A stretch of 64,000 nt of DNA from an uncultured Gammaproteobacteria bacterium (GCA_947258975.1 CAMYKK010000013.1:9496-73495); one strand, 5' to 3'; numbered from the stretch's first letter, positions 1 to 64,000 are shown. Notes: generated by a model not told the origin, from the sequence alone. Program-made: numbers and translations.

Positions 1-323
1 GTGGGTAAATCATTGAACCTGGTCCCGGGTAATCAAATAGATACCTATCTGGAGTTTCGCTAATAGAATGAGCGGAATCGAGCGGTGCACTAATTGATGG
101 GCCGACTAGTTTTGCATTCGCACCAAAGCATGACTCAGCGAATGGCCGTTAGACCCTATCAGCGGTCAGTCTTGTTGATCGATCAGCATGAACAAGGCAG
201 CCCGAGTATAGCTGACGTCAAAACAGATCACTTCACCGTACTGCCTGCAGTTATAGATTCGAAACGACAGGTGTCCCCCGGCTGTTATTGACAGCGACGG
301 CGTCACGCTGATACTGATGTGAC

Positions 324-1997
324 GTGACGGAAACCCATTACCTCGCAGACGTACTTATTCTGCTGGCGGCGGCGGTTATCGCTGTTTCGGTCTTCCAACG
401 GCTGGGTCTTGGTTCGGTACTGGGGTACCTGGCTGCCGGCGCTGTCGTCGGCCCCTGGGCGCTCGGTGTCATCGACCGGATCGAGGAAATCCGGCGTATC
501 GCCGAGTTCGGCGTTATCTTCCTGCTGTTCATCATCGGAATAGAATTGAAACCTGCACGTCTGTGGGCCATGCGGCGCACGGTGTTCGGTCTAGGCACGG
601 CTCAAGTGATGGTGACTGGTTTGGTCATCTCTGGCCTGGCCCTGCTGTTCGATCAGCCGCTCGAGGTAGCGATGATCATCGGTTTTGGGCTGGCGCTCTC
701 ATCAACGGCGTTTGGTCTCCAGATACTGGCTGAGCGGGGTGAAATGGGCACAGGTCACGGCCGCACGGCATTATCTGTGCTGCTGTTACAGGACTTGGCG
801 CTGGTGCCCTTGTTGGCGCTGGTGTCACTGCTCGCCGTTAAAACCACTACGCTGCTGGAGGGCATTGAGTTCGCGATATTGGAGGCTGTGCTCGCTATCG
901 CACTGGTTATCCTCGTTGGTCGGTTCTTGCTGTCGCCGATCCTGCGACTGGTAGTAACCAGCCGGGCAGCCGAGGTGTTCACCGCCGCTGCCGTGTTCGC
1001 GGTGCTGGGCACGGCCTGGTTGATGGAGGCGGTGGGCCTGTCGTTAGCAATGGGCGCATTTCTCGCGGGACTGATGATGGCGGATTCTCACTACCGGCAC
1101 CAGGTGATTGCTGATATTGAGCCGTTTCGCGGCATCTTGCTTGGCCTGTTTTTCATGGGCGTCGGCATGTCCATCAATTTTGGACTGTTAGGTAGGCTGG
1201 GTGTCTTGATTGCCGGGCTGGTACTTGGCCTGTTACTGGTCAAGTTCGTAATCTTGTGGGTTTTATGCCGCGTCATGCGAATCGGCACGCCGGATGCCAC
1301 CCGAGTATCGCTGCTGCTGTCGCAAAGCGGGGAATTCGCCTTCGTGCTGTTTGGGCTGGCAGCCAGCAGCGGTATCCTGTCAGAGGATCTTTTCCATCTC
1401 CTGGCCCTGCTGGTGGCGCTGACCATGGTTACCACACCGTTTATGCCGAAGCTCGGTGAATACCTCAACAGGCGCTTGACCAAAGTGGCGGATCGGCACG
1501 ACGTCACTGCCGACCATATCGATGCTGAGCAACCGCATGTCATCATTGCCGGCTTTGGTCGCGTCGGACGACGACTCGCGAGGATTCTGCAGGTCGCGAA
1601 TCTGTCCTATCTCGCCGTCGAAAGTAATGCTGACCGTGTGCTAGAAGGCAGGCGCGACGGCTTCTCGGTCTTCTACGGCGATGCCAGCCACGTCGAAGTA
1701 CTGAAGGCAGCAGGTGCCGAGCAGGCTGGCGTGCTGGTATGTACGCTTGATAAGACCGTACCTGCCGTGCGGCTGGTCAATATCCTGCGACAGCATTACC
1801 CGGACATCGCTATCCACGTACGAGGTCTTAACCAGCAACACTGCGACCAGTTGCTAAAAGCCGGAGCAACCATTGCCATCTCGGAAACACTAGAAGCAAG
1901 TCTGCAGCTCGGCGGTGCGGTACTCAATACGATGGGTGTTTTTGAAGACGAGGCTACTGCGCTGATCGACTCGTTCCGTAAGGAATATTATAAGTAG
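324..1997 (+). CDS. CPA2-family K+/H+ antiporter (Kef-type) with C-terminal RCK/TrkA-N domain
   Basis: 557-aa ORF. The N-terminal ~390 aa are multi-TM and hydrophobic. They are followed by the Rossmann-like motif HVIIAGFGRVGRRLA typical of KefB/KefC. Confidence 0.85.
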   Translation: MTETHYLADVLILLAAAVIAVSVFQRLGLGSVLGYLAAGAVVGPWALGVIDRIEEIRRIAEFGVIFLLFIIGIELKPARLWAMRRTVFGLGTAQVMVTGLVISGLALLFDQPLEVAMIIGFGLALSSTAFGLQILAERGEMGTGHGRTALSVLLLQDLALVPLLALVSLLAVKTTTLLEGIEFAILEAVLAIALVILVGRFLLSPILRLVVTSRAAEVFTAAAVFAVLGTAWLMEAVGLSLAMGAFLAGLMMADSHYRHQVIADIEPFRGILLGLFFMGVGMSINFGLLGRLGVLIAGLVLGLLLVKFVILWVLCRVMRIGTPDATRVSLLLSQSGEFAFVLFGLAASSGILSEDLFHLLALLVALTMVTTPFMPKLGEYLNRRLTKVADRHDVTADHIDAEQPHVIIAGFGRVGRRLARILQVANLSYLAVESNADRVLEGRRDGFSVFYGDASHVEVLKAAGAEQAGVLVCTLDKTVPAVRLVNILRQHYPDIAIHVRGLNQQHCDQLLKAGATIAISETLEASLQLGGAVLNTMGVFEDEATALIDSFRKEYYK

Positions 1998-2442
1998 GCC
2001 GGCATCGGCTATCGCCTAGTTCCCCGGCTAGCAACCTTGCTTGATTCCCTCTGATAATCCGTATTTTTGAGTCAACCGCCGTCAGTATCGTAAGCCGGGG
2101 ATAATGGGTCTAGGCAAATGGCGTTTATCGCACCGGAGCGGCCGTTCAGTTGACAAGACCTGACAGGCTGCAACGGGTCGTAAGCACCAGTTCGACCAGA
2201 TTCTGCGAACGTCGGCATTAGTATTGAGCGGTATTTCAATTGAGGGCACACACTAGATTGAATTTCGGTTTTGAAACACCGTGAGGTCCGTCTGCTATAG
2301 ATGAGAACGGACGTTCATCCGTTTTTACTGCATCCGACAGCTTGGGTCGTATTTACCCGTTCGCTGCCACCGGCTCACAACGGCCAAGTGTATTGAAATA
2401 CGATGGGTGAAGCGAACCGTCGATTCTTAAGCATAGAGTTAG

Positions 2443-2514
2443 ACAGTGTTTTCACATTTGACCATAACTGAACCCAGACTTGTGCGCACCGGACGTTACG
2501 CGGATTTATTCTGA
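2443..2514 (+). pseudogene. Remnant of a YafQ/RelE-family toxin gene (last 23 codons only)
   Basis: Translates TVFSHLTITEPRLVRTGRYADLF*, parallel to the C-terminus of the intact YafQ-like ORF at 3678..3944 (LIYQLTQTELRLVRTGSYSDLC*). The last 48 nt are about 75% identical by hand alignment. Upstream frames are broken by stops. Confidence 0.45.
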
Positions 2515-2554
2515 GGCCCAGTTCGGTTAGAGACTAATCACTCATAATGGCACA

Positions 2555-2848
2555 TTAATCGTGTTTCTTATGTGGGTCTTGAGACTCGTGGAAAATCGTT
2601 GTCACTACGATCGCGTCACTTGTCACTCGATACACGATGGTGAAAGGTAGGTTTGAGATAGTCAATTCCCTAGTATCCGGCATAAAACTTTGTTTGCCGA
2701 TGAAAGGATTGGTCTTTATTCGTTCTCAAGCGTCTTCAAGCCGTTGCATCACGGCGTTTGCCGCTAATGGCTGCTGCTGTTCTTCTGCGATGTAGGTTGA
2801 GATGTTAACGAGATCGCCGTAGGCACGCGGCGTGAGTCTCAATCTCAT
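2555..2848 (-). pseudogene. ParE/RelE-family toxin interrupted by one in-frame TGA (codon 41, 2726..2728)
   Basis: Single frame reads MRLRLTPRAYGDLVNISTYIAEEQQQPLAANAVMQRLEDA*ERIKTNPFIGKQSFMPDTRELTISNLPFTIVYRVTSDAIVVVTIFHESQDPHKKHD. The start ATG overlaps the upstream antitoxin stop as ATGA. Absent from the ORF track because of the stop. Confidence 0.6.
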
Positions 2849-3075
2849 GTAGAAGGACGGAATCTAGCAAAAAGCGCCTCGACTTCTTCGTCCGAAACGA
2901 ATTGGCCAGCCTCTGCTTGCTCGTATCCCTCGCACATCGCCTTGATTTGTTCCGGTGTGTACGTCCACTCCTTGGCAGATGCCGCAGCCATCACCAGCCC
3001 TTCAGCAAGCTCATCTTGCCGTTCTGGTGGTAGCTTACGGACCGCCTTAATCGCTTGTTCAAGCAATTTCGTCAT
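2845..3075 (-). CDS. Putative type II antitoxin partnered with the ParE-like gene
   Basis: 76-aa acidic ORF lying immediately upstream of the ParE-like frame, with a 4-nt ATGA overlap. Size and gene order fit a type II antitoxin. The family was not recognised precisely. Confidence 0.55.
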   Translation of the reverse strand: MTKLLEQAIKAVRKLPPERQDELAEGLVMAAASAKEWTYTPEQIKAMCEGYEQAEAGQFVSDEEVEALFARFRPST

Positions 3076-3289
3076 ACTTTTTTTATAACATTATTTACGT
3101 CGATCGTCGAACCGTCCAACCGCCAGCATCTTTGCCGGTTTTGATCTGAGACCCGTCCAGTGGCCGTGCCGGAATTTTGCCGGATTTAGTGCTGCACGGT
3201 TGTGCATTGTCCGGCAATTTGCAACGAGCGCCGCGTAGGTTTTAGTGATAAATCTAACAGTTACGTTTTACCCGTCGATCTGTTAACCA

Positions 3290-3334
3290 CCCTGTCGGCA
3301 GTTCGAGTCTGTCCCGGGGAGCCAAATACATCAA
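3290..3334 (+). other. 3' half of a tRNA-Asn(GUU) gene (anticodon loop through CCA); probable att-site scar
   Basis: CTGTTAA/CCACC/CTGTC/GGCAG-TTCGAGT-CTGTC/CCGGGGA/G/CCA matches the tRNA-Asn layout. There is no complementary 5' anticodon stem, D-arm or TCCCCGG acceptor strand upstream. Confidence 0.6.
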
Positions 3335-3457
3335 GGAGTTAGCCGGCGATGGCTGGTTCTTGCCATTTCCAGCGTGACCAAATCGTGACCGCCGGTAGTC
3401 CATGCTGATCATTTTCCGTTCTTTCTGGTCACGTTGACGCGGGGCCGGCGCACGTAA

Positions 3458-3676
3458 CTCGTTGAAAATATTATCTTCGACTACTCAAGATCGAAACTGA
3501 CACCATCGCAAGCGGTCAAGATGTTCTACCGGCAAGCCGCGTTGCAGCAAGGTTTACCTTTCACGATCAGCATCCCGAACCGGAAAACGCTGGAAGCGAT
3601 GCGGAAACTCGAGGAAGGATCAGACCTAAAGCGATTCGACCGCTTCGAAGACTACATGGACGAATTGGGCCTTTAG
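3458..3676 (+). pseudogene. DinJ/RelB-family antitoxin, 5'-truncated (RHH N-terminus and start codon missing)
   Basis: The open frame after a TAA at 3455 reads LVENIIFDYSRSKLTPSQAVKMFYRQAALQQGLPFTISIPNRKTLEAMRKLEEGSDLKRFDRFEDYMDELGL*. It resembles DinJ from helix 1 onward. About 20 N-terminal residues are absent, and the first ATG is internal (3521). Confidence 0.55.
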
Positions 3677-3677
3677 T

Positions 3678-3944
3678 TTGCGGACAATCGTACCGTCCAC
3701 GCAGTTCACCCGCGATCTCGAGCTAATGGTCGCGCGTGGCAAGAACCCAAAGAAGATCGGTGCCGAAATTCGAAAGCTGCAATCCGGCGAAGCATTAGAA
3801 AAGAGACACAGGCCGCATGCTCTTTCGGGGGGTTGGTCTCGCGACGTGGAATGCCACATTGAGCCTGATTGGCTGTTGATCTATCAGCTTACCCAAACTG
3901 AACTCAGGCTGGTGCGCACCGGTAGCTACTCAGATTTGTGCTAA
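3678..3944 (+). CDS. yafQ: YafQ-family type II toxin (mRNA interferase), TTG start
   Basis: 88 aa with FTRDLELMVARGKNPKK, HRPHALSGGW, ECHIEPDWLLIY and a RTGSYSDLC end, paralleling E. coli YafQ. It starts 1 nt after the dinJ-like stop. Confidence 0.8.
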   Translation: MRTIVPSTQFTRDLELMVARGKNPKKIGAEIRKLQSGEALEKRHRPHALSGGWSRDVECHIEPDWLLIYQLTQTELRLVRTGSYSDLC

Positions 3945-4234
3945 GAAACTCAACGGAACGCCAGCGATCGTGTGAACAATTACGTGTTCCAAGTTGATCT
4001 TTTTCTACATAAACTTGGGCAAAGCAAAATGTTTCAGAACACTCTGCTGGTGTTGCTATTAACCCAGGGAGCGATCATAGACGCTGATGTCAGGACAGCA
4101 TTACCACACGATTGGTGCTGTAAGTTTTCGGAAACTGCGTAAAGGACACGTGGACGTCAGGAGACTTGGCTCTAATCCCCCTCACGATGGCCTTGCAGCC
4201 GGACAATATTCTTGGTTAGGCCAATGATAGACCA

Positions 4235-4654
4235 ATGATAATTGGTGCAGTGAGTCGGTCTGTGGATTCAAGCAGCGCTGCTTTCACATTCACTGTCTGG
4301 GACAGGTCGCCTGCTGGGCCGTCTGCTGATATATTCAGCTTTGGGACTGGTAACGCCAGCATCTCACTAGCCGGAACTGATCCTAACGCTGTCGTCAACA
4401 CCAACAACTCAGCGCCGTCTACAGCACCGAATCTTAGTTTGTTCAATCCTGTAACGGCACAAGGATTGTACAAGCTCGAAACCTCCGCGAACCAGCTAAG
4501 TTTCAGGTTTGACACCATCAGCCTCCATACTTCGACTGGCGGTCCGTTGCCACCAGCTGTCCCCATCCCCGCCGCTGTTTGGCTGTTTGGTTCCGCCTTG
4601 CTTGGGTTGATCGGGTTTACCCGCGGACGGAGATATACCAACCCCGTGGCCTAA
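4235..4654 (+). CDS. VPLPA-CTERM sorting-domain protein, apparently lacking its signal peptide (possibly 5'-truncated)
   Basis: The C-terminus AVPIPAAVWLFGSALLGLIGFTRGRR fits the VPLPA-CTERM/PEP-CTERM-like motif plus TM helix plus basic tail. The N-terminus is not hydrophobic, and an in-frame TAG lies at 4217. Confidence 0.5.
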   Translation: MIIGAVSRSVDSSSAAFTFTVWDRSPAGPSADIFSFGTGNASISLAGTDPNAVVNTNNSAPSTAPNLSLFNPVTAQGLYKLETSANQLSFRFDTISLHTSTGGPLPPAVPIPAAVWLFGSALLGLIGFTRGRRYTNPVA

Positions 4655-4764
4655 CTGCTGATAAGAATTCCTGCGAGATCCCGTTTCGGCGGGGTTTTTC
4701 TTTCGACAGATGAAATGTCGTGTGAGTACGACACTACGATGTCAAACCCGTTAAATAGGCTCGG

Positions 4765-5187
4765 CTACGTACATTCGTAGGTCTTCTTCATGTCCGCGAC
4801 GGATCTCTCAATGAGTCTGGCAAGCACTTTGCGATCGATGTCGTCCAGGGATTTCACGTACAAACAGGATTTGCTGGTCTTGTATTTTCCTAGCTTCTTC
4901 ATCAACGACTCGTATCGCGAGAACCCAAGCATGACGTATATCGTCAGGTTCTGTTTCCTGGGCGAGAGGCCGGTTACGGGCCAGTCACCGTCTCTGCCGC
5001 TTCGGTACGTGTAGTGGTAGCTCCCGAACCCGATGATGCTGGTACCCCACATCTTCGGTTTTTTGCCAGTTACCGAAGCCATCATCTTGATGACCTCCCG
5101 ACAGTCTTTACGTTTCCTTTCGTCCTCAACGGCATCGAGAAAAGCCTTCACACTGGCACCGGTTGGCTTGGTCTTCAGCTCCGCCAT
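4765..5187 (-). CDS. DUF1801 (YdhG-like) domain protein
   Basis: The ORF track gives 4765..5337. The conserved part starts at MAELKTKPTGASVKAFLDAVEDERKRKDC (ATG at 5187) and continues ...WGTSIIGFGSYHYTYRSGRDGDWPVTGLSPRKQNLTIYVM. Confidence 0.7.
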   Translation of the reverse strand: MAELKTKPTGASVKAFLDAVEDERKRKDCREVIKMMASVTGKKPKMWGTSIIGFGSYHYTYRSGRDGDWPVTGLSPRKQNLTIYVMLGFSRYESLMKKLGKYKTSKSCLYVKSLDDIDRKVLARLIERSVADMKKTYECT

Positions 5188-5655
5188 TGAAAGGGTTTGT
5201 CCTGAGTGGTGGCTGCCGGTGTTTGTCGCGAAACGAGAGACCGGGAACGTCCGTTGATAGCCCCTGCCATCAATCGGATCGTAAGAATAAACTACCTGCC
5301 ATATGGCGTAAATCCATCCAGACAGGCTGTGGTCCATGCGCTTACGCTCCGACGCTGAATCAGCAAACGTCGCTCTTGAAATGGCGCAGGCGTGCCCGCA
5401 CTTAGACTCCGACGGTACAATTGTAGTGTCAGAAATGATGGAAATGTAGTCACGAGCATCCCGGCACGAACTGAGCTTCTGTTCCTTGACCTAAGACCTG
5501 GATGTCCACATCGAGCCGTCACTTCCTTCCATCGTTGCCCTGCCCTTCACCGGTCTGCGCGGTGAGCCGTAGCAAGTGTATTTCAGCGACAGAGGCATTG
5601 CGTCACGGAGACGAGGCCTGCAATCTCGATCTTTTGATCTCAACATGAAACGCGC

Positions 5656-6582
5656 GTGGAATCTATAATATCCATCAAGAATCTCAGTAAAGCCTACAGC
5701 TCGGGACTGCGGGCACTCAAGCACATCGACCTCGAGATCCGCAAGGGCGAGATTTTCGCATTGCTCGGTCCCAACGGCGCCGGGAAGACGACGCTGATCA
5801 GCATTGTGTGCGGCATAGTCACGGCGACCGAAGGTGCCGTGACCGTTGACTCCCATGACATCGTGCAAGACTATCGTGCCGCCCGCTCCAAGATTGGTCT
5901 CGTCCCGCAGGAACTCACAACCGACACCTTCGAAACTGTGTGGGCGACGGTAAGCTTCAGCCGCGGCTTGTTCGGGCGCGCACCGAATCCCGGTTACATT
6001 GAAAAGATACTGCGCGATCTGTCACTGTGGGACAAACGCAATGACGCCATCATGACCCTCTCTGGTGGTATGAAACGGCGGGTAATTATCGCCAAAGCCT
6101 TGTCCCACGAGCCTGAGATACTGTTCTTGGATGAACCGACAGCAGGGGTCGACGTAGAGCTGCGCCGCGACATGTGGGCGTTGGTACGGGCACTGCGCGA
6201 CAGCGGGGTTACCATCATTCTGACTACCCATTACATTACCGAGGCCGAAGAAATGGCCGACCGGATCGGTGTCATCAGCAACGGCGAAATGATTGTGGTC
6301 GAGGAAACCGCAGAGTTGATGACCAAGATGGGCAACAAGCAATTGACGCTCAATCTGCAGGAGCCTATGACATCGATTCCCCTGGAACTGTTGGACTGGC
6401 GTCTGGAATTGAACGCCGATGGACACGAGCTGCAGTACACCTTCGATGTCAACGACGAGCGTACCGGCGTGCCGTCACTGCTCAAAAAGATGAGCGACCT
6501 GGGTATCGCGTTCAAGGACCTGCACACCCGCCAGAGCTCGCTGGAAGAAATATTCGTCAGCCTCGTGAGGGATCGTGAATGA
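5656..6582 (+). CDS. yadG: ABC-2 type transporter ATP-binding protein
   Basis: Walker [10 protein letters not shown], signature LSGGMKRR, Walker [11 protein letters not shown]. 308 aa, as in E. coli YadG. ATGA overlap with the permease gene. Confidence 0.9.
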
Positions 6583-7364
6583 GACACGCAATGCGGTGGA
6601 CGTTTAACGGTCACGGCATCTGGGCCATTTACAAGTTCGAGATGGCCAGGGCCCGACGCACGGTGTGGCAGAGTTTAGTGACTCCAGTGATCACGACCTC
6701 GCTCTACTTCGTGGTATTCGGGGCGGTGATCGGAACCCGGATGACAGAGGTGGACGGCGTGGCCTATGGTGCATTTATCGTACCAGGTTTGGTGATGCTG
6801 ACACTTTTTACACAAAGCATCTTCAATGCATCTTTTGGCATCTTTTTCCCTAAATTTACCGGCACGATCTACGAGTTGTTGTCAGCGCCGATCTCCTACC
6901 TGGAAATCGTCCTCGCCTACGTTGGGGCGGCTGCGACTAAATCCATAGTGCTGGGTGTAATCATCCTGGCCACCGCTTCCCTGTTCGTGCCTATCATGAT
7001 CCTGCATCCCCTGTGGATGGTCGCCTTCCTGCTGCTGACGGCGACTACCTTCAGTCTGTTCGGCTTCATTATCGGGATCTGGTCAAAAGGCTTTGAACAA
7101 CTGCAGTTCGTTCCACTGCTGGTCATCACGCCCTTGACCTTCCTGGGGGGCGCATTCTATTCGATCGACATGCTGCCTGGGATATGGCGCACGATCACCT
7201 TATTCAACCCGGTGGTCTACCTGATTGACGGCTTCCGCTGGAGCTTCTACGGCACGTCGGACATTGGGGTCGGGATAAGCCTGACGGTGACGCTGACGTT
7301 TTTTATAACCGGTCTAGCCATAGTAGGCTGGACGTTCGCTACCGGCTTTCGGCTCAAAAACTGA
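6579..7364 (+). CDS. yadH: ABC-2 type transporter permease
   Basis: 261 aa with six TM segments. Collinear by eye with E. coli YadH (…LYFVVFG…IVPGL…FLGGAFYS…[11 protein letters not shown]). Confidence 0.9.
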
Positions 7365-7627
7365 CCAGCTACCGAACACCGGTCTTCCACGGACGCTTGA
7401 AGAACCAGCCTGCGTGGTGCAAGCGGAGCAATGATGCGATGTGTTTCGTCAATCAGGCGCGCCTGGAAAGCACAACACAACCCTAACATTGGCATTTGCG
7501 CCCATCTTATTTGCGATGCCGCTATTCCCGACCACGCAGACCGTGTCGTTCAGGTGTGTCCATCAACCTGCTGGGGTTTTATAATTCCCAGCGTTGAGGA
7601 CCAGCGTCGAACTGGAAGTCCGATTGC

Positions 7628-9467
7628 ATGCGAACCAAGAGCTATGTTTTAACCGCGATCCTGGCCGTTGTGCTGGTGGCCAGTTTGTGGTGGATCGTAG
7701 AGGGATTCCAGGTCACCGAAAAGCAATACGGTGCACGACCGGTCGACGCGCAGATCAAGGCAGTTGCGGCCGCGCAAGCGCTTCTGGCCCTTGAACGCAG
7801 TGCCCCGTCGCCCCGCGATGAGGTAGCGTTAGCCAATCTGTTGATGTTGTTCCGTGACGCCACCGACGTGCCGCTCGCGGGGGTGCAGGTCACACTTGTG
7901 GCGCATTCCGGTAACGTTAATGGCGAGTCCAGGCTCACCCGCGCCGATGGCAAGGCCGCCTTCGAAGGGATTGCTGCCGGGATGTATTTCTACGCGTTGT
8001 CTGCGCCGGCGCGGCCAATCCTGATCTCTTTGCAGCCGCTGCGCTTGGCCGGCGGCGATACCAAGTCTGTAGAACTGCGGATATCCGATTATGATCGCAC
8101 TATAAGCGGTCGGGTTCTTGACCGACGCGGATCCCCGGTGGACGGGCTGACGTTGACGGCGCGCGAGTATCACGCGCGGGCCGGGCCGACAGACACAGCC
8201 CTGCGATTCGAGTCGCGGCACACGGCGCGCACCGGCGCCGACGGGAAGTTTGAAATTACCGGCTTACGGGATGGCGAATACCAAGTCAGCATCGGGCGCA
8301 ACGAGACTTATCCGCCGGTCATGACAACCGTGCGTGCCGGAACCGAGTCGATGGTGCTCTATGTGACCGAAGGACGCATGCTCCGGGTCTCCGGCCGGGT
8401 GACGGACCCCGCCGGCAAACCCCTCGCCGCGGTACAGGTCATAGCCACTGGTCATTCCGGGGGCATCACGCACAGTGATTCGACCGGACGGTATGAACTC
8501 ACGCTGCATGCGGAACACACGAAGAACCGGCAGCCGATCCGCTTCGTGTTGCAGGGCTACCGTGAGTCGAGTTCGACGCTGCAAATCCAGACCCTTGCAG
8601 AGCTGGATGAGATAACCGCCGACGCGGCCCTCGAACCCCTCGGGCCGCATTTGGCCGTGTTCGGCATAATCAAGGATCGGCACGGTGCACCGGTGGCCGG
8701 GGAACGGGTCCAGCTCGAGTCTTCCGCTTTGCGCACCAGTTATCACGGTTTGAGCAACACTGATGGGGAGTTTTCATTCACAGCGGTCGCCATGAGTGCG
8801 GACTATAAGCTGCAGGTACGACCGAAGGGCGGGTACCGTGACTATATGCGGCAGCCTCTCGATCTGACGGTTGATGCTTCGCCACTCGAAATCGTCCTGG
8901 AATCACTGGCAACCGGAAGGCTGATCGGACGCATGGTCGGGCCTCAGGGCAACCCGGTACCCCATCTTCGGCTGTGGCTGCGCAGCAACCATGCTCAGGG
9001 CCAGACGCTGGAGCTCATAGGCGACGCCAACGGCAACTTTGCGCTCGATCGGGTGCCCGGAAGGGAAGCTCGTCATCGGCACGCGCTCCACGCCGCAGCT
9101 GCGCATCAGTGGCATCGAGATCGATGCCGGCGCCGAGCGATATGTCGAGCTGGTGCTGGATCAAGGCGAAGCCGCGGTGGCCGGCCGGGTCAGCGGCGCG
9201 CAGGGTAATCCGCTCGCCGGTGCGCGCGTCCGTCTGCACAGCACCGGGCAGCGCGAACCGTTACACAGCCGATCTACGCATACCACGGTGACCGACGCAG
9301 ACGGCACGTTCAGTCTCACGCAGCTGGGTCCGGGATCGCGCCAGCTGAACGTCAGCGCGCCGGGCTATGCCGGCCGGCAACAGATGTTGTCGCGCGGTCA
9401 GGCTTGGGTCGAAGTACACCTTGACCCGCTGTCAAACCAGCTCCGCGCATCAAGCGGTCGTGATTGA
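7628..9467 (+). pseudogene. Membrane-anchored protein with >=5 carboxypeptidase-regulatory-like (CarboxypepD_reg) repeats; apparent +1 frameshift near 9056..9060
   Basis: Repeats: SGRVLDRRGSPVDGLTL, VSGRVTDPAGKPLAAVQV, FGIIKDRHGAPVAGERV, LIGRMVGPQGNPVPHLRL, VAGRVSGAQGNPLAGARV. Frame 1 turns to Arg/Ala-rich nonsense after ...FALDRVPG. The sensible sequence continues in ORF 9039..9467 (PEGKLVIGTRSTPQLRISG...). Confidence 0.6.
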
Positions 9468-9801
9468 CGGTCGCCCGGCTGTTCCCGGCCTCAATGACAA
9501 CGCAAAACGTATTGCTGCCACGACCGCGATAGGTCTTGCGAACCCACCCGCTGCGCGCCCCGCTTTGTCGAAATCCGCTCTCAGGCCTTATATTTATCCC
9601 GTATAACACCAACAATGAAAGCGTAACGTTCGCACACTTGACGTGCCTGGTCCAAGTTGACGACCGCGAAGGAGAGAACGGCTGTTGCAGATGGCCTTAC
9701 GCCAGGATTATTGCGCGGCTTTACCAAGGTTTTTTCTCGTTCGTCCTGAACGTAAAACGACCTGGTCTGATTAACATTTACGAGTACAGTGGAGGTCCAC
9801 C

Positions 9802-10701
9802 ATGTCGCTTAACAGGCCCATGACTATCGAAAGAAATCCGCACTATCTGTTCATACCATGCGTACTGGCTGCGGGGTTCCTGCTCGGTACGTTTCTGCCT
9901 TCCACGGCAACCGCCCAAACATGCAACGCCGATGGCGGCCCCGCCACCGTGAATATCGGCGATGGCGTCGCGATGGAGGATGCGGGTACCGTCACCTTTG
10001 TTATCACCTGCAATCCGTGCGGCAAGGTCAACGCCAACACTTGGTGGAAGAACACCAATGGCAGCGCCACGGCGGGCGTCGACTACACGGCCATCGACGG
10101 ACAGTTGATTACCATCGGCACCACCGCCGACGACCTCCAGACGTACAATCTCGTCGTCACACTCCTCGACGACGCGGACTTCGAAGGAGACGAGAGCTTC
10201 ACGGTCGGGCTCGGCGGCCAACCGATGGGGGAGGCAAATCCTTCGGTCGGGCCGCCGTGTCTGTTCCTGGGTGATACGACTGCAGACGGCACCATTCAGA
10301 ATGATGACCCAGAAAACCAGCCGCCCAACGCCGACGCCGGCGGGCCGTATTCGGTGCCCGAGGGTGGCAACGTCGCCCTCAATGGCGCCGGCAGTGCGGA
10401 TCCGGACGATGATCCCCTCACCTATGCATGGGATCTGGACAACAACGGCAGCTTTGAGACATCGGGGGTCTCCCCATCCTTCTCGGCCGTGGGCCGTGAC
10501 GGACCCGACACCCAGACCGTAGTGTTGCGGGTGAGCGATGGCATAGAGACGGACACCGACAGGCTTGCTCCCCTGCTATGCGGGGACAAGAGCCGCGATC
10601 CTGCCGACGGGATGCACCACCCAGAAGAGTTCTTGAGAGACGGGGCTTGTCATTTGTATCCCGCTATTCGGCCTGCCGGTGCATTTGATCGGATGCAATA
10701 G
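9802..10701 (+). CDS. Secreted Calx-beta + PKD domain protein (PKD domain and C-terminus look truncated)
   Basis: Signal peptide ...FLPSTATAQT. Calx-beta signature GSATAGVDYTAIDGQLITI...LLDDADFEGDESFTVGL. PKD signature ADAGGPYSVPEGGNVALNGAGSADPDDDPLTYAWDLDNNGSFE...VVLRVSDG. Confidence 0.7.
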   Translation: MSLNRPMTIERNPHYLFIPCVLAAGFLLGTFLPSTATAQTCNADGGPATVNIGDGVAMEDAGTVTFVITCNPCGKVNANTWWKNTNGSATAGVDYTAIDGQLITIGTTADDLQTYNLVVTLLDDADFEGDESFTVGLGGQPMGEANPSVGPPCLFLGDTTADGTIQNDDPENQPPNADAGGPYSVPEGGNVALNGAGSADPDDDPLTYAWDLDNNGSFETSGVSPSFSAVGRDGPDTQTVVLRVSDGIETDTDRLAPLLCGDKSRDPADGMHHPEEFLRDGACHLYPAIRPAGAFDRMQ

Positions 10702-10760
10702 GACTAGGATCATATCCATCCTAAAATATCACAAATGCCTCAATTCCGTCCGGAGAAAAT

Positions 10761-11528
10761 ATGATCCAAGCACAGCACTCCACTGCTTCACTGACCCGTC
10801 TCGCGCTCATCTCCGTGGTCGCAGGTTTCCTCGCCCTGGGGTGCGGCGGCGGTGGCACCTCGACCGGTGGCGGCAATACCAGTACGTCCGCCAGTTCTAC
10901 CATTGTGCTCCAATTATCAAACTCCACCGTCGCCGCGTTCGTCGCGCCCCGAACACACGGCGCTCCGTGGCGATCGATCATTGAAGCAGGCGCCGACCTT
11001 TTGATCCCACCCGCTTATGCGCAATCCGCCAACATCGAAGTATTTCTCGACGGTGTGTCAGTGGGATTCGTAGAAGAAGGCGGCACGATCATATTTCCCG
11101 CCACCGCCGGCCCCCATGAGATCGCCCTGAACAACGGCACCATCATACGCTCGTTCAACGTCGACGTTCCGGCGGACACCATCGTCACGATCTCCGACGT
11201 CAGACTGGATGCCGACCAGTTGACATTTGGTCCAACAAAGATCGATGACGGCACTTCGAGTCAGTTCGCCAACAAGACCACGATTTGCCATAAAGGCAGG
11301 AAGAGCCTTTCGGTTGGCGATCCCGCGGTACCCGCCCATCTCGCGCATGGCGACACCCGCGGTCCGTGCGCAGCGGCGGCGCAACCGGTCGCCGCCGACT
11401 CGGGCAACGGCAGCGATCAGGTGACCCAACAGGATGATGCGGATCAGAGTCCCGATGACGGTAATGGAAATAACCTTGACAACGGAAGAAACAATAACGG
11501 AAACACGGGAAACGGGAGGCGCTCCTAA
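10761..11528 (+). CDS. Hypothetical lipoprotein with Gly/Ser/Thr linker and Asn/Gly/Asp-rich tail
   Basis: Lipobox FLALGC followed by GGGGTSTGGG. C-terminal motif TICHKGRKSLSVGDPAVPAHLAHGDTRGPC. No enzymatic motif recognised. Confidence 0.6.
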   Translation: MIQAQHSTASLTRLALISVVAGFLALGCGGGGTSTGGGNTSTSASSTIVLQLSNSTVAAFVAPRTHGAPWRSIIEAGADLLIPPAYAQSANIEVFLDGVSVGFVEEGGTIIFPATAGPHEIALNNGTIIRSFNVDVPADTIVTISDVRLDADQLTFGPTKIDDGTSSQFANKTTICHKGRKSLSVGDPAVPAHLAHGDTRGPCAAAAQPVAADSGNGSDQVTQQDDADQSPDDGNGNNLDNGRNNNGNTGNGRRS

Positions 11529-11854
11529 GCGCTTGGTGACAGCCGACTGCGACTACCCGGGAGGCGTTGGAAAGCGCCTCCCGGGGCAATCATCGCGGCG
11601 TTTGCGCGCGCTCTCACGTCAAGCTTGAGTCCCGGCACAGTCACTCCCTGTCGGATTCGCGGCGTGCGCGGTAAACTGCCGTCCACCTGCCAGCGATTCT
11701 CCCCGGGATTGCACATTACGGCAGCTCCCCATTGACCCTCGATCGGACTGCAAACGATATCGCCTGCGTTTGCCTCCTTGGATCTCGGGCGGCACTTGCA
11801 GTGTAAGGTAATACCAAATTTTTTGGGTGTATCCGGAAAATCGCTCATGTGCAT
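11525..11854 (-). CDS. Hypothetical protein (weak call)
   Basis: 109-aa ORF with no recognisable family or Shine-Dalgarno sequence. Its 3' end contains the 11556..11585 hairpin. Confidence 0.2.
   Translation of the reverse strand: MHMSDFPDTPKKFGITLHCKCRPRSKEANAGDIVCSPIEGQWGAAVMCNPGENRWQVDGSLPRTPRIRQGVTVPGLKLDVRARANAAMIAPGGAFQRLPGSRSRLSPSA
11556..11585. terminator. Perfect 11-bp GC-rich hairpin downstream of the lipoprotein gene
   Basis: CCCGGGAGGCG-ttggaaag-CGCCTCCCGGG. There is no adjacent U-tract on either strand, so it is not a canonical intrinsic terminator. Confidence 0.3.
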
Positions 11855-11933
11855 TTGATCGGGATCAAAAAGCGTATTGACGGGCGGATGTTAAGCTCGA
11901 AGCCCTTGGACGATACACAGCGAGACGCGCGAC

Positions 11934-12476
11934 ATGAAAAAGCTGGGTTTACTGTTTGAAACGCTGCTTTGGGAGAGCCGATTTATCGTAATCGCCGCTG
12001 TCGTAGTCAGTCTAGTATCTTCCCTGGCGATGTTTTATGTCGCATCGGTAGACGCCGTCTACATGATTTCCCACTTGAATGAATATACCCCCGGTCTGGA
12101 TGCAGTCGCCCGCAGCCAGTTGCGCAGTGAGACCGTAACCCACGTTGTGGAAACCGTTGACGGTTATCTATTGGCTACGTTTCTGTTGATCTTCGCTTTC
12201 GGATTGTACGAGTTGTTTATCAGTCGAATCGAACGTGCGGAAGAATCAGAAACCGGCTCCGGTGTGTTGATCATCGACAGCCTGGACGAATTGAAAGCCC
12301 GGCTGGCCAAAGTTGTGTTGATGATTCTGGTGGTCAAGTTCTTCGAGCATGCGATCGGCATCGCTTACCAGTCACCGTTGGAGTTGGTCCAACTCGGTGG
12401 AGGGATCGCCCTAATCGGTCTGGCACTGTATTTTACCCACGCGAGTGAGAGCATACCGAACAAAAAAACTAATTGA
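11934..12476 (+). CDS. yqhA: YqhA-family (UPF0114) inner-membrane protein
   Basis: 180 aa. N-terminus LFETLLWESRFIVIAAVV, then ...VDGYLLATFLLIFAFGLYELFIS...LKARLAKVVLMILVV, typical of YqhA. Confidence 0.8.
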   Translation: MKKLGLLFETLLWESRFIVIAAVVVSLVSSLAMFYVASVDAVYMISHLNEYTPGLDAVARSQLRSETVTHVVETVDGYLLATFLLIFAFGLYELFISRIERAEESETGSGVLIIDSLDELKARLAKVVLMILVVKFFEHAIGIAYQSPLELVQLGGGIALIGLALYFTHASESIPNKKTN

Positions 12477-12500
12477 GCAAACGTTTCCTTTCAGAACAGC

Positions 12501-13046
12501 ATGGCGGATCTAGCAAAGCTGAAACAGCACGGATCCGGCTATGGAAACGCGTCGTGCGATGCGTGCCACACGCGGCATGCGTTTTCCAAGCTTGAGGCGC
12601 GGCAACCCCAGGCCCGTCAGACCTGCCACATGGGGTTTGACCACCTCCAATGGGAGAGGTACGCCAGCTCGAAACATGGCGTGCGCGCGCTACTGAAACA
12701 AAGTGGTGTTTTACCAAAAACGGTTGCCGCCCCAACCTGCCAGACGTGTCACATGCAGGGTGTCCTGGAGCAACCGGACGGTTACTCGGTAACGTTCCCA
12801 GATCTTCTGACTTTTCATCACGCACCGAGACCCATTGAGCAACGCTTATTTGTAATGCATCTCAAGCATCGCATGCGCACCTTCCAGGGCGCTTTTCACG
12901 CGAATCCGGATTATGCCTTATGGTACGCAGATGGAGTGAAATGGTGCGTGACCTCATGTTTCAATCTGATCGCGGCCAAATATCCGCTGATATCTGCTGC
13001 CCTCGCCGTAATTGTCTGGATGGGTGCGCACAGCCGCCAGCTATGA
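12501..13046 (+). pseudogene. Relic of a multihaem c-type cytochrome (HAO/octahaem-like family), N-terminally truncated
   Basis: Haem motifs CDACH and CQTCH. Family-like block ...EARQPQARQTCHMGFDHLQWERYASSKHG, in which the first Cys of the expected CxxCH is Arg (CGT at 12615..12617). No signal peptide. The distal half is non-cytochrome-like. Confidence 0.5.
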
Positions 13047-13326
13047 GGCGCCGCCGGTGTTGGCGCTGTTCGCGCTTTTTTACTCCACCGCACTACCCGC
13101 TGGCGGCGCACTTGGACGCTGGGGAGTGATTCGCCCGGATTGGCCAAATAGATTATCGGCAAACCGTCTAAATTGGAATAGCGAACACTAACCGCTTTGT
13201 TTTAAGACAATTGCGCAACTGGCTGTGTCCCAGGCAATATCGTTGATTCACACTGTGCACGAGGTTAAGCGCCAGATGCCGTTTGATCAAACTTGTTGTT
13301 TATATTGCCGATTCACACGATAGGTA

Positions 13327-13686
13327 TTGAAAAGTCACAAAATGTCATCACCCAAAGAAAATTCTCCAGATAAAGAATTGCTCAAGGCTTTTAAAGCGGC
13401 CGGTGTGGTCGAGTACTTGCAGTATTTGCAATCGGGCCGACGAATCATGTGGACCAATTTCCTGGCCGGGATAACGAGAGGCTTCGGCATTACTATCGGT
13501 ATGACGGTAGTGCTGGGTATATTTATATGGATCCTCACACAGCTCGTCAGCCTGCCCTTTGTAGGCGAGTTTTTTCAGAACATAGAGGGACATATTCAGG
13601 AATACGCGGAAAAAACAAATTACACGGATGAGTTCGAGGAAATGCACCGACTCCTCCAGGAAATAAGCGATAAACAGAAACAATGA
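13327..13686 (+). CDS. Small membrane protein, DUF5665-like
   Basis: 119 aa. WTNFLAGITRGFGITIGMTVVLGIFIWIL resembles the DUF5665 core. The C-terminal tail is acidic. Confidence 0.5.
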   Translation: MKSHKMSSPKENSPDKELLKAFKAAGVVEYLQYLQSGRRIMWTNFLAGITRGFGITIGMTVVLGIFIWILTQLVSLPFVGEFFQNIEGHIQEYAEKTNYTDEFEEMHRLLQEISDKQKQ

Positions 13687-13868
13687 AAACACAATTAACG
13701 ACTGACTTTAGTCATCCTCGATTGGCCCAAAGCGCTGAACAGCCATCAGAATCCAGGTCCGCGAGCCGCTGTAAGCGGGCTGTTGTAAACGCGCAACAAG
13801 GCGTTCATTTATAAGGTAGACAAGGGATTTTTCGGCGCAGATCAATTCACTATCCATGGTGACGACAC

Positions 13869-16800
13869 ATGGTCGAAGTACAGCATAACGTAGACGGTGA
13901 GGAGCGGGCTGCGGAGTTCCCTCGGAGAACCCCTCCTTCCCTGCCCGGTATCTGGGGGCAACGCTGGGTCCGTGTCATCGCCTATATGATTATTGCCGGC
14001 GTTGCGGTCATGGTCGCTATCCCGATCGCCATGAAACACTACCTGCAGAACTGGCTCGTCGACAACGGTGCCGATGAAGCAGTGATTCGAAACATCGATT
14101 TCAATCCGTTTGTCGGTTCGGTGAGGCTCGAGGATTTAGGCGTCAAGATTGCCGGCCGTACGGTGATGGGCAATGTTGATATCCACGTTGACGTGGGATT
14201 GACGGCGCTGCTCAATCGCACCATTACCGTGGAAAGCGCGACCCTGGACAACTTTCAACTCGAGATCGAACGCCTGGATGGCGGGCGCTTGCGCGTCGGC
14301 AGCCTTATGCTGGGAGACCCCGACCAGATCAAGCCGGCCGTATCCAAGGCGCTGAAGGCGAATGACGCAGTGATGGCCAAGGCCACTCAACCAGCAACGG
14401 AACCTAGCGCGACAGCCAAAGCGACACCTAAAGAAACAGGCAAGTCCTGGTTCATCAACCTGCGGCAGTTGCGGATGAGCAACAGCGAGATACGCTACCG
14501 GAGTCCGGAACTGAACGCGACCCTCGCCGTGATGTCGGCGAGCGTGGAGCGTGTTTACACCGGGTTTTCCAATGAACGTGGAGCCATCAAGCTGCAGGCA
14601 AGTTTGGATGGCGCACCCGTCGCGCTGGATGTGGTGTTAAACATCAACTCCGGACTCACCCTGCATGGCACAGTCAGGGTGGACGGTCTGCAGCTGGAAC
14701 CACTGAAGGGACTGATCAAGGAACAAGCACAGGAGCTGGGCGGCGTGGTGAACCTGGACGGTGACGTCACGTTTACGGACGGCCGGGAACAGCCCATGTC
14801 GGCAAAGTACAATGGCCGCGGGTCGCTGGCGGACATCGTGTTCCGCAACAAGGACCTGAGCGTCTCGGGTCAGACCATCAGTTGGAACGGTGCGATCACC
14901 GTCGCCGCGGACCAGAGCGCTCGGGTCATCGGCCTGGACGGCACCCTGGAAGGCGGCGGTCTGGGTCTGCAGATGCCCGCGCAACAGCTGAATCTGAAGC
15001 AAAGTTCTATCAAGCTCAGCGGCAGGTCTGACGTGACCTTGGGTGCTTCCCCAGCAGCGAAGTTCAACGGCGCCATTGCACTGTCAGGAACCGATCTTGG
15101 TGGATCCGAGCTGCAAGCCACCAACGATGCGATCTCCTGGGACGGCGCCGTGGAGTTCCTGTTGGGCCCGGGTGCAGAGCCGGACATCAAGCTTGACGGC
15201 AGCCTGACGGGCAGTGGCCTGAGGCTGGGTTTGACCACCCGGCAGATGTCCTTGGCGCAGAGCAAATTCAGCGCGGAAGGACGCACCCACGTGCAGATTG
15301 GCAACGCCATGCGGGCATCTTACACCGGCATCGTTGCCCTCGATGGACATCAGCTGCAAGCGCCGCGATTCGTGGTTGACGGCACATCTTTTGCCTGGAA
15401 CGGCACAACGGCCTTCATGGACAACGGCGACGCCGTACAGACCATCGACCTGGAAGGCAAGCTGTCGTTGACCGGCCTGTCGGCCGAGTTGCCGGAACAG
15501 GCAATCCATGCCACCCAGGGAAAGATCGGCATGGAAGCAAGAAGGATTAAGCTAACCCTCACGCCGGATCATGTCGACATCAGCGGGAACGCCACGCTCA
15601 ACGCTGCCGACACCGATGTAAAAAATTCGGAGAACGGCGCTCGGCTACTCTCCCTGGCGGGCCTTGTCGTCCATGACGTGGAGTTGCAGAGCAGCAAGCA
15701 ATTCACTGTTCCCAGCATCAAACTCAGCGGGCTCGCGGCCGGTAATCCGCGGTCACCGGATATGCGATTGAAGTTGGACGATCTGGCCCTGGAAACGGTC
15801 CGCGTGACCGGCCTCATCGACTTGAGTGTTGGCCAGGTGCGCACAACCAAGCTGCAAGTAGTCGATCAAACCAAAGACATCGTTCTTGCCCAGCTGAGTG
15901 ACGTAGGCATTACCGCGGTCACGACCTCCGGCGCGCAACGGGTGTCGGCGGAGGCGATTTCGTTGGGCGAGGTCACTTTGCTCGCGAAGCTTACCGAACC
16001 TGAAGTCCCTCCCCTCGGATTGATAGGCAAAACGCAAGTATCCGGCGTCACGGTCACCCCGGATGGTATGACGGTGGATGCGGTAAAGATCAATAGCGTC
16101 CAAGCCAACATCATTCGCACTCAAGGCAGTGAGGCGGCGGATACGCAACGCGCCAAAAGCACCGCTGTACCCGAGGTCGCTACGGACGACAAGGACGACA
16201 CAAAAGTGCAGGACGCGCAGATCGTCAACGGTACGGAGGACGGCAATGATTTTAAGTTCGATATCGGTACCCTGGAGCTGGCCGGCGACAGCCTCATAAT
16301 TTTTGAGGACCGCACGGTCACCCCAACCTTCCGCACGCCATTGCGAATCTCGACATTGAAACTCAAGACTCGCGATCGCGAACAGACTTTCGGTCCGATG
16401 GATATCACCATGAGCGGCGCCTTGGGTGAGTACGCGGTCATCAAGGCGGATGGCATGGCGGATCCAAGTGCCCGCGCCATCGATATCAAACTCGAACTCG
16501 CTGATGCAAATATGATTGTTTTGACGCCGTACACCCTGCGCAGGATAGGTTACACCGTGGATTCGGGGCACCTGAGCCTCGACGCGTCCATTCGCATCGC
16601 CAACGGCCGCATCGACTCTCAGAACAAACTGTTTCTACGCGAGCTGTACATGGAGAAAGCGTCGGAGGAACTCGCCGCGGAAGCGGAGGCCGAAGTCGGC
16701 ATGTCAATCGAAAAGGCCATGGATATGCTCCGCGACAAGCAGGGCAACATCGGCATGGACGTACCCATTTCCGGTGCGCTGAGTGACTTGAAAGTCGGTC

Positions 16801-17282
16801 TGGGCGACGCGATTGGCAAGGCCCTGCGCAGCGCATTGAAATCCAGCACCATTGCGTACTTGAAATTCGTCAACCCGACTTACGGCGTTGGTGTTACGGT
16901 GATTGAAAAGGTCAAGGAACAAATTCAAAAGATCCGCATTGGCCCGATCGAATACGAAGTCGGTAGATCCGATCTGCCGACAACCGCGGCCAAATATCTT
17001 GCTGAAACCGCAGCGAAATTGAAAAAAAATACGAAGTTGGATGTGCGGGTCTGCCCCTATGCCACGAACAAAGACTTGGCTGCCGTAGCAGGTAAATCAT
17101 TGAACGAGGTGGTGCGGAAGGAGATGATCGACAAAGTGGTGCAGTTGGGTCACGATCGCGCCGCGGGAATCAAGCAGGAGTTAATCACGCGGCACGATGT
17201 CGCTCCGGGTCGCGTCATTATTTGCGTCACCAAGTACGACAAAAAGGAAGGTGCCAAGCCCCGCGTGAAATTATTGTTCTAG
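13869..17282 (+). CDS. Large DUF748/AsmA-like repeat protein with N-terminal membrane anchor
   Basis: 1137 aa. TM segment VRVIAYMIIAGVAVMVAIPIAM followed by a long beta-rich repetitive region (…LDGTLEGGGLGL…, …LDGSLTGSGLRLG…). The C-terminal region matches the DUF748 pattern by recollection. Confidence 0.75.
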   Translation: MVEVQHNVDGEERAAEFPRRTPPSLPGIWGQRWVRVIAYMIIAGVAVMVAIPIAMKHYLQNWLVDNGADEAVIRNIDFNPFVGSVRLEDLGVKIAGRTVMGNVDIHVDVGLTALLNRTITVESATLDNFQLEIERLDGGRLRVGSLMLGDPDQIKPAVSKALKANDAVMAKATQPATEPSATAKATPKETGKSWFINLRQLRMSNSEIRYRSPELNATLAVMSASVERVYTGFSNERGAIKLQASLDGAPVALDVVLNINSGLTLHGTVRVDGLQLEPLKGLIKEQAQELGGVVNLDGDVTFTDGREQPMSAKYNGRGSLADIVFRNKDLSVSGQTISWNGAITVAADQSARVIGLDGTLEGGGLGLQMPAQQLNLKQSSIKLSGRSDVTLGASPAAKFNGAIALSGTDLGGSELQATNDAISWDGAVEFLLGPGAEPDIKLDGSLTGSGLRLGLTTRQMSLAQSKFSAEGRTHVQIGNAMRASYTGIVALDGHQLQAPRFVVDGTSFAWNGTTAFMDNGDAVQTIDLEGKLSLTGLSAELPEQAIHATQGKIGMEARRIKLTLTPDHVDISGNATLNAADTDVKNSENGARLLSLAGLVVHDVELQSSKQFTVPSIKLSGLAAGNPRSPDMRLKLDDLALETVRVTGLIDLSVGQVRTTKLQVVDQTKDIVLAQLSDVGITAVTTSGAQRVSAEAISLGEVTLLAKLTEPEVPPLGLIGKTQVSGVTVTPDGMTVDAVKINSVQANIIRTQGSEAADTQRAKSTAVPEVATDDKDDTKVQDAQIVNGTEDGNDFKFDIGTLELAGDSLIIFEDRTVTPTFRTPLRISTLKLKTRDREQTFGPMDITMSGALGEYAVIKADGMADPSARAIDIKLELADANMIVLTPYTLRRIGYTVDSGHLSLDASIRIANGRIDSQNKLFLRELYMEKASEELAAEAEAEVGMSIEKAMDMLRDKQGNIGMDVPISGALSDLKVGLGDAIGKALRSALKSSTIAYLKFVNPTYGVGVTVIEKVKEQIQKIRIGPIEYEVGRSDLPTTAAKYLAETAAKLKKNTKLDVRVCPYATNKDLAAVAGKSLNEVVRKEMIDKVVQLGHDRAAGIKQELITRHDVAPGRVIICVTKYDKKEGAKPRVKLLF

Positions 17283-17484
17283 CACGCAACGAGGAAAATT
17301 TCACTTTTGTCCCAGGCTGAAGATCACGCGCGCCGTAGTCGCGATACATGGCATGATAATCGAAGCCCGTTGAACAAAGGACCAAAACGCAATAGTATTG
17401 ATTCGCGTCGCTGAGACGGAACCGTTTACAGGCAAACCGTGCCTGAGAAACAACACTTGAAAGACAACACAGGGAGAGTGTGAT

Positions 17485-17850
17485 ATGTGTGTATTCGCTG
17501 TTAGCATCAGGTCGTGCGCAAATCGCACCGCCAAACTCGGGCTGTTCTTTTGCAGTATTTTGCTCGGTCTTGCTCCGCCACCTGCCCTCGCTCAATTCAT
17601 CAAGGAGATTGATGAACACGGTAACGTGACTTACCGCGACGACCCATCTTACGACTACACGATGGATCAACCTTCACCGGAAAATCAACAGATCAACGCT
17701 GAGCAGATCAAACGCTTGCGTGAATTCCTGAAACACCGCGATAAACGACCCGCCCCCGAGCCGCGGACACCCAACACCACCGTCAGAACCGGGCGCTCGG
17801 TATGCCTGCGCCGTCCGTCTATAGCCAACTCCCGGCTCGGTTGCCCCTGA
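17485..17850 (+). CDS. Small secreted protein, DUF4124-like
   Basis: Signal peptide ...LLGLAPPPALAQ followed by FIKEIDEHGNVTYRDDP, which resembles the DUF4124 W/Y-x-D-x-x-G-x-x-x-Y-x-D motif. Confidence 0.4.
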   Translation: MCVFAVSIRSCANRTAKLGLFFCSILLGLAPPPALAQFIKEIDEHGNVTYRDDPSYDYTMDQPSPENQQINAEQIKRLREFLKHRDKRPAPEPRTPNTTVRTGRSVCLRRPSIANSRLGCP

Positions 17851-17960
17851 CCGGCATTTGGCTCGTATTACCAGCCGTAGCGCACCGGGTGAGTGGTCGC
17901 AATGCAAACGGGGGGCTGAGTAAACAGTCTCCCACAATTACATCGAGCTATAGATTGAAC

Positions 17961-18344
17961 TCAGTTCCGGAAACCGTATTCCAGTACCCAGTAGCTCGGG
18001 TTGAGATCCGCCATTGGTCCACGCAGCTTCGCCAACTCCTCTTCGGGACCATGGACCTGCAAATCCGTGAGCTCCAGCAATCCCGACCCCAGGACTTCCT
18101 GCAGCAGTGGTCCTACATTGTCAAGATGGGCCAGCGCACCTTCTCCACCTGTATAACCTTCACGGCAATGTAACCGGTTGCCGCAAATGGTGAAGCCATA
18201 GTACAGGCAATCCTTTTCCGCTTTGGTCAGTTCCACGAACTTTTCCAGATAGGATCTGGCATTATCCGTTTCGCCCTCTTTGATGACGAAATAGGGCTGT
18301 ATGGTAACGCAGTGATCATCGGTTGCCACGGTTCTCTCCTCCAT
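17961..18344 (-). CDS. ABM-like (ferredoxin-fold monooxygenase superfamily) protein
   Basis: 127 aa. VTIQPYFVIKEG...EKDCLYYGF...REGYTGGEGALAHLDNVG resembles the antibiotic-biosynthesis-monooxygenase domain pattern. Confidence 0.5.
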   Translation of the reverse strand: MEERTVATDDHCVTIQPYFVIKEGETDNARSYLEKFVELTKAEKDCLYYGFTICGNRLHCREGYTGGEGALAHLDNVGPLLQEVLGSGLLELTDLQVHGPEEELAKLRGPMADLNPSYWVLEYGFRN

Positions 18345-18432
18345 ATCCAGTTGCAGTGCTCGGTCTCAATCGACTATACCCTAGCCCCGCATATTGCACC
18401 AAGGTTCCCGGATGATGGCAGCGGGATCGGTT

Positions 18433-18491
18433 GGCAAAAAATAGAAAAATATAGGGGGGGGTCGGAGTCACAGACTCCGACCCCCCCTATA
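18433..18491 (-). terminator. Long GC hairpin plus U-tract (minus strand); member of a palindromic element family with 52535..52579
   Basis: TATAGGGGGGGGTCGGAGTC-aca-GACTCCGACCCCCCCTATA. On the minus strand it is followed by TTTTTCTATTTTTTGCC. Confidence 0.55.
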
Positions 18492-18519
18492 TTTAAAGCC
18501 GGCGACCTGCCCGTTCTTA

Positions 18520-18696
18520 TCATGATGTTGAAGCTGCGGGCATTGCCATGTCATCAAGGGCACGCTCTTCCAACGTAGCAAGGATCGCATACTGGCGCAG
18601 TGCCCTTAGTCGCTTCGTTTCATTTAGCGGCCGTGGCGCCTTCACGTACTGTTTTCCTCGCAACTCACTCGGCAGTTCGACTGGTGTGTCAGACAA
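18520..18696 (-). pseudogene. N-terminal fragment of a GAF-domain signalling protein
   Basis: The minus-strand frame reads ...APRPLNETKRLRALRQYAILATLEERALDDMAMPAASTS*. It matches the common P-x-NE-x-x-RL-x-AL-x-x-Y-x-IL-x-T-x-x-E leader of GAF proteins, then stops after about 10 more codons. Confidence 0.4.
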
Positions 18697-19085
18697 AAGT
18701 GCGAGCGGCAGATCGGTAAATTTAATGCGGGCACTCGCGCACCCAGGCGGTACCGCGCATATCGATCTAATTTACTGCATTATGCATGGTATTCGCTGCG
18801 AACGTGCTCTCATCCTTCTTTATCGTGACTTAAAACCTGGGCAATCCCGACCATCCCGCTAGGATGAATCCATGGTCCCGAAAGAGTACCATCATTGGAT
18901 TCAAGCGGTTGAATTCACTCAGAAACGGACCGGATACGGCGACTTGAGGAACGCCCGTAACAATCCGTTCTTCGTATTGATTGGGGTACTACGCGCACCG
19001 CCCAGGCAGCCGCGTACCGCGCAACTGATCAACACGGCAGAATTCCCGAGGGCACACGAAGTCTGACAAAATACCGGCGGCGATT

Positions 19086-19808
19086 ATGGAGAACAGACGC
19101 AATTACTATCGCATCCTCCACGTGCAACCAGATGCACCGGTGGAGGTGATCCGCGCGAGCTTCAGGACCTTGATGCAACAGCTCAGGAGGCATCCAGACT
19201 TGGGAGGCGATCACTGGAATGCCGCGCTGATCAACGAAGCCCACAGCGTTTTGACCGACTTCGCCAGACGGGCCGCATACGATCGCAAGAGAATCACCCG
19301 GGTCAAAAGTGCCGCTGTGAGCGGGGAAGCGCGCACAGCTCCCGCGGGGGACACCGCGTATCGACGCCCCGGCGATGCCGCCCAGTGCCCTTTCTGTCAA
19401 ACTCCAAACACCGGCGGCGTGGTAGGCAAGCCAGACGCTAGATGCCGGGAATGTGGCAGTCCGCTATGTATGGCGGAAAGACTGCGGCTCGAACACGACG
19501 ACAAGCGGGCGGTAAAACGTATGCGCCGGTCTCATGCAGTTGCATTCAACACCACCTGGCCGCAGGCGAACCGCTGCGCGGGAACCACCCGCGATATCTC
19601 GCTCAACGGAATGCAATTCGCAACTCCGCACACTGTCGTGGAGGGCCAATTGCTCAAACTTGATTGCGACCTGTGCAGCGCAGTCGCACGGGTGGTGGCC
19701 CGCCGGCGCAAACGCCACGGATTGAGGATGGTTTGGATCGTGGGAGTGGAATTTATCACGTTGCGCTTTGCGACCACCCAAGGCGCATTTGTCTCCGCCA
19801 AAGCGTAA
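19086..19808 (+). CDS. J-domain / Cys4 zinc-ribbon / PilZ-domain fusion protein
   Basis: J domain YYRILHVQPDAPVEVIRASFRTLMQQLRRHPDLGGD (HPD present). Zinc ribbon CPFC...CREC. PilZ motifs RAVKRMRR (RxxxR) and DISLNG (DxSxxG). Confidence 0.8.
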   Translation: MENRRNYYRILHVQPDAPVEVIRASFRTLMQQLRRHPDLGGDHWNAALINEAHSVLTDFARRAAYDRKRITRVKSAAVSGEARTAPAGDTAYRRPGDAAQCPFCQTPNTGGVVGKPDARCRECGSPLCMAERLRLEHDDKRAVKRMRRSHAVAFNTTWPQANRCAGTTRDISLNGMQFATPHTVVEGQLLKLDCDLCSAVARVVARRRKRHGLRMVWIVGVEFITLRFATTQGAFVSAKA

Positions 19809-19991
19809 CCCGGTGCGTGCCAGCGGTTAAACCCCGTCCGGGGCCCATGCACCAACGGTCTCCTGTATTGCTCGCCGTACCCGCTTCGCTCGTTTATTTC
19901 CGTGTCTCATCACGTCATGCGATTGCTCCGCTGACGGGTGTTGACCCCTGTCACACGAGTGGGTGCTGACCAGTCCGCATTGATTGCCAGT

Positions 19992-22586
19992 TTAAAACCT
20001 TCGCCCTATGGCGGTTGCCAGTTGCGTTACGCGGCTGCGCTTGGCGATGAGTACGGGCCATTCGGAGACACCGATCAGGCGGTCGGTGGGACTATTGGGC
20101 AGCAATCGGTAGAGGCCGCCGTGACGCTTGCCGAGGATGATCAGATCCGCACCGACCTCACGGGCGAGGGAGGCCAGGGCCTCGGCGGGTACGCCGGTGA
20201 CCACGCGGGCGTCGGCGTCCACGCCTTCCTGACGCAGAGTTTCGGCGGCTTCATTCACAAGATCCGTCAGCGCTCCTGCGGACGGTGCGCCTTTTTTGAC
20301 CACGAGCCCCAGGGTAACGGGCACGCCCGTCGCCCTGGCCAATGTGCTGGCCAAACCGATGGCGTCCTCCACCGAAGGATTACCGTCGTATCCAACCAGG
20401 ATACGATGCTTCCACATGTGCCCGTCTTTGGGCACCACGAGCACACTGCTTTGCGCTTCGTCGATGACCCTGGCGGCGTGCGTCCCGACCATCCGATCCG
20501 CTAATCCTTCCGGTGGGCGCCGGCCGATGACCAACAGACGGATGTCCGCGGCCTGGACGGCGGCCGCAATCTCGTGCGCCGGGTCTGAACCGAAGTACAG
20601 TAAGGTCTCGATTTTCACGCCTTGCCGGCGCGCCAGATCGGCGGTTTCCTCCAAACGCGCGCGGCCGCGGTGTTCTTCGGACGTGGCGGTGGCCATGGTC
20701 ATTACGTCCAGGGTGATACCCAACCGGCTCGCGAGGGCCAATGCCACATCCCGCGGGGCGTGGCTAAACACCGTACCGTCGGTAGCAAACATCAACCGTA
20801 GGCGACGCTCTCCGTCCGGTAACTTGTCACCGTGACACTCGCGAAAGATCCGCGCCTTGCACGGACGGCAAATATCGGGATCCAAGGTCCAGTACAAGGG
20901 ACCGGTGATATCGGACCTGTCGGGGAAGATACTGTCCTTGCCGATGTCCTGCAGATACTCGCCTTGATGCAGAAACCTGTATACCGAATCCTTGAGCTCC
21001 CAGAAGTACAATCCTCCCCCAAGACGGCGGCGGCGGCGGGCCTCCTGGGCCAACATCTCGGCCCCGGCGACGTCGACGAAGCTGATCGCGGGGGCCGCGA
21101 TGACCGCGGTCTTCTGGGTTGGGTTGTCTGCGTCAATCCGTTGCAGCCCACGCTGGATATGGTCCACGGCACCAAAATAGAGCGCGCCGTGGATGCGTGC
21201 AAAGCGGATCTGGGGACACTCCGGTCGGCCCTTGGGCTCTTCGAAGTGCAGCGTCTGGGCATCACCGGCGGGCACTACCGTTTCAATCTCCGGCCGCGAG
21301 GTTCGATACAGGTACATAATCAGCGACAGCAGCACACCCAGAAATATCCCCCGCTCCAGGTTGATCAGCGTACCGACCAATGTGACCCACAAGATGGCGG
21401 TCTCCGGCTTGCTGGTCTGCCAGATGGACTTGATGTGATGAAAGTCGATGAGACCCCAAGCCACCAGAAATAGAATTCCGGCCATTGCCGCGGTGGGCAG
21501 GTAGACAGCCAGGGGCGCGACGAACAACAGGATAATCACCAGGAGTACGGAGGCGAATACCGTGGCCAGGGGTGTCCGCGCTCCCGCTTCGTAGTTGACA
21601 CCGCTGCGATTGAACGAGCCGGAGACCGTGTAGGCCGAGAAAAAGCTGCCGAGAATGTTTGACAGCCCCTGTCCGACAAACTCCTGGTTGCCGTCAACGA
21701 GCTGTTCGGAACGGGTGGCGATGGCGCGGGAGATGGACACCGCTTCGGTAAGTGCCAGCATCGTGATGACCAGGGCGGGCAGTGCCGTTTGCTGGAGCGC
21801 GGAAAGAGAGAAATCCGGCGCGGACAATGGCGGCAATCCGCTGGGCAGCGCACCCACGGTCTTGATGCCAGTTTCAGCCTCGCCACCAAACCGGATATTG
21901 ACGAAGGTGGCCACCACGCTGCCCACAATCATGGCGACGATCATGTACGGGAACTTGGGTATGTAACGCCGGGCCAGAATGCCGGACGCCAGGGTAGCAA
22001 TCCCCACTGCGGTAACAAACGGGTTTATGTCGCCGACCTGGACCAGGAATTGTTGGATGATTTCAAAGAACGGGGTCCCCCTGGTAATCGACACCCCAAA
22101 AAACTTGCTGATCTGGCTCCCGGCGATGAGCATGGCGGCACCCGCCGTAAAACCGATGACCACGGTGTGTGAGATGAAATTGACTAGGGTGCCCATGCGC
22201 GCCAGACCCAAAACCCATTGATACAGCCCAACCAGGAAGGTCAGAGTCAGTGCCAAACGAATGTACTGGTCGGTGCCCGGCTCGGCCATATCCTGCAAGG
22301 CGGCGAATAGCGCGATGGAAATGGCCGTGGTCGGACCCGACACCATGTGCCAGCTGGAGCCAAACATCGCGGCGACGATCGCCGGGACCATCGCGGCGTA
22401 AAGACCATACTGAGGCGGCAAGCCGGCGATCGTGGCGAAGGCCACGCCCTGGGGCAGAACAATCAGGGCGCCGGTGAGACCGGCCATGGCGTCGTCCTTC
22501 AACGTGGCACGGGTAACAAGCGGCCACCATTGGCAAAATGGCATGAATGGACTCAGCCAGGCATACGGTGGACGCGTGTCTGCCAT
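19992..22586 (-). CDS. SulP-family anion transporter fused to STAS and two universal-stress-protein (USP) domains
   Basis: 864 aa. SulP core (…LTGALIVLPQGVAFATIAGLPPQYGLY…), then STAS (…RIHGALYFGAVDHIQ…FVDVAGAEML…), then two USP-like halves (…LLVIGRRPP…SSVLVVP… and …DLIILGKRHGG…WPVLIAK). Confidence 0.9.
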   Translation of the reverse strand: MADTRPPYAWLSPFMPFCQWWPLVTRATLKDDAMAGLTGALIVLPQGVAFATIAGLPPQYGLYAAMVPAIVAAMFGSSWHMVSGPTTAISIALFAALQDMAEPGTDQYIRLALTLTFLVGLYQWVLGLARMGTLVNFISHTVVIGFTAGAAMLIAGSQISKFFGVSITRGTPFFEIIQQFLVQVGDINPFVTAVGIATLASGILARRYIPKFPYMIVAMIVGSVVATFVNIRFGGEAETGIKTVGALPSGLPPLSAPDFSLSALQQTALPALVITMLALTEAVSISRAIATRSEQLVDGNQEFVGQGLSNILGSFFSAYTVSGSFNRSGVNYEAGARTPLATVFASVLLVIILLFVAPLAVYLPTAAMAGILFLVAWGLIDFHHIKSIWQTSKPETAILWVTLVGTLINLERGIFLGVLLSLIMYLYRTSRPEIETVVPAGDAQTLHFEEPKGRPECPQIRFARIHGALYFGAVDHIQRGLQRIDADNPTQKTAVIAAPAISFVDVAGAEMLAQEARRRRRLGGGLYFWELKDSVYRFLHQGEYLQDIGKDSIFPDRSDITGPLYWTLDPDICRPCKARIFRECHGDKLPDGERRLRLMFATDGTVFSHAPRDVALALASRLGITLDVMTMATATSEEHRGRARLEETADLARRQGVKIETLLYFGSDPAHEIAAAVQAADIRLLVIGRRPPEGLADRMVGTHAARVIDEAQSSVLVVPKDGHMWKHRILVGYDGNPSVEDAIGLASTLARATGVPVTLGLVVKKGAPSAGALTDLVNEAAETLRQEGVDADARVVTGVPAEALASLAREVGADLIILGKRHGGLYRLLPNSPTDRLIGVSEWPVLIAKRSRVTQLATAIGRRF

Positions 22587-23043
22587 GAAATTGCGTTGAT
22601 GACGATTAGGGAACTATGCGGTTTCTATCATTCCCGCAAATGAACAACAAGCAAGTAAATCAAGCGCGAGGCACTTAGAGCGGAGATCGCATCAAGGATC
22701 CAGGATGATAGGGATAATATGCGGGTCAATGGGTCCCAACTATGCGATCGTTCCCAATGGCGCGCAGCGGATGCGGCAATTTGTCCCTGCTCGCGATGGC
22801 GACCGTGACATCCTGCTTACTCAATCGACCCTGACGCCGCGGTAATGGCGTTAACGGGTTCGCAGTACGCATCGACGAAGACAACATCAATTGCCGCGTG
22901 AAGGGGGCGGGACGCGGTGTTTTTTGATCTAGGTCAGGGCACATGTACACCGATTGAGGCCAAATGCACAGCGATCAATCGATCTGGTATGGCATGGCCG
23001 TGTCCGCCGTGGCGGCCTGGTCGATGTCGACAGGAGAAACCGC

Positions 23044-23997
23044 ATGTTTGAATTGACCAGTCTGAAAATCCCGCTGGTGGGCGTTACCGAATCCGCGGCA
23101 CGGGCCTGCGCCCCCTTCATCGGGTCGGGTAAAAAGGATGAAGGTGACGGCATGGCGGTAGACGCCATGCGCTCGGCACTCAACCAAATCGAGATGGCGG
23201 GTACCATCGTTATCGGGGAAGGGGCCAAGGACGATGCGCCGATGTTGTTCGACGGTGAGATCGTCGGGACCGGGCAGGGTCCGAAGATCGACATCGCGGT
23301 CGATCCAATCGAGGGCACCAATTTGTTCGCCACCGACGCCCCCGGGTCAATCTGCACCTTGGCTGCGGCACCGGCGGGCACCATGTACCGCCCGGGGGTG
23401 TGTTTCTATATGGACAAGCAGGTCTACCCGCGATCGGCACGCGGACGTATCGACCCACAGGCGCCAGTTCGGGATCGCCTCGCGGCGCTTGCCGATGCAG
23501 TGAACAAGGACATCGGTGACATCAAGGTCTTCGTCCTGAGCAAGCCGCGCCACGAGCGGCTGGTCAGCGAGATCTACGGCGTCGGCGCCAAGGTCCGTCT
23601 GGTTAGCGACGGCGATGTCAATGGCGCCGTGATGGCGATCTTGAACCAAGGGGTGGACGCATTGTTTGGAATCGGCGGCACTCCGGAGGGGATCGTCAGC
23701 GCCTGCGCGGCGCGCGCGATGGGCGCCGAAATGTTTGGCCGCATGGCGCCACAGAAGACCGAAGAGGTACAGGCATGCCGGACCGAGGGAGTGGATACCG
23801 AAAACTGGCTGGACCGGGATACGCTGATCGGCTCTGATGACATCCTTTTTCTCGCTTCGGGGCTGACGCGCGGGGATTACGTCGACGGAGTGGTTATGGG
23901 CCGTGACGCCACCGGCCATTTCATCGCCACCGATACCATCGTGATTGCCGGCGCCAATGGTAACGTGCGGCGCATCCGTACCAGCGTCCACCAATAA
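23044..23997 (+). CDS. glpX: Class II fructose-1,6-bisphosphatase (GlpX type)
   Basis: VTESAARACAPFIGSGKKDEGDGMAVDAMR…IVIGEGAKDDAPML…DIAVDPIEGTN…GIGGTPEG. Start moved to the ATG at 23044; the ORF track begins at 22954. Confidence 0.9.
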   Translation: MFELTSLKIPLVGVTESAARACAPFIGSGKKDEGDGMAVDAMRSALNQIEMAGTIVIGEGAKDDAPMLFDGEIVGTGQGPKIDIAVDPIEGTNLFATDAPGSICTLAAAPAGTMYRPGVCFYMDKQVYPRSARGRIDPQAPVRDRLAALADAVNKDIGDIKVFVLSKPRHERLVSEIYGVGAKVRLVSDGDVNGAVMAILNQGVDALFGIGGTPEGIVSACAARAMGAEMFGRMAPQKTEEVQACRTEGVDTENWLDRDTLIGSDDILFLASGLTRGDYVDGVVMGRDATGHFIATDTIVIAGANGNVRRIRTSVHQ

Positions 23998-24129
23998 TAC
24001 CCGCGTTCGAGCCCGGTAAGGAACGCATACGTTTGTCCAAGTACTTGACGAACACGGGGTTCGCATTCGCATCGTGACCAAACCACATGCAGCCGAGTAG
24101 TTACCTAATACTGCCGCCGCATAACTTCA

Positions 24130-26211
24130 CTACGCCTCCTTGCGAAGGCCCGCCAAGTTTCCCTCGACAAGCAACTGGCTGAATTCTTCCGCAGGTACGG
24201 GATGGCTGAATAAGAATCCCTGCGCTTCATCGCATCCGTGGGATTGAAGGAATTCGAGTTGTTCTTCATTTTCGACGCCTTCGGCGATCAAACCCAGCTT
24301 CAAAGCGCGTGCCAGGGAGGCAATCGCGTGCGTAATCTCAGCGTCCTTACGGTCGGTCATGAGATTGTTGATGAAACTCCTGTCGATCTTCAATATGTCG
24401 ATCGGAAACCGGTTCAAGCAGTTGAGCGAGGAGTAGCCGGAGCCGAAGTCGTCGATGGACAGAAAGACGCCGATCTCCTTCAACTCGTTCATCATATCGA
24501 TGCCGCCGCGCGTATCTTCGATGAGCAGACCTTCAGTGAGTTCGAGCTCGAGGAACCGTGGCTCCAGGCCGCTCTCTTGCAAGATCTCGCTGATCGTAAC
24601 CACCAGGGATTCGTCCCTGAATTGGGACGCGGATATGTTTACTGAGATTCGCGTGCGCATCATACCGGCGTCCTGCCAGAGCTTGTTTTGCTTACACGCG
24701 GTGCGGAGAACCCACTCTCCCACCGGCACTATGAGTCGCGTGTCTTCGAGGATCGACAGGAATTTATCCGGTGCTAACAGACCCAATCGAGGATGGTTCC
24801 AGCGCAACAGTGCTTCCATACCGACAATATGGCCACCGGGAAGCGCAACCTTGGGTTGATAATACAAGACAAATTCTTCATTTTTCAGTGCCTGCTGCAG
24901 CTCGGCTTCAAGGGTGAATCGCTCAATCGCATGGACATTCAAGTCGGCAGTATAAGTCGCATACATATTGCGTCCAGATTGCTTGGCGCGGTACATCGCC
25001 GCATCTGCGCCCTTGACCAGTGCGTCGACATCAGCCGCATCCGTGGGGTATATCGCTATCCCAATACTGACGGTAATCGTCATCTCGTGATTGCCAAGTT
25101 GAACAGATTCCGCAATCGCGTCAATCAATCGTTGGGCGACCCTGGCCGCATCCTCGGCGTGACGTAGATTCTCCAGCATAACGGTAAACTCGTCGCCACC
25201 CATGCGGAACACCATGTCGCTCTCTCTCGCTACGTTGTGAATCCGCTTTGCGACCACGCGTAGCAATTGATCGCCCGCATCGTGGCCGAGGCTGTCGTTG
25301 ACAACCTTAAACCGGTCGAGATCGAGAAACAGTAGCCCGACGAGATTCTTGCCGCGTTTGGCACGTGCGATCATCTCGTCCATTCGCTCACCAAAGCTGA
25401 CCCGGTTAGGCAGGCCGGTCAGCGCGTCATGATATGCTTGATAGCGAACTTTGTCTTCGTTTTTCCTGCGCTCCTGTTCCTGGGTGGTGATAATATTGTC
25501 GGCGCGCTTGACGATCATAAACAGGAACAGATAAAGAGCGCCCAAGGCGATCGACACTACCAGAATGATCTGTTTTTGAGTGCGGTTGAGCTCATCGACT
25601 AAATCGGTGACATCGGAATACAGTTCAAACACCGCCTCCACGGTTCCATTGCCGCTCGTGACTGGTATATACGAGGTGACCAGATTACGATCCACAATGA
25701 ACCGCTCGAACGCGTAGAATTCGTTGCGAAAGGTTATCGAGCTGGCGACGTCTCCGCGCCGCGCCGTTTGAAATCCTGTGTTATCGCTCTTGTCTATGCC
25801 GATCTGTTTTTCATCCGTTGAAAAGACCGTCAAGCCGTCAAGGTTGTAGATCTTCACCTTGACGACATTCAGGTCATCCATTTGGGCAATGATATCCGCG
25901 CGCAGCGCGCTGATCTCTTCCCGTTTGCCAAGTTCAACCCGCGGGATGTTCGTGGCGGATCTGACGAATGCCGCATACCGCGGCCACACCGAGTTCACAA
26001 AGGCTTTGGCGAGCGACACATTGCTGCGGGTTTGATGAGCCATCAACGCCTCCGTCGTGTGGGTGCGGTAAAACACGGACAATACGGTGACCACGGCGAT
26101 GATCGCGAAGAAACTCACGATGGAAAAATAACGGCTCAATTTGAACATTAAGATGGTTCCGGAAAGTGCGGCCCGTGTCCTTAAGCTTAGCCGTAGCAGC
26201 GTCGTATTCAA
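24130..26211 (-). CDS. Membrane sensor diguanylate cyclase/phosphodiesterase (GGDEF + EAL)
   Basis: Two TM segments flank a periplasmic domain of about 170 aa. GGDEF region: DALTGLPNR…RMGGDEFTVML. EAL region: YYQPKV…MEALLRW…DDFGSGYSSL. Confidence 0.9.
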   Translation of the reverse strand: MNTTLLRLSLRTRAALSGTILMFKLSRYFSIVSFFAIIAVVTVLSVFYRTHTTEALMAHQTRSNVSLAKAFVNSVWPRYAAFVRSATNIPRVELGKREEISALRADIIAQMDDLNVVKVKIYNLDGLTVFSTDEKQIGIDKSDNTGFQTARRGDVASSITFRNEFYAFERFIVDRNLVTSYIPVTSGNGTVEAVFELYSDVTDLVDELNRTQKQIILVVSIALGALYLFLFMIVKRADNIITTQEQERRKNEDKVRYQAYHDALTGLPNRVSFGERMDEMIARAKRGKNLVGLLFLDLDRFKVVNDSLGHDAGDQLLRVVAKRIHNVARESDMVFRMGGDEFTVMLENLRHAEDAARVAQRLIDAIAESVQLGNHEMTITVSIGIAIYPTDAADVDALVKGADAAMYRAKQSGRNMYATYTADLNVHAIERFTLEAELQQALKNEEFVLYYQPKVALPGGHIVGMEALLRWNHPRLGLLAPDKFLSILEDTRLIVPVGEWVLRTACKQNKLWQDAGMMRTRISVNISASQFRDESLVVTISEILQESGLEPRFLELELTEGLLIEDTRGGIDMMNELKEIGVFLSIDDFGSGYSSLNCLNRFPIDILKIDRSFINNLMTDRKDAEITHAIASLARALKLGLIAEGVENEEQLEFLQSHGCDEAQGFLFSHPVPAEEFSQLLVEGNLAGLRKEA

Positions 26212-26422
26212 CGTTCATCAGTTCAAGGCAAGCACTTACCGGAAAACACTGCAGAAAGAGACTGCCAGGGCCGAAGCAGCGGAGTTGTAATACGGCAAGA
26301 TTTCTTGGTGCTTGCTAAGACATTTCGAACGCCGACGCGGCAATGGAGCCGAATGTACGGATCCGCCGTGGTTGGTTGCACGCGGCCGGACTTAAGACAT
26401 CTACTCACTTCATGAATTGCGT

Positions 26423-26437
26423 TGGCACGCTCGCGGC
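26423..26437 (+). promoter_or_regulatory. Candidate sigma-54 promoter upstream of the hydrogenase operon
   Basis: TGGCACGCTCGCGGC has the GG-N10-GC spacing of the -24/-12 class. The -12 region (CGGC) is a weak match to TTGC. It lies about 115 nt upstream of the hupH-like ATG. Confidence 0.25.
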
Positions 26438-26550
26438 GGAGAACCCGCGATTCCCTATACCGCGTGGTTGACTCAGATCAAAGAAGGTCGGCAGAAATAG
26501 CGGTAGGTTGCCATATTAACGGGGAAAGTTGGGAACGTAACACAAAGTCG

Positions 26551-26967
26551 ATGACTGCTACTGCCGCCAACGATCATCAACCTCTCCTCTTCAATGCTGA
26601 GCCGATTCTCAATGAGATTCGTCACGGCCTGGACCAGTTATTGGCTGCCGGTACTGCCACCATCATCGATCTGCAACGGTTGCCGTTCGGTGTCGACGAC
26701 GAGCAGCACCTGCGCGACACGCTCGGTGATGGTGAGGTGCATGCGACCATTGACAGCCTCGGCAAAAGCTCGGTTCAAGAGACCGGTGTCGCGGGCGTTT
26801 GGTGGGTCACCCATTACAGTGATGATGGCGCGGTTCTCGGCAACTTCATTGAAGTGACGACTATCCCGGAGATCCTCAAGTCCCAACGCCCGGATATCGA
26901 GCACGGGCTGCGGAAGTTGCGCACGAACCTCGGCGCCGATCGATCTACTGCAACTGCCCAGGAGTAA
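26551..26967 (+). CDS. Hydrogenase expression/formation protein, single HupH/HyaF C-terminal-like domain
   Basis: 138 aa from the ATG at 26551. …LGDGEVHATI…VQETGVAGVWWVTHY…FIEVTTIPEIL resembles the HupH_C pattern. TAATG overlap with hynS. Confidence 0.5.
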   Translation: MTATAANDHQPLLFNAEPILNEIRHGLDQLLAAGTATIIDLQRLPFGVDDEQHLRDTLGDGEVHATIDSLGKSSVQETGVAGVWWVTHYSDDGAVLGNFIEVTTIPEILKSQRPDIEHGLRKLRTNLGADRSTATAQE

Positions 26968-28067
26968 TGATGGTCAAGCCAGCGAGCCTTGCTGAACATT
27001 TGGAGTGCCACCAAGTCAGCCGGCGCGGGTTCCTAAAGTTCTGCGCACTCACGACCTCGATGATGGCGCTGTCCCCTTCCATGATGCCGGCGGTTGCCCG
27101 CGCGCTCGAAAAGGCACGTCGACCATCGGTTATCTGGCTGTCGTTCCAGGAGTGCACGGGATGCACCGAATCGCTGACCCGCTCCCACTCCCCGACCATT
27201 GAAAATCTCATCCTCAACTACCTCTCACTGGACTACCATCACACCTTGCAGGCTGCGTCGGGGGATGCCGCGGAGCGGGCCAGAGAGGCGGCCATGTCCG
27301 AAAATTACGGACAGTACATACTCGCGGTGGACGGATCGATTCCGGTAAAAGACGGCGGCGTTTATTCCACCATCGCCGGCGTCAGCAATCTCGAGATGTT
27401 GCAGCACACGGTCGCGGGCGCCGCCGCAGTCGTTGCCATAGGATCGTGCGCGGCATTCGGGGGTTTACCGCACGCCCATCCCAATCCCACCGGCGCCGTG
27501 CCGGTACAAGAGCTGGTGCACGACAAGCCGGTCGTGAATGTCTCCGGGTGCCCGCCGATCCCGGTGGTGATTTCAGGTGTACTCGCTCACTATCTCACAT
27601 TCGGCCGCATCCCCGACCTCGACAGCTACGGACGACCGCTGTCGTTCTTTGGCGCCAGCATCCACGACCGTTGTTATCGGCGACCCTACTACAACAAGGG
27701 CCTGTTCGCCGAGACCTTTGATGACGAGGGTGCGAAGAACGGCTGGTGCCTGTTCAAGCTGGGCTGTAAAGGGCCGACCACCTACAACGCCTGCGCCACC
27801 GCGAAATGGAACCAGGGAACGAGTTTTCCTATTCAGTCAGGGCATGGCTGCATCGGCTGCTCCGAGCCCCACTTTTGGGATGCGGGGGGCTTTTATCAAC
27901 CCCTGTCCGCGGGCATCGGCAGTGTGGGCACATTGGCGGGGATGGCGGTCGTGGCCGGCGCCGCGGCGGGGACCGCCGCCGGGCGTTTGCATCAAGCGAA
28001 GCGGAAACAAGCCCAGCGTCAACACGAAAAAGTCACTGTCGCCGACCTCGAGGAGACGGATTCATGA
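26967..28067 (+). CDS. hynS: [NiFe] uptake hydrogenase small subunit (Isp-type, group 1e), Tat signal
   Basis: Tat motif SRRGFLKF. VIWLSFQECTGCTES, GSCAAFGG, VSGCPP and the distal cluster CIGCSEPHFWD. Confidence 0.95.
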   Translation: MMVKPASLAEHLECHQVSRRGFLKFCALTTSMMALSPSMMPAVARALEKARRPSVIWLSFQECTGCTESLTRSHSPTIENLILNYLSLDYHHTLQAASGDAAERAREAAMSENYGQYILAVDGSIPVKDGGVYSTIAGVSNLEMLQHTVAGAAAVVAIGSCAAFGGLPHAHPNPTGAVPVQELVHDKPVVNVSGCPPIPVVISGVLAHYLTFGRIPDLDSYGRPLSFFGASIHDRCYRRPYYNKGLFAETFDDEGAKNGWCLFKLGCKGPTTYNACATAKWNQGTSFPIQSGHGCIGCSEPHFWDAGGFYQPLSAGIGSVGTLAGMAVVAGAAAGTAAGRLHQAKRKQAQRQHEKVTVADLEETDS

Positions 28068-28723
28068 CTAGCGTCGAATTGTTGATCTGGGTCCGCGGAC
28101 CCGGGCTGCAGCTCTCGCTCGCGGCTTTTATCCTGGGCATGACTTACCGGATACTGCAAACCTATTTTCTGGGACGGGCCAAGAACTTGGCGGAACCGCG
28201 GGGATCAGAGTGGGTTCACGGCATAAAGACCATCTGGTGGCGTTCGTTTTTCCATCCGGGCATGACCGTTCGCGGTTATTTCACGATTATCAGCGGTTAC
28301 ATGTTCCATCTTGGATTCATTGTTACCCTACTGTTTTTCGATCAGCATATCGAGTTGTTCAAGAGCTGGACCGGATTGTCGTGGCCGGCACTGCCTCCGA
28401 TCGTGATTACGGTAACCGCGGTATTGGGAATCGCCGCGCTGGTCGCGGTGTTGGTGGACCGCTTCGCCGATCCGGTTCGCTACCTGTTATCAGACTATCA
28501 AGACTATCTGTGTTGGACGTTGACCGTATTACCGCTGGTGACCGGACTGCTGCTTGCATACAAGATTTGGCTGCCGTACACAAGTTTATTGACCGTTCAC
28601 ATCATCAGTTTTGAACTTCTGCTGGTGGCAATCCCGTTCACCAAGCTGAGCCATGTGTTCACCATCTTCATCGCGCGCTGGTACAACGGAGCGATCGCCG
28701 GTTACAGGGGGGTCCAGTCATGA
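28064..28723 (+). CDS. isp1: Isp1: NarI/DsrM-like dihaem b-type membrane subunit
   Basis: 219 aa from the ATG at 28064, with an ATGA overlap with the hynS stop. Five TM helices with conserved His residues. Located between hynS and hynL, as in Allochromatium and Thiocapsa. Confidence 0.85.
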   Translation: MTSVELLIWVRGPGLQLSLAAFILGMTYRILQTYFLGRAKNLAEPRGSEWVHGIKTIWWRSFFHPGMTVRGYFTIISGYMFHLGFIVTLLFFDQHIELFKSWTGLSWPALPPIVITVTAVLGIAALVAVLVDRFADPVRYLLSDYQDYLCWTLTVLPLVTGLLLAYKIWLPYTSLLTVHIISFELLLVAIPFTKLSHVFTIFIARWYNGAIAGYRGVQS

Positions 28724-30009
28724 CCGTATCGGTAGAGCGGGGCATCCAGACCTTGAAAGAGCATATCGATGCTCCGGTGGCATCCTTCTTTACTACTTGT
28801 GTGCACTGCGGGATGTGCGCGGACGCATGCCTTTTCTACACCGAGACCAAAGATCCGAAATACACGCCCATCTACAAGCTCAAACCGATGCGGCGGTTGT
28901 GGCATCAAGAATACACATTTTGGGGCAAGCTGGCCGCGAAATTGGGATTGAGCAAGCCGGTCACCGCCGCTGAGTTGAAGGAGTGGGAAGAACTGGTTTA
29001 CGACAGTTGCACCATGTGCGGTCGCTGTTCAATGACATGCCCGGTGGGCAACGATATTGTCTACATGATTCGCAAAATGCGTGAAGGCATGGTTGCAGCA
29101 GGCTTCGCCCCGGAAGGCCTCAAGGCCGCGACCAAACGTGCAATCACCATTGGCAGTCCCATGGGAGTCAAGTTGCCGGCGCTCAAGAACCAGATCAAAC
29201 ACATCGAGACGGACACCGGACTGACGATCCCCGTGGATGTCAACGGCGCCGAATACATGGCTTTGTTGTCATCCATGGAGATTATGAACTTCCCCGAATA
29301 CATCGGGGCGATCGCCAAGATCTTCCACAGCGCAGGCATCAGTTGGACACTCGCCTCGGACGCATTCGAAGCGACCAACAGTGGTATACAGATCGGTTCC
29401 AGTGATCTTGCCGCCGAACTAGTCGCGCGAGTCGTTGCCGCGGCGGAGCGGCTAAAAGTGGCTTATGTGATCAGCCCGGAATGCGGACATGCGTATATGG
29501 CGCTGCGCTGGGAAGGCCCCAATCTGATCGGGCGGCCCTTCTCGTTCAAGGTCATCCATATTCTCGAGTTACTTGATCAACTGCGGGCGCAAAACCGCTT
29601 ACCGGTAACCGGGAAGATCAAGGAAAAACTCACCCTCCACGACCCCTGTCAGATTGTGCGCCGCGGTGGTGTCGTCGATGAGCCGCGCCGCTTGCTCGAT
29701 ATGGTCGCCGCAGATTTTGAGGAAATGGAGGATCACGGCGTCATGAACTGGTGTTGCGGGGGTGGCGGCGGCGTGAGCGCCAACGAGCGCGCCTCGAAAC
29801 TCAAATTGACTGCGTTCAATCGCAAGCGGCATCAGCTTGAAGCATTGGGCGTAAACACCCTGATCACCGCGTGCGCCAACTGTCGCATCACGCTGGAAGA
29901 AGGTCTGGAATTCAATAATATGGATGTCGTCGTGTTGGGGCTTGCAGAAACCTTGGCCGAGCACCTTGAACAACAGACCTCGAGTTCCGCCACAACCGCC
30001 ACTCAATAA
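28720..30009 (+). CDS. isp2: Isp2: HdrD/DsrK-like Fe-S protein with CCG domains
   Basis: CVHCGMCADAC and CTMCGRCSMTCP ferredoxin motifs. CCG-type motifs HDPCQ and NWCCGGGGG. Confidence 0.9.
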   Translation: MTVSVERGIQTLKEHIDAPVASFFTTCVHCGMCADACLFYTETKDPKYTPIYKLKPMRRLWHQEYTFWGKLAAKLGLSKPVTAAELKEWEELVYDSCTMCGRCSMTCPVGNDIVYMIRKMREGMVAAGFAPEGLKAATKRAITIGSPMGVKLPALKNQIKHIETDTGLTIPVDVNGAEYMALLSSMEIMNFPEYIGAIAKIFHSAGISWTLASDAFEATNSGIQIGSSDLAAELVARVVAAAERLKVAYVISPECGHAYMALRWEGPNLIGRPFSFKVIHILELLDQLRAQNRLPVTGKIKEKLTLHDPCQIVRRGGVVDEPRRLLDMVAADFEEMEDHGVMNWCCGGGGGVSANERASKLKLTAFNRKRHQLEALGVNTLITACANCRITLEEGLEFNNMDVVVLGLAETLAEHLEQQTSSSATTATQ

Positions 30010-30021
30010 CGAGATCTCATC

Positions 30022-31740
30022 ATGAATCAACGTGTCGTCGTCGACCCCATCACCCGGATCGAAGGTCATCTCCGCATTGAGGCAAAAATGGATGAAGACA
30101 CCATCGCCGAAGCATACTCATCGGGGACCATGGTGCGGGGTATCGAGATTATCCTCCGCGGCCGCGACCCGCGGGATGCATGGGCGTTCGCGCAGCGTAT
30201 CTGCGGGGTCTGCACCCTGGTACACGGTATCGCGGCGGTGCGCGCGGTGGAAAACGCCCTCGACTATCGTATTCCCCCCAACGCCCAGTTGATACGCAAC
30301 CTCATGATCGCCGCCCAGTATGTGCACGATCACGTCATGCATTTCTATCATCTGCACGCGTTGGACTGGGTTGACGTCGTATCGGCGCTGCAAGCCGACC
30401 CGAAAGCGACCTCGGAACTCGCCCAGTCGATCAGCGGCTACGCTAAATCCTCGCCGGGCTACTTCGCCGACAAGCAAAAACAACTCAAGCGTTTTGTTGA
30501 AAGCGGACAATTGGGTATTTTTGCCAATGCGTATTGGGGGCATCCCGGCTACAAGTTGCCCCCGGAGGCCAATCTGATGGCGGTGGCCCATTATTTGGAG
30601 GCGCTGGCATGGCAGCGTGATGTCGCCAAGTTACACACCATCTTCGGAGGCAAGAATCCCCACCCCAACTTTCTGGTCGGGGGAGTGCCCTGCCCCATTG
30701 ATCTCAATTCCGATTCCGCAATCAATGCCAAAATACTGGCTCAAGTCCAAGACATCCTCACCCAGATGCGCGAGTTCGTAGATCAAGTCTATGTACCGGA
30801 TACGTTGGCGATCGCCGCGTTTTACAAGGATTGGGGCAGCCGTGGCGAGGGAGTCGGCAACTTTCTCACCTACGGGGATTTTCCTGAACAGGGCATGGAC
30901 GATCCCGCTTCGTACTTGATCCCCGCCGGTGTCATTATGGACCGGGATTTGTCCACCGTGCACGAGGTGGACCTGCACGCCAAGGAACAGATTCAGGAAT
31001 ATATCGCCCACTCCTGGTACGACTATGATGCCGGCAAACAGCAGGGCTTGCATCCGTACGATGGCGAAACCAACATCCATCACACCGGTCCCAAGCCGCC
31101 GTATGAGCACCTCGACGTCGAGCAGTCCTATTCGTGGCTTAAATCGCCCCGCTGGAAAGGCGCGGCCATGGAGGTCGGTCCGCTGGCGCGGGTGCTGATG
31201 CTTTACGCACGCGGTCACGCACAGACGAAAGAACTGGTCGATATGGTATTACAACGTCTTGAAGTCCCGGTTACGGCCTTGTTCTCCACGCTTGGACGCA
31301 CCGCGGCACGCACCCTGGAGACGAAGATCATCGGCGATGCCATGCAGACTTGGTACGACCATCTCATTGCCAATATAAAGGCCGGCGACACCAAGACATT
31401 CAACGCAACGCTTTGGGAGCCTTCGACCTGGCCCAGTCACGCCCGCGGTGTAGGATTCATGGAGGCGCCGCGCGGTGCATTGGCGCATTGGATCGTGATC
31501 AAGGACGGCAAGATCGATAATTATCAAGCGGTGGTGCCCAGCACCTGGAACGCGGGCCCCCGGGATGCCCGGGGTCAACCCGGTCCCTATGAAGCGGCAC
31601 TGGTGGGTCACCAGCTGCTCGACCCCCAAAAACCTCTCGAGATCCTGCGCACCATCCACAGCTTTGATCCGTGTATCGCGTGCGCGGTCCATATCACCGA
31701 TCCCAGTGGCGGAGAGCTCATCAAGGTCAGTGTGTCGTGA
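30022..31740 (+). CDS. hynL: [NiFe] uptake hydrogenase large subunit
   Basis: N-terminal RIEGH…RICGVCTLVH (L1/L2 motifs). C-terminal DPCIACAVH followed by a 15-residue extension (ITDPSGGELIKVSVS) that the maturation protease would remove. Confidence 0.95.
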   Translation: MNQRVVVDPITRIEGHLRIEAKMDEDTIAEAYSSGTMVRGIEIILRGRDPRDAWAFAQRICGVCTLVHGIAAVRAVENALDYRIPPNAQLIRNLMIAAQYVHDHVMHFYHLHALDWVDVVSALQADPKATSELAQSISGYAKSSPGYFADKQKQLKRFVESGQLGIFANAYWGHPGYKLPPEANLMAVAHYLEALAWQRDVAKLHTIFGGKNPHPNFLVGGVPCPIDLNSDSAINAKILAQVQDILTQMREFVDQVYVPDTLAIAAFYKDWGSRGEGVGNFLTYGDFPEQGMDDPASYLIPAGVIMDRDLSTVHEVDLHAKEQIQEYIAHSWYDYDAGKQQGLHPYDGETNIHHTGPKPPYEHLDVEQSYSWLKSPRWKGAAMEVGPLARVLMLYARGHAQTKELVDMVLQRLEVPVTALFSTLGRTAARTLETKIIGDAMQTWYDHLIANIKAGDTKTFNATLWEPSTWPSHARGVGFMEAPRGALAHWIVIKDGKIDNYQAVVPSTWNAGPRDARGQPGPYEAALVGHQLLDPQKPLEILRTIHSFDPCIACAVHITDPSGGELIKVSVS

Positions 31741-31814
31741 AGCAGCAGCGCTGCCGGTGCTGGGCGCCATGTACGGACCGGGGACTCGTGGCGGCAGGAC
31801 CGCGTAGCCCCGTG

Positions 31815-32867
31815 TCAACGAGCACGTTGGTGTCGGGATTGGATATCACCCGTTTCCTGTCGAAGGGTGGAGGGCGATATCTCGCGTTGCACCGCGGCGA
31901 AGCTGCGTGCGAATGCCCCGTGATCCCGTAATGCGCGCGTGAGCCGCGGGATGGCCGCACGCGCTTGGTCCAGATCCGCGAACACGCCGCCCACGACGAC
32001 ATAGCGTTTACCAACCGGCGCGATTGCCGCCACCTGCTCGATCCGGTGACGTACCACGAACTCCCGCGCGGCGCCGCGGGAGCGCAACGTGCCGAGTTGC
32101 ACGGTGTAGTGACGCGGATTTTGCGCCAGAATCCATGCGGTCTCGCGGATGACTGTTGGCTGAATGGTGGCCTGTTGTTGGCCGGCAACCGGCGGACGCG
32201 GCGCCGACTGCTCAGTGTGGTTTGTGCCGATGGCCGCGAGCATCTCGCGGGCCGGCGCGAACCCGGCAGCGGCGGCCGGACGCAACCAGCGGCGCGCCAG
32301 TTGGACGTCGCGCGGCGCGCCCTCCCCGGTGACATAGACGCGCCCCAGATGATATTGGGCCTCGATATGGCCGCCGGACGCCGCCAACCGCCACCAATGA
32401 ATGGCGTTTTGCAGACTTTTCGGCACGCCTTCCCCGCGCTGGAACAATGTCCCGAGATTATATTGCGCGTTAGTGTGGCCGGCTTTCGCTGCACGCTGCC
32501 ACATAGTTGCCGCCGCGGCGAAATCAACAGCAATGCCCGCGCCGCGGTACAGCATGCCGCCCAGGTTATATTGCGCCGGCACGTAACCCTGTTCGGCGGC
32601 ACGGTAATACCACTGCACCGCTTGTTCGGCATCTGTCGCAACGCCGGTTCCCTTCTCCAGCATCAATCCGACGTTATACTGCGCCGCCGCGTCGCCGCGT
32701 ACGGCAAGGCCCACCCAGATCTCGAACGCCTGAAGATAGTTGCCCCGGTCGTGTGCGTCGACACCAGCCGCGAAGTTTTGCGCCTCGCCATGACCTGCCA
32801 GCATCATGCTGACCACCAGCGATGACGCTGCCACGATGCGGAACGCCGTGGAAGGCCCGACAGTCAC
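31815..32867 (-). CDS. Sel1-repeat (TPR-like) protein with C-terminal SPOR domain
   Basis: Signal/anchor sequence followed by 5 Sel1 units (AAQYNVGLMLEKGTGV, PAQYNLGGMLYRGAGI, NAQYNLGTLFQRGEGV, EAQYHLGRVYVTGEG…). The C-terminus HYTVQLGTLRSRGAAREF…YVVVGGVFADLDQARAA is SPOR-like. Confidence 0.85.
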   Translation of the reverse strand: MTVGPSTAFRIVAASSLVVSMMLAGHGEAQNFAAGVDAHDRGNYLQAFEIWVGLAVRGDAAAQYNVGLMLEKGTGVATDAEQAVQWYYRAAEQGYVPAQYNLGGMLYRGAGIAVDFAAAATMWQRAAKAGHTNAQYNLGTLFQRGEGVPKSLQNAIHWWRLAASGGHIEAQYHLGRVYVTGEGAPRDVQLARRWLRPAAAAGFAPAREMLAAIGTNHTEQSAPRPPVAGQQQATIQPTVIRETAWILAQNPRHYTVQLGTLRSRGAAREFVVRHRIEQVAAIAPVGKRYVVVGGVFADLDQARAAIPRLTRALRDHGAFARSFAAVQREISPSTLRQETGDIQSRHQRAR

Positions 32868-33537
32868 GGGCCTGGGTCCCCTGGACGCAGCAGGTCTCTA
32901 CGGCTGCTCGATAACTGCGGTTCAAAATCATCGCGACCGGGCATACAACTTCCAATTACCCTTGCTGTCTTGGGCGCCGCCGTTGGTTTAAAGGGCCGCC
33001 TATCATACGTCAAACAAGGGGATCGAGGTACCGACGGTGAGGAATGTGCGGCGTGACTCCACGAATAGTGGTGATTAAGATGGCTATCTCATGCGCACGG
33101 CTTGATTGAAATGCGTCCGGATGCCATCCTGTTTGACACCAGTCTGTTTTTCTCGCTAGACATCGAGAAATAATGCCGGGCGTCTGGTGGCCAAAGACGA
33201 AAGTTGGTCCATGTGTGGCGCTCAATTTCGGCAGTGCCGGTTACGGACACGGTTGCCGCACGGCACAAAGCATGCCGGGGATTGTTTCCGGCGGCTTTGC
33301 CGCTCGTAGTGGATTGGGCCACACGCCGGCGGCGCTCAATCGAGCGACGGCCACCGGCGTGTATTGTTGTAAAGAGCGGACGCACCAGCAATCTAATACA
33401 ATCTGATTATGAAAAGCCCCGGCATGTGCAGCAAGGTCTGCACGCCGTTCATCTGCGGGGCACAATTGTTTTTGATTCGTAACCATAAAACATACCATGA
33501 TACGGAGTAGTATGACCGGCGTGTTGAGAGGAACGAC

Positions 33538-35169
33538 ATGAGTGAAAAACGGCACGATATGACGCGGCCACCCGATCTGAAACATGGCCAGTTTGCAGGT
33601 CCGCGCCGCATTCGACGCCCCACCTACGTCGATCTTTTGCCCCCATGCAACCAGGCATGCCCGGCAGGGGAAAACATTCAAGGATGGCTGACCCATGCAC
33701 AGCAGGGCCAGATTGAGGAGGCGTGGCGGATACTCATGGCGGACAATCCCATGCCCGCCGTGCACGGGCGGGTCTGTTATCACCCGTGCGAAAACGAATG
33801 CAACCGCAAGCGCCTGGACGCCACCGTCAGCATCCACGCCGTGGAGCGCTTTCTCGGTGATCAGGCGCTCGAACATGGGTGGCTGGTGCGCGCCCGGACC
33901 AAACCAACCGGGAAGCGTGTGTTGGTCGTCGGCGCCGGCCCGAGCGGATTATCCGCGGCCTACCACCTGGCGTACATGGGACACAGCGTAGTAATTTATG
34001 AAGCGGGACCGGTGGCGGGCGGTATGATGCATTTCGGGATTCCCAAGTACCGCCTGCCCAGGGATGTTCTCGATGCCGAGATCCGGCGTATCGAAGCCCT
34101 GGGCGTAAACATCGTGCTCAATCGCAAGGTCGAGGATTTGCTCGCGGAGAAGGAAGAAGGAGACTTTGATGCGTTGTTTGTCGCGGTCGGTGCGCATTTG
34201 AGTAAACGCACCGACATTCCTGCGCGTGACGCCGGGAAGATGCTGGACGCGGTCAACTTCCTGCATGATGTGGAAACCGGCGCGGCACCCAAGCTCGGCC
34301 GCCGGGTGGCAATCTATGGAGGCGGCAACACCGCAATGGACGCGGCACGTGTCGCAAAACGCCTGGGTATTGACGATGCGCTGATTATCTATCGGCGCGA
34401 CCGCGCCCATATGCCGGCCCACGATGCGGAAGCGGACGAAGCCCTGCAGGAAGGAGTCAAAATCCATTGGCTGCGTACCATCAGGGAGATCGACCAGAGC
34501 ACGTTTACTGTTGAGGCGATGCAGATTGACGAAAACGGCCGGCCGCAACCCACCGGTGAACTGGAGACACTGGAAGCGGACACGCTGATTCTCGCGCTGG
34601 GACAGGATGTGGAAACGGCTTTTTTAAAGAACGTGCCCAACTTGACGTTCCACAAAGACGGCACGGTGGAAGTGGACAAAAATCTGATGACTGGATATCC
34701 CGGGCTGTTTGCGGGCGGCGATATGGTGCCGTCCGAGCGTACGGTTACGGTTGCTGTCGGACATGGCAAGAAGGCGGCACGAAACATTGATGCCTACCTC
34801 CGGGGAACAAGCTATTCCCAGCCGGCAAAAAATGATCTGGCCGGCTTCGAAAAGCTACACGTTTGGTACTTCACCGACGCCGCGCAACGACCGCAAAAAC
34901 ATATCGACATCAAGCAGCGGCTCACGAGTTTCGATGAAGTCGTGGGTGGCTTGTCCGCAAAACAGGCCGTGTATGAGGCGCGGCGATGCTTATCCTGTGG
35001 AAATTGTTTTGAATGTGACGGCTGCTATGCCGCGTGCCCGGAAGATGCGGTTATCAAACTCGGTTCTGGCAAGCGCTACCGCTTCGACTACGATCACTGC
35101 ACTGGCTGTGCGATCTGTTTTGAACAGTGCCCTTGCCATGCCATCGATATGGTTCCCGAGCCCGGCTGA
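33538..35169 (+). CDS. GltD/PreT-like NAD(P)H flavoprotein with extra C-terminal 2x[4Fe-4S] ferredoxin domain
   Basis: CNQACPAGENIQGW and VCYHPCENECNR (N-terminal clusters). VLVVGAGPSGLSAAYHLA and VAIYGGGNTAMDAAR (two dinucleotide folds). C-terminal CLSCGNCFECDGCYAACP and CTGCAICFEQCPCHAI. Confidence 0.85.
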   Translation: MSEKRHDMTRPPDLKHGQFAGPRRIRRPTYVDLLPPCNQACPAGENIQGWLTHAQQGQIEEAWRILMADNPMPAVHGRVCYHPCENECNRKRLDATVSIHAVERFLGDQALEHGWLVRARTKPTGKRVLVVGAGPSGLSAAYHLAYMGHSVVIYEAGPVAGGMMHFGIPKYRLPRDVLDAEIRRIEALGVNIVLNRKVEDLLAEKEEGDFDALFVAVGAHLSKRTDIPARDAGKMLDAVNFLHDVETGAAPKLGRRVAIYGGGNTAMDAARVAKRLGIDDALIIYRRDRAHMPAHDAEADEALQEGVKIHWLRTIREIDQSTFTVEAMQIDENGRPQPTGELETLEADTLILALGQDVETAFLKNVPNLTFHKDGTVEVDKNLMTGYPGLFAGGDMVPSERTVTVAVGHGKKAARNIDAYLRGTSYSQPAKNDLAGFEKLHVWYFTDAAQRPQKHIDIKQRLTSFDEVVGGLSAKQAVYEARRCLSCGNCFECDGCYAACPEDAVIKLGSGKRYRFDYDHCTGCAICFEQCPCHAIDMVPEPG

Positions 35170-35245
35170 GTATGTCCGTAAAGACTTTACACATCCATGC
35201 AACAAGAATCGAAGCACACCTAATTCACGGTTATCATAAACGACG

Positions 35246-38200
35246 ATGTCGACCCAGCACGTAATCTTTGACGGCAACGAAGCCGCCGCTTATGTGGCGT
35301 ACAAAACCAATGAAGTTTGCGCCATCTATCCAATAACGCCATCTTCGACAATGGGAGAATTAGCGGACCAGTGGACTACCGAGGGCCGAAAAAACATCTG
35401 GGATAACGTGCCGGTAGTGGTGGAGATGCAAAGCGAGGGCGGCGCCGCCGGGGCCATTCATGGGGCGCTGCAGACCGGCGCATTGAGTACCACATTCACC
35501 GCATCGCAAGGCCTGCTGTTGATGATTCCCAATATGTACAAGATCGCCGGAGAACTCACCTCCGCGGTATTTCACGTGGCCGCGCGATCATTGGCTACGC
35601 AGGGGCTGTCTATATTTGGCGATCACTCTGACGTGATGGCGGTGAGGTCCACGGGGTTCGCCCTGCTGGCCTCCGGCTCCGTCCAGGAGGCACATGATCT
35701 CGCCCTTGTCACCCAAACTGCCACGCTGCGAACGCGTATTCCGTTCGTGCATTTCTTCGATGGATTCCGCACGTCACATGAAGTAAACAAAATCACGTTG
35801 TTAACGGATGACGTAATCAAGGCGATGATTCCCGATGCATTGGTGTTCGCACATCGTGCACGCGGCCTTAACCCGGATCATCCATTTATTCGTGGCACCG
35901 CACAAAACCCAGACGTGTATTTTCAGGGACGTGAAACTGTGAATTCTTTCTATCGTGATGCGCCGGAGATTGTGCAGGCGAGCATGGATCAGTTCACGGA
36001 ACTAACGGGGCGTCCATACGCCCTTTTTGAATACCACGGACATCCCGAGGCCGAACGCGTCATTGTGATCATGGGATCAGGCGCAGAGACGGTGCGTGAG
36101 ACCGTGGATTTCTTGCAGGGAATGGATGCCAAAGTAGGTGTCGTCCAAGTGCGCCTGTACCGGCCGTTCTCTGCCACGCATTTTCTGAACGTGCTCCCGG
36201 CGACGACCAAGACCATTGCAGTGTTGGACCGGACCAAGGACCCGGCTGCCAACGGCGAACCCCTATATGTCGACGTGGTCACCACATTGTCGGAGGCGTT
36301 GTCCGACGGAAACCTACCCTGGCCGGACCTGCCACGGGTGGTCGGTGGGCGTTTCGGCCTGTCTTCCAAAGAGTTCACCCCCGCCATGGTCAAAGGGATT
36401 TACGACGCATTGTCCACGAATACGCCCAAGAATCATTTCACCATCGGTATTCAGGACGACCTGACCCACACCAGCCTCGACTACGACCCCGATTTTGTGA
36501 TCGAATCCGACACCACCGTACGCGCGATGTTTTTCGGTCTCGGCGCTGACGGTACGGTGAGCGCCAACAAGAACAGCATCAAGATAATCGGCGAGGATCC
36601 GCGTTTCTATGCGCAGGGTTACTTCGTATACGATTCCAAGAAGTCCGGATCACAGACCGTGTCTCACCTGCGCTTCGGACCCGAGCCGATTCGATCTACA
36701 TACCTCGTGCAGTCAGCCAATTTTATCGGCTGCCACCAATTCAGTTTTCTTGAAACAGCGGACGTGCTGGCGCGCGCCGCACACGGCGCCACATTTCTCC
36801 TGAACAGCCCTCACGGTCCCGATGAGGTGTGGGAGTTTTTACCTGGATTCGTGCAACAGCAGATTATCGACAAGCAACTTTCCCTTTACGTTGTTGATGC
36901 CTACAAAGTGGCACGTGACGCCGGTATGGGAACCCGCATCAATACAATTATGCAAACCTGCTTCTTCGCGGTCTCGAACGTCCTTCCCAGGGAAGAAGCC
37001 GTTGCAAAAATCAAAAATACGATCAAAAAGACCTATTTTAAGAAAGGCGACGAAGTAGTCCGCAAGAACTTTCGAGCGGTTGATGAGACTCTCGCCAATC
37101 TGTACGCAGTGACGGTGCCCAAACAGGTTACCAATCCAATAACAAAGCGGGAGATCGTGCCTGCTAATGCGCCGGTTTTCGTGCGCAACGTCACCGCGTT
37201 GATGATGGACGGACGAGGAGACGAATTGCCGGTAAGCATGCTGCCGATCGACGGCACCTATCCGAGCGGCACGGCGGCGTGGGAGAAGCGCAACATTTCC
37301 ATGTTCGTGCCGGTGTGGGAACCGGATATATGCATTCAATGCGGCAACTGTGGTCTCGTATGCCCGCACAGCGTCATACGCTCGAAGTTTTATAACAAAT
37401 CTCGGCTCCAATCAGCGCCATCCACATTCCAATCCGCCGCGCTCAGCGGGCGTGGGTTTCCGGACGTGTATTACACGCTACAGGTGTATGTGGAGGACTG
37501 TACGGGTTGTACCCTGTGCGTGGAAGTCTGCCCCGCGAAGAGTAAAGAGAAAAGCGGTGTGAAGGCGCTCAATATGCGTCCTAAACCGCCTGATCTGGAG
37601 CCGGAACGCAACAACATCGACTTTTTCCAGGCGCTTCCGGACAATGATCGAGGACGTGTCGATTTCAGCACCGTGCGCGGTGTGCAGTACCTGCAACCAC
37701 TATTCGAATTTTCCGGGGCCTGTGCCGGATGCGGTGAAACACCCTACCTGAAGCTGCTATCACAATTATTTGGAGATCGCTTGCTGATCGCCAATGCGAC
37801 GGGTTGTTCCTCGATTTACGGTGGCAATCTCCCAACGACGCCATGGGCCGTGAATCAGGAAGGACGCGGTCCGGCGTGGTCCAATTCGTTGTTTGAGGAC
37901 AACGCGGAATTCGGCCTCGGTTTCCAGTTGACGGCGGAAAAACATCGCGCGGTCGCTTACCAACTACTACAGGAATTGCGATCGATACTTGGCGCAGACT
38001 TTGTTGATGACATACTGACGGCGGCACAAGACGAGGAGTCGGAGATCCGGGCGCAACGTGCTCGAGTCAGCGAGCTCAAACAACAACTGGAAACGCTGCA
38101 TAACGCGACCGCGACGCGTCTTCTGTCTTTGGCAGATCAACTCGTGCGCCGCAGCGTGTGGCTCGTTGGCGGAGACGGCTGGGCCTATGACATCGGCGCC

Positions 38201-38824
38201 GGCGGACTAGATCATGTACTCTCCATGGATCGCGACGTGAACGTACTGGTTTTGGACACCGAAGTCTATTCGAACACCGGCGGACAAATGTCAAAATCGA
38301 CGCCGCTTGCCGCGGTGGCCAAATTTGCCGTTGGCGGCAAGACGGTAGGCAAAAAAGACCTCGCACTTCAGGCCATCTCCTATGGTCATGTCTACGTCGC
38401 AAGGGTTGCCCTCGGCGCTAATCCACAACAAACCTTGCTCGCGTTTCGTGAAGCCGAAACCTATAAAGGTCCATCGCTCATTCTTGCCTATAGCCCTTGT
38501 ATCGCCCACGGGATCAACATGGAGCATGGGCTACAGCAACAGAAGCTTGCTGTAGAGAGTGGGTACTGGCCATTGATGCGTTACAACCCGGACCTGCGCC
38601 GCGACGAGAGAAACCCTTTTATGCTGGATTCTCCGCGTCCCACTATTCCTCTGAAGCACTATGCGTATAAGGAACTGCGCTACGATATACTGCGGCGGAC
38701 CAATCCCGATCGGGCCGATCTACTCATGAACCTCGCCCAAGAAAACGTTGATTTAAAATGGCGCGTGTATGAGGAAATGGCCACCAGGGGTGACTCAGAA
38801 TATCACTTCGCCAAACCAAACTAA
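35246..38824 (+). CDS. nifJ: Pyruvate:ferredoxin (flavodoxin) oxidoreductase, single-polypeptide NifJ/YdbK type
   Basis: 1192 aa. Internal ferredoxin domain CIQCGNCGLVCPH / CTGCTLCVEVCP. TPP-binding GGDGWAYDIG…LVLDTEVYSNTGGQ. Confidence 0.95.
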   Translation: MSTQHVIFDGNEAAAYVAYKTNEVCAIYPITPSSTMGELADQWTTEGRKNIWDNVPVVVEMQSEGGAAGAIHGALQTGALSTTFTASQGLLLMIPNMYKIAGELTSAVFHVAARSLATQGLSIFGDHSDVMAVRSTGFALLASGSVQEAHDLALVTQTATLRTRIPFVHFFDGFRTSHEVNKITLLTDDVIKAMIPDALVFAHRARGLNPDHPFIRGTAQNPDVYFQGRETVNSFYRDAPEIVQASMDQFTELTGRPYALFEYHGHPEAERVIVIMGSGAETVRETVDFLQGMDAKVGVVQVRLYRPFSATHFLNVLPATTKTIAVLDRTKDPAANGEPLYVDVVTTLSEALSDGNLPWPDLPRVVGGRFGLSSKEFTPAMVKGIYDALSTNTPKNHFTIGIQDDLTHTSLDYDPDFVIESDTTVRAMFFGLGADGTVSANKNSIKIIGEDPRFYAQGYFVYDSKKSGSQTVSHLRFGPEPIRSTYLVQSANFIGCHQFSFLETADVLARAAHGATFLLNSPHGPDEVWEFLPGFVQQQIIDKQLSLYVVDAYKVARDAGMGTRINTIMQTCFFAVSNVLPREEAVAKIKNTIKKTYFKKGDEVVRKNFRAVDETLANLYAVTVPKQVTNPITKREIVPANAPVFVRNVTALMMDGRGDELPVSMLPIDGTYPSGTAAWEKRNISMFVPVWEPDICIQCGNCGLVCPHSVIRSKFYNKSRLQSAPSTFQSAALSGRGFPDVYYTLQVYVEDCTGCTLCVEVCPAKSKEKSGVKALNMRPKPPDLEPERNNIDFFQALPDNDRGRVDFSTVRGVQYLQPLFEFSGACAGCGETPYLKLLSQLFGDRLLIANATGCSSIYGGNLPTTPWAVNQEGRGPAWSNSLFEDNAEFGLGFQLTAEKHRAVAYQLLQELRSILGADFVDDILTAAQDEESEIRAQRARVSELKQQLETLHNATATRLLSLADQLVRRSVWLVGGDGWAYDIGAGGLDHVLSMDRDVNVLVLDTEVYSNTGGQMSKSTPLAAVAKFAVGGKTVGKKDLALQAISYGHVYVARVALGANPQQTLLAFREAETYKGPSLILAYSPCIAHGINMEHGLQQQKLAVESGYWPLMRYNPDLRRDERNPFMLDSPRPTIPLKHYAYKELRYDILRRTNPDRADLLMNLAQENVDLKWRVYEEMATRGDSEYHFAKPN

Positions 38825-38890
38825 TCAATGCGACTACCTTCAATGCCGTGCAACGATGACTAGGCTTGAGAATCTCCGGAGGTCCTGATT

Positions 38891-39895
38891 ATGGATTTAA
38901 ACACCACTTACATGGGCATCAAGTTAAAACACCCTATCGTCGCCTCGGCGTCACCGCTATCCGAAGATGTCGACAATATCAGGCGGATGGAAGATGCCGG
39001 CGCCTCGGCGGTAGTGATGTTTTCACTATTCGAGGAACAGCTTCAGCATGAGTCCGCTGCCATGGAGCATCTCATGTCGTACGGGACGAACAGTTTCGCG
39101 GAGGCGCTGAGTTACTTCCCTGCGGTCGACGAATATCACGCGGGCCCCGATCGTTACCTTGACATCCTCCGCCGCGCATCCGAGGCCGTGGACATTCCCA
39201 TTATTGGAAGCTTGAACGGTATCAGCGATGAAGGCTGGATCGACTATGCCAAAAACATGGAGCAGGCAGGTGCCCGCGGTATAGAACTCAACATCTATTA
39301 CATTCCCGCCGACCTCAGCATGTCCGGACACGACGTTGAACGGCGTTATGTGGATATTGCAAAACATGTCAAGGCATCGGTCTCCATTCCGGTCGCATTC
39401 AAACTAAGCGCATACTTCAGCTCGTTCGGGCACCTGGCCAAACAACTCGATGAGGCCGGCGTCGACGCGTTGGTGCTTTTCAACCGTTTTTGGCAGCCGG
39501 ACTTTGATATCGAACAACGCGAGATTGTGCATAACCTGGATCTGAGCAGACCGGGGCAAATCCGCATGCGTTTACTGTGGATCGCGCTGCTCTACGGCCG
39601 CGTTAAGGCGTCACTTGGCGCCACTACGGGGGTGTATAGCCATATTGAGGTGATCAAATACCTGATGGCGGGCGCTGATGCCGTGATGACTACGTCCGCG
39701 TTGCTAAAGAACGGCATCGGGTTTCTAGCGACACTGCACGATCAACTTAGACATTGGATGGAGGAAAACGAATACAGTTCGGTCGCACAAATGAAGGGCT
39801 CCATGAGCCAACGGCATGTTGCAGATCCCACGGCGTTCGAGCGCGCCAACTACATCAAGATATTGGAGAGTTACAAGAGTTCCTACGCGTTGTAG
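38891..39895 (+). CDS. Dihydroorotate/dihydropyrimidine dehydrogenase-like TIM-barrel flavoprotein, cysteine-free
   Basis: 334 aa. PIVASASPLS…GIELNIYYIP…VAFKLSAYF…LFNRF… follows the class-1 DHOD/PreA fold pattern. ELNIYYIP replaces the ELNxSCPN active-site loop, and the protein contains no Cys at all. Confidence 0.8.
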   Translation: MDLNTTYMGIKLKHPIVASASPLSEDVDNIRRMEDAGASAVVMFSLFEEQLQHESAAMEHLMSYGTNSFAEALSYFPAVDEYHAGPDRYLDILRRASEAVDIPIIGSLNGISDEGWIDYAKNMEQAGARGIELNIYYIPADLSMSGHDVERRYVDIAKHVKASVSIPVAFKLSAYFSSFGHLAKQLDEAGVDALVLFNRFWQPDFDIEQREIVHNLDLSRPGQIRMRLLWIALLYGRVKASLGATTGVYSHIEVIKYLMAGADAVMTTSALLKNGIGFLATLHDQLRHWMEENEYSSVAQMKGSMSQRHVADPTAFERANYIKILESYKSSYAL

Positions 39896-40246
39896 ATGGT
39901 TTGCGGTCGTCGCGGGATTCGTGTCGTCGCCGGCGCGACGAGCGACCAAGCCTGTAATGTGCATGGATATTGACCTGATGATTGGGAACGAATCGGGCTG
40001 CCGGACGCCGCACCGGGGGGTGCGAATCGCCGCTTGTGTCGTGCTTGCGCAGCGGCGGTGAAACGCCTGAGCAGTGCCGGTAGCGGCTCGTTAAAAAACA
40101 TTGAAAACATATATTTATCAGGTATTTATAGAATGCACCGGGGAAAAAGTTGTATTGCGTTGATTATTCAAGAATTTACTGCTACCTTGCTAGTTGACCC
40201 GGTTTAAAAAAGCAATCCATGGCATCTGTAACGGGAGATTCGGTCC

Positions 40247-40822
40247 ATGTCTAAAACAACCAAATTTTTTCTCACCACCCTGCTGGGCCTTGCGCTGGTT
40301 GGATCCGTCCATGGCGCCGAGGAAGCCACGTGGTTCGGTCAAAAGGCCTCCGGTAAATGGATGATCGGCGTCAAGGGCGGCACCGTCAAAAACGGTAATG
40401 ACGATTTTGACGACGCCAATAATGGCGGTATTTTATTGGGCTATCAGTTCGCTCGACCCATCGGGTTTGACGGCTCTGCGGCGGTGGAATTCGAGGGTAC
40501 GAGTAGTTTCGACGACGGTGATTTCGGGGGCGCGAGCACGTTTGGGGTCCCCGGTCGCTGGGACGTGGATACGTTCGGGTTGTTTTTTGCTTATCGGACA
40601 CCGGGTAAGGTCTACTTCAAAGGCCGCCTGGGGGGAATGCAGTCCGACGTCACCACCAAGACAGCGGGCGCCACTGTCAGTGAAGATGACGCCAGCCTTG
40701 CCGGCAGCGCGGGGCTCGGCGTAAAGCTCGGCGAATGGGGAAATATTGAGTTGGAATGGACCGGTGACAGCGGCGACAACGATATCCAAATAATCAGCTT
40801 AGGCGGCCTGCTTCAGTTCTGA
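40247..40822 (+). CDS. Small outer-membrane beta-barrel protein
   Basis: Signal peptide …ALVGSVHGAEE. Alternating beta-strand pattern. C-terminal …ISLGGLLQF with the terminal Phe typical of OMPs. Confidence 0.7.
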   Translation: MSKTTKFFLTTLLGLALVGSVHGAEEATWFGQKASGKWMIGVKGGTVKNGNDDFDDANNGGILLGYQFARPIGFDGSAAVEFEGTSSFDDGDFGGASTFGVPGRWDVDTFGLFFAYRTPGKVYFKGRLGGMQSDVTTKTAGATVSEDDASLAGSAGLGVKLGEWGNIELEWTGDSGDNDIQIISLGGLLQF

Positions 40823-40857
40823 GAAATAGCGGACTTTTCCAACGAAAATCGTTTCTG

Positions 40858-40884
40858 AACCGGCCGCAAGGCCGGTTTTTTATT
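40858..40884 (+). terminator. Rho-independent terminator after the OMP gene
   Basis: AACCGGCC-gcaa-GGCCGGTT followed by TTTTTATT. Confidence 0.8.
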
Positions 40885-40918
40885 GCCGAATTCGCTACCG
40901 ATTGCATACGAGTTTTCT

Positions 40919-41659
40919 TTATTGACGCGCTGCGCACAGCAAACGCTTCATTTCGCGCACCGCATCCGCCAGCCCTGTCATCAGCGCACGTCCCACGATA
41001 GCGTGTCCGATATTCAAGGTGCTAAGTTCCGGGATCGCCGCCACCGGCTGTACATTGTGATAGTGCAGCCCATGCCCTGCGTTTACTTGTAAGCCCAACA
41101 CATAGCTCGATGCGGCCGTTTGCTGCAGACGCACCAGTTCATCGGTCCGCCTTTGCGCGGAACGTGCATCGGCGTAGCGGCCGGTGTGCAGCTCTATGAC
41201 CGCGGCTCCGACTTTGATTGCAGCCTCAATCTGCACTGGCTCGGGATCGATGAATAACGCCACTCGAATATCCGCAGCTTTCAATGACCCACAGAATTCG
41301 GACAGGAACTCGGAATTGCCCGCAACATCCAAACCACCTTCCGTAGTCAACTCTTCGCGGCGTTCGGGCACCAAACAACATTCTTCCGGTTTAATCTGCG
41401 TTGCAATCTTCAACATCTGCGCGGTGGCCGCCATCTCCAGATTCATCGGTACCGTCAGTGTAGTCCGCAACCGCTCCACGTCATGATCTTGTATGTGTCG
41501 TCTATCTTCGCGCAGATGTATGGTAATACTGTCAGCGCCGGCGTCTTGAGCAATGTATGCAGCCTGAACCGGATCTGGATAGCGGGTGCCTCTCGCCTCA
41601 CGCAACGTGGCAACGTGGTCGACGTTGACACCTAAATAAATCTTGCCACTTTTGGTCAT
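40919..41659 (-). CDS. pdxJ: Pyridoxine 5'-phosphate synthase
   Basis: [22 protein letters not shown]…[12 protein letters not shown]. Start at 41659, with an ATGA overlap with the recO stop. Confidence 0.9.
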
Positions 41660-42396
41660 GCGCGTCCTCTTGTCGTGCCAACAGCCGCGATGGAGCGACA
41701 CCCATCGAAGATTCGGCGGCTGTGCAGCACGCGTTGTCCAAGCTGCCGGCCAATCATCGCACGCATCAGGCGTTTACACTCATTTTTGATACTTTCGTCG
41801 GTGAATTCTTCGCACTTTAACGCTATCAATGTTGCTCCGTTGACCACGATGCCATCCTGACTACCGGCGCCAGTCTTAATCGCGCCTAATTCGGGCACGT
41901 AACTATATCGGGACTTCGCGTCGATTGCCTGACTGGTCTTTGCGTCGCACTCAAGATTTAGCGCATACCCCAGCTCGCTGAGCAGATGCTTCTCAAAAAT
42001 TCTCAGTGACCATTCGTGGTCCACAGACTGCGCAAATCGATCGAGCACCAGCTGATAGTGGGTAAACAACCCGGTATGCGGATCGTGCCGGTGCAGTAAG
42101 TACATCAAAAGCTCATTGACATAAAATGCACACAACCGGCTATCACCCGTTAACTCAGTATAGGTCTTGTACGGTTCCACCGCTGACAGGATCGGCAAAT
42201 CTCCCCTTCCCGACCAACTCAGCAATATAGATTGAAACGGGCACAACAAGCCCCGAACGCGGGATTTCAGTCGCCGTACTCCCTTGCCCAACAAGCTCAG
42301 CCGCCCATAATCCCGCGTAAAAATCTCAACCAGCAGGCTGGACTCGCGATAGGGTCGAGTATGCAATACATAACCGAGTTGTTGGTGGACTCTCAC
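41656..42396 (-). CDS. recO: DNA repair protein RecO
   Basis: 246 aa. The [20 protein letters not shown]… N-terminal OB-fold pattern. Position between era and pdxJ. Confidence 0.9.
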
Positions 42397-43295
42397 TTGA
42401 GGTCTTCGTTATAGCCCAACGCGTTCAGTGCCGTTTGATTGTCAGCCCAACCACTGCGAACTTTCACCCACAACTCCAGATGCACTTGTCTCCCGAGGAA
42501 TCGTTCCAGTTGTTTTCTCGCTTCGACGCCGATCTGCTTGAGTCGCTGTGCTTGTTTTCCGATGACCATTGCTTTATGGCTCGGCTTATCCACCCATACT
42601 TGCGCCTGTAGTCGGATGATTTTGCCGCTGTCGTCGTATGCGATCAAATCTACTGCGGTCGCATAAGGCAGTTCCTGCCCCAGCTGCCTAAACAACTGCT
42701 CCCGCACAAACTCGGCACAAATAAAGTGATCACTGCGATTCGTCAACTGGTCGGCCGGGAAACCTGCATCACCGCACGGCAGGTAAAGCTTGACGGTATC
42801 CAGGAATCTATCGACATTGTGCCCAGTCTTCGCTGATATCGGAATAATTTCATGAAAACCAAAATAATGCTCGGACTGCGCTATCAGCGGTAGTAACGCA
42901 TCCTTATTTCGGAGTCGATCCACCTTGTTGATGGCCAAAATCACCGGCGTCGATGTCCCGCCGAGAGTCCCGAGAACATCCCTGTCGGCCGCTTGCCAAC
43001 CGATAGAATCGATTATCAATACCAGCACATCAACATCTTTGGTACTGGCGATTGCAGTCCGGGTAATGGTCCGGTTTATCGCTTTGCCGCGCTTTGTCTG
43101 AATGCCCGGTGTGTCAACAAAAACAACCTGTGTATCCTGCGTAGTTTTAATCCCAAGAATTCGATGCCGAGTGGTTTGCGGACGATGGGAGGTAATACTG
43201 ATCTTTTTCCCGACAAGACGGTTTATCAACGTCGATTTACCGACGTTCGGCCGCCCCATCAGCGTAACGTAGCCGAATCTGAAAGTCGCGTTCAT
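42393..43295 (-). CDS. era: GTPase Era
   Basis: GRPNVGKST (G1), DTPG (G3), NKVD (G4) and a C-terminal KH domain. Confidence 0.95.
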   Translation of the reverse strand: MNATFRFGYVTLMGRPNVGKSTLINRLVGKKISITSHRPQTTRHRILGIKTTQDTQVVFVDTPGIQTKRGKAINRTITRTAIASTKDVDVLVLIIDSIGWQAADRDVLGTLGGTSTPVILAINKVDRLRNKDALLPLIAQSEHYFGFHEIIPISAKTGHNVDRFLDTVKLYLPCGDAGFPADQLTNRSDHFICAEFVREQLFRQLGQELPYATAVDLIAYDDSGKIIRLQAQVWVDKPSHKAMVIGKQAQRLKQIGVEARKQLERFLGRQVHLELWVKVRSGWADNQTALNALGYNEDLK

Positions 43296-43966
43296 TGCTC
43301 AGAGAGAGCGACGATTGCCTTCTCCGCCGCGGACTGTTCCGCGCTTCGCCGGCTGGTACCGCTTGCAGTGAAGGTCTGCTCAACGCCGTCTATTCGGCAT
43401 TCTACCTCAAAGACTTGACAATGCGGCTCTCCGCAGACGTTTACGATAAGATAGTTGGGTATGGGAAGACCATATTTTTGCAGATGCTCCTGCAACTTGC
43501 TTTTGGCGTCCTTGTAAGCCGTATCCGTTCGCAATTCATCGAGATCGCCCCCAAACACTCTTAAGATGAATTCCTTGCACGGACGCAATCCCCCGTCCAA
43601 GTAAATTGCTCCGATAATGGCTTCAAGGGCGTCGGCCAGAATCGAATCTCTCTCCTGCCCCCCACTTTTTAGCTCTCCTTCTCCCAGAATCAGGGCCGCC
43701 CCGAGTTCCAGGTCGCGCGCAACTCTTGCCAGCGTGTCCTTGCGCACGATAGCCGCGCGCATGCGGCTCAGCTTACCTTCCGTCAGTTCTGGAAAACGAT
43801 AATATAGCCATTCAGCTACGATAAAGCCAAGTATGCTGTCTCCAAGAAACTCGAGGCGTTCGTAGTTGGCTACGCTTCGACTACGATGAGTTAGCGCCTT
43901 CGTAAGTAACTGCGGTTTGTCAAAGCGATAATCAATCCGGGAGCAAATGTGCTCGTACTCATCCAT
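43292..43966 (-). CDS. rnc: Ribonuclease III
   Basis: The NYERLEFLGDSILG signature and a C-terminal dsRBD (…TASGTSRRSAEQSAAEKA). Confidence 0.95.
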   Translation of the reverse strand: MDEYEHICSRIDYRFDKPQLLTKALTHRSRSVANYERLEFLGDSILGFIVAEWLYYRFPELTEGKLSRMRAAIVRKDTLARVARDLELGAALILGEGELKSGGQERDSILADALEAIIGAIYLDGGLRPCKEFILRVFGGDLDELRTDTAYKDAKSKLQEHLQKYGLPIPNYLIVNVCGEPHCQVFEVECRIDGVEQTFTASGTSRRSAEQSAAEKAIVALSEQ

Positions 43967-44358
43967 CAGCGCAGGGCGATTTCCGTCCTATTCTTAAAAT
44001 CAAGCAAGGCGCTGACATTGTATACAAGGGGGACCACGACTTCATAGGCCACCGTTATGGTCATGATCTTGTCTTTTTTGTCTACGGTGAGGGACTCCTT
44101 TAGATCAACAACTTCATGCGCATAATCGATGTACAGTATATTGTCCAGTTCTTGGATGACCTGCCGCCTGGTCATGTTGGTGACGCGGGGATCTTCCACA
44201 ATTTTATCCATGGCCTCTTGCAGCTTGAGATTATCGAAATACGGCGGAAACAATCTCATAAACAACAACGTTAAGAGGACCAAGAGTATGACTACCGCAG
44301 ACAAACTCCAAAAAGTCCAACCCGATTGTTTATTTCTCATCGCAAAACCCTGTCTCAT
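43966..44358 (-). CDS. DUF4845 membrane-anchored protein (conserved lepB-rnc spacer gene)
   Basis: N-terminal TM segment WTFWSLSAVVILLVLLTLLF, then FPPYFDNLKL. The ATG at 44358 overlaps the lepB stop as ATGA. The alternative start is 44340. Confidence 0.7.
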   Translation of the reverse strand: MRQGFAMRNKQSGWTFWSLSAVVILLVLLTLLFMRLFPPYFDNLKLQEAMDKIVEDPRVTNMTRRQVIQELDNILYIDYAHEVVDLKESLTVDKKDKIMTITVAYEVVVPLVYNVSALLDFKNRTEIALR

Positions 44359-45155
44359 CTAATCGTGTTTCCGATACGCCCCCAATCAACACCTCCCCCG
44401 GATGATACGTTCCAGCTAAACCAAATGAAGAACGCCCGACCTATAATGTTTTTCTCGGGTACAAAACCCCAAAATCGACTATCATTACTATAGTCCCGGT
44501 TGTCGCCCATCACAAAGTAGTGTCCTTCAGGCACGGTGAAACTCATGCTCGTGGTCCTTTTTCCCGGGTCCCTCAGAATGTCGTGTTTAGAATCGCCAAA
44601 TTCTTCAGCAAATTGGTTGGCAACGATATGACGTCTTCCTGCTTCTTCGAAGGGATAGGTGCCGATACGTTCTGTGAGCATCGGTGCGCCATTAATAAAT
44701 AACTGCTTATTCTTGTATTCCACTTTGTCGCCGGGCAACCCAACCACTCGCTTGATGAAATTAATGCTCTCGTCATGCGGAAATCTAAACACCATCACAT
44801 CTCCGCGTTCAGGCAAAGACAGTTCGACTATCTTTTTGTTGATAATCGGCAACCGCAAGCCGTATCTAAATTTATTGACAAGTATAAAATCGCCAACCTG
44901 CAAGCTCGGCAACATTGAGCCCGAAGGAATACGGAACGGTTCCACCACAAAAGAACGTAGCACAAACACCAGCAATATGACGGGGAAAAACGCTTTCGCA
45001 TATTCTACTATCCACGGTTCTTTTCTTACCGCCAGCGCATCTTCTGACCCCGATGTTTGAATATCGTCTACTTGCGGTCTTCGAAATAATCGATCCAACA
45101 GCCAGATCCCACCCGTCACCATCAGCGCCGTAAACAAGATTAACGCGAAATCCAC
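44355..45155 (-). CDS. lepB: Signal peptidase I
   Basis: The PSGSMLPSL (catalytic Ser box), GDVMVFRFP, IKRVVGLPGD and GDNRDYSNDSRFWG boxes. Confidence 0.95.
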   Translation of the reverse strand: MDFALILFTALMVTGGIWLLDRLFRRPQVDDIQTSGSEDALAVRKEPWIVEYAKAFFPVILLVFVLRSFVVEPFRIPSGSMLPSLQVGDFILVNKFRYGLRLPIINKKIVELSLPERGDVMVFRFPHDESINFIKRVVGLPGDKVEYKNKQLFINGAPMLTERIGTYPFEEAGRRHIVANQFAEEFGDSKHDILRDPGKRTTSMSFTVPEGHYFVMGDNRDYSNDSRFWGFVPEKNIIGRAFFIWFSWNVSSGGGVDWGRIGNTIR

Positions 45156-45157
45156 GC

Positions 45158-46966
45158 CTAATCCCCTTCAACTCTAAGCACGGCTAAAAACGCCTCCTGC
45201 GGTATCTCTACCGATCCAATTAGTTTCATTCGCCTTTTACCTTCTTTCTGTTTCTCCAGGAGTTTTCTTTTTCGGGTGATGTCCCCGCCGTAGCATTTGG
45301 CGGTAACATTCTTGCGTAGTGCCTTAACTGTCTCCCGTGCAATCACACGAGATCCAATGGCAGCTTGGATCGCGACGTCAAACAATTGTCGCGGTATTAG
45401 GCTGCGCATGCGTTTGACCAACTCGCGAGCCCGATAATCCGCCTGTTTACGATGCACCAGAATAGACAACGGATCCACCTTGTCACCATTAATTAAAATA
45501 TCCACTTTACACATATCGCTTTCACGAAAAAACTTAAATTCGTAATCCAGCGAAGCATACCCGCGGCTTACGGATTTGAGTTTGTCAAAGAAATCGAGAA
45601 CGACCTCATTCATCGGAAGCTCGAAGGTCAACATGACCCTGCGCCCCAGATATTGAATATTCTTATGTATACCACGCTTTTCTATGCACAACGTAATAAT
45701 TGAACCGACATACTCTTGAGGCATGAGCATGCGTGCTTCGATAAATGGCTCACGAATCTCGCTGATCATCGCCAAATCGGGCAGCTGGCTCGGATTCTCG
45801 ATGGACAACACATCTCCCGCAGTGGTTTCGATCTCGTACACCACCGTGGGAGCGGTAGTAATGATTCCCAGGTTGTATTCTCGTTCCAGTCTCTCTTGTA
45901 TGATTTCCATATGCAGCATGCCGAGGAATCCGCAACGAAACCCAAATCCCAATGCTTCTGATGTCTCGGGATCATACCGCATCGAGGCGTCGTTGAGGCT
46001 CAGCCGGTCTAAAGCATCACGCAAGGCGCCATAGTCTCCCGAATTCACAGGATACAAACCGGCGAAAACACGAGGTTTGATTTCCTGAAAGCCGCTTAGG
46101 GGGGTTTCTGCCGGTACCGCACTATTGGTCACGGTATCCCCCACTCGCGCCCCTTTTACGTCCTTGATGCCGGCAATAAGATACCCGACATCCCCGGCCA
46201 GTAGCCGTTGTTTGGACACGCGTTTGGGCGTGAACACGCCCACCTGTTCGGCTACATAGTCCCTGCCGGTCGCCATCATGCGAAGCTTGTCTTTGATCTT
46301 CAATCCACCATCAAATATTCGAACGAGAGAAACAGTGCCCAAATAGTTGTCGAACCAGGAATCTAGAATCAATGCCTTGCAGCGGCCGTCGACCCGGCCC
46401 TGGGGGTGCGGTAGGAACTCGATAATGGCCTCGAGTACGTCATCGACACCCTGTCCGGTCTTGGCACTGCAATAGACTGCATTTTCGCACGAAATTCCAA
46501 TGATGTTCTCTATATCTTCTACGACACGCGTTGGTTCCGCAGCAGGCAGATCAATCTTATTGAGAACTGGGATCACCTCCAGCCCCAAATCCACCGCGGT
46601 TTGACAATTCGCGACCGTTTGCGCCTCGACCCCCTGCGAGGCGTCAACCACGAGCAACGCACCCTCACAGGCGGTTAACGATCTCGAAACCTCATAAGAA
46701 AAATCCACGTGGCCGGGTGTGTCGATAAGATTTAACCGATAAATACGATTATCTCGAGAGCGATAGGGCAAACTAACGCTCTGTGCTTTAATAGTAATAC
46801 CACGCTCTCGCTCCAGTTCCATGGTATCCAACACCTGCTCTTCCATTTCACGCTCTGATAGTCCGCCACATCGCTGAATAAAACGGTCTGCGAGCGTGGA
46901 TTTACCATGGTCCACGTGAGCGATAATGGCGAAGTTCCGTATCTTAGTAAGATCGTGTGCACTCAT
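45158..46966 (-). CDS. lepA: Elongation factor 4 (LepA)
   Basis: [33 protein letters not shown]. 602 aa. Confidence 0.95.
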
Positions 46967-47030
46967 TGTGTTTCTGTTATTGCATTAACCGAATGTACCA
47001 GGCGATATGCCTGTCGTGTGAGCTGTTAAA

Positions 47031-47058
47031 TAAGAAAAAGGGCGCACAGCGCGCCCCT
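47031..47058 (-). terminator. Rho-independent terminator downstream of mucD/degP
   Basis: The minus strand reads GGGCGC-gctgt-GCGCCC followed by TTTTTCTTATTT. Confidence 0.65.
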
Positions 47059-47129
47059 TCTGCCTCGCGAACAAACCGTCAAGTCTAGATCAAGTTTGCT
47101 TTCACAGATTGGTTCTTTTCCGTCGATGA

Positions 47130-48551
47130 CTAATTTTTACTATCCGTGTCTCCGTCCGTCCGCAGGGCAAGAAACAAGGATCGGTTCTCGCGACGAATCA
47201 AAACTGGCACCGATTTGCCGGGCGTAAGCTGATCGACTATCTTTTTGAAGGAGTCTACATCGGTAATCGTCGCGTCCTGAATCTGAACGATCACATCACC
47301 GGTCTGTATTCCAGCCCGTTTGGCTGGACCCGGTGCGACATCCGCCACGAACACACCCTCATCGAGCTCCATCTTTTTCTTTTGCTCGCTTGTAAGGTCC
47401 TTAACCGTCATGCCCAACAACTTATCGTCCACCGCCCGGTCTCCGGCACGCTCTGCGAGTTGTCGCTCGTCTTCCGGTAACTCACCGATAGTAACGTCGA
47501 CGATTCGCGATTTACCTCCGCGAATCACCTCGAGCTTTACCGTATCCCCAATCGGTGTAAAGCCCACCAAGGGCGGCAGGTCCGACATTCTCGACAGGTC
47601 ACTGTCGTTGTAGCGCAGAATGATGTCACCGGGCTTGAGGTTCGAGTCCGCAGCCGGGCTGTTTGGCATAATCTCGGACACCAATGCTCCAGTGGGCTTC
47701 TCCATGCCGAAAGACTCTGCCAACTCGCTGGTGACATCTTGAATTAGCACACCCAACCATCCGCGCGACACTTTACCGGAGCGTTTGAGTTGATCCATGA
47801 CTTCGGTGGCGATATTTATCGGCACGGCAAACGACAGCCCCATAAAACCGCCGGTGCGGCTGTAAATCTGTGCGTTGATACCCACTACTTCGCCGTCAAG
47901 ATTGAATAGCGGCCCACCGGAGTTGCCGGGATTAATGGCGACATCGGTCTGTATGAATGGCACGTAGTTCTCGTTTGGTAAGCTTCTTCCTTTCGCCGAT
48001 ACTATGCCTGCCGTTGCCGTGCTCTCAAAACCAAACGGTGATCCGATTGCGAGCACCCATTCCCCCACCGAAAGTCGCTCTGAATTACCTATCCTCACCG
48101 CTTGCAATCCGTCAGCTTCGACCTTCAGCAGCGCGACATCGCTACGCCTGTCAGATCCGATCACCTTGGCCTTAAGTTCGCGGCGATCGCTGAATCGCAC
48201 CAATATTTCCGTCGCGTCAGCAATCACATGAGCAGAGGTCATAATATAACCGTTTTCAGAAATCACGAATCCAGAGCCCAAGGAACGGGCATCTCGCTCC
48301 TCTGGGAGCTCATCGAAGAAGCGGCGAAAGAAATCACGAAACGGGCTGTCCTCCGGTAGATCCGGAATATTAAATTCGCGCGGTGTCTTATGGCTCTTCA
48401 GGACCTGTGTGGTGCTGATATTTACCACCGCACCCGCGGTTTGTTTAACCAACGAAGCAAAATCCGGTAGTTCCCCGCGATACGCGAAGACCGCATTCCC
48501 AACGCTAAGCAAGAGCAAAAAGGTGACAATCTTGGTAATTTTAAAGTTCAC
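47130..48551 (-). CDS. mucD: Periplasmic serine endoprotease DegP/MucD (HtrA family, two PDZ domains)
   Basis: Catalytic triad context TSAHV…DVALLK…GNSGGPL. Two PDZ-like segments. Follows rpoE-rseA-rseB. Confidence 0.9.
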   Translation of the reverse strand: MNFKITKIVTFLLLLSVGNAVFAYRGELPDFASLVKQTAGAVVNISTTQVLKSHKTPREFNIPDLPEDSPFRDFFRRFFDELPEERDARSLGSGFVISENGYIMTSAHVIADATEILVRFSDRRELKAKVIGSDRRSDVALLKVEADGLQAVRIGNSERLSVGEWVLAIGSPFGFESTATAGIVSAKGRSLPNENYVPFIQTDVAINPGNSGGPLFNLDGEVVGINAQIYSRTGGFMGLSFAVPINIATEVMDQLKRSGKVSRGWLGVLIQDVTSELAESFGMEKPTGALVSEIMPNSPAADSNLKPGDIILRYNDSDLSRMSDLPPLVGFTPIGDTVKLEVIRGGKSRIVDVTIGELPEDERQLAERAGDRAVDDKLLGMTVKDLTSEQKKKMELDEGVFVADVAPGPAKRAGIQTGDVIVQIQDATITDVDSFKKIVDQLTPGKSVPVLIRRENRSLFLALRTDGDTDSKN

Positions 48552-48559
48552 GTTCCGTA

Positions 48560-49528
48560 CTACTCCGTTCTGGTAACCGACATGGCGATCATGTTTACCG
48601 TCTTGGACGGTACCTCGCCCACAACGGTGACTTGATAATTATCGATCACTGTGCCGTAAGCGTTGATCGCTCCCATACTATTTAGTCCACTGAAAGGCTT
48701 GCTTGAATCTGCCAGTTTCTCCACGAAAATCGATACCGCTGCCAGCCCATCTGAATATACCAAATGCTCGACCAATTGTTCGCGTATTGGCGATATTCTT
48801 TTCATCTTGCGTGACAACATGAATCCGTCCGGATGTCGCGCTGCCCTCCATTTTACATCTCCTTGGATGATTTTGGGTTCATCTTTCTTGTTTACACCGT
48901 ACCAAACCAGCTTCTTTTTAGGTGTCGACGGAACTAAATCCTTTTCGGCTATCGGTTCACCGATGTGTATATCCGTAAACATATACTGCTCGACGGGCGC
49001 CGAATCGGCATCCATCAATGACGCCTTGAGCAATAGCCCGGAATCTTCATCTATCCAGAGATCGTGACCGTAACGATATTCGTCTTTCGGCAGCACCCAG
49101 ATTTGTACCGCGTTGCGATCGGCAATACGGTCTCTGCCGCCCATGGTAATGCGGTAGTTGTTTTCGAGTTGTTCCAACCGCTTGGGAAGGATGTGTGGAA
49201 AATTTTTACTAGAGACCTGACGGTACTCATGGACCCCCATCCTTCGGTCCGGAAGGTAGCACCATACTTGCTCGGCATCGCGCACGATCTCCCGTGGCGC
49301 GCCATTGAGCGAATAGATGCGTTCCCTGATGATCCCGCCCTGGGAACGATGTACTACACGCATCACCTCGATTTGGTTTTGCTTCACGTAGATGAATGTC
49401 CCCCGGTAATCCAGCTCCATGGCGGCATCGTTCATCTTCATCAACCAATGCCGGACCTCCTCATCCGACTTAGCTGAAAAAGATATCAAGCAGAGCAGGA
49501 CGAGAAACAGTTGCGGCACGTAGCTCAC
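48560..49528 (-). CDS. rseB: Sigma-E regulatory protein RseB/MucB
   Basis: 322 aa with a signal peptide. WLMKMNDAAMELDYRGTFIYV matches the RseB N-terminal pattern. ATGA-type overlap with rseA. Confidence 0.85.
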   Translation of the reverse strand: MSYVPQLFLVLLCLISFSAKSDEEVRHWLMKMNDAAMELDYRGTFIYVKQNQIEVMRVVHRSQGGIIRERIYSLNGAPREIVRDAEQVWCYLPDRRMGVHEYRQVSSKNFPHILPKRLEQLENNYRITMGGRDRIADRNAVQIWVLPKDEYRYGHDLWIDEDSGLLLKASLMDADSAPVEQYMFTDIHIGEPIAEKDLVPSTPKKKLVWYGVNKKDEPKIIQGDVKWRAARHPDGFMLSRKMKRISPIREQLVEHLVYSDGLAAVSIFVEKLADSSKPFSGLNSMGAINAYGTVIDNYQVTVVGEVPSKTVNMIAMSVTRTE

Positions 49529-50058
49529 TTTCTGGTATCGTAACTCACAAATTTCGCATACGATACTAGCCCGTTCAAACCCGCCATCGGCGTGAACTCT
49601 CCGTGTTCCACCAAGAATGCGTTCAGTTGATCTTCATGTTCCGGGAGGGCGTTTTCCCACCTTGTAGGGTGGTCGATGATGGCAACCGACGAAGATTGAT
49701 TATTCGCATCCAGCATCTCCACATCTCGATTCAGCACATACACAACGACTGCAGACACAGCCATTATCGACGCCGCCATCGCCATAGTGGGAGTCCAACC
49801 AAAGTGTGATGATCGTGTTCTGTATGCCGGTAGTCGCGATTGCGATTTATACGACTGATCACGACTAACCACTTGCGCAACACGCTGCGCGAGTCCCGGG
49901 TTGTGTGTTTTGATCTCGCGACGAAACGCGGCACTAATGAGGTTGTATCGGTTCCACAAGTCAGCAAATTCTGCGTTTTTACTGACCGTGTTCAAGGCCT
50001 CCTCCTGCTCACGTTTCGATAGCTCGTTATCTAAAAGTGCTGAAATATTTTCTTTCAT
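49525..50058 (-). CDS. rseA: Anti-sigma-E factor RseA/MucA
   Basis: N-terminal ISALLDNELS…W.RYNLI pattern. Central TM segment MAMAASIMAVSAVVVYVL. Confidence 0.75.
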   Translation of the reverse strand: MKENISALLDNELSKREQEEALNTVSKNAEFADLWNRYNLISAAFRREIKTHNPGLAQRVAQVVSRDQSYKSQSRLPAYRTRSSHFGWTPTMAMAASIMAVSAVVVYVLNRDVEMLDANNQSSSVAIIDHPTRWENALPEHEDQLNAFLVEHGEFTPMAGLNGLVSYAKFVSYDTRK

Positions 50059-50097
50059 ATGGGCTCTATACCTTGCCGTTTTCGTCGTTCCCCTTTT

Positions 50098-50715
50098 CTA
50101 CTTCAACAATGGCCGCAAATGTTTATCGATCGCCTCCCGCGCCCGGAATATTCGTGACCGTACCGTCCCTATCGGGCACTCCATCACTGTCGCAATCTCT
50201 TCATAGCTAAGGCCCTCGATCTCCCGAAGCGTGATCGCTGTACGTAAATCCTCGGGAAGTTCCTGAACCGATCTGCTAACCCGATCGGCCAGCTCCTTAC
50301 TCAACAAATTGGATTCGGGTGTTCCTATGTCGCGAAGGTTTTTGCCCGATTCCGTGAGTTCTGCGTCGCTTGCGTCGACATCGGTGTTAGGAGGACGGCG
50401 GCTCTGCGCGACCAAATAGTTCTTGGCCGTATTAATGGCGATACGATACAGCCACGTGTAGAACGCGCTATCCCCACGAAAACCTCCAATCGCACGGTAT
50501 GCCTTGATAAAAACTTCCTGAGCGATATCCTCGATTTCTGAGTGATCGTAAACATAGCGGGAGATGATATTCGAAACCTTGAACTGATATTTTCGAACCA
50601 ACAAATCGAAGGCGCTTTTATCGCCATCTTGAACCCGCTTTACGATTACAGCGTCCACACCCTGACGGTCCCCACCCGACTTCATTCGATCAGAACCGGG
50701 TATGGCCGCCTGCAT
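50098..50715 (-). CDS. rpoE: RNA polymerase sigma-E (sigma-24, AlgU/RpoE)
   Basis: VKRVQDGDKSAFDLLVRKYQFKV…AQEVFIKAYRA…FYTWLYRIAINTAKN…REIEGLSYEEIA. The start could instead be the ATG at 50685. Confidence 0.9.
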   Translation of the reverse strand: MQAAIPGSDRMKSGGDRQGVDAVIVKRVQDGDKSAFDLLVRKYQFKVSNIISRYVYDHSEIEDIAQEVFIKAYRAIGGFRGDSAFYTWLYRIAINTAKNYLVAQSRRPPNTDVDASDAELTESGKNLRDIGTPESNLLSKELADRVSRSVQELPEDLRTAITLREIEGLSYEEIATVMECPIGTVRSRIFRAREAIDKHLRPLLK

Positions 50716-50726
50716 GCGTTAACGAG

Positions 50727-50753
50727 AAAGACAATAACGTAGGCGTAAAGTTC
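50727..50753 (-). promoter_or_regulatory. Candidate sigma-E-dependent (autoregulated) promoter of rpoE
   Basis: The minus strand reads GAACTT-N16-TCTTT, compared with the consensus GGAACTT-N16-TCnaA. Confidence 0.35.
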
Positions 50754-50887
50754 GGTCCGATCCACTGAACTACTTAATTAGTTTATGATTTGAAAGTTTT
50801 TTGGATGCCGGATATTTACAGAACGAAACATTTCAACGGCAGTATAATACCTGAAAATCAAGCGATTCGCCGTCTTGGCTCGAGAAC

Positions 50888-52537
50888 GTGACTGAGAGAA
50901 ACCCTGTGGATGTTTTGGTAATCGGCGCCGGCCTGGCCGGCTTGGGATTGGGCCTGCGCGTCGCACAAGCCGGTCTGCAGGTGACGATACTTGCCAAAGG
51001 AGCACTCACCGAGGGTTCCAGCCTGTATGCCCAAGGCGGGATTGCTGCAGTCATTGGAGAATATGACTCCTTCGCAGCCCATATCCAAGACACGCTCACC
51101 GCCGGAGCCGGACTCTGTCACCGTGACGCAGTGGAGCATATCGTGCGCCGCGGGCCAGATAATATTCAGTGGTTGATCGGACAAGGTGTCGAGTTCGATC
51201 GGCTGAACGATTCTAAAGGTACGCGGAATTTCCACTTGACCCGTGAAGGCGGTCACAGCCACAGGCGGGTCATTCACGCCCGGGACGCGACTGGCCGGGC
51301 GGTGGAGAACACCTTGGAAGCAAAGGTGCGTGCGCACCCCAACGTTACCGTCTTAGAAAACCATATCGCTGTGGATCTAGTCAGCTCCGGCAAACTCGGA
51401 CTCGATCCGCCGGAGCGCAATCTGGGCGCGTTTGTCTTTGACATGAGCTGCAATCGTATTACGCCGATCTCGGCGCGCGTCACCGTACTGGCGACCGGTG
51501 GCGCTTCCAAGTCTTACCTTTACACCAGCAACCCTGATACGTCGACCGGCGATGGTATCGCCATGGCCTGGCGAGTCGGTTGCCGTGTCGCCAATATGGA
51601 GTTCGTGCAGTTCCACCCGACTTGCCTTTATCATCCCCATGCGAAGTCATTGTTAATCTCCGAGGCGGTACGAGGCGAGGGCGGGAGGTTATTGCTACCG
51701 GACGGCAAACAATTCATGCAACAGCATGACTCGCGCGGTGAACTGGCTCCTCGGGATATCGTTGCGCGCGCCATTGATTACGAAATGAAGCGCCATGGTT
51801 ACGATTGCGTCTATCTGGATATCAGTCAGAAATCCTCTTCATTCGTCAAGGGGCACTTTCCCAATATCTATGAACGGTGCCTTGAATTTGGCATTGATAT
51901 GACCAAACAGCCCATTCCGGTGGTTCCCGCCGCACATTACACCTGCGGTGGCGTGTTGACCGATCTAAGAGGACGTACGGATCTGTTGGATCTATATACC
52001 ATCGGGGAATCGGGCTTTACCGGCTTGCACGGAGCGAATCGTCTGGCGAGCAACTCCCTCCTTGAGTGCCTCGCGCTGGCTGAATCCGCGAGTAAAGACA
52101 TCGTAAAACGGGTGACCGATCCCACCGCTGAAGTCATCGCCTTGCCGAAATGGGACGAAAGCCTGGTCACCGATCCCGATGAGCGAGTTGTGGTTTCGCA
52201 TAACTGGGAAGAATTGCGGCGCTCGATGTGGGATTACGTAGGCATCGTACGCACCGACAAACGGTTACAACGAGCCCAACGGCGAATCGCATTGTTACAG
52301 GAAGAGATCCGGGACTTCTACAGCAACTTCACGATAAACAGTGATCTTATAGAACTGCGAAACTTGGTCGCGGTGTCCGACCTTATCGTCAAATCCGCAT
52401 TGAGCCGCAAAGAAAGCCGCGGGCTCCATTACACACTGGACTACCCGCATCCGGAAAAGACTTCTTACCCACAAGATACGATAGTCGTACCAACAAACTT
52501 CGTAGGTGCTCACCTGGATCCCCGGTGGACCGAGTAA
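50888..52537 (+). CDS. nadB: L-aspartate oxidase
   Basis: [16 protein letters not shown] fold, AQGGIAA, HPTCL, RGEGG. 549 aa with a GTG start. Divergent from rpoE, as in enterics. Confidence 0.95.
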
Positions 52538-52579
52538 TGGGGTCGGAGTGCATTAAAAAAATGCACTCCGACCCCATTA
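52535..52579. repeat. Perfect ~19-bp palindromic (REP-like) element between convergent nadB and ygfX
   Basis: TAATGGGGTCGGAGTGCAT-taaaaaa-ATGCACTCCGACCCCATTA. It shares the core GGGGTCGGAGT/ACTCCGACCCC with the hairpin at 18450..18491. Confidence 0.6.
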
Positions 52580-52624
52580 AGGCCGGACCCCATTACTACC
52601 GCGCCAGTCCTCGACCCTACCGAG

Positions 52625-53068
52625 TTAGATCGAAACACATTGACGCAAGCGCATCTTCAGACAGCGAAAAACAGCGGGATCCGTCGTTTCCCTCGTCATA
52701 ATTACTGACCAACCGCGCCTGCTCTTCAAGGTGTAATGCGCTATGATCCAGTTGGGACTCAGAAAGTGTGACCTAAGGCACACGTTGCGCAATGTCTGCG
52801 ACCGCCGACGATACAGCGTCCAGGTGCCGTCTACCTCAAGTGTCAGTAGCACAATTGCTGCGGGATGTGTTCTGCGTACATGGACTAAGGTGCAGTAACG
52901 ATGACTGGCAACGAGTCCGAATAGAATCAAAAGCAGCAGCCAAGTCGGCGCTTGGACGAATCCCAGCATGATTGCGGTCGCCAGGTGCGCCGCATGGTTG
53001 ACCAACGCAAGCCGTTTATCGAATCTTAGCGGGACGTGCAGCGGCTTCTCGAATCCGTTCGATAACAC
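52625..53068 (-). CDS. ygfX: YgfX/CptA-like inner-membrane protein
   Basis: 147 aa with two TM helices near the N-terminus. It lies immediately downstream of sdhE, the E. coli ygfY-ygfX arrangement. Confidence 0.6.
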   Translation of the reverse strand: MLSNGFEKPLHVPLRFDKRLALVNHAAHLATAIMLGFVQAPTWLLLLILFGLVASHRYCTLVHVRRTHPAAIVLLTLEVDGTWTLYRRRSQTLRNVCLRSHFLSPNWIIAHYTLKSRRGWSVIMTRETTDPAVFRCLKMRLRQCVSI

Positions 53069-53270
53069 TCACCAACTCCTGGTCTAAGGGAGACTCCCTT
53101 CCATATAACCAATCCATCAACAAAGGATCGGGCATCTCCAATAATTCACGGAATTTACCCTTTTTGTCGGGCGACAAACGGCCATATTCTCCTTCCAGGA
53201 AATTTTGCAGTGCGATATCCAATTCACGAATTCCCCGGCGACAACGCCACCGAATTCGCGAATCGACCAT
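53016..53270 (-). CDS. sdhE: FAD assembly factor SdhE (YgfY)
   Basis: RIRWRCRRGIRELD…FLE…DPLLMDWL contains the conserved RGxxE motif. 84 aa from the ATG at 53270. Confidence 0.85.
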   Translation of the reverse strand: MVDSRIRWRCRRGIRELDIALQNFLEGEYGRLSPDKKGKFRELLEMPDPLLMDWLYGRESPLDQELVSVIERIREAAARPAKIR

Positions 53271-53277
53271 GGGTATT

Positions 53278-54057
53278 CTAACGCCTCGCCACAATCAATT
53301 TCTTGATTTCGGCAATAGCTTTCCCGGGATTCAAACTTTTGGGACAGGTTTTACTGCAGTTCATGATGGTATGGCAACGGTATAATCGAAACGGGTCAAT
53401 CAGATTGTCTAAGCGTTCCCCGGTTGCCTCGTCGCGACTGTCCACGATCCAGCGATAAGCCTGCAAAAGAATCGCCGGTCCAAGGTAACGATCACTATTC
53501 CACCAGTAACTGGGGCAACTCGTAGAACAACATGCACACAGAATACACTCGTACAGTCCATCCAAACGGGCGCGCTCTTCCTTGGATTGCAATCGTTCAC
53601 GGTCCGGTGGCACCGGAGTCGTGGTCTGCAACCAGGGCTTGATGGACGCGTATTGCGCGTAGAAATGCGTCATGTCCGGCACCAGATCTTTCACTACCTG
53701 CATATGCGGCAATGGGTAAATTTTTACTGTGCCGTTAACATCTTCAATAGGCTTGGTACACGCGAGTGTGTTGGTGCCATCGATATTCATTGCGCACGAT
53801 CCACAAATTCCCTCGCGGCAGGATCGCCTGAAAGTTAGTGTCGCATCGATTTCATTTTTGATTTTGATCAGCGCATCCAACACCATCGGACCACAACGAT
53901 CCATGTCCAGTGCATACAGATCGATGCGTGGGTTTTCGCCACTATCAGGATCCCACCGGTATATCTTGAACGATTTTGCATTGTTCGTCCCTTCCGATGC
54001 TGAATGAGTAACACCCGCAGTGATTTTTGAATTTGCCGGTAAAGTGAATTCGACCAT
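53278..54057 (-). CDS. sdhB: Succinate dehydrogenase iron-sulfur subunit
   Basis: The cluster motifs [25 protein letters not shown] and [12 protein letters not shown]. Confidence 0.95.
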
Positions 54058-54109
54058 AAACGCAACCCGTGCTTATAAGATTACTGGATTTTCATCGCAA
54101 ATATTCGCA

Positions 54110-55897
54110 TTAATAAACCCTTGCCTTTGGCGGGATGGGCTCTACGTCATCGGTTAACGTGTAATCATGCACAGGACGATAGTCGATACCCGTCTTACCA
54201 TGGTCATCCAACCAGGCGAGCGTGTGTTTCATCCAGTCTTTGTCGTCACGTTCCGAAAAATCCTCGCGGGCGTGGCCGCCCCGGCTCTCCTTACGATTGT
54301 TCGCTGAATCAATAGTCACTAACGCCTGCCGCAGGAGATTCTCCAATTCCAACGCCTCGGCCAAATCAGTGTTCCAGATCATGGATCGATCTGCCACCTT
54401 GACATCCTTGAACGATTCCCAAACCTCTGCAAGCTTGGCGATCCCCTCCTCCATGACTTCCCCAGTCCGAAACACCGCACAGTGATTCTGCATCGTTCTT
54501 TGCATGTTCAACCGAATCTCCGCGGTGCTCGTGGACCCATCGGCATAACGCAATTTATCCAGCCGCGCGATGGCCGCCTCGGTCGCATCTTTCGACCACG
54601 GTTTCTGCGTTGCCCCGGGTGTTACCACCGCCGCCGCACGATGCGCGGCCGCGCGTCCAAAGACGATCAAATCCAGCAAAGAATTCGATCCCAAACGGTT
54701 CGCACCGTGAACCGAGACGCAGGCGGCTTCGCCAATCGCCATCAAGCCCGGGACCACATGATCCGGATCACCATCTCGTAATGTGATCATTTCTCCGTGA
54801 TAGTTAGTCGGAATTCCACCCATGTTGTAATGCACCGTCGGCAATACCGGAATAGGTTCTTTGGTGACATCGACCCCTGCAAAAATCTTGGCAGTTTCAG
54901 AGATGCCGGGCAGACGCTCCGCCAGCAAGTCCGGCCCCAGATGCTCAAGATGCAAATAGATATGATCTCGATCAGCACCCACCCCGCGGCCATCCCGGAT
55001 TTCCATGGTCATAGACCGTGACACCACATCTCGGGAAGCCAGATCCTTGGCATTTGGGGCATATCTCTCCATGAACCGCTCCCCATCGGAATTCGTGAGA
55101 TAACCCCCTTCGCCACGAGCACCTTCGGTGATCAGGCAGCCCGATCCATAGATTCCGGTGGGATGAAATTGCACAAATTCCATGTCTTGTAACGGCAACC
55201 CGGCGCGCAACACCATTGCATTACCGTCACCGGTACATGTGTGCGCCGACGTGCAGGAGAAATACGCACGGCCATAGCCGCCGGTTGCGAGCACGACGAG
55301 TTGTGCGCGAAAGCGATGTAGGGTGCCATCATCCAAGCACCACGCCAGCACGCCACGGCACTCTCCTTCGTCCATGAGCAGATCGAGGGCGAAGTATTCG
55401 ACGTAGAACGCGGCGTTATGCTTGAGTGACTGTTGATACAAGGTATGCAGTATGGCATGCCCGGTGCGATCAGCCGCTGCACAAGTACGCATCGCTTGCC
55501 CCTGACCGAAATGTGTGGTCATGCCGCCGAACGCACGCTGATAAATCTTGCCGTCGTCAGTGCGGGAAAAAGGAACGCCGTAGTGTTCCAGTTCAATGAC
55601 CGCCTCCGGTGCTTCCCGACACATGTATTCGATGGCGTCTTGATCGCCAAGCCAGTCCGATCCTTTCACGGTGTCGTACATGTGCCAACGCCAGTCATCT
55701 TCGCCCATATTCCCCAATGCTGCACTCATCCCACCCTGCGCCGCCACCGTGTGGCTGCGGGTGGGAAACACTTTGGTGATGCAAGCTGTCGACAACCCTG
55801 CGGCTGCCATGCCAAACGTGGCACGGAGGCCGGCGCCGCCCGCTCCCACTACAATCACGTCGTAGCTATGATCAATAATCGTATACGGTTCGGACAC
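54110..55897 (-). CDS. sdhA: Succinate dehydrogenase flavoprotein subunit
   Basis: [25 protein letters not shown] (FAD-linking His), HPTGI, RGEGG. Confidence 0.95.
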
Positions 55898-55900
55898 CGA

Positions 55901-56281
55901 TTAACCTCCCAACGCCACACGCAGCACCAATACTACGGCTACGAGAGATAAAAATGCGGTGACAAAACTGACCGCCAACAAGCTTGCCATCTTCAACCAT
56001 TCAGTGTGAATGTAATCCTCGATTACAACCTGCACCCCCAGTTGTGCATGATAAAACGTAGATATCACAAACATGATGAGTAATGCCGTCACAATCGGCG
56101 AACGCATCCAATCGACTACTGTCTGATGATTGGCTCCGGCCAGCGAGGCAAGAGAAAACACAAACCATAAACTCAACGGAATCAAGAGCACTGAGGTAAC
56201 GCGCTGCCACCACCAATGTGACACGCCTTCTTTCGCCGGACCCAAACCCAGGGCTGTTCCCAAAGGTGTGCGTAAACCCAT
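55901..56281 (-). CDS. sdhD: Succinate dehydrogenase membrane anchor subunit
   Basis: 126 aa from the ATG at 56281, with three TM helices. SHWWWQRVTSVLLIPL. A 1-nt overlap with the sdhC stop. Confidence 0.85.
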   Translation of the reverse strand: MGLRTPLGTALGLGPAKEGVSHWWWQRVTSVLLIPLSLWFVFSLASLAGANHQTVVDWMRSPIVTALLIMFVISTFYHAQLGVQVVIEDYIHTEWLKMASLLAVSFVTAFLSLVAVVLVLRVALGG

Positions 56282-56697
56282 TATAAACTCCCTCCTCGCG
56301 CTGCGTATCCCGCGATCCACGCCATTGCCGTTAAAGCAAACGACAGCGCCACTACACCCCAACCCGACTTGTAAAGCACGGCAATATCTAAGCCAACCCC
56401 GATATCCCACGCCAGATGGCGCACGCCATTACACAGGTGATAAAAAAGTGAATACGACCAAAAAAACAAAAGTACCCGACCAAAACTGGAGCCGAGCAAT
56501 TCTTGCGCCGACGCGTAGGTTTCCGCGCCGGCAGCGATGGCCCATAACCAGTACACCAGCAGCGGTATACTGAAGGCCAGGAACATGCCGGTCCCGCGAT
56601 GCGTGATGGATAAGATCGAAGTGAGTTGTGGGCGATAGACCTGTAAGTGCGGCGACAGTGGACGATCTTTAGTTAGCATACGCGGTCTATATCCCAT
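56281..56697 (-). CDS. sdhC: Succinate dehydrogenase cytochrome b556 subunit
   Basis: RPLSPHLQVYRPQLTSILSITHRGTG, the typical SdhC N-terminus. The alternative start is 56679. Confidence 0.85.
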   Translation of the reverse strand: MGYRPRMLTKDRPLSPHLQVYRPQLTSILSITHRGTGMFLAFSIPLLVYWLWAIAAGAETYASAQELLGSSFGRVLLFFWSYSLFYHLCNGVRHLAWDIGVGLDIAVLYKSGWGVVALSFALTAMAWIAGYAARGGSL

Positions 56698-56816
56698 AAA
56701 TCTGTTTTATAGGTTTGATAAGCTACCTACGGAACGTCCCTGAAGCAAGCACCGGGTCACAGGTGTGGGTACGAGAGACCCAACGGGCACCGGGCCGTGG
56801 CGCGCGAATCACCAGC

Positions 56817-56984
56817 TTAGAAATCCACGCAGCGACCTTTCCGCTCCCAGTCGCCATAGCGCGTCGGTTCGGGACCCTTGGGGCCTCCTATCTCCCGCGC
56901 CGGTTTCTTGCCACGTGGACGCTTATCCTGGTCATCAGTAGTCTTGGTGCGACGAACTGTTTGCTGGCGTTTTTTATCGTTCAT
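56817..56984 (-). CDS. DUF1674 / SDHAF4-like small protein (55 aa; below the ORF-track length cutoff)
   Basis: Hand translation gives MNDKKRQQTVRRTKTTDDQDKRPRGKKPAREIGGPKGPEPTRYGDWERKGRCVDF*. The C-terminal GPEPTRYGDWE-KGR-x-DF motif is the DUF1674 signature. It sits directly upstream of sdhC on the same strand. Confidence 0.7.
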   Translation of the reverse strand: MNDKKRQQTVRRTKTTDDQDKRPRGKKPAREIGGPKGPEPTRYGDWERKGRCVDF

Positions 56985-57321
56985 GGTGTATTGTGCAGCG
57001 CAATAAGCCGATATTCTGTACCGAAATAGGCCCGGGTGACAAGTGAGGAGTGTCGCGCCGCACCGATAGGCCGGTGACCGGGGCCGATATCATTCGCATC
57101 AGACATGGCCAGTGTGAGTCCCGACGCTCCCCTTCCCATATATTGGCTGATCCGACGCGTGCACGACGCATCGTGAATGCCCAACACGGGATCGGGCGTC
57201 TGGGACCCGCGCGCAAACAGAACGCATGGCCATAAGCGTGAGCGGAACTCGTGGGGACGCGGCAAGCCGCCCCAGCGTCCCGCGTTTTAAACCTACTAAT
57301 GTCGTTCATAATCATATAAAT

Positions 57322-58257
57322 ATGCCAAATATCTTATGTAAACTATCAACTCTATCGTGGGTCTATGTGGACGGTAAAGACGCCGGTTCATTTTTGCAGT
57401 CCCAGCTCACCAATGACGTGTCGGCGCTCGACGAGCGGCACAGCCAGCTGCACGGCTATTGCAATCCTAAAGGAAGACTATTATGTATCGTGCGGCTGGT
57501 GCGTCATGACGAAGGATTTTTCATGCAGCTGCCGGCTGCACTGAGCGATGCCATCGTCGCACGGTTGCGTAAATACGTGCTGCGCGCCCAGGTCAACCTA
57601 AACACCGCCGCCCACCTGTGCGGAATCGGTAGCGCCGGGCAGCTGGCCGCCACCGCACTGACGCAACGGCTCGGGCCGCTGCCTGCCACCGACAACGGTT
57701 ATGTGCGACATGGAGAACTCGGTGTGTACGGGTTGCCTGGTGCCCTCCCCCGTTTTCAGGTCATCGGACCGGAGGCGGCCATTCAGTCCCTGTGGGATGC
57801 ACTCAGCGAGCCACTGCAACCACAAGAGCCCGGGTCGTGGTCGCAACTGGACATCGGCGCCGGGATCCCCCAGATTCTACCTCCGACCAGCGAGGCGTTC
57901 GTGCCGCAAATGGTCAACCTGGATCTCATCGGAGGGATCAGCTTCCAAAAGGGCTGCTATCCGGGACAAGAGATCGTGGCCCGCATACACTACCTGGGTA
58001 AATTAAAACAACGCATGATCCGGGCGCAGGTCAAGACCACCGCTGCGCCCAAGCCCGGCGACAGGGTCTATTCGCCCGCGCACGGTGAACAGAGCACCGG
58101 CACGGTGGTGGACGCGCAACCCAGCGGGCCGGGGTGCTTCGATCTCTTGGCGGTCGTGCAGTTAACTGCCTACCGGGCCGGTGACCTATGCTTGAACGAA
58201 CCTAACGGGCCGGCTCTGGAACCGAGATTCCTACCCTACGACGTCCCCGTGGATTAA
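57322..58257 (+). CDS. ygfZ: Folate-binding Fe-S cluster repair / tRNA-modification protein YgfZ
   Basis: …DAGSFLQSQLTNDV…CNPKGRL…ISFQKGCYPGQEIVAR (the KGCYxGQE signature). Start set to the ATG at 57322. Confidence 0.85.
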   Translation: MPNILCKLSTLSWVYVDGKDAGSFLQSQLTNDVSALDERHSQLHGYCNPKGRLLCIVRLVRHDEGFFMQLPAALSDAIVARLRKYVLRAQVNLNTAAHLCGIGSAGQLAATALTQRLGPLPATDNGYVRHGELGVYGLPGALPRFQVIGPEAAIQSLWDALSEPLQPQEPGSWSQLDIGAGIPQILPPTSEAFVPQMVNLDLIGGISFQKGCYPGQEIVARIHYLGKLKQRMIRAQVKTTAAPKPGDRVYSPAHGEQSTGTVVDAQPSGPGCFDLLAVVQLTAYRAGDLCLNEPNGPALEPRFLPYDVPVD

Positions 58258-58261
58258 GACC

Positions 58262-58561
58262 TTACCTGGCCCTCGGTTCCGGCGGGGAATCGTGATCGAT
58301 GACTTGGTAGAAGGTTTCGCCCTTTCGGATCATCCCCAACTCAGAGCGTGCACGTTCTTCCAGGGCGTCAGTGCCTTGCTTGAGATCCACTACCTCCGCA
58401 TGCAGTATCTGGTTTCGCGCGCTAAGTTTCTCATTCTCGCCCTGTTGCGACGCTATGGTTTTCTGTAGTTGCCACAATTTGGTCACACCGTGGTTGCCCA
58501 CCCACAAGGAATATTGCAGATATAGCAACACCACTACCAACAGACCAATCACTATCTTCAT
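58262..58561 (-). CDS. ftsB: Cell division protein FtsB
   Basis: From the ATG at 58561: MKIVIGLLVVVLLYLQYSLWVG…coiled coil…ALEERARSELGMIRKGETFYQV. Confidence 0.85.
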   Translation of the reverse strand: MKIVIGLLVVVLLYLQYSLWVGNHGVTKLWQLQKTIASQQGENEKLSARNQILHAEVVDLKQGTDALEERARSELGMIRKGETFYQVIDHDSPPEPRAR

Positions 58562-58893
58562 CGCCGTGCCGCGCCTAACCCGGATATTGCGCCAAGGATC
58601 GCGGAAGCTGGCGCAGAGACTTGCATTGCGCGTATTCGCAGGGTCGAGCGGCCGTACGCCGTGCTGGAACGAAACCCATAGCCAGCTATGGGTTGAGTGA
58701 AGCGCAAGTAAGGGCGTTCGCGATCGAGCCAGGGCCAGGATAGACCCGCGTCTATTCTTGCGAAGCAACGTCGAGTATCGAATGTCGTCATTTCATAGAA
58801 GTGTCGTTTCGGGTCTCGCCAGCGCATCCATGAATAGACGCGGGATACGGTGATGCAATATGCAGGATCGGTTAAAACCCAAGCATACTTCAT
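58558..58893 (-). CDS. Hypothetical protein in the eno-ftsB spacer (weak call)
   Basis: 111-aa ORF rich in Arg, Trp and Tyr. Its TGA overlaps the ftsB ATG as ATGA. No Shine-Dalgarno sequence or family recognised. Confidence 0.25.
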   Translation of the reverse strand: MKYAWVLTDPAYCITVSRVYSWMRWRDPKRHFYEMTTFDTRRCFARIDAGLSWPWLDRERPYLRFTQPIAGYGFRSSTAYGRSTLRIRAMQVSAPASAILGAISGLGAARR

Positions 58894-58941
58894 TCAATGG
58901 GATCGCGGGCCATAGCCGGTTCATTGGTATACCTGCCAATA

Positions 58942-62844
<3,903 letters not shown>

Positions 62845-64000
62845 CTACAAATGCGCGGCGGGAGCTTGATCCGACAATGCGCAGAGTTTGAACTCGATTC
62901 CCGCCTCGCCCGGCCCCGCCGCAAATGGGGCGCAATACCAATAACCGGCCACCGCCGCAAGCTGGTGCACCACGTACACCAACGGAATGCGCGCTCTTGC
63001 CCAAGGTGGTACACGGTGTTCTTGAAGTAATTTCTTCAACTTTCGGCGCCCGGCGTGGTTGGCCAATCGACAACGCTCCCCTCCTTGACGCCAGCGTACG
63101 ACCAATGGTGTTGTGATATGTTTTCGCGCCAGTCCTGCTCCGATGACCGGCACCGCCACCATCTTCAAGTTCAGCTCCGGAAGATGTAACGGTTGTTCGA
63201 TGTCCCAGCGCCGTGCATCCATCGCGACCGGCTGGGACAACGGGCGCAGTACATACAACCAACCGTCGTATCGTCGCATTTCGGTACCTGGCCAGCGGTT
63301 TATGGCGTTTGTGGGGCCGCCCCGACGGATCAATTCGGCAACCAGCTGATCCATTTGCCGACACGATGGGGACCTGAAATGCCGCCCCCGCAGCCAATAG
63401 GACAGCAGGTTGCGGAAACGGCTTTCCGACAGATCCTCTAACCCGGACAATTTCAGTTTGTAGCCCGTTCCCGCCAACGCCTCTATAGATCGCCACTCCG
63501 TGTGCCGCAGGTCCGCCGCCGCAACCTCCTCTAGCAGTGTCTGGGTGCGTTGCATACGCTCTGCCGTATCGGCCAATACCCGGCTCACGGCCGGCCAGCG
63601 TGCTCGCAATAGGGGCACAATCCGATGACGAAGATAATTTCTGGAATAAGCGATGTCGCGGTTTGACGCGTCCTCAATCCACTGCAGCTGATGCTCCTCG
63701 GCGTACGCAACAAGCTGTTGCCGGTCGTATGTCAATAGGGGTCTTATGATCCTAAGGCGCTCGCGAATGGCCATTGGACTCATGGAGGACATACCGCGGA
63801 CACCGGAGCCACGCAGTAGATTGAGCAATACCGTCTCTGCCTGATCGTCGCGATGGTGCGCGAGCAGCAGATAATCTGTCGGTTTCACCATGGATGCATA
63901 CCACTGATAGCGGGCTTCGCGCGCACTGGCCTCGTAGCCGTAGCCAGTCTCGACACGTACATCTAGGCGCCTGGTCGCAAACGCTACAGACCATGTTTCA
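62845..64000 (-). CDS. tilS: tRNA(Ile)-lysidine synthase, 5'-partial (runs off the window)
   Basis: …LLLAHHRDDQAETVLLNLLRGSG… The frame stays open upstream of the track's Met through position 64000 (…ARYQWYASMVKPTDY…). Confidence 0.85.
   Translation of the reverse strand, partial: ETWSVAFATRRLDVRVETGYGYEASAREARYQWYASMVKPTDYLLLAHHRDDQAETVLLNLLRGSGVRGMSSMSPMAIRERLRIIRPLLTYDRQQLVAYAEEHQLQWIEDASNRDIAYSRNYLRHRIVPLLRARWPAVSRVLADTAERMQRTQTLLEEVAAADLRHTEWRSIEALAGTGYKLKLSGLEDLSESRFRNLLSYWLRGRHFRSPSCRQMDQLVAELIRRGGPTNAINRWPGTEMRRYDGWLYVLRPLSQPVAMDARRWDIEQPLHLPELNLKMVAVPVIGAGLARKHITTPLVVRWRQGGERCRLANHAGRRKLKKLLQEHRVPPWARARIPLVYVVHQLAAVAGYWYCAPFAAGPGEAGIEFKLCALSDQAPAAHL

What the first reader, a model, noticed from the sequence alone, without database searches (positions are those of the whole stretch)
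33538..39895. PFOR sandwiched between a PreT-like and a catalytically disarmed PreA-like subunit: a candidate NAD(P)H-linked pyruvate oxidoreductase/synthase module
Three co-oriented, closely spaced genes encode the following:
- A GltD/PreT-like flavoprotein with two N-terminal Fe-S motifs and two dinucleotide folds. It also carries an extra C-terminal 2x[4Fe-4S] domain (CLSCGNCFECDGCYAACP, CTGCAICFEQCPCHAI).
- A 1192-aa NifJ-type pyruvate:ferredoxin oxidoreductase.
- A 334-aa DHOD/PreA-like TIM-barrel protein.

Why the arrangement is unusual:
- In E. coli PreT-PreA and in mammalian dihydropyrimidine dehydrogenase, the ferredoxin-like domain sits on the PreA (FMN) part. Here it has moved to the PreT-like partner.
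- The barrel protein contains no cysteine at all. Its active-site loop reads ELNIYYIP instead of ELNxSCPN, so the catalytic base used by DHOD-1A/DPD is absent. A pyrimidine-reducing role therefore seems unlikely.

Inference: the two flanking proteins may form an NAD(P)H-FAD-[4Fe-4S]n-FMN electron wire that docks to PFOR. That would couple pyruvate oxidation or synthesis directly to pyridine nucleotides, possibly with bifurcating behaviour, in place of or in addition to free ferredoxin. I do not know of a biochemical characterisation of this trio.
Basis: partly seen in the sequence, partly recalled or inferred. Interest (0 to 1): 0.6.

Follow-up and report, generated by a model that had tools for sequence, protein, structure and literature searches.

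The report
PFOR operon with two flavoprotein partners
The three genes are real and conserved, but the core unit is pyruvate:ferredoxin oxidoreductase plus an uncharacterised, catalytically remodelled DHOD-like flavoprotein found next to it in many phyla; the NADPH-type iron-sulfur flavoprotein is a later add-on that probably links pyruvate oxidation to NADPH.

Summary
Observation confirmed. Three co-oriented genes, 76 and 66 bp apart, encode an NfnB/GltD/PreT-like Fe-S flavoprotein with an extra C-terminal ferredoxin domain (NCBIfam PRK12771), a canonical 1192-aa NifJ-type PFOR, and a cysteine-free PreA/DHOD-like barrel (NCBIfam PRK07565, "DHOD-like protein").

Interpretation partly supported. 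In 80 species-representative genomes from at least 12 phyla, the DHOD-like gene lies directly downstream of PFOR in 74. The GltD-like gene is present in only 13 of 52 assessable loci. All 19 PFORs with an adjacent GltD-like gene form one exclusive clade (Alpha- and Gammaproteobacteria, Bacteroidota; some plasmid-borne), and Thiogranum has GltD-like plus PFOR without the barrel. So the two partners attach to PFOR independently, not as one obligatory NAD(P)H-FAD-FeS-FMN wire.

Most likely, the GltD-like protein drains PFOR electrons to NADP+, as the characterised stand-alone homolog CAC0764 does from ferredoxin. The barrel is probably a PFOR-dedicated FMN partner whose acceptor is unknown.

The trio is not unnoticed. 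It was described as co-transcribed in Propionibacterium in 2020, and the pair sits in the Synechocystis nifJ operon (sll0744). I found no biochemical characterisation.

The parts
33472..33533 (+). Putative regulatory region. It holds a degenerate CRP/FNR-type box TTGAT-TCGT-AACCA (33472-33485), a -10-like TAGTAT (33508-33513) and the RBS GAGAGGAA (33526-33533), ahead of the ATG at 33538.
   Evidence: Sequence. Two relatives have perfect palindromes at the aligned position (L096 TTGAC-N4-GTCAA, L090 TTGAC-N4-ATCAA). The window's own site is a 2-mismatch match, and such matches are common by chance (about 80 expected per 64 kb). It is weak evidence only.
33538..35169 (+). Gene 1: an NfnB/GltD/PreT-family Fe-S flavoprotein (PRK12771, 543 aa), with FAD and an NADPH-type Rossmann fold and four predicted [4Fe-4S] clusters.
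   Evidence: The closest solved chains are 9bov_A (E 5.5e-97), 8oh5_C, NfnA-named 9n5u_A, NfnI large subunit 5jca_L and GltD.
33640..33879 (+). N-terminal Fe-S domain (Fer4_20, residues 35-114) with C37, C41, C80, C84 and C88. It lacks the leading RCxxC pair present in PreT and NfnB.
   Evidence: a 13-residue deletion relative to PreT and the L079 NfnB-like protein, seen in all 13 trio orthologs.
34975..35160 (+). C-terminal extension (residues 480-541). The permuted E-A-x-RCLSC motif (C484, C487) is fused directly to a canonical 2x[4Fe-4S] ferredoxin motif (C490/493/496/500 and C521/524/527/531), plus C533.
   Evidence: all 11 Cys are invariant in 13 orthologs; the RCLSC segment aligns to PreT's N-terminal RCLLC; the same layout is seen in 9bov_A. 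PorD_KorD hit, 49 bits.
35246..38824 (+). Gene 2: NifJ-type homodimeric pyruvate:ferredoxin (flavodoxin) oxidoreductase, 1192 aa.
   Evidence: TIGR02176, 1750 bits; 6cin, 1b0p.
37304..37543 (+). PFOR domain V, the ferredoxin-like 2x[4Fe-4S] electron exit (residues 687-766). This is the proposed docking side for both partners.
   Evidence: Fer4 hits at 688-766; 15 of 16 residues that discriminate trio-clade PFORs lie in domains V-VI (binomial p about 2.5e-5).
38878..38882 (+). Strong Shine-Dalgarno sequence GGAGG for gene 3.
   Evidence: Sequence.
38891..39895 (+). Gene 3: DHOD-like protein (PRK07565 family, 334 aa). It is a PreA/DPD-type TIM barrel with no Cys and no Fe-S domain.
39284..39313 (+). 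Remodelled active-site loop E132-L-N134-I-Y136-Y137-I-P-A-D141. Y137 replaces the catalytic Cys and the loop is 7 residues shorter than in PreA.
   Evidence: hhalign; family frequencies.

Best explanation
This is a three-gene catabolic redox operon built on an ancient two-gene unit.

The unit is a NifJ-type PFOR plus a dedicated PRK07565 'DHOD-like' barrel protein. The barrel retains most FMN-binding motifs of PreA/DPD but has lost the catalytic Cys, the Lys and the pyrimidine loop. In their place it has a strongly conserved new pocket (S45-x-F47-E48-E49, N109, Y136, R199, K256, R318, Y321).

In one PFOR sub-clade, which includes this window, an NfnB/GltD-type flavoprotein was added upstream. 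Its N-terminal cluster motif is circularly permuted, so that a C-terminal ferredoxin domain is tethered two residues from the cluster ligands. This gives a predicted chain of four [4Fe-4S] clusters leading to FAD and an NADPH-type site.

Proposed working:
1. PFOR oxidises pyruvate (PFOR identity shown by homology).
2. Electrons leave through domain V. The ferredoxin domain of the GltD-like protein docks there and passes them over four clusters to FAD, which reduces NADP+ to NADPH. This would make a non-covalent functional analogue of eukaryotic pyruvate:NADP+ oxidoreductase, non-bifurcating like CAC0764 (inferred).
3. The barrel protein, which lacks its own ferredoxin domain, uses PFOR domain V in trans, much as PreA's barrel uses its own C-terminal ferredoxin domain. 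It acts as an FMN electron acceptor or adaptor giving PFOR a second, non-ferredoxin outlet. Its final acceptor is unknown (inferred, the weakest step).

The physiological setting is fermentative or hypoxic breakdown of stored carbohydrate.
For: **PFOR-barrel linkage**
- The barrel gene is directly downstream of PFOR on the same strand in 74 of 80 loci from at least 12 phyla, and 68 of 74 lie within 300 bp.
- No other gene family recurs around the pair.
- The PFOR and barrel distance matrices correlate (r = 0.87, Mantel 0/999).
- Co-transcription and co-regulation are reported in Propionibacterium (PMC7650540) and Synechocystis TU3296 (PMC11368403).

**GltD-like as an add-on that contacts PFOR**
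- It is present in 13 of 52 assessable loci.
- It lies directly upstream of PFOR in 5 of 5 look-ups from its own side.
- All 19 PFORs with this neighbour form one exclusive clade.
- 15 of 16 clade-signature residues lie in PFOR domains V-VI, including gained K780, R1068, R1118 and R1131.
- The barrel has only 3 such columns.
- The trio sits on plasmids in Methylovirgula and Phenylobacterium.

**NADP(H) link**
- The window clade has the GGGNTAMD...IYRRDRxHMPA motif, as in GltD and NfnB, whereas NADH-dependent PreT has VAREELDEFPA.
- The purified NfnB-like CAC0764 is a strict, non-bifurcating ferredoxin:NADP+ reductase (PMC9365771).

**Cluster chain**
- 16 invariant Cys and the permuted RCLSC motif.

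**Barrel as an FMN protein**
- K171, N134, N198, G247, G261 and S269 are retained and near-invariant in 116 members.
- The best fold matches are the DPD FMN domain and DHOD B.

**Electron-sink theme**
- Alternative sinks follow the pair elsewhere: NfnAB-like genes (L079) and hoxEFUYH (L010, L053, L071, L034).

**Catabolic context**
- glgP and glycolysis genes precede GltD-like-PFOR in Thiogranum.
- ADH, GAPDH, LDH, ppsA and pfk appear in plasmid loci.
Against: - No physical interaction is shown, and no fusion proteins were found for either partner.
- Purified Synechocystis PFOR reduces ferredoxins and flavodoxin without the barrel.
- Barrel genes occur away from PFOR in L018, L058 and L062 and on Methylocella, Acaryochloris and Stanieria plasmids. 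Distant Bacteroides members are not PFOR-linked.
- FMN binding is unproven: the Lys43/Lys47 equivalent is lost and the AF2 model is only moderate (pLDDT 69.6).
- The strongly conserved polar pocket would also fit a small-molecule enzyme rather than a pure electron carrier.
- The Chitinophagaceae branch of the GltD-like protein lacks the RR signature, so NADPH specificity is not universal.
- The mirror-tree correlation is expected for any two co-inherited genes.
- Operon boundaries in the window are not demonstrated: no significant promoter or terminator signals were found.
Confidence: 0.45

Rival explanations
1. Nfn-like flavin-based bifurcating or confurcating PFOR complex. This is the McCubbin et al. 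hypothesis and the first reader's 'possibly bifurcating' option. The FAD of the GltD-like protein would be the bifurcating site. The Fe-S chain to PFOR would be the low-potential branch, and the barrel's FMN would be the high-potential branch, oxidising NADH or quinol. Pyruvate oxidation would then drive extra NADPH formation, or NADPH plus a second donor would drive pyruvate synthesis.
For: - Strong homology to the bifurcating NfnB subunit (5jca_L, E 1.6e-75).
- A bona fide NfnA-like plus NfnB-like pair follows PFOR and the barrel in Acidobacteriaceae locus L079.
- The hypothesis is published for Propionibacterium.
Against: - The barrel occurs with PFOR but without the GltD-like protein in most lineages. 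The GltD-like protein occurs with PFOR but without the barrel in Thiogranum.
- The barrel has no Fe-S cluster, no Rossmann fold and no membrane or quinone-type segment.
- The barrel carries few trio-specific residues.
- The stand-alone homolog CAC0764 does not bifurcate.
Confidence: 0.15
2. Co-regulated but physically independent enzymes of a hypoxia or fermentation regulon. The GltD-like protein would be a free ferredoxin:NADP+ reductase using soluble ferredoxin. The barrel would be a soluble FMN enzyme acting on an unidentified small molecule, for example an enoate or fumarate-like acceptor or another fermentation intermediate. Genes would cluster with PFOR only for co-expression.
For: - Barrel genes lie next to hox, hyp, ldh, ppsA, pfk and adh genes without PFOR in L058, Acaryochloris and Stanieria.
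- Usp and CBS genes sit nearby in several loci.
- The barrel has a near-invariant polar pocket: E48, E49, N109, N134, R199, K256, R318 and Y321.
- PFOR alone works with ferredoxins.
- No fusion proteins were found.
Against: - 96% adjacency (74 of 77 assessable loci) with short gaps across at least 12 phyla, and no other conserved neighbour, is tighter than regulon-level association.
- The built-in ferredoxin domain on the GltD-like protein argues for direct docking.
- PFORs that have the GltD-like neighbour form an exclusive clade with signature changes on the electron-exit domains.
Confidence: 0.25
3. The barrel is a protective or maintenance partner that allows PFOR to persist in oxygen-exposed cells, for example by draining stray electrons or re-reducing damaged clusters. 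It would not be a metabolic electron outlet.
For: - Many host lineages are aerobes or facultative: Cyanobacteria, Chitinophagaceae, Acidobacteriota, Trueperaceae, Methylovirgula and Phenylobacterium.
- E. coli ydbK lacks the partner.
- Synechocystis PFOR functions under photomixotrophic as well as anoxic conditions.
Against: - The pair is also present in anaerobic lineages such as Anaerolineae/Bellilinea, Pontiellaceae and Caldithrix.
- No thiol or peroxidase-type chemistry is possible, since there is no conserved Cys.
- There is no direct evidence.
Confidence: 0.1
4. An NADPH-driven pyruvate synthase for CO2 fixation in a hydrogen- or sulfur-oxidising autotroph.
For: - A NiFe hydrogenase cluster lies next to the trio here and directly upstream in the closest relatives.
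- PFOR is reversible in principle (established biochemistry).
Against: - NADPH (about -320 mV) cannot reduce the PFOR clusters (about -500 mV) without bifurcation (established thermodynamics).
- The contexts are catabolic: glgP and glycolysis genes in Thiogranum, fermentation genes elsewhere.
- Many hosts are heterotrophs.
Confidence: 0.05

Closest known systems
E. coli PreT-PreA and mammalian dihydropyrimidine dehydrogenase (NAD(P)H-FAD-4x[4Fe-4S]-FMN wire)
   Same: Gene 1 is 33% identical to PreT over residues 36-423. Gene 3 aligns with PreA's barrel at 99.4% probability, and its best fold match is the DPD FMN domain. The total cofactor inventory would be the same: FAD, four clusters and FMN.
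   Different: The ferredoxin domain is on the PreT-like protein, not on the barrel. The catalytic Cys, the Lys and the pyrimidine loop are lost. The two genes are separated by PFOR, and each occurs with PFOR without the other.
NfnB/SudA/GltD family, including the stand-alone ferredoxin:NADP+ reductase CAC0764 of C. acetobutylicum, and the NfnB-like modules in solved chains 9bov_A and 8oh5_C
   Same: Same Fer4_20 plus FAD/NADPH fold and an NADPH-type YRR motif. CAC0764 shows that such a protein can act alone as a strict NADP(H)-dependent ferredoxin oxidoreductase. The permuted RCLxC motif after the flavin domains is shared with 9bov_A.
   Different: It carries its own 2x[4Fe-4S] ferredoxin domain and is encoded directly upstream of PFOR. 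There is no NfnA or GltB partner in the window. I recalled the identity of 8oh5 as the Sporomusa Stn transhydrogenase from memory and did not check it.
Eukaryotic pyruvate:NADP+ oxidoreductase (PNO of Euglena and Cryptosporidium; from my own knowledge)
   Same: PFOR chemistry coupled directly to NADP+ reduction without free ferredoxin. This is the activity proposed here.
   Different: PNO is a single polypeptide fused to an NADPH-cytochrome P450 reductase-type FMN/FAD module. Here the NADPH module is a separate NfnB-type Fe-S flavoprotein, and no fusions were found.
Propionibacterium nifJ1 cluster (McCubbin et al. 2020, PMC7650540)
   Same: By the paper's description it is the same trio: a GltD-like protein with an extra ferredoxin site, PFOR, and a DHOD-like protein. 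The genes are co-transcribed and co-regulated, and a PFOR knockout cripples growth.
   Different: It is in Actinobacteria. The proposed mechanism (a quinol-oxidising bifurcating complex) is untested. I could not retrieve the sequences to confirm orthology.
Synechocystis sp. PCC 6803 nifJ operon (sll0741-sll0743-sll0744, TU3296)
   Same: PFOR followed by a 'DHOD (fumarate)'-annotated gene in one transcription unit, induced in dark microoxic conditions. Cyanobacterial orthologous pairs are in my census (L034, L042, L053, L073).
   Different: There is no GltD-like gene, and an extra small gene lies between the pair. That sll0744 belongs to PRK07565 is inferred from annotation and synteny, not tested here.
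DsrL of sulfur oxidisers (from my own knowledge)
   Same: An NfnB/GltD-like NAD(P)H-binding Fe-S flavoprotein with an added C-terminal ferredoxin domain that hands electrons directly to a partner Fe-S enzyme (DsrAB). This is the same design logic.
   Different: It has a different partner enzyme and was not compared by sequence here.

Membership tests
NifJ-type pyruvate:ferredoxin (flavodoxin) oxidoreductase (TIGR02176) | Full-length match above the curated cutoff | tested here: met
   1750 bits against a cutoff of 911, residues 7-1179.
NifJ-type pyruvate:ferredoxin (flavodoxin) oxidoreductase (TIGR02176) | Domain set POR_N, PFOR_II, POR, EKR, 2x[4Fe-4S] and TPP_enzyme_C in one chain | tested here: met
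   End-to-end alignment to solved PFORs 6cin_A and 1b0p_A.
NifJ-type pyruvate:ferredoxin (flavodoxin) oxidoreductase (TIGR02176) | Pyruvate- and CoA-dependent reduction of ferredoxin or flavodoxin | not testable with these tools
   Requires an enzyme assay.
NCBIfam NF009410 (PRK12771) 'NAD(P)-binding protein' | Score above the curated cutoff over the full length | tested here: met
   792 bits against a cutoff of 516, residues 2-541.
NfnB / GltD small-subunit family | Fer4_20 Fe-S domain followed by FAD and NAD(P)H Rossmann domains | tested here: met
   (5jca_L E 1.6e-75; 2vdc_G E 1.2e-50).
NfnB / GltD small-subunit family | N-terminal RCxxC pair completing the first [4Fe-4S] cluster | tested here: not met
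   Deleted at the N-terminus in all 13 orthologs. An equivalent RCLSC motif is present at residues 483-487, so the motif is permuted.
NfnAB bifurcating transhydrogenase | Adjacent NfnA (PyrK-like, FAD plus [2Fe-2S]) partner subunit | tested here: not met
   No such gene in the window. One is present only in locus L079.
PreT-PreA / dihydropyrimidine dehydrogenase | Catalytic Cys on the active-site loop of the FMN barrel | tested here: not met
   Y137 aligns with the PreA Cys. The protein has no Cys, and Cys is not among the commonest residues at this position, which cover 100 of 116 family members.
PreT-PreA / dihydropyrimidine dehydrogenase | C-terminal 2x[4Fe-4S] domain on the barrel subunit | tested here: not met
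   The barrel protein ends after the TIM barrel and has no Fer4 hit.
PreT-PreA / dihydropyrimidine dehydrogenase | NCBIfam PreA equivalog score | tested here: not met
   65 bits against a cutoff of 335.
Dihydroorotate dehydrogenase, class 1 (TIGR01037 / PF01180) | Score above the family cutoff and a catalytic Cys or Ser base | tested here: not met
   TIGR01037 scores 84.7 against a cutoff of 270. Pfam DHO_dh scores 30.3, just above its cutoff of 27. There is no catalytic base.
Dihydroorotate dehydrogenase, class 1 (TIGR01037 / PF01180) | FMN-binding motifs (Lys on strand 5, Asn on strands 4 and 6, Gly-rich phosphate loops) | tested here: inconclusive
   K171, N134, N198, G247, G261 and S269 are retained and near-invariant, but the Lys43/Lys47 equivalent is lost. 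Flavin content needs a biochemical test.
NCBIfam NF005741 (PRK07565) 'dihydroorotate dehydrogenase-like protein' | Score above the curated cutoff over the full length | tested here: met
   473 bits against a cutoff of 303, residues 1-330.
NCBIfam NF005741 (PRK07565) 'dihydroorotate dehydrogenase-like protein' | Family signature residues (S45-L-F-E-E-Q, N109, W116, R199, W230, K256, R318, Y321) | tested here: met
   All are present in the window protein, each in at least 111 of 116 members.
Pyruvate:NADP+ oxidoreductase (PNO) | PFOR fused to an NADPH-cytochrome P450 reductase-type domain | tested here: not met
   The PFOR is 1192 aa with no extra domain. There are no fusions among the top homologs of either partner.

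The most novel reading that the evidence does not exclude
The PRK07565 'DHOD-like' protein is a previously unrecognised class of redox partner: a TIM-barrel FMN protein that has given up substrate chemistry. It would dock on the ferredoxin-like domain V of PFOR, in the way PreA's barrel uses its own ferredoxin domain. This would give PFOR in many bacterial phyla, including model cyanobacteria, a dedicated two-electron outlet or electron adaptor that feeds variable sinks: the NfnB-type NADPH module here, NfnAB or Hox hydrogenase elsewhere. PFOR in these organisms would then not be a purely ferredoxin-linked enzyme.
Probability: 0.3. Interest if true: 0.75.

Novelty: new variant of a known kind. 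Interest (0 to 1): 0.55.

Why it matters
PFOR is a central enzyme of anaerobic and microoxic carbon metabolism and a target for engineering hydrogen, acetyl-CoA and CO2-fixation pathways. It is treated as a stand-alone ferredoxin- or flavodoxin-linked enzyme.

This analysis shows that a whole clade of NifJ-type PFORs, in at least 12 phyla and including Synechocystis, carries a tightly linked, strongly conserved and completely uncharacterised flavoprotein partner. A sub-clade has also acquired an NADPH-type Fe-S flavoprotein with a built-in ferredoxin domain.

If the proposed couplings hold, these bacteria can send pyruvate-derived low-potential electrons straight into NADPH, which is useful for example for PHA or lipid synthesis during anaerobic glycogen use. 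They would also have a second, flavin-based outlet. Redox budgets in metabolic models of cyanobacteria, propionibacteria, glycogen-accumulating organisms and many soil aerobes would need revision.

The question is directly testable in genetically tractable hosts, for example with a Synechocystis sll0744 deletion or in Propionibacterium freudenreichii.

Tried and rejected
- **Diverse alignment for the genome scan.** The 45-sequence alignment A2 had no stretch conserved enough to search with. A closer 18-sequence alignment, A3, worked.
- **Locating the window's own record.** The nearest named relatives are Competibacteraceae, Contendobacter and Candidatus Kentrum.
- **Rosetta-stone fusions.** Odd-length barrel homologs contain only DHO_dh. 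The top 150 representatives are at most 419 aa. The top 120 GltD-like homologs are 536-552 aa. No fusions were found.
- **Rfam scan of the whole window.** No hits.
- **Promoter and terminator scans.** Nothing above shuffled expectation, and no terminator in the two short gaps. The GC-rich hairpin after gene 3 has z = -0.01.
- **FNR-type regulation.** Perfect palindromes occur at the aligned position in two relatives. The window's own site is a 2-mismatch match that is common by chance, so I do not claim FNR control for this window.
- **Structure.** The AF2 model of the barrel reached only pLDDT 69.6, with low-confidence segments at 48-84, 137-142, 214-225 and 310-334. It confirmed only the fold class. 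No multimer prediction is available.
- **Multi-subunit OFOR next to the barrel in L018.** I suspected this from ORF sizes, but Pfam shows unrelated genes.
- **True DHOD or DPD function.** Rejected on the membership tests.
- **Literature.** Searches for sll0744, 'DHOD-like' with PFOR, and nifJ with DHOD found no functional study.

Full report
**1. What is in the window**

Three co-oriented ORFs lie at 33538-35169 (543 aa), 35246-38824 (1192 aa) and 38891-39895 (334 aa), separated by 76 and 66 bp. Gene 3 has a strong GGAGG ribosome-binding site. No terminator-like element lies in either gap, and no Rfam family matches anywhere in the window.

- **Gene 1** has a DPD-type Fe-S domain (Fer4_20), FAD and NAD(P)H Rossmann folds and a C-terminal dicluster ferredoxin domain. 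It scores 792 bits on NCBIfam PRK12771.
- **Gene 2** is a textbook NifJ-type PFOR (TIGR02176, 1750 bits; end-to-end match to solved PFORs).
- **Gene 3** scores 473 bits on NCBIfam PRK07565, 'DHOD-like protein', but fails the true DHOD and PreA models.

**2. The barrel protein**

A profile of 45 diverse family members aligns with E. coli PreA's barrel at 99.4% probability over residues 1-315. The AF2 model's best fold matches are the pig DPD FMN domain, then DHOD B. No close relative has a solved structure.

Residue by residue:
- PreA's catalytic Cys corresponds to Y137.
- The loop carrying it is 7 residues shorter.
- PreA's Lys47 corresponds to F44.
- PreA's C-terminal ferredoxin domain is absent.
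- K171, N134, N198, G247, G261 and the T-T-S phosphate loop are retained.

Across 116 family members:
- The commonest residues at the Cys position are Tyr, Phe, Leu, Ser and Asp (100 of 116); Cys is not among them.
- The commonest residues at the Lys position are Tyr, His, Phe, Pro and Arg (105 of 116); Lys is not among them.
- No Cys column is conserved, and 30 proteins have no Cys at all.
- A new set of residues is almost invariant: S45, F47, E48, E49, N109, W116, E132, R199, W230, K256, R318 and Y321.

The protein is thus not a decaying DHOD. It is a strongly constrained protein with a remodelled pocket that probably still binds FMN. The family is large, with about 1,050 clusters at 50% identity scoring E of 1e-30 or better.

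**3. The GltD-like protein**

It is 33% identical to PreT. Its closest solved relatives are NfnB-like modules (9bov_A, 8oh5_C), then the NfnI large subunit and GltD.

Aligning 13 orthologs with PreT and an NfnB-like protein shows three things:
- The N-terminal RCxxC pair is deleted in all of them.
- An invariant E-A-x-RCLSC motif reappears at residues 480-487, two residues before a canonical 2x[4Fe-4S] motif.
- All 16 Cys are invariant. That is enough for the two DPD-type N-terminal clusters (7 Cys) plus a ferredoxin domain (8 Cys).

I infer a continuous chain of four clusters with the ferredoxin domain tethered to the N-terminal cluster site. The same permuted layout is visible in the alignment to 9bov_A.

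The window clade carries the NADPH-type GGGNTAMD...IYRRDRxHMPA signature, as do GltD and NfnB. NADH-dependent PreT does not, and neither does the Chitinophagaceae branch of the orthologs.

**4. Gene-neighbourhood census**

Scanning one genome per GTDB species with a barrel alignment returned 595 confirmed loci. The best 80 (51-72% identity) come from at least 12 phyla: Gammaproteobacteria, Bacteroidota, Ignavibacteriota, Chloroflexota, Acidobacteriota, Verrucomicrobiota, Cyanobacteria, Deinococcota, Actinomycetota, NC10, Nitrospirales, Calditrichota and others.

- A PFOR 58-72% identical to the window's lies directly upstream on the same strand in 74 of 80 loci, and within 300 bp in 68 of 74.
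- Three of the six exceptions simply lack upstream DNA. L018, L058 and L062 are real exceptions.
- All-against-all clustering of neighbouring ORFs found no other recurrent family apart from the GltD-like protein.
- The GltD-like gene is present upstream of PFOR in only 13 of 52 assessable loci.
- The PFOR and barrel distance matrices correlate at r = 0.87 (Mantel 0/999). Any two co-inherited genes would correlate to some extent.

From the GltD-like side, five of five sampled homologs sit directly upstream of PFOR. Four are full trios. In Thiogranum the order is glgP, GltD-like, PFOR with a 4-bp overlap and no barrel gene, behind gap-pgk-pyk-fba.

Annotated plasmids of Methylovirgula sp. HY1 and Phenylobacterium zucineum carry the trio. 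E. coli ydbK has neither partner.

**5. One origin for the trio**

In a neighbour-joining tree of 64 PFORs rooted on YdbK, all 19 PFORs with an adjacent GltD-like gene form one exclusive clade. It spans Alpha- and Gammaproteobacteria and Bacteroidota, and Thiogranum nests inside it.

This implies a single recruitment of the GltD-like gene into a pre-existing PFOR-barrel operon, followed by horizontal spread (some copies are plasmid-borne) and a secondary loss or relocation of the barrel gene in Thiogranum.

Of 16 alignment columns that discriminate this clade, 15 lie in PFOR domains V and VI, the cluster-bearing electron-exit side. None lie in domains II-IV, and several are gains of basic residues (binomial p about 2.5e-5). 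The barrel has only three such columns. This is suggestive, not conclusive, evidence that the GltD-like protein contacts PFOR itself.

**6. Context**

Where other genes follow the pair they are electron sinks or hypoxia-associated genes:
- NfnA-like plus NfnB-like genes in Acidobacteriaceae locus L079.
- hoxEFUYH adjacent in L010, L034, L053 and L071, and directly after the barrel gene in L058.
- hypF in four loci.
- Usp and CBS proteins in several loci.

Two of the three kinds of plasmid-borne barrel copy without adjacent PFOR sit among pfk, hypD, adh, ldh and ppsA (Acaryochloris and Stanieria). The Methylocella copy has no such neighbours.

In the window, an Isp-type NiFe hydrogenase cluster (hupH-hynS-isp1-isp2-hynL, 26422-31740) lies 1.8 kb upstream. 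In the two closest relatives it abuts the trio on the same strand.

**7. Literature**

- McCubbin et al. 2020 (PMC7650540) noticed the same flanking genes around Propionibacterium nifJ1. They showed co-transcription and co-regulation, found that a PFOR knockout cripples growth, and postulated a bifurcating, quinol-oxidising complex.
- In Synechocystis, transcription unit TU3296 contains nifJ (sll0741), sll0743 and sll0744 ('DHOD (fumarate)') and is transiently induced in dark microoxic conditions (PMC11368403).
- No paper in the library studies sll0744 functionally.
- Purified Synechocystis PFOR reduces several ferredoxins and flavodoxin on its own (bioRxiv 10.64898/2026.04.08.717189).
- The stand-alone NfnB-like protein CAC0764 is a strict, non-bifurcating ferredoxin:NADP+ reductase (PMC9365771).

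**8. Interpretation**

Shown:
- The anatomy of the three genes.
- The family assignments.
- The loss of DHOD/DPD catalytic residues.
- The permuted cluster motif.
- The tight PFOR-barrel linkage across phyla.
- The single-clade distribution of the GltD-like add-on.

Inferred:
- The GltD-like protein docks through its ferredoxin domain on PFOR domain V and reduces NADP+. This would be a non-covalent analogue of eukaryotic PNO.
- The barrel, which lacks a ferredoxin domain of its own, uses PFOR's domain V in trans and serves as an FMN acceptor or adaptor with an unknown final acceptor.

They are not excluded for the trio clade.

The main rival is that the proteins are merely co-regulated members of a fermentative regulon and that the barrel is a small-molecule enzyme. 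The conserved polar pocket and the unlinked copies favour that view. The 96% adjacency (74 of 77 assessable loci) argues against it.

**9. Verdict**

This is a real, conserved and biochemically uncharacterised module. It has been partly anticipated in the literature and in NCBI's family models. The more interesting object is not the trio but the near-universal PFOR-barrel pair. I score interest at 0.55 and rate it a new variant of a known kind (an NADP-linked or partner-assisted PFOR).

Noticed in passing
window 26422-31740 (+); loci L094 1-2756 and L095 1-2732: An Isp-type NiFe hydrogenase cluster (hupH, hynS, a 305-aa ORF with no Pfam hit that is probably isp1, HdrD-like isp2 with a CCG domain, hynL) lies 1.8 kb upstream of the trio. 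In the two closest relatives (about 90% identity), isp2-hynL abut the GltD-like gene on the same strand with a gap of only 245-270 bp. In the window, a Sel1/SPOR gene on the opposite strand (31815-32867) has been inserted between them.
   Followed up: partly
window 26468-26481 and 11855-11868: Two perfect CRP/FNR-type palindromes: TTGACTCAGATCAA at the head of the hydrogenase cluster (just inside the called hupH ORF) and TTGATCGGGATCAA in the 11854-11934 intergenic gap. Matches with up to 2 mismatches are over-represented in the window (107 found against 80.5 +/- 8.9 expected).
   Followed up: no
L079 11078-13518 (+), Acidobacteriaceae MAG: The PFOR-barrel pair is followed on the same strand by an NfnA-like gene (DHODB_Fe-S_bind) and an NfnB-like gene (Fer4_20 plus Pyr_redox_2, with an RR NADPH motif and an intact N-terminal RCxxC). 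This is an independent association of an NfnB-family enzyme with the pair.
   Followed up: partly
L058 4483-10795 (+), Thermoflexales MAG; also L010, L034, L053, L071: In L058 the DHOD-like gene sits directly upstream of hoxEFUYH with hypF nearby and no PFOR within 4.4 kb. In four other loci from Deinococcota, Cyanobacteria and Actinomycetota, hox genes flank the PFOR-barrel pair.
   Followed up: partly
L013, L021, L027, L044, L050, L070 (Chitinophagaceae and Haliscomenobacter trios): The GltD-like orthologs of this branch have GGGKLALY...VYFxGDKKxMPA instead of GGGNTAMD...IYRRDRxHMPA. They lack the Arg pair typical of NADPH binding, so cofactor preference may differ within the trio clade.
   Followed up: no
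L089 1-16320, Thiogranum sp. MAG: GltD-like and PFOR (4-bp overlap) lie behind gap-pgk-pyk-fba and glgP on the same strand. Opposite-strand HdrB/HdrC-like and FlpD-domain genes lie downstream, where the barrel gene would be.
   Followed up: no
L084 (Bacteroides finegoldii plasmid 34) and hit H10 (Parabacteroides distasonis): Distant members (33-35% identity) that PGAP still names 'DHOD-like protein' are not next to PFOR. In Bacteroides the gene follows a YggS-family gene. The PFOR linkage may therefore be a property of one sub-family only.
   Followed up: no
window residues 48-84 and 310-334 of the barrel protein (nt 39032-39142 and 39818-39892): These segments are highly conserved in sequence (SLFEEQ, R318, Y321) but were predicted with very low confidence by AF2 (pLDDT 28-44). 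That pattern is often seen for regions that order only on binding a partner or cofactor.
   Followed up: no
window 19992-22586 (-): A SulP-family permease is fused to a C-terminal tandem universal stress protein domain. Usp genes also recur next to the PFOR-barrel pair in other genomes.
   Followed up: no
L007 4657-9795 (Chitinophagaceae MAG, long-read assembly): Both the GltD-like gene (three frames) and PFOR (two overlapping pieces) are broken by frameshifts. These are probably assembly indel errors rather than pseudogenes.
   Followed up: no
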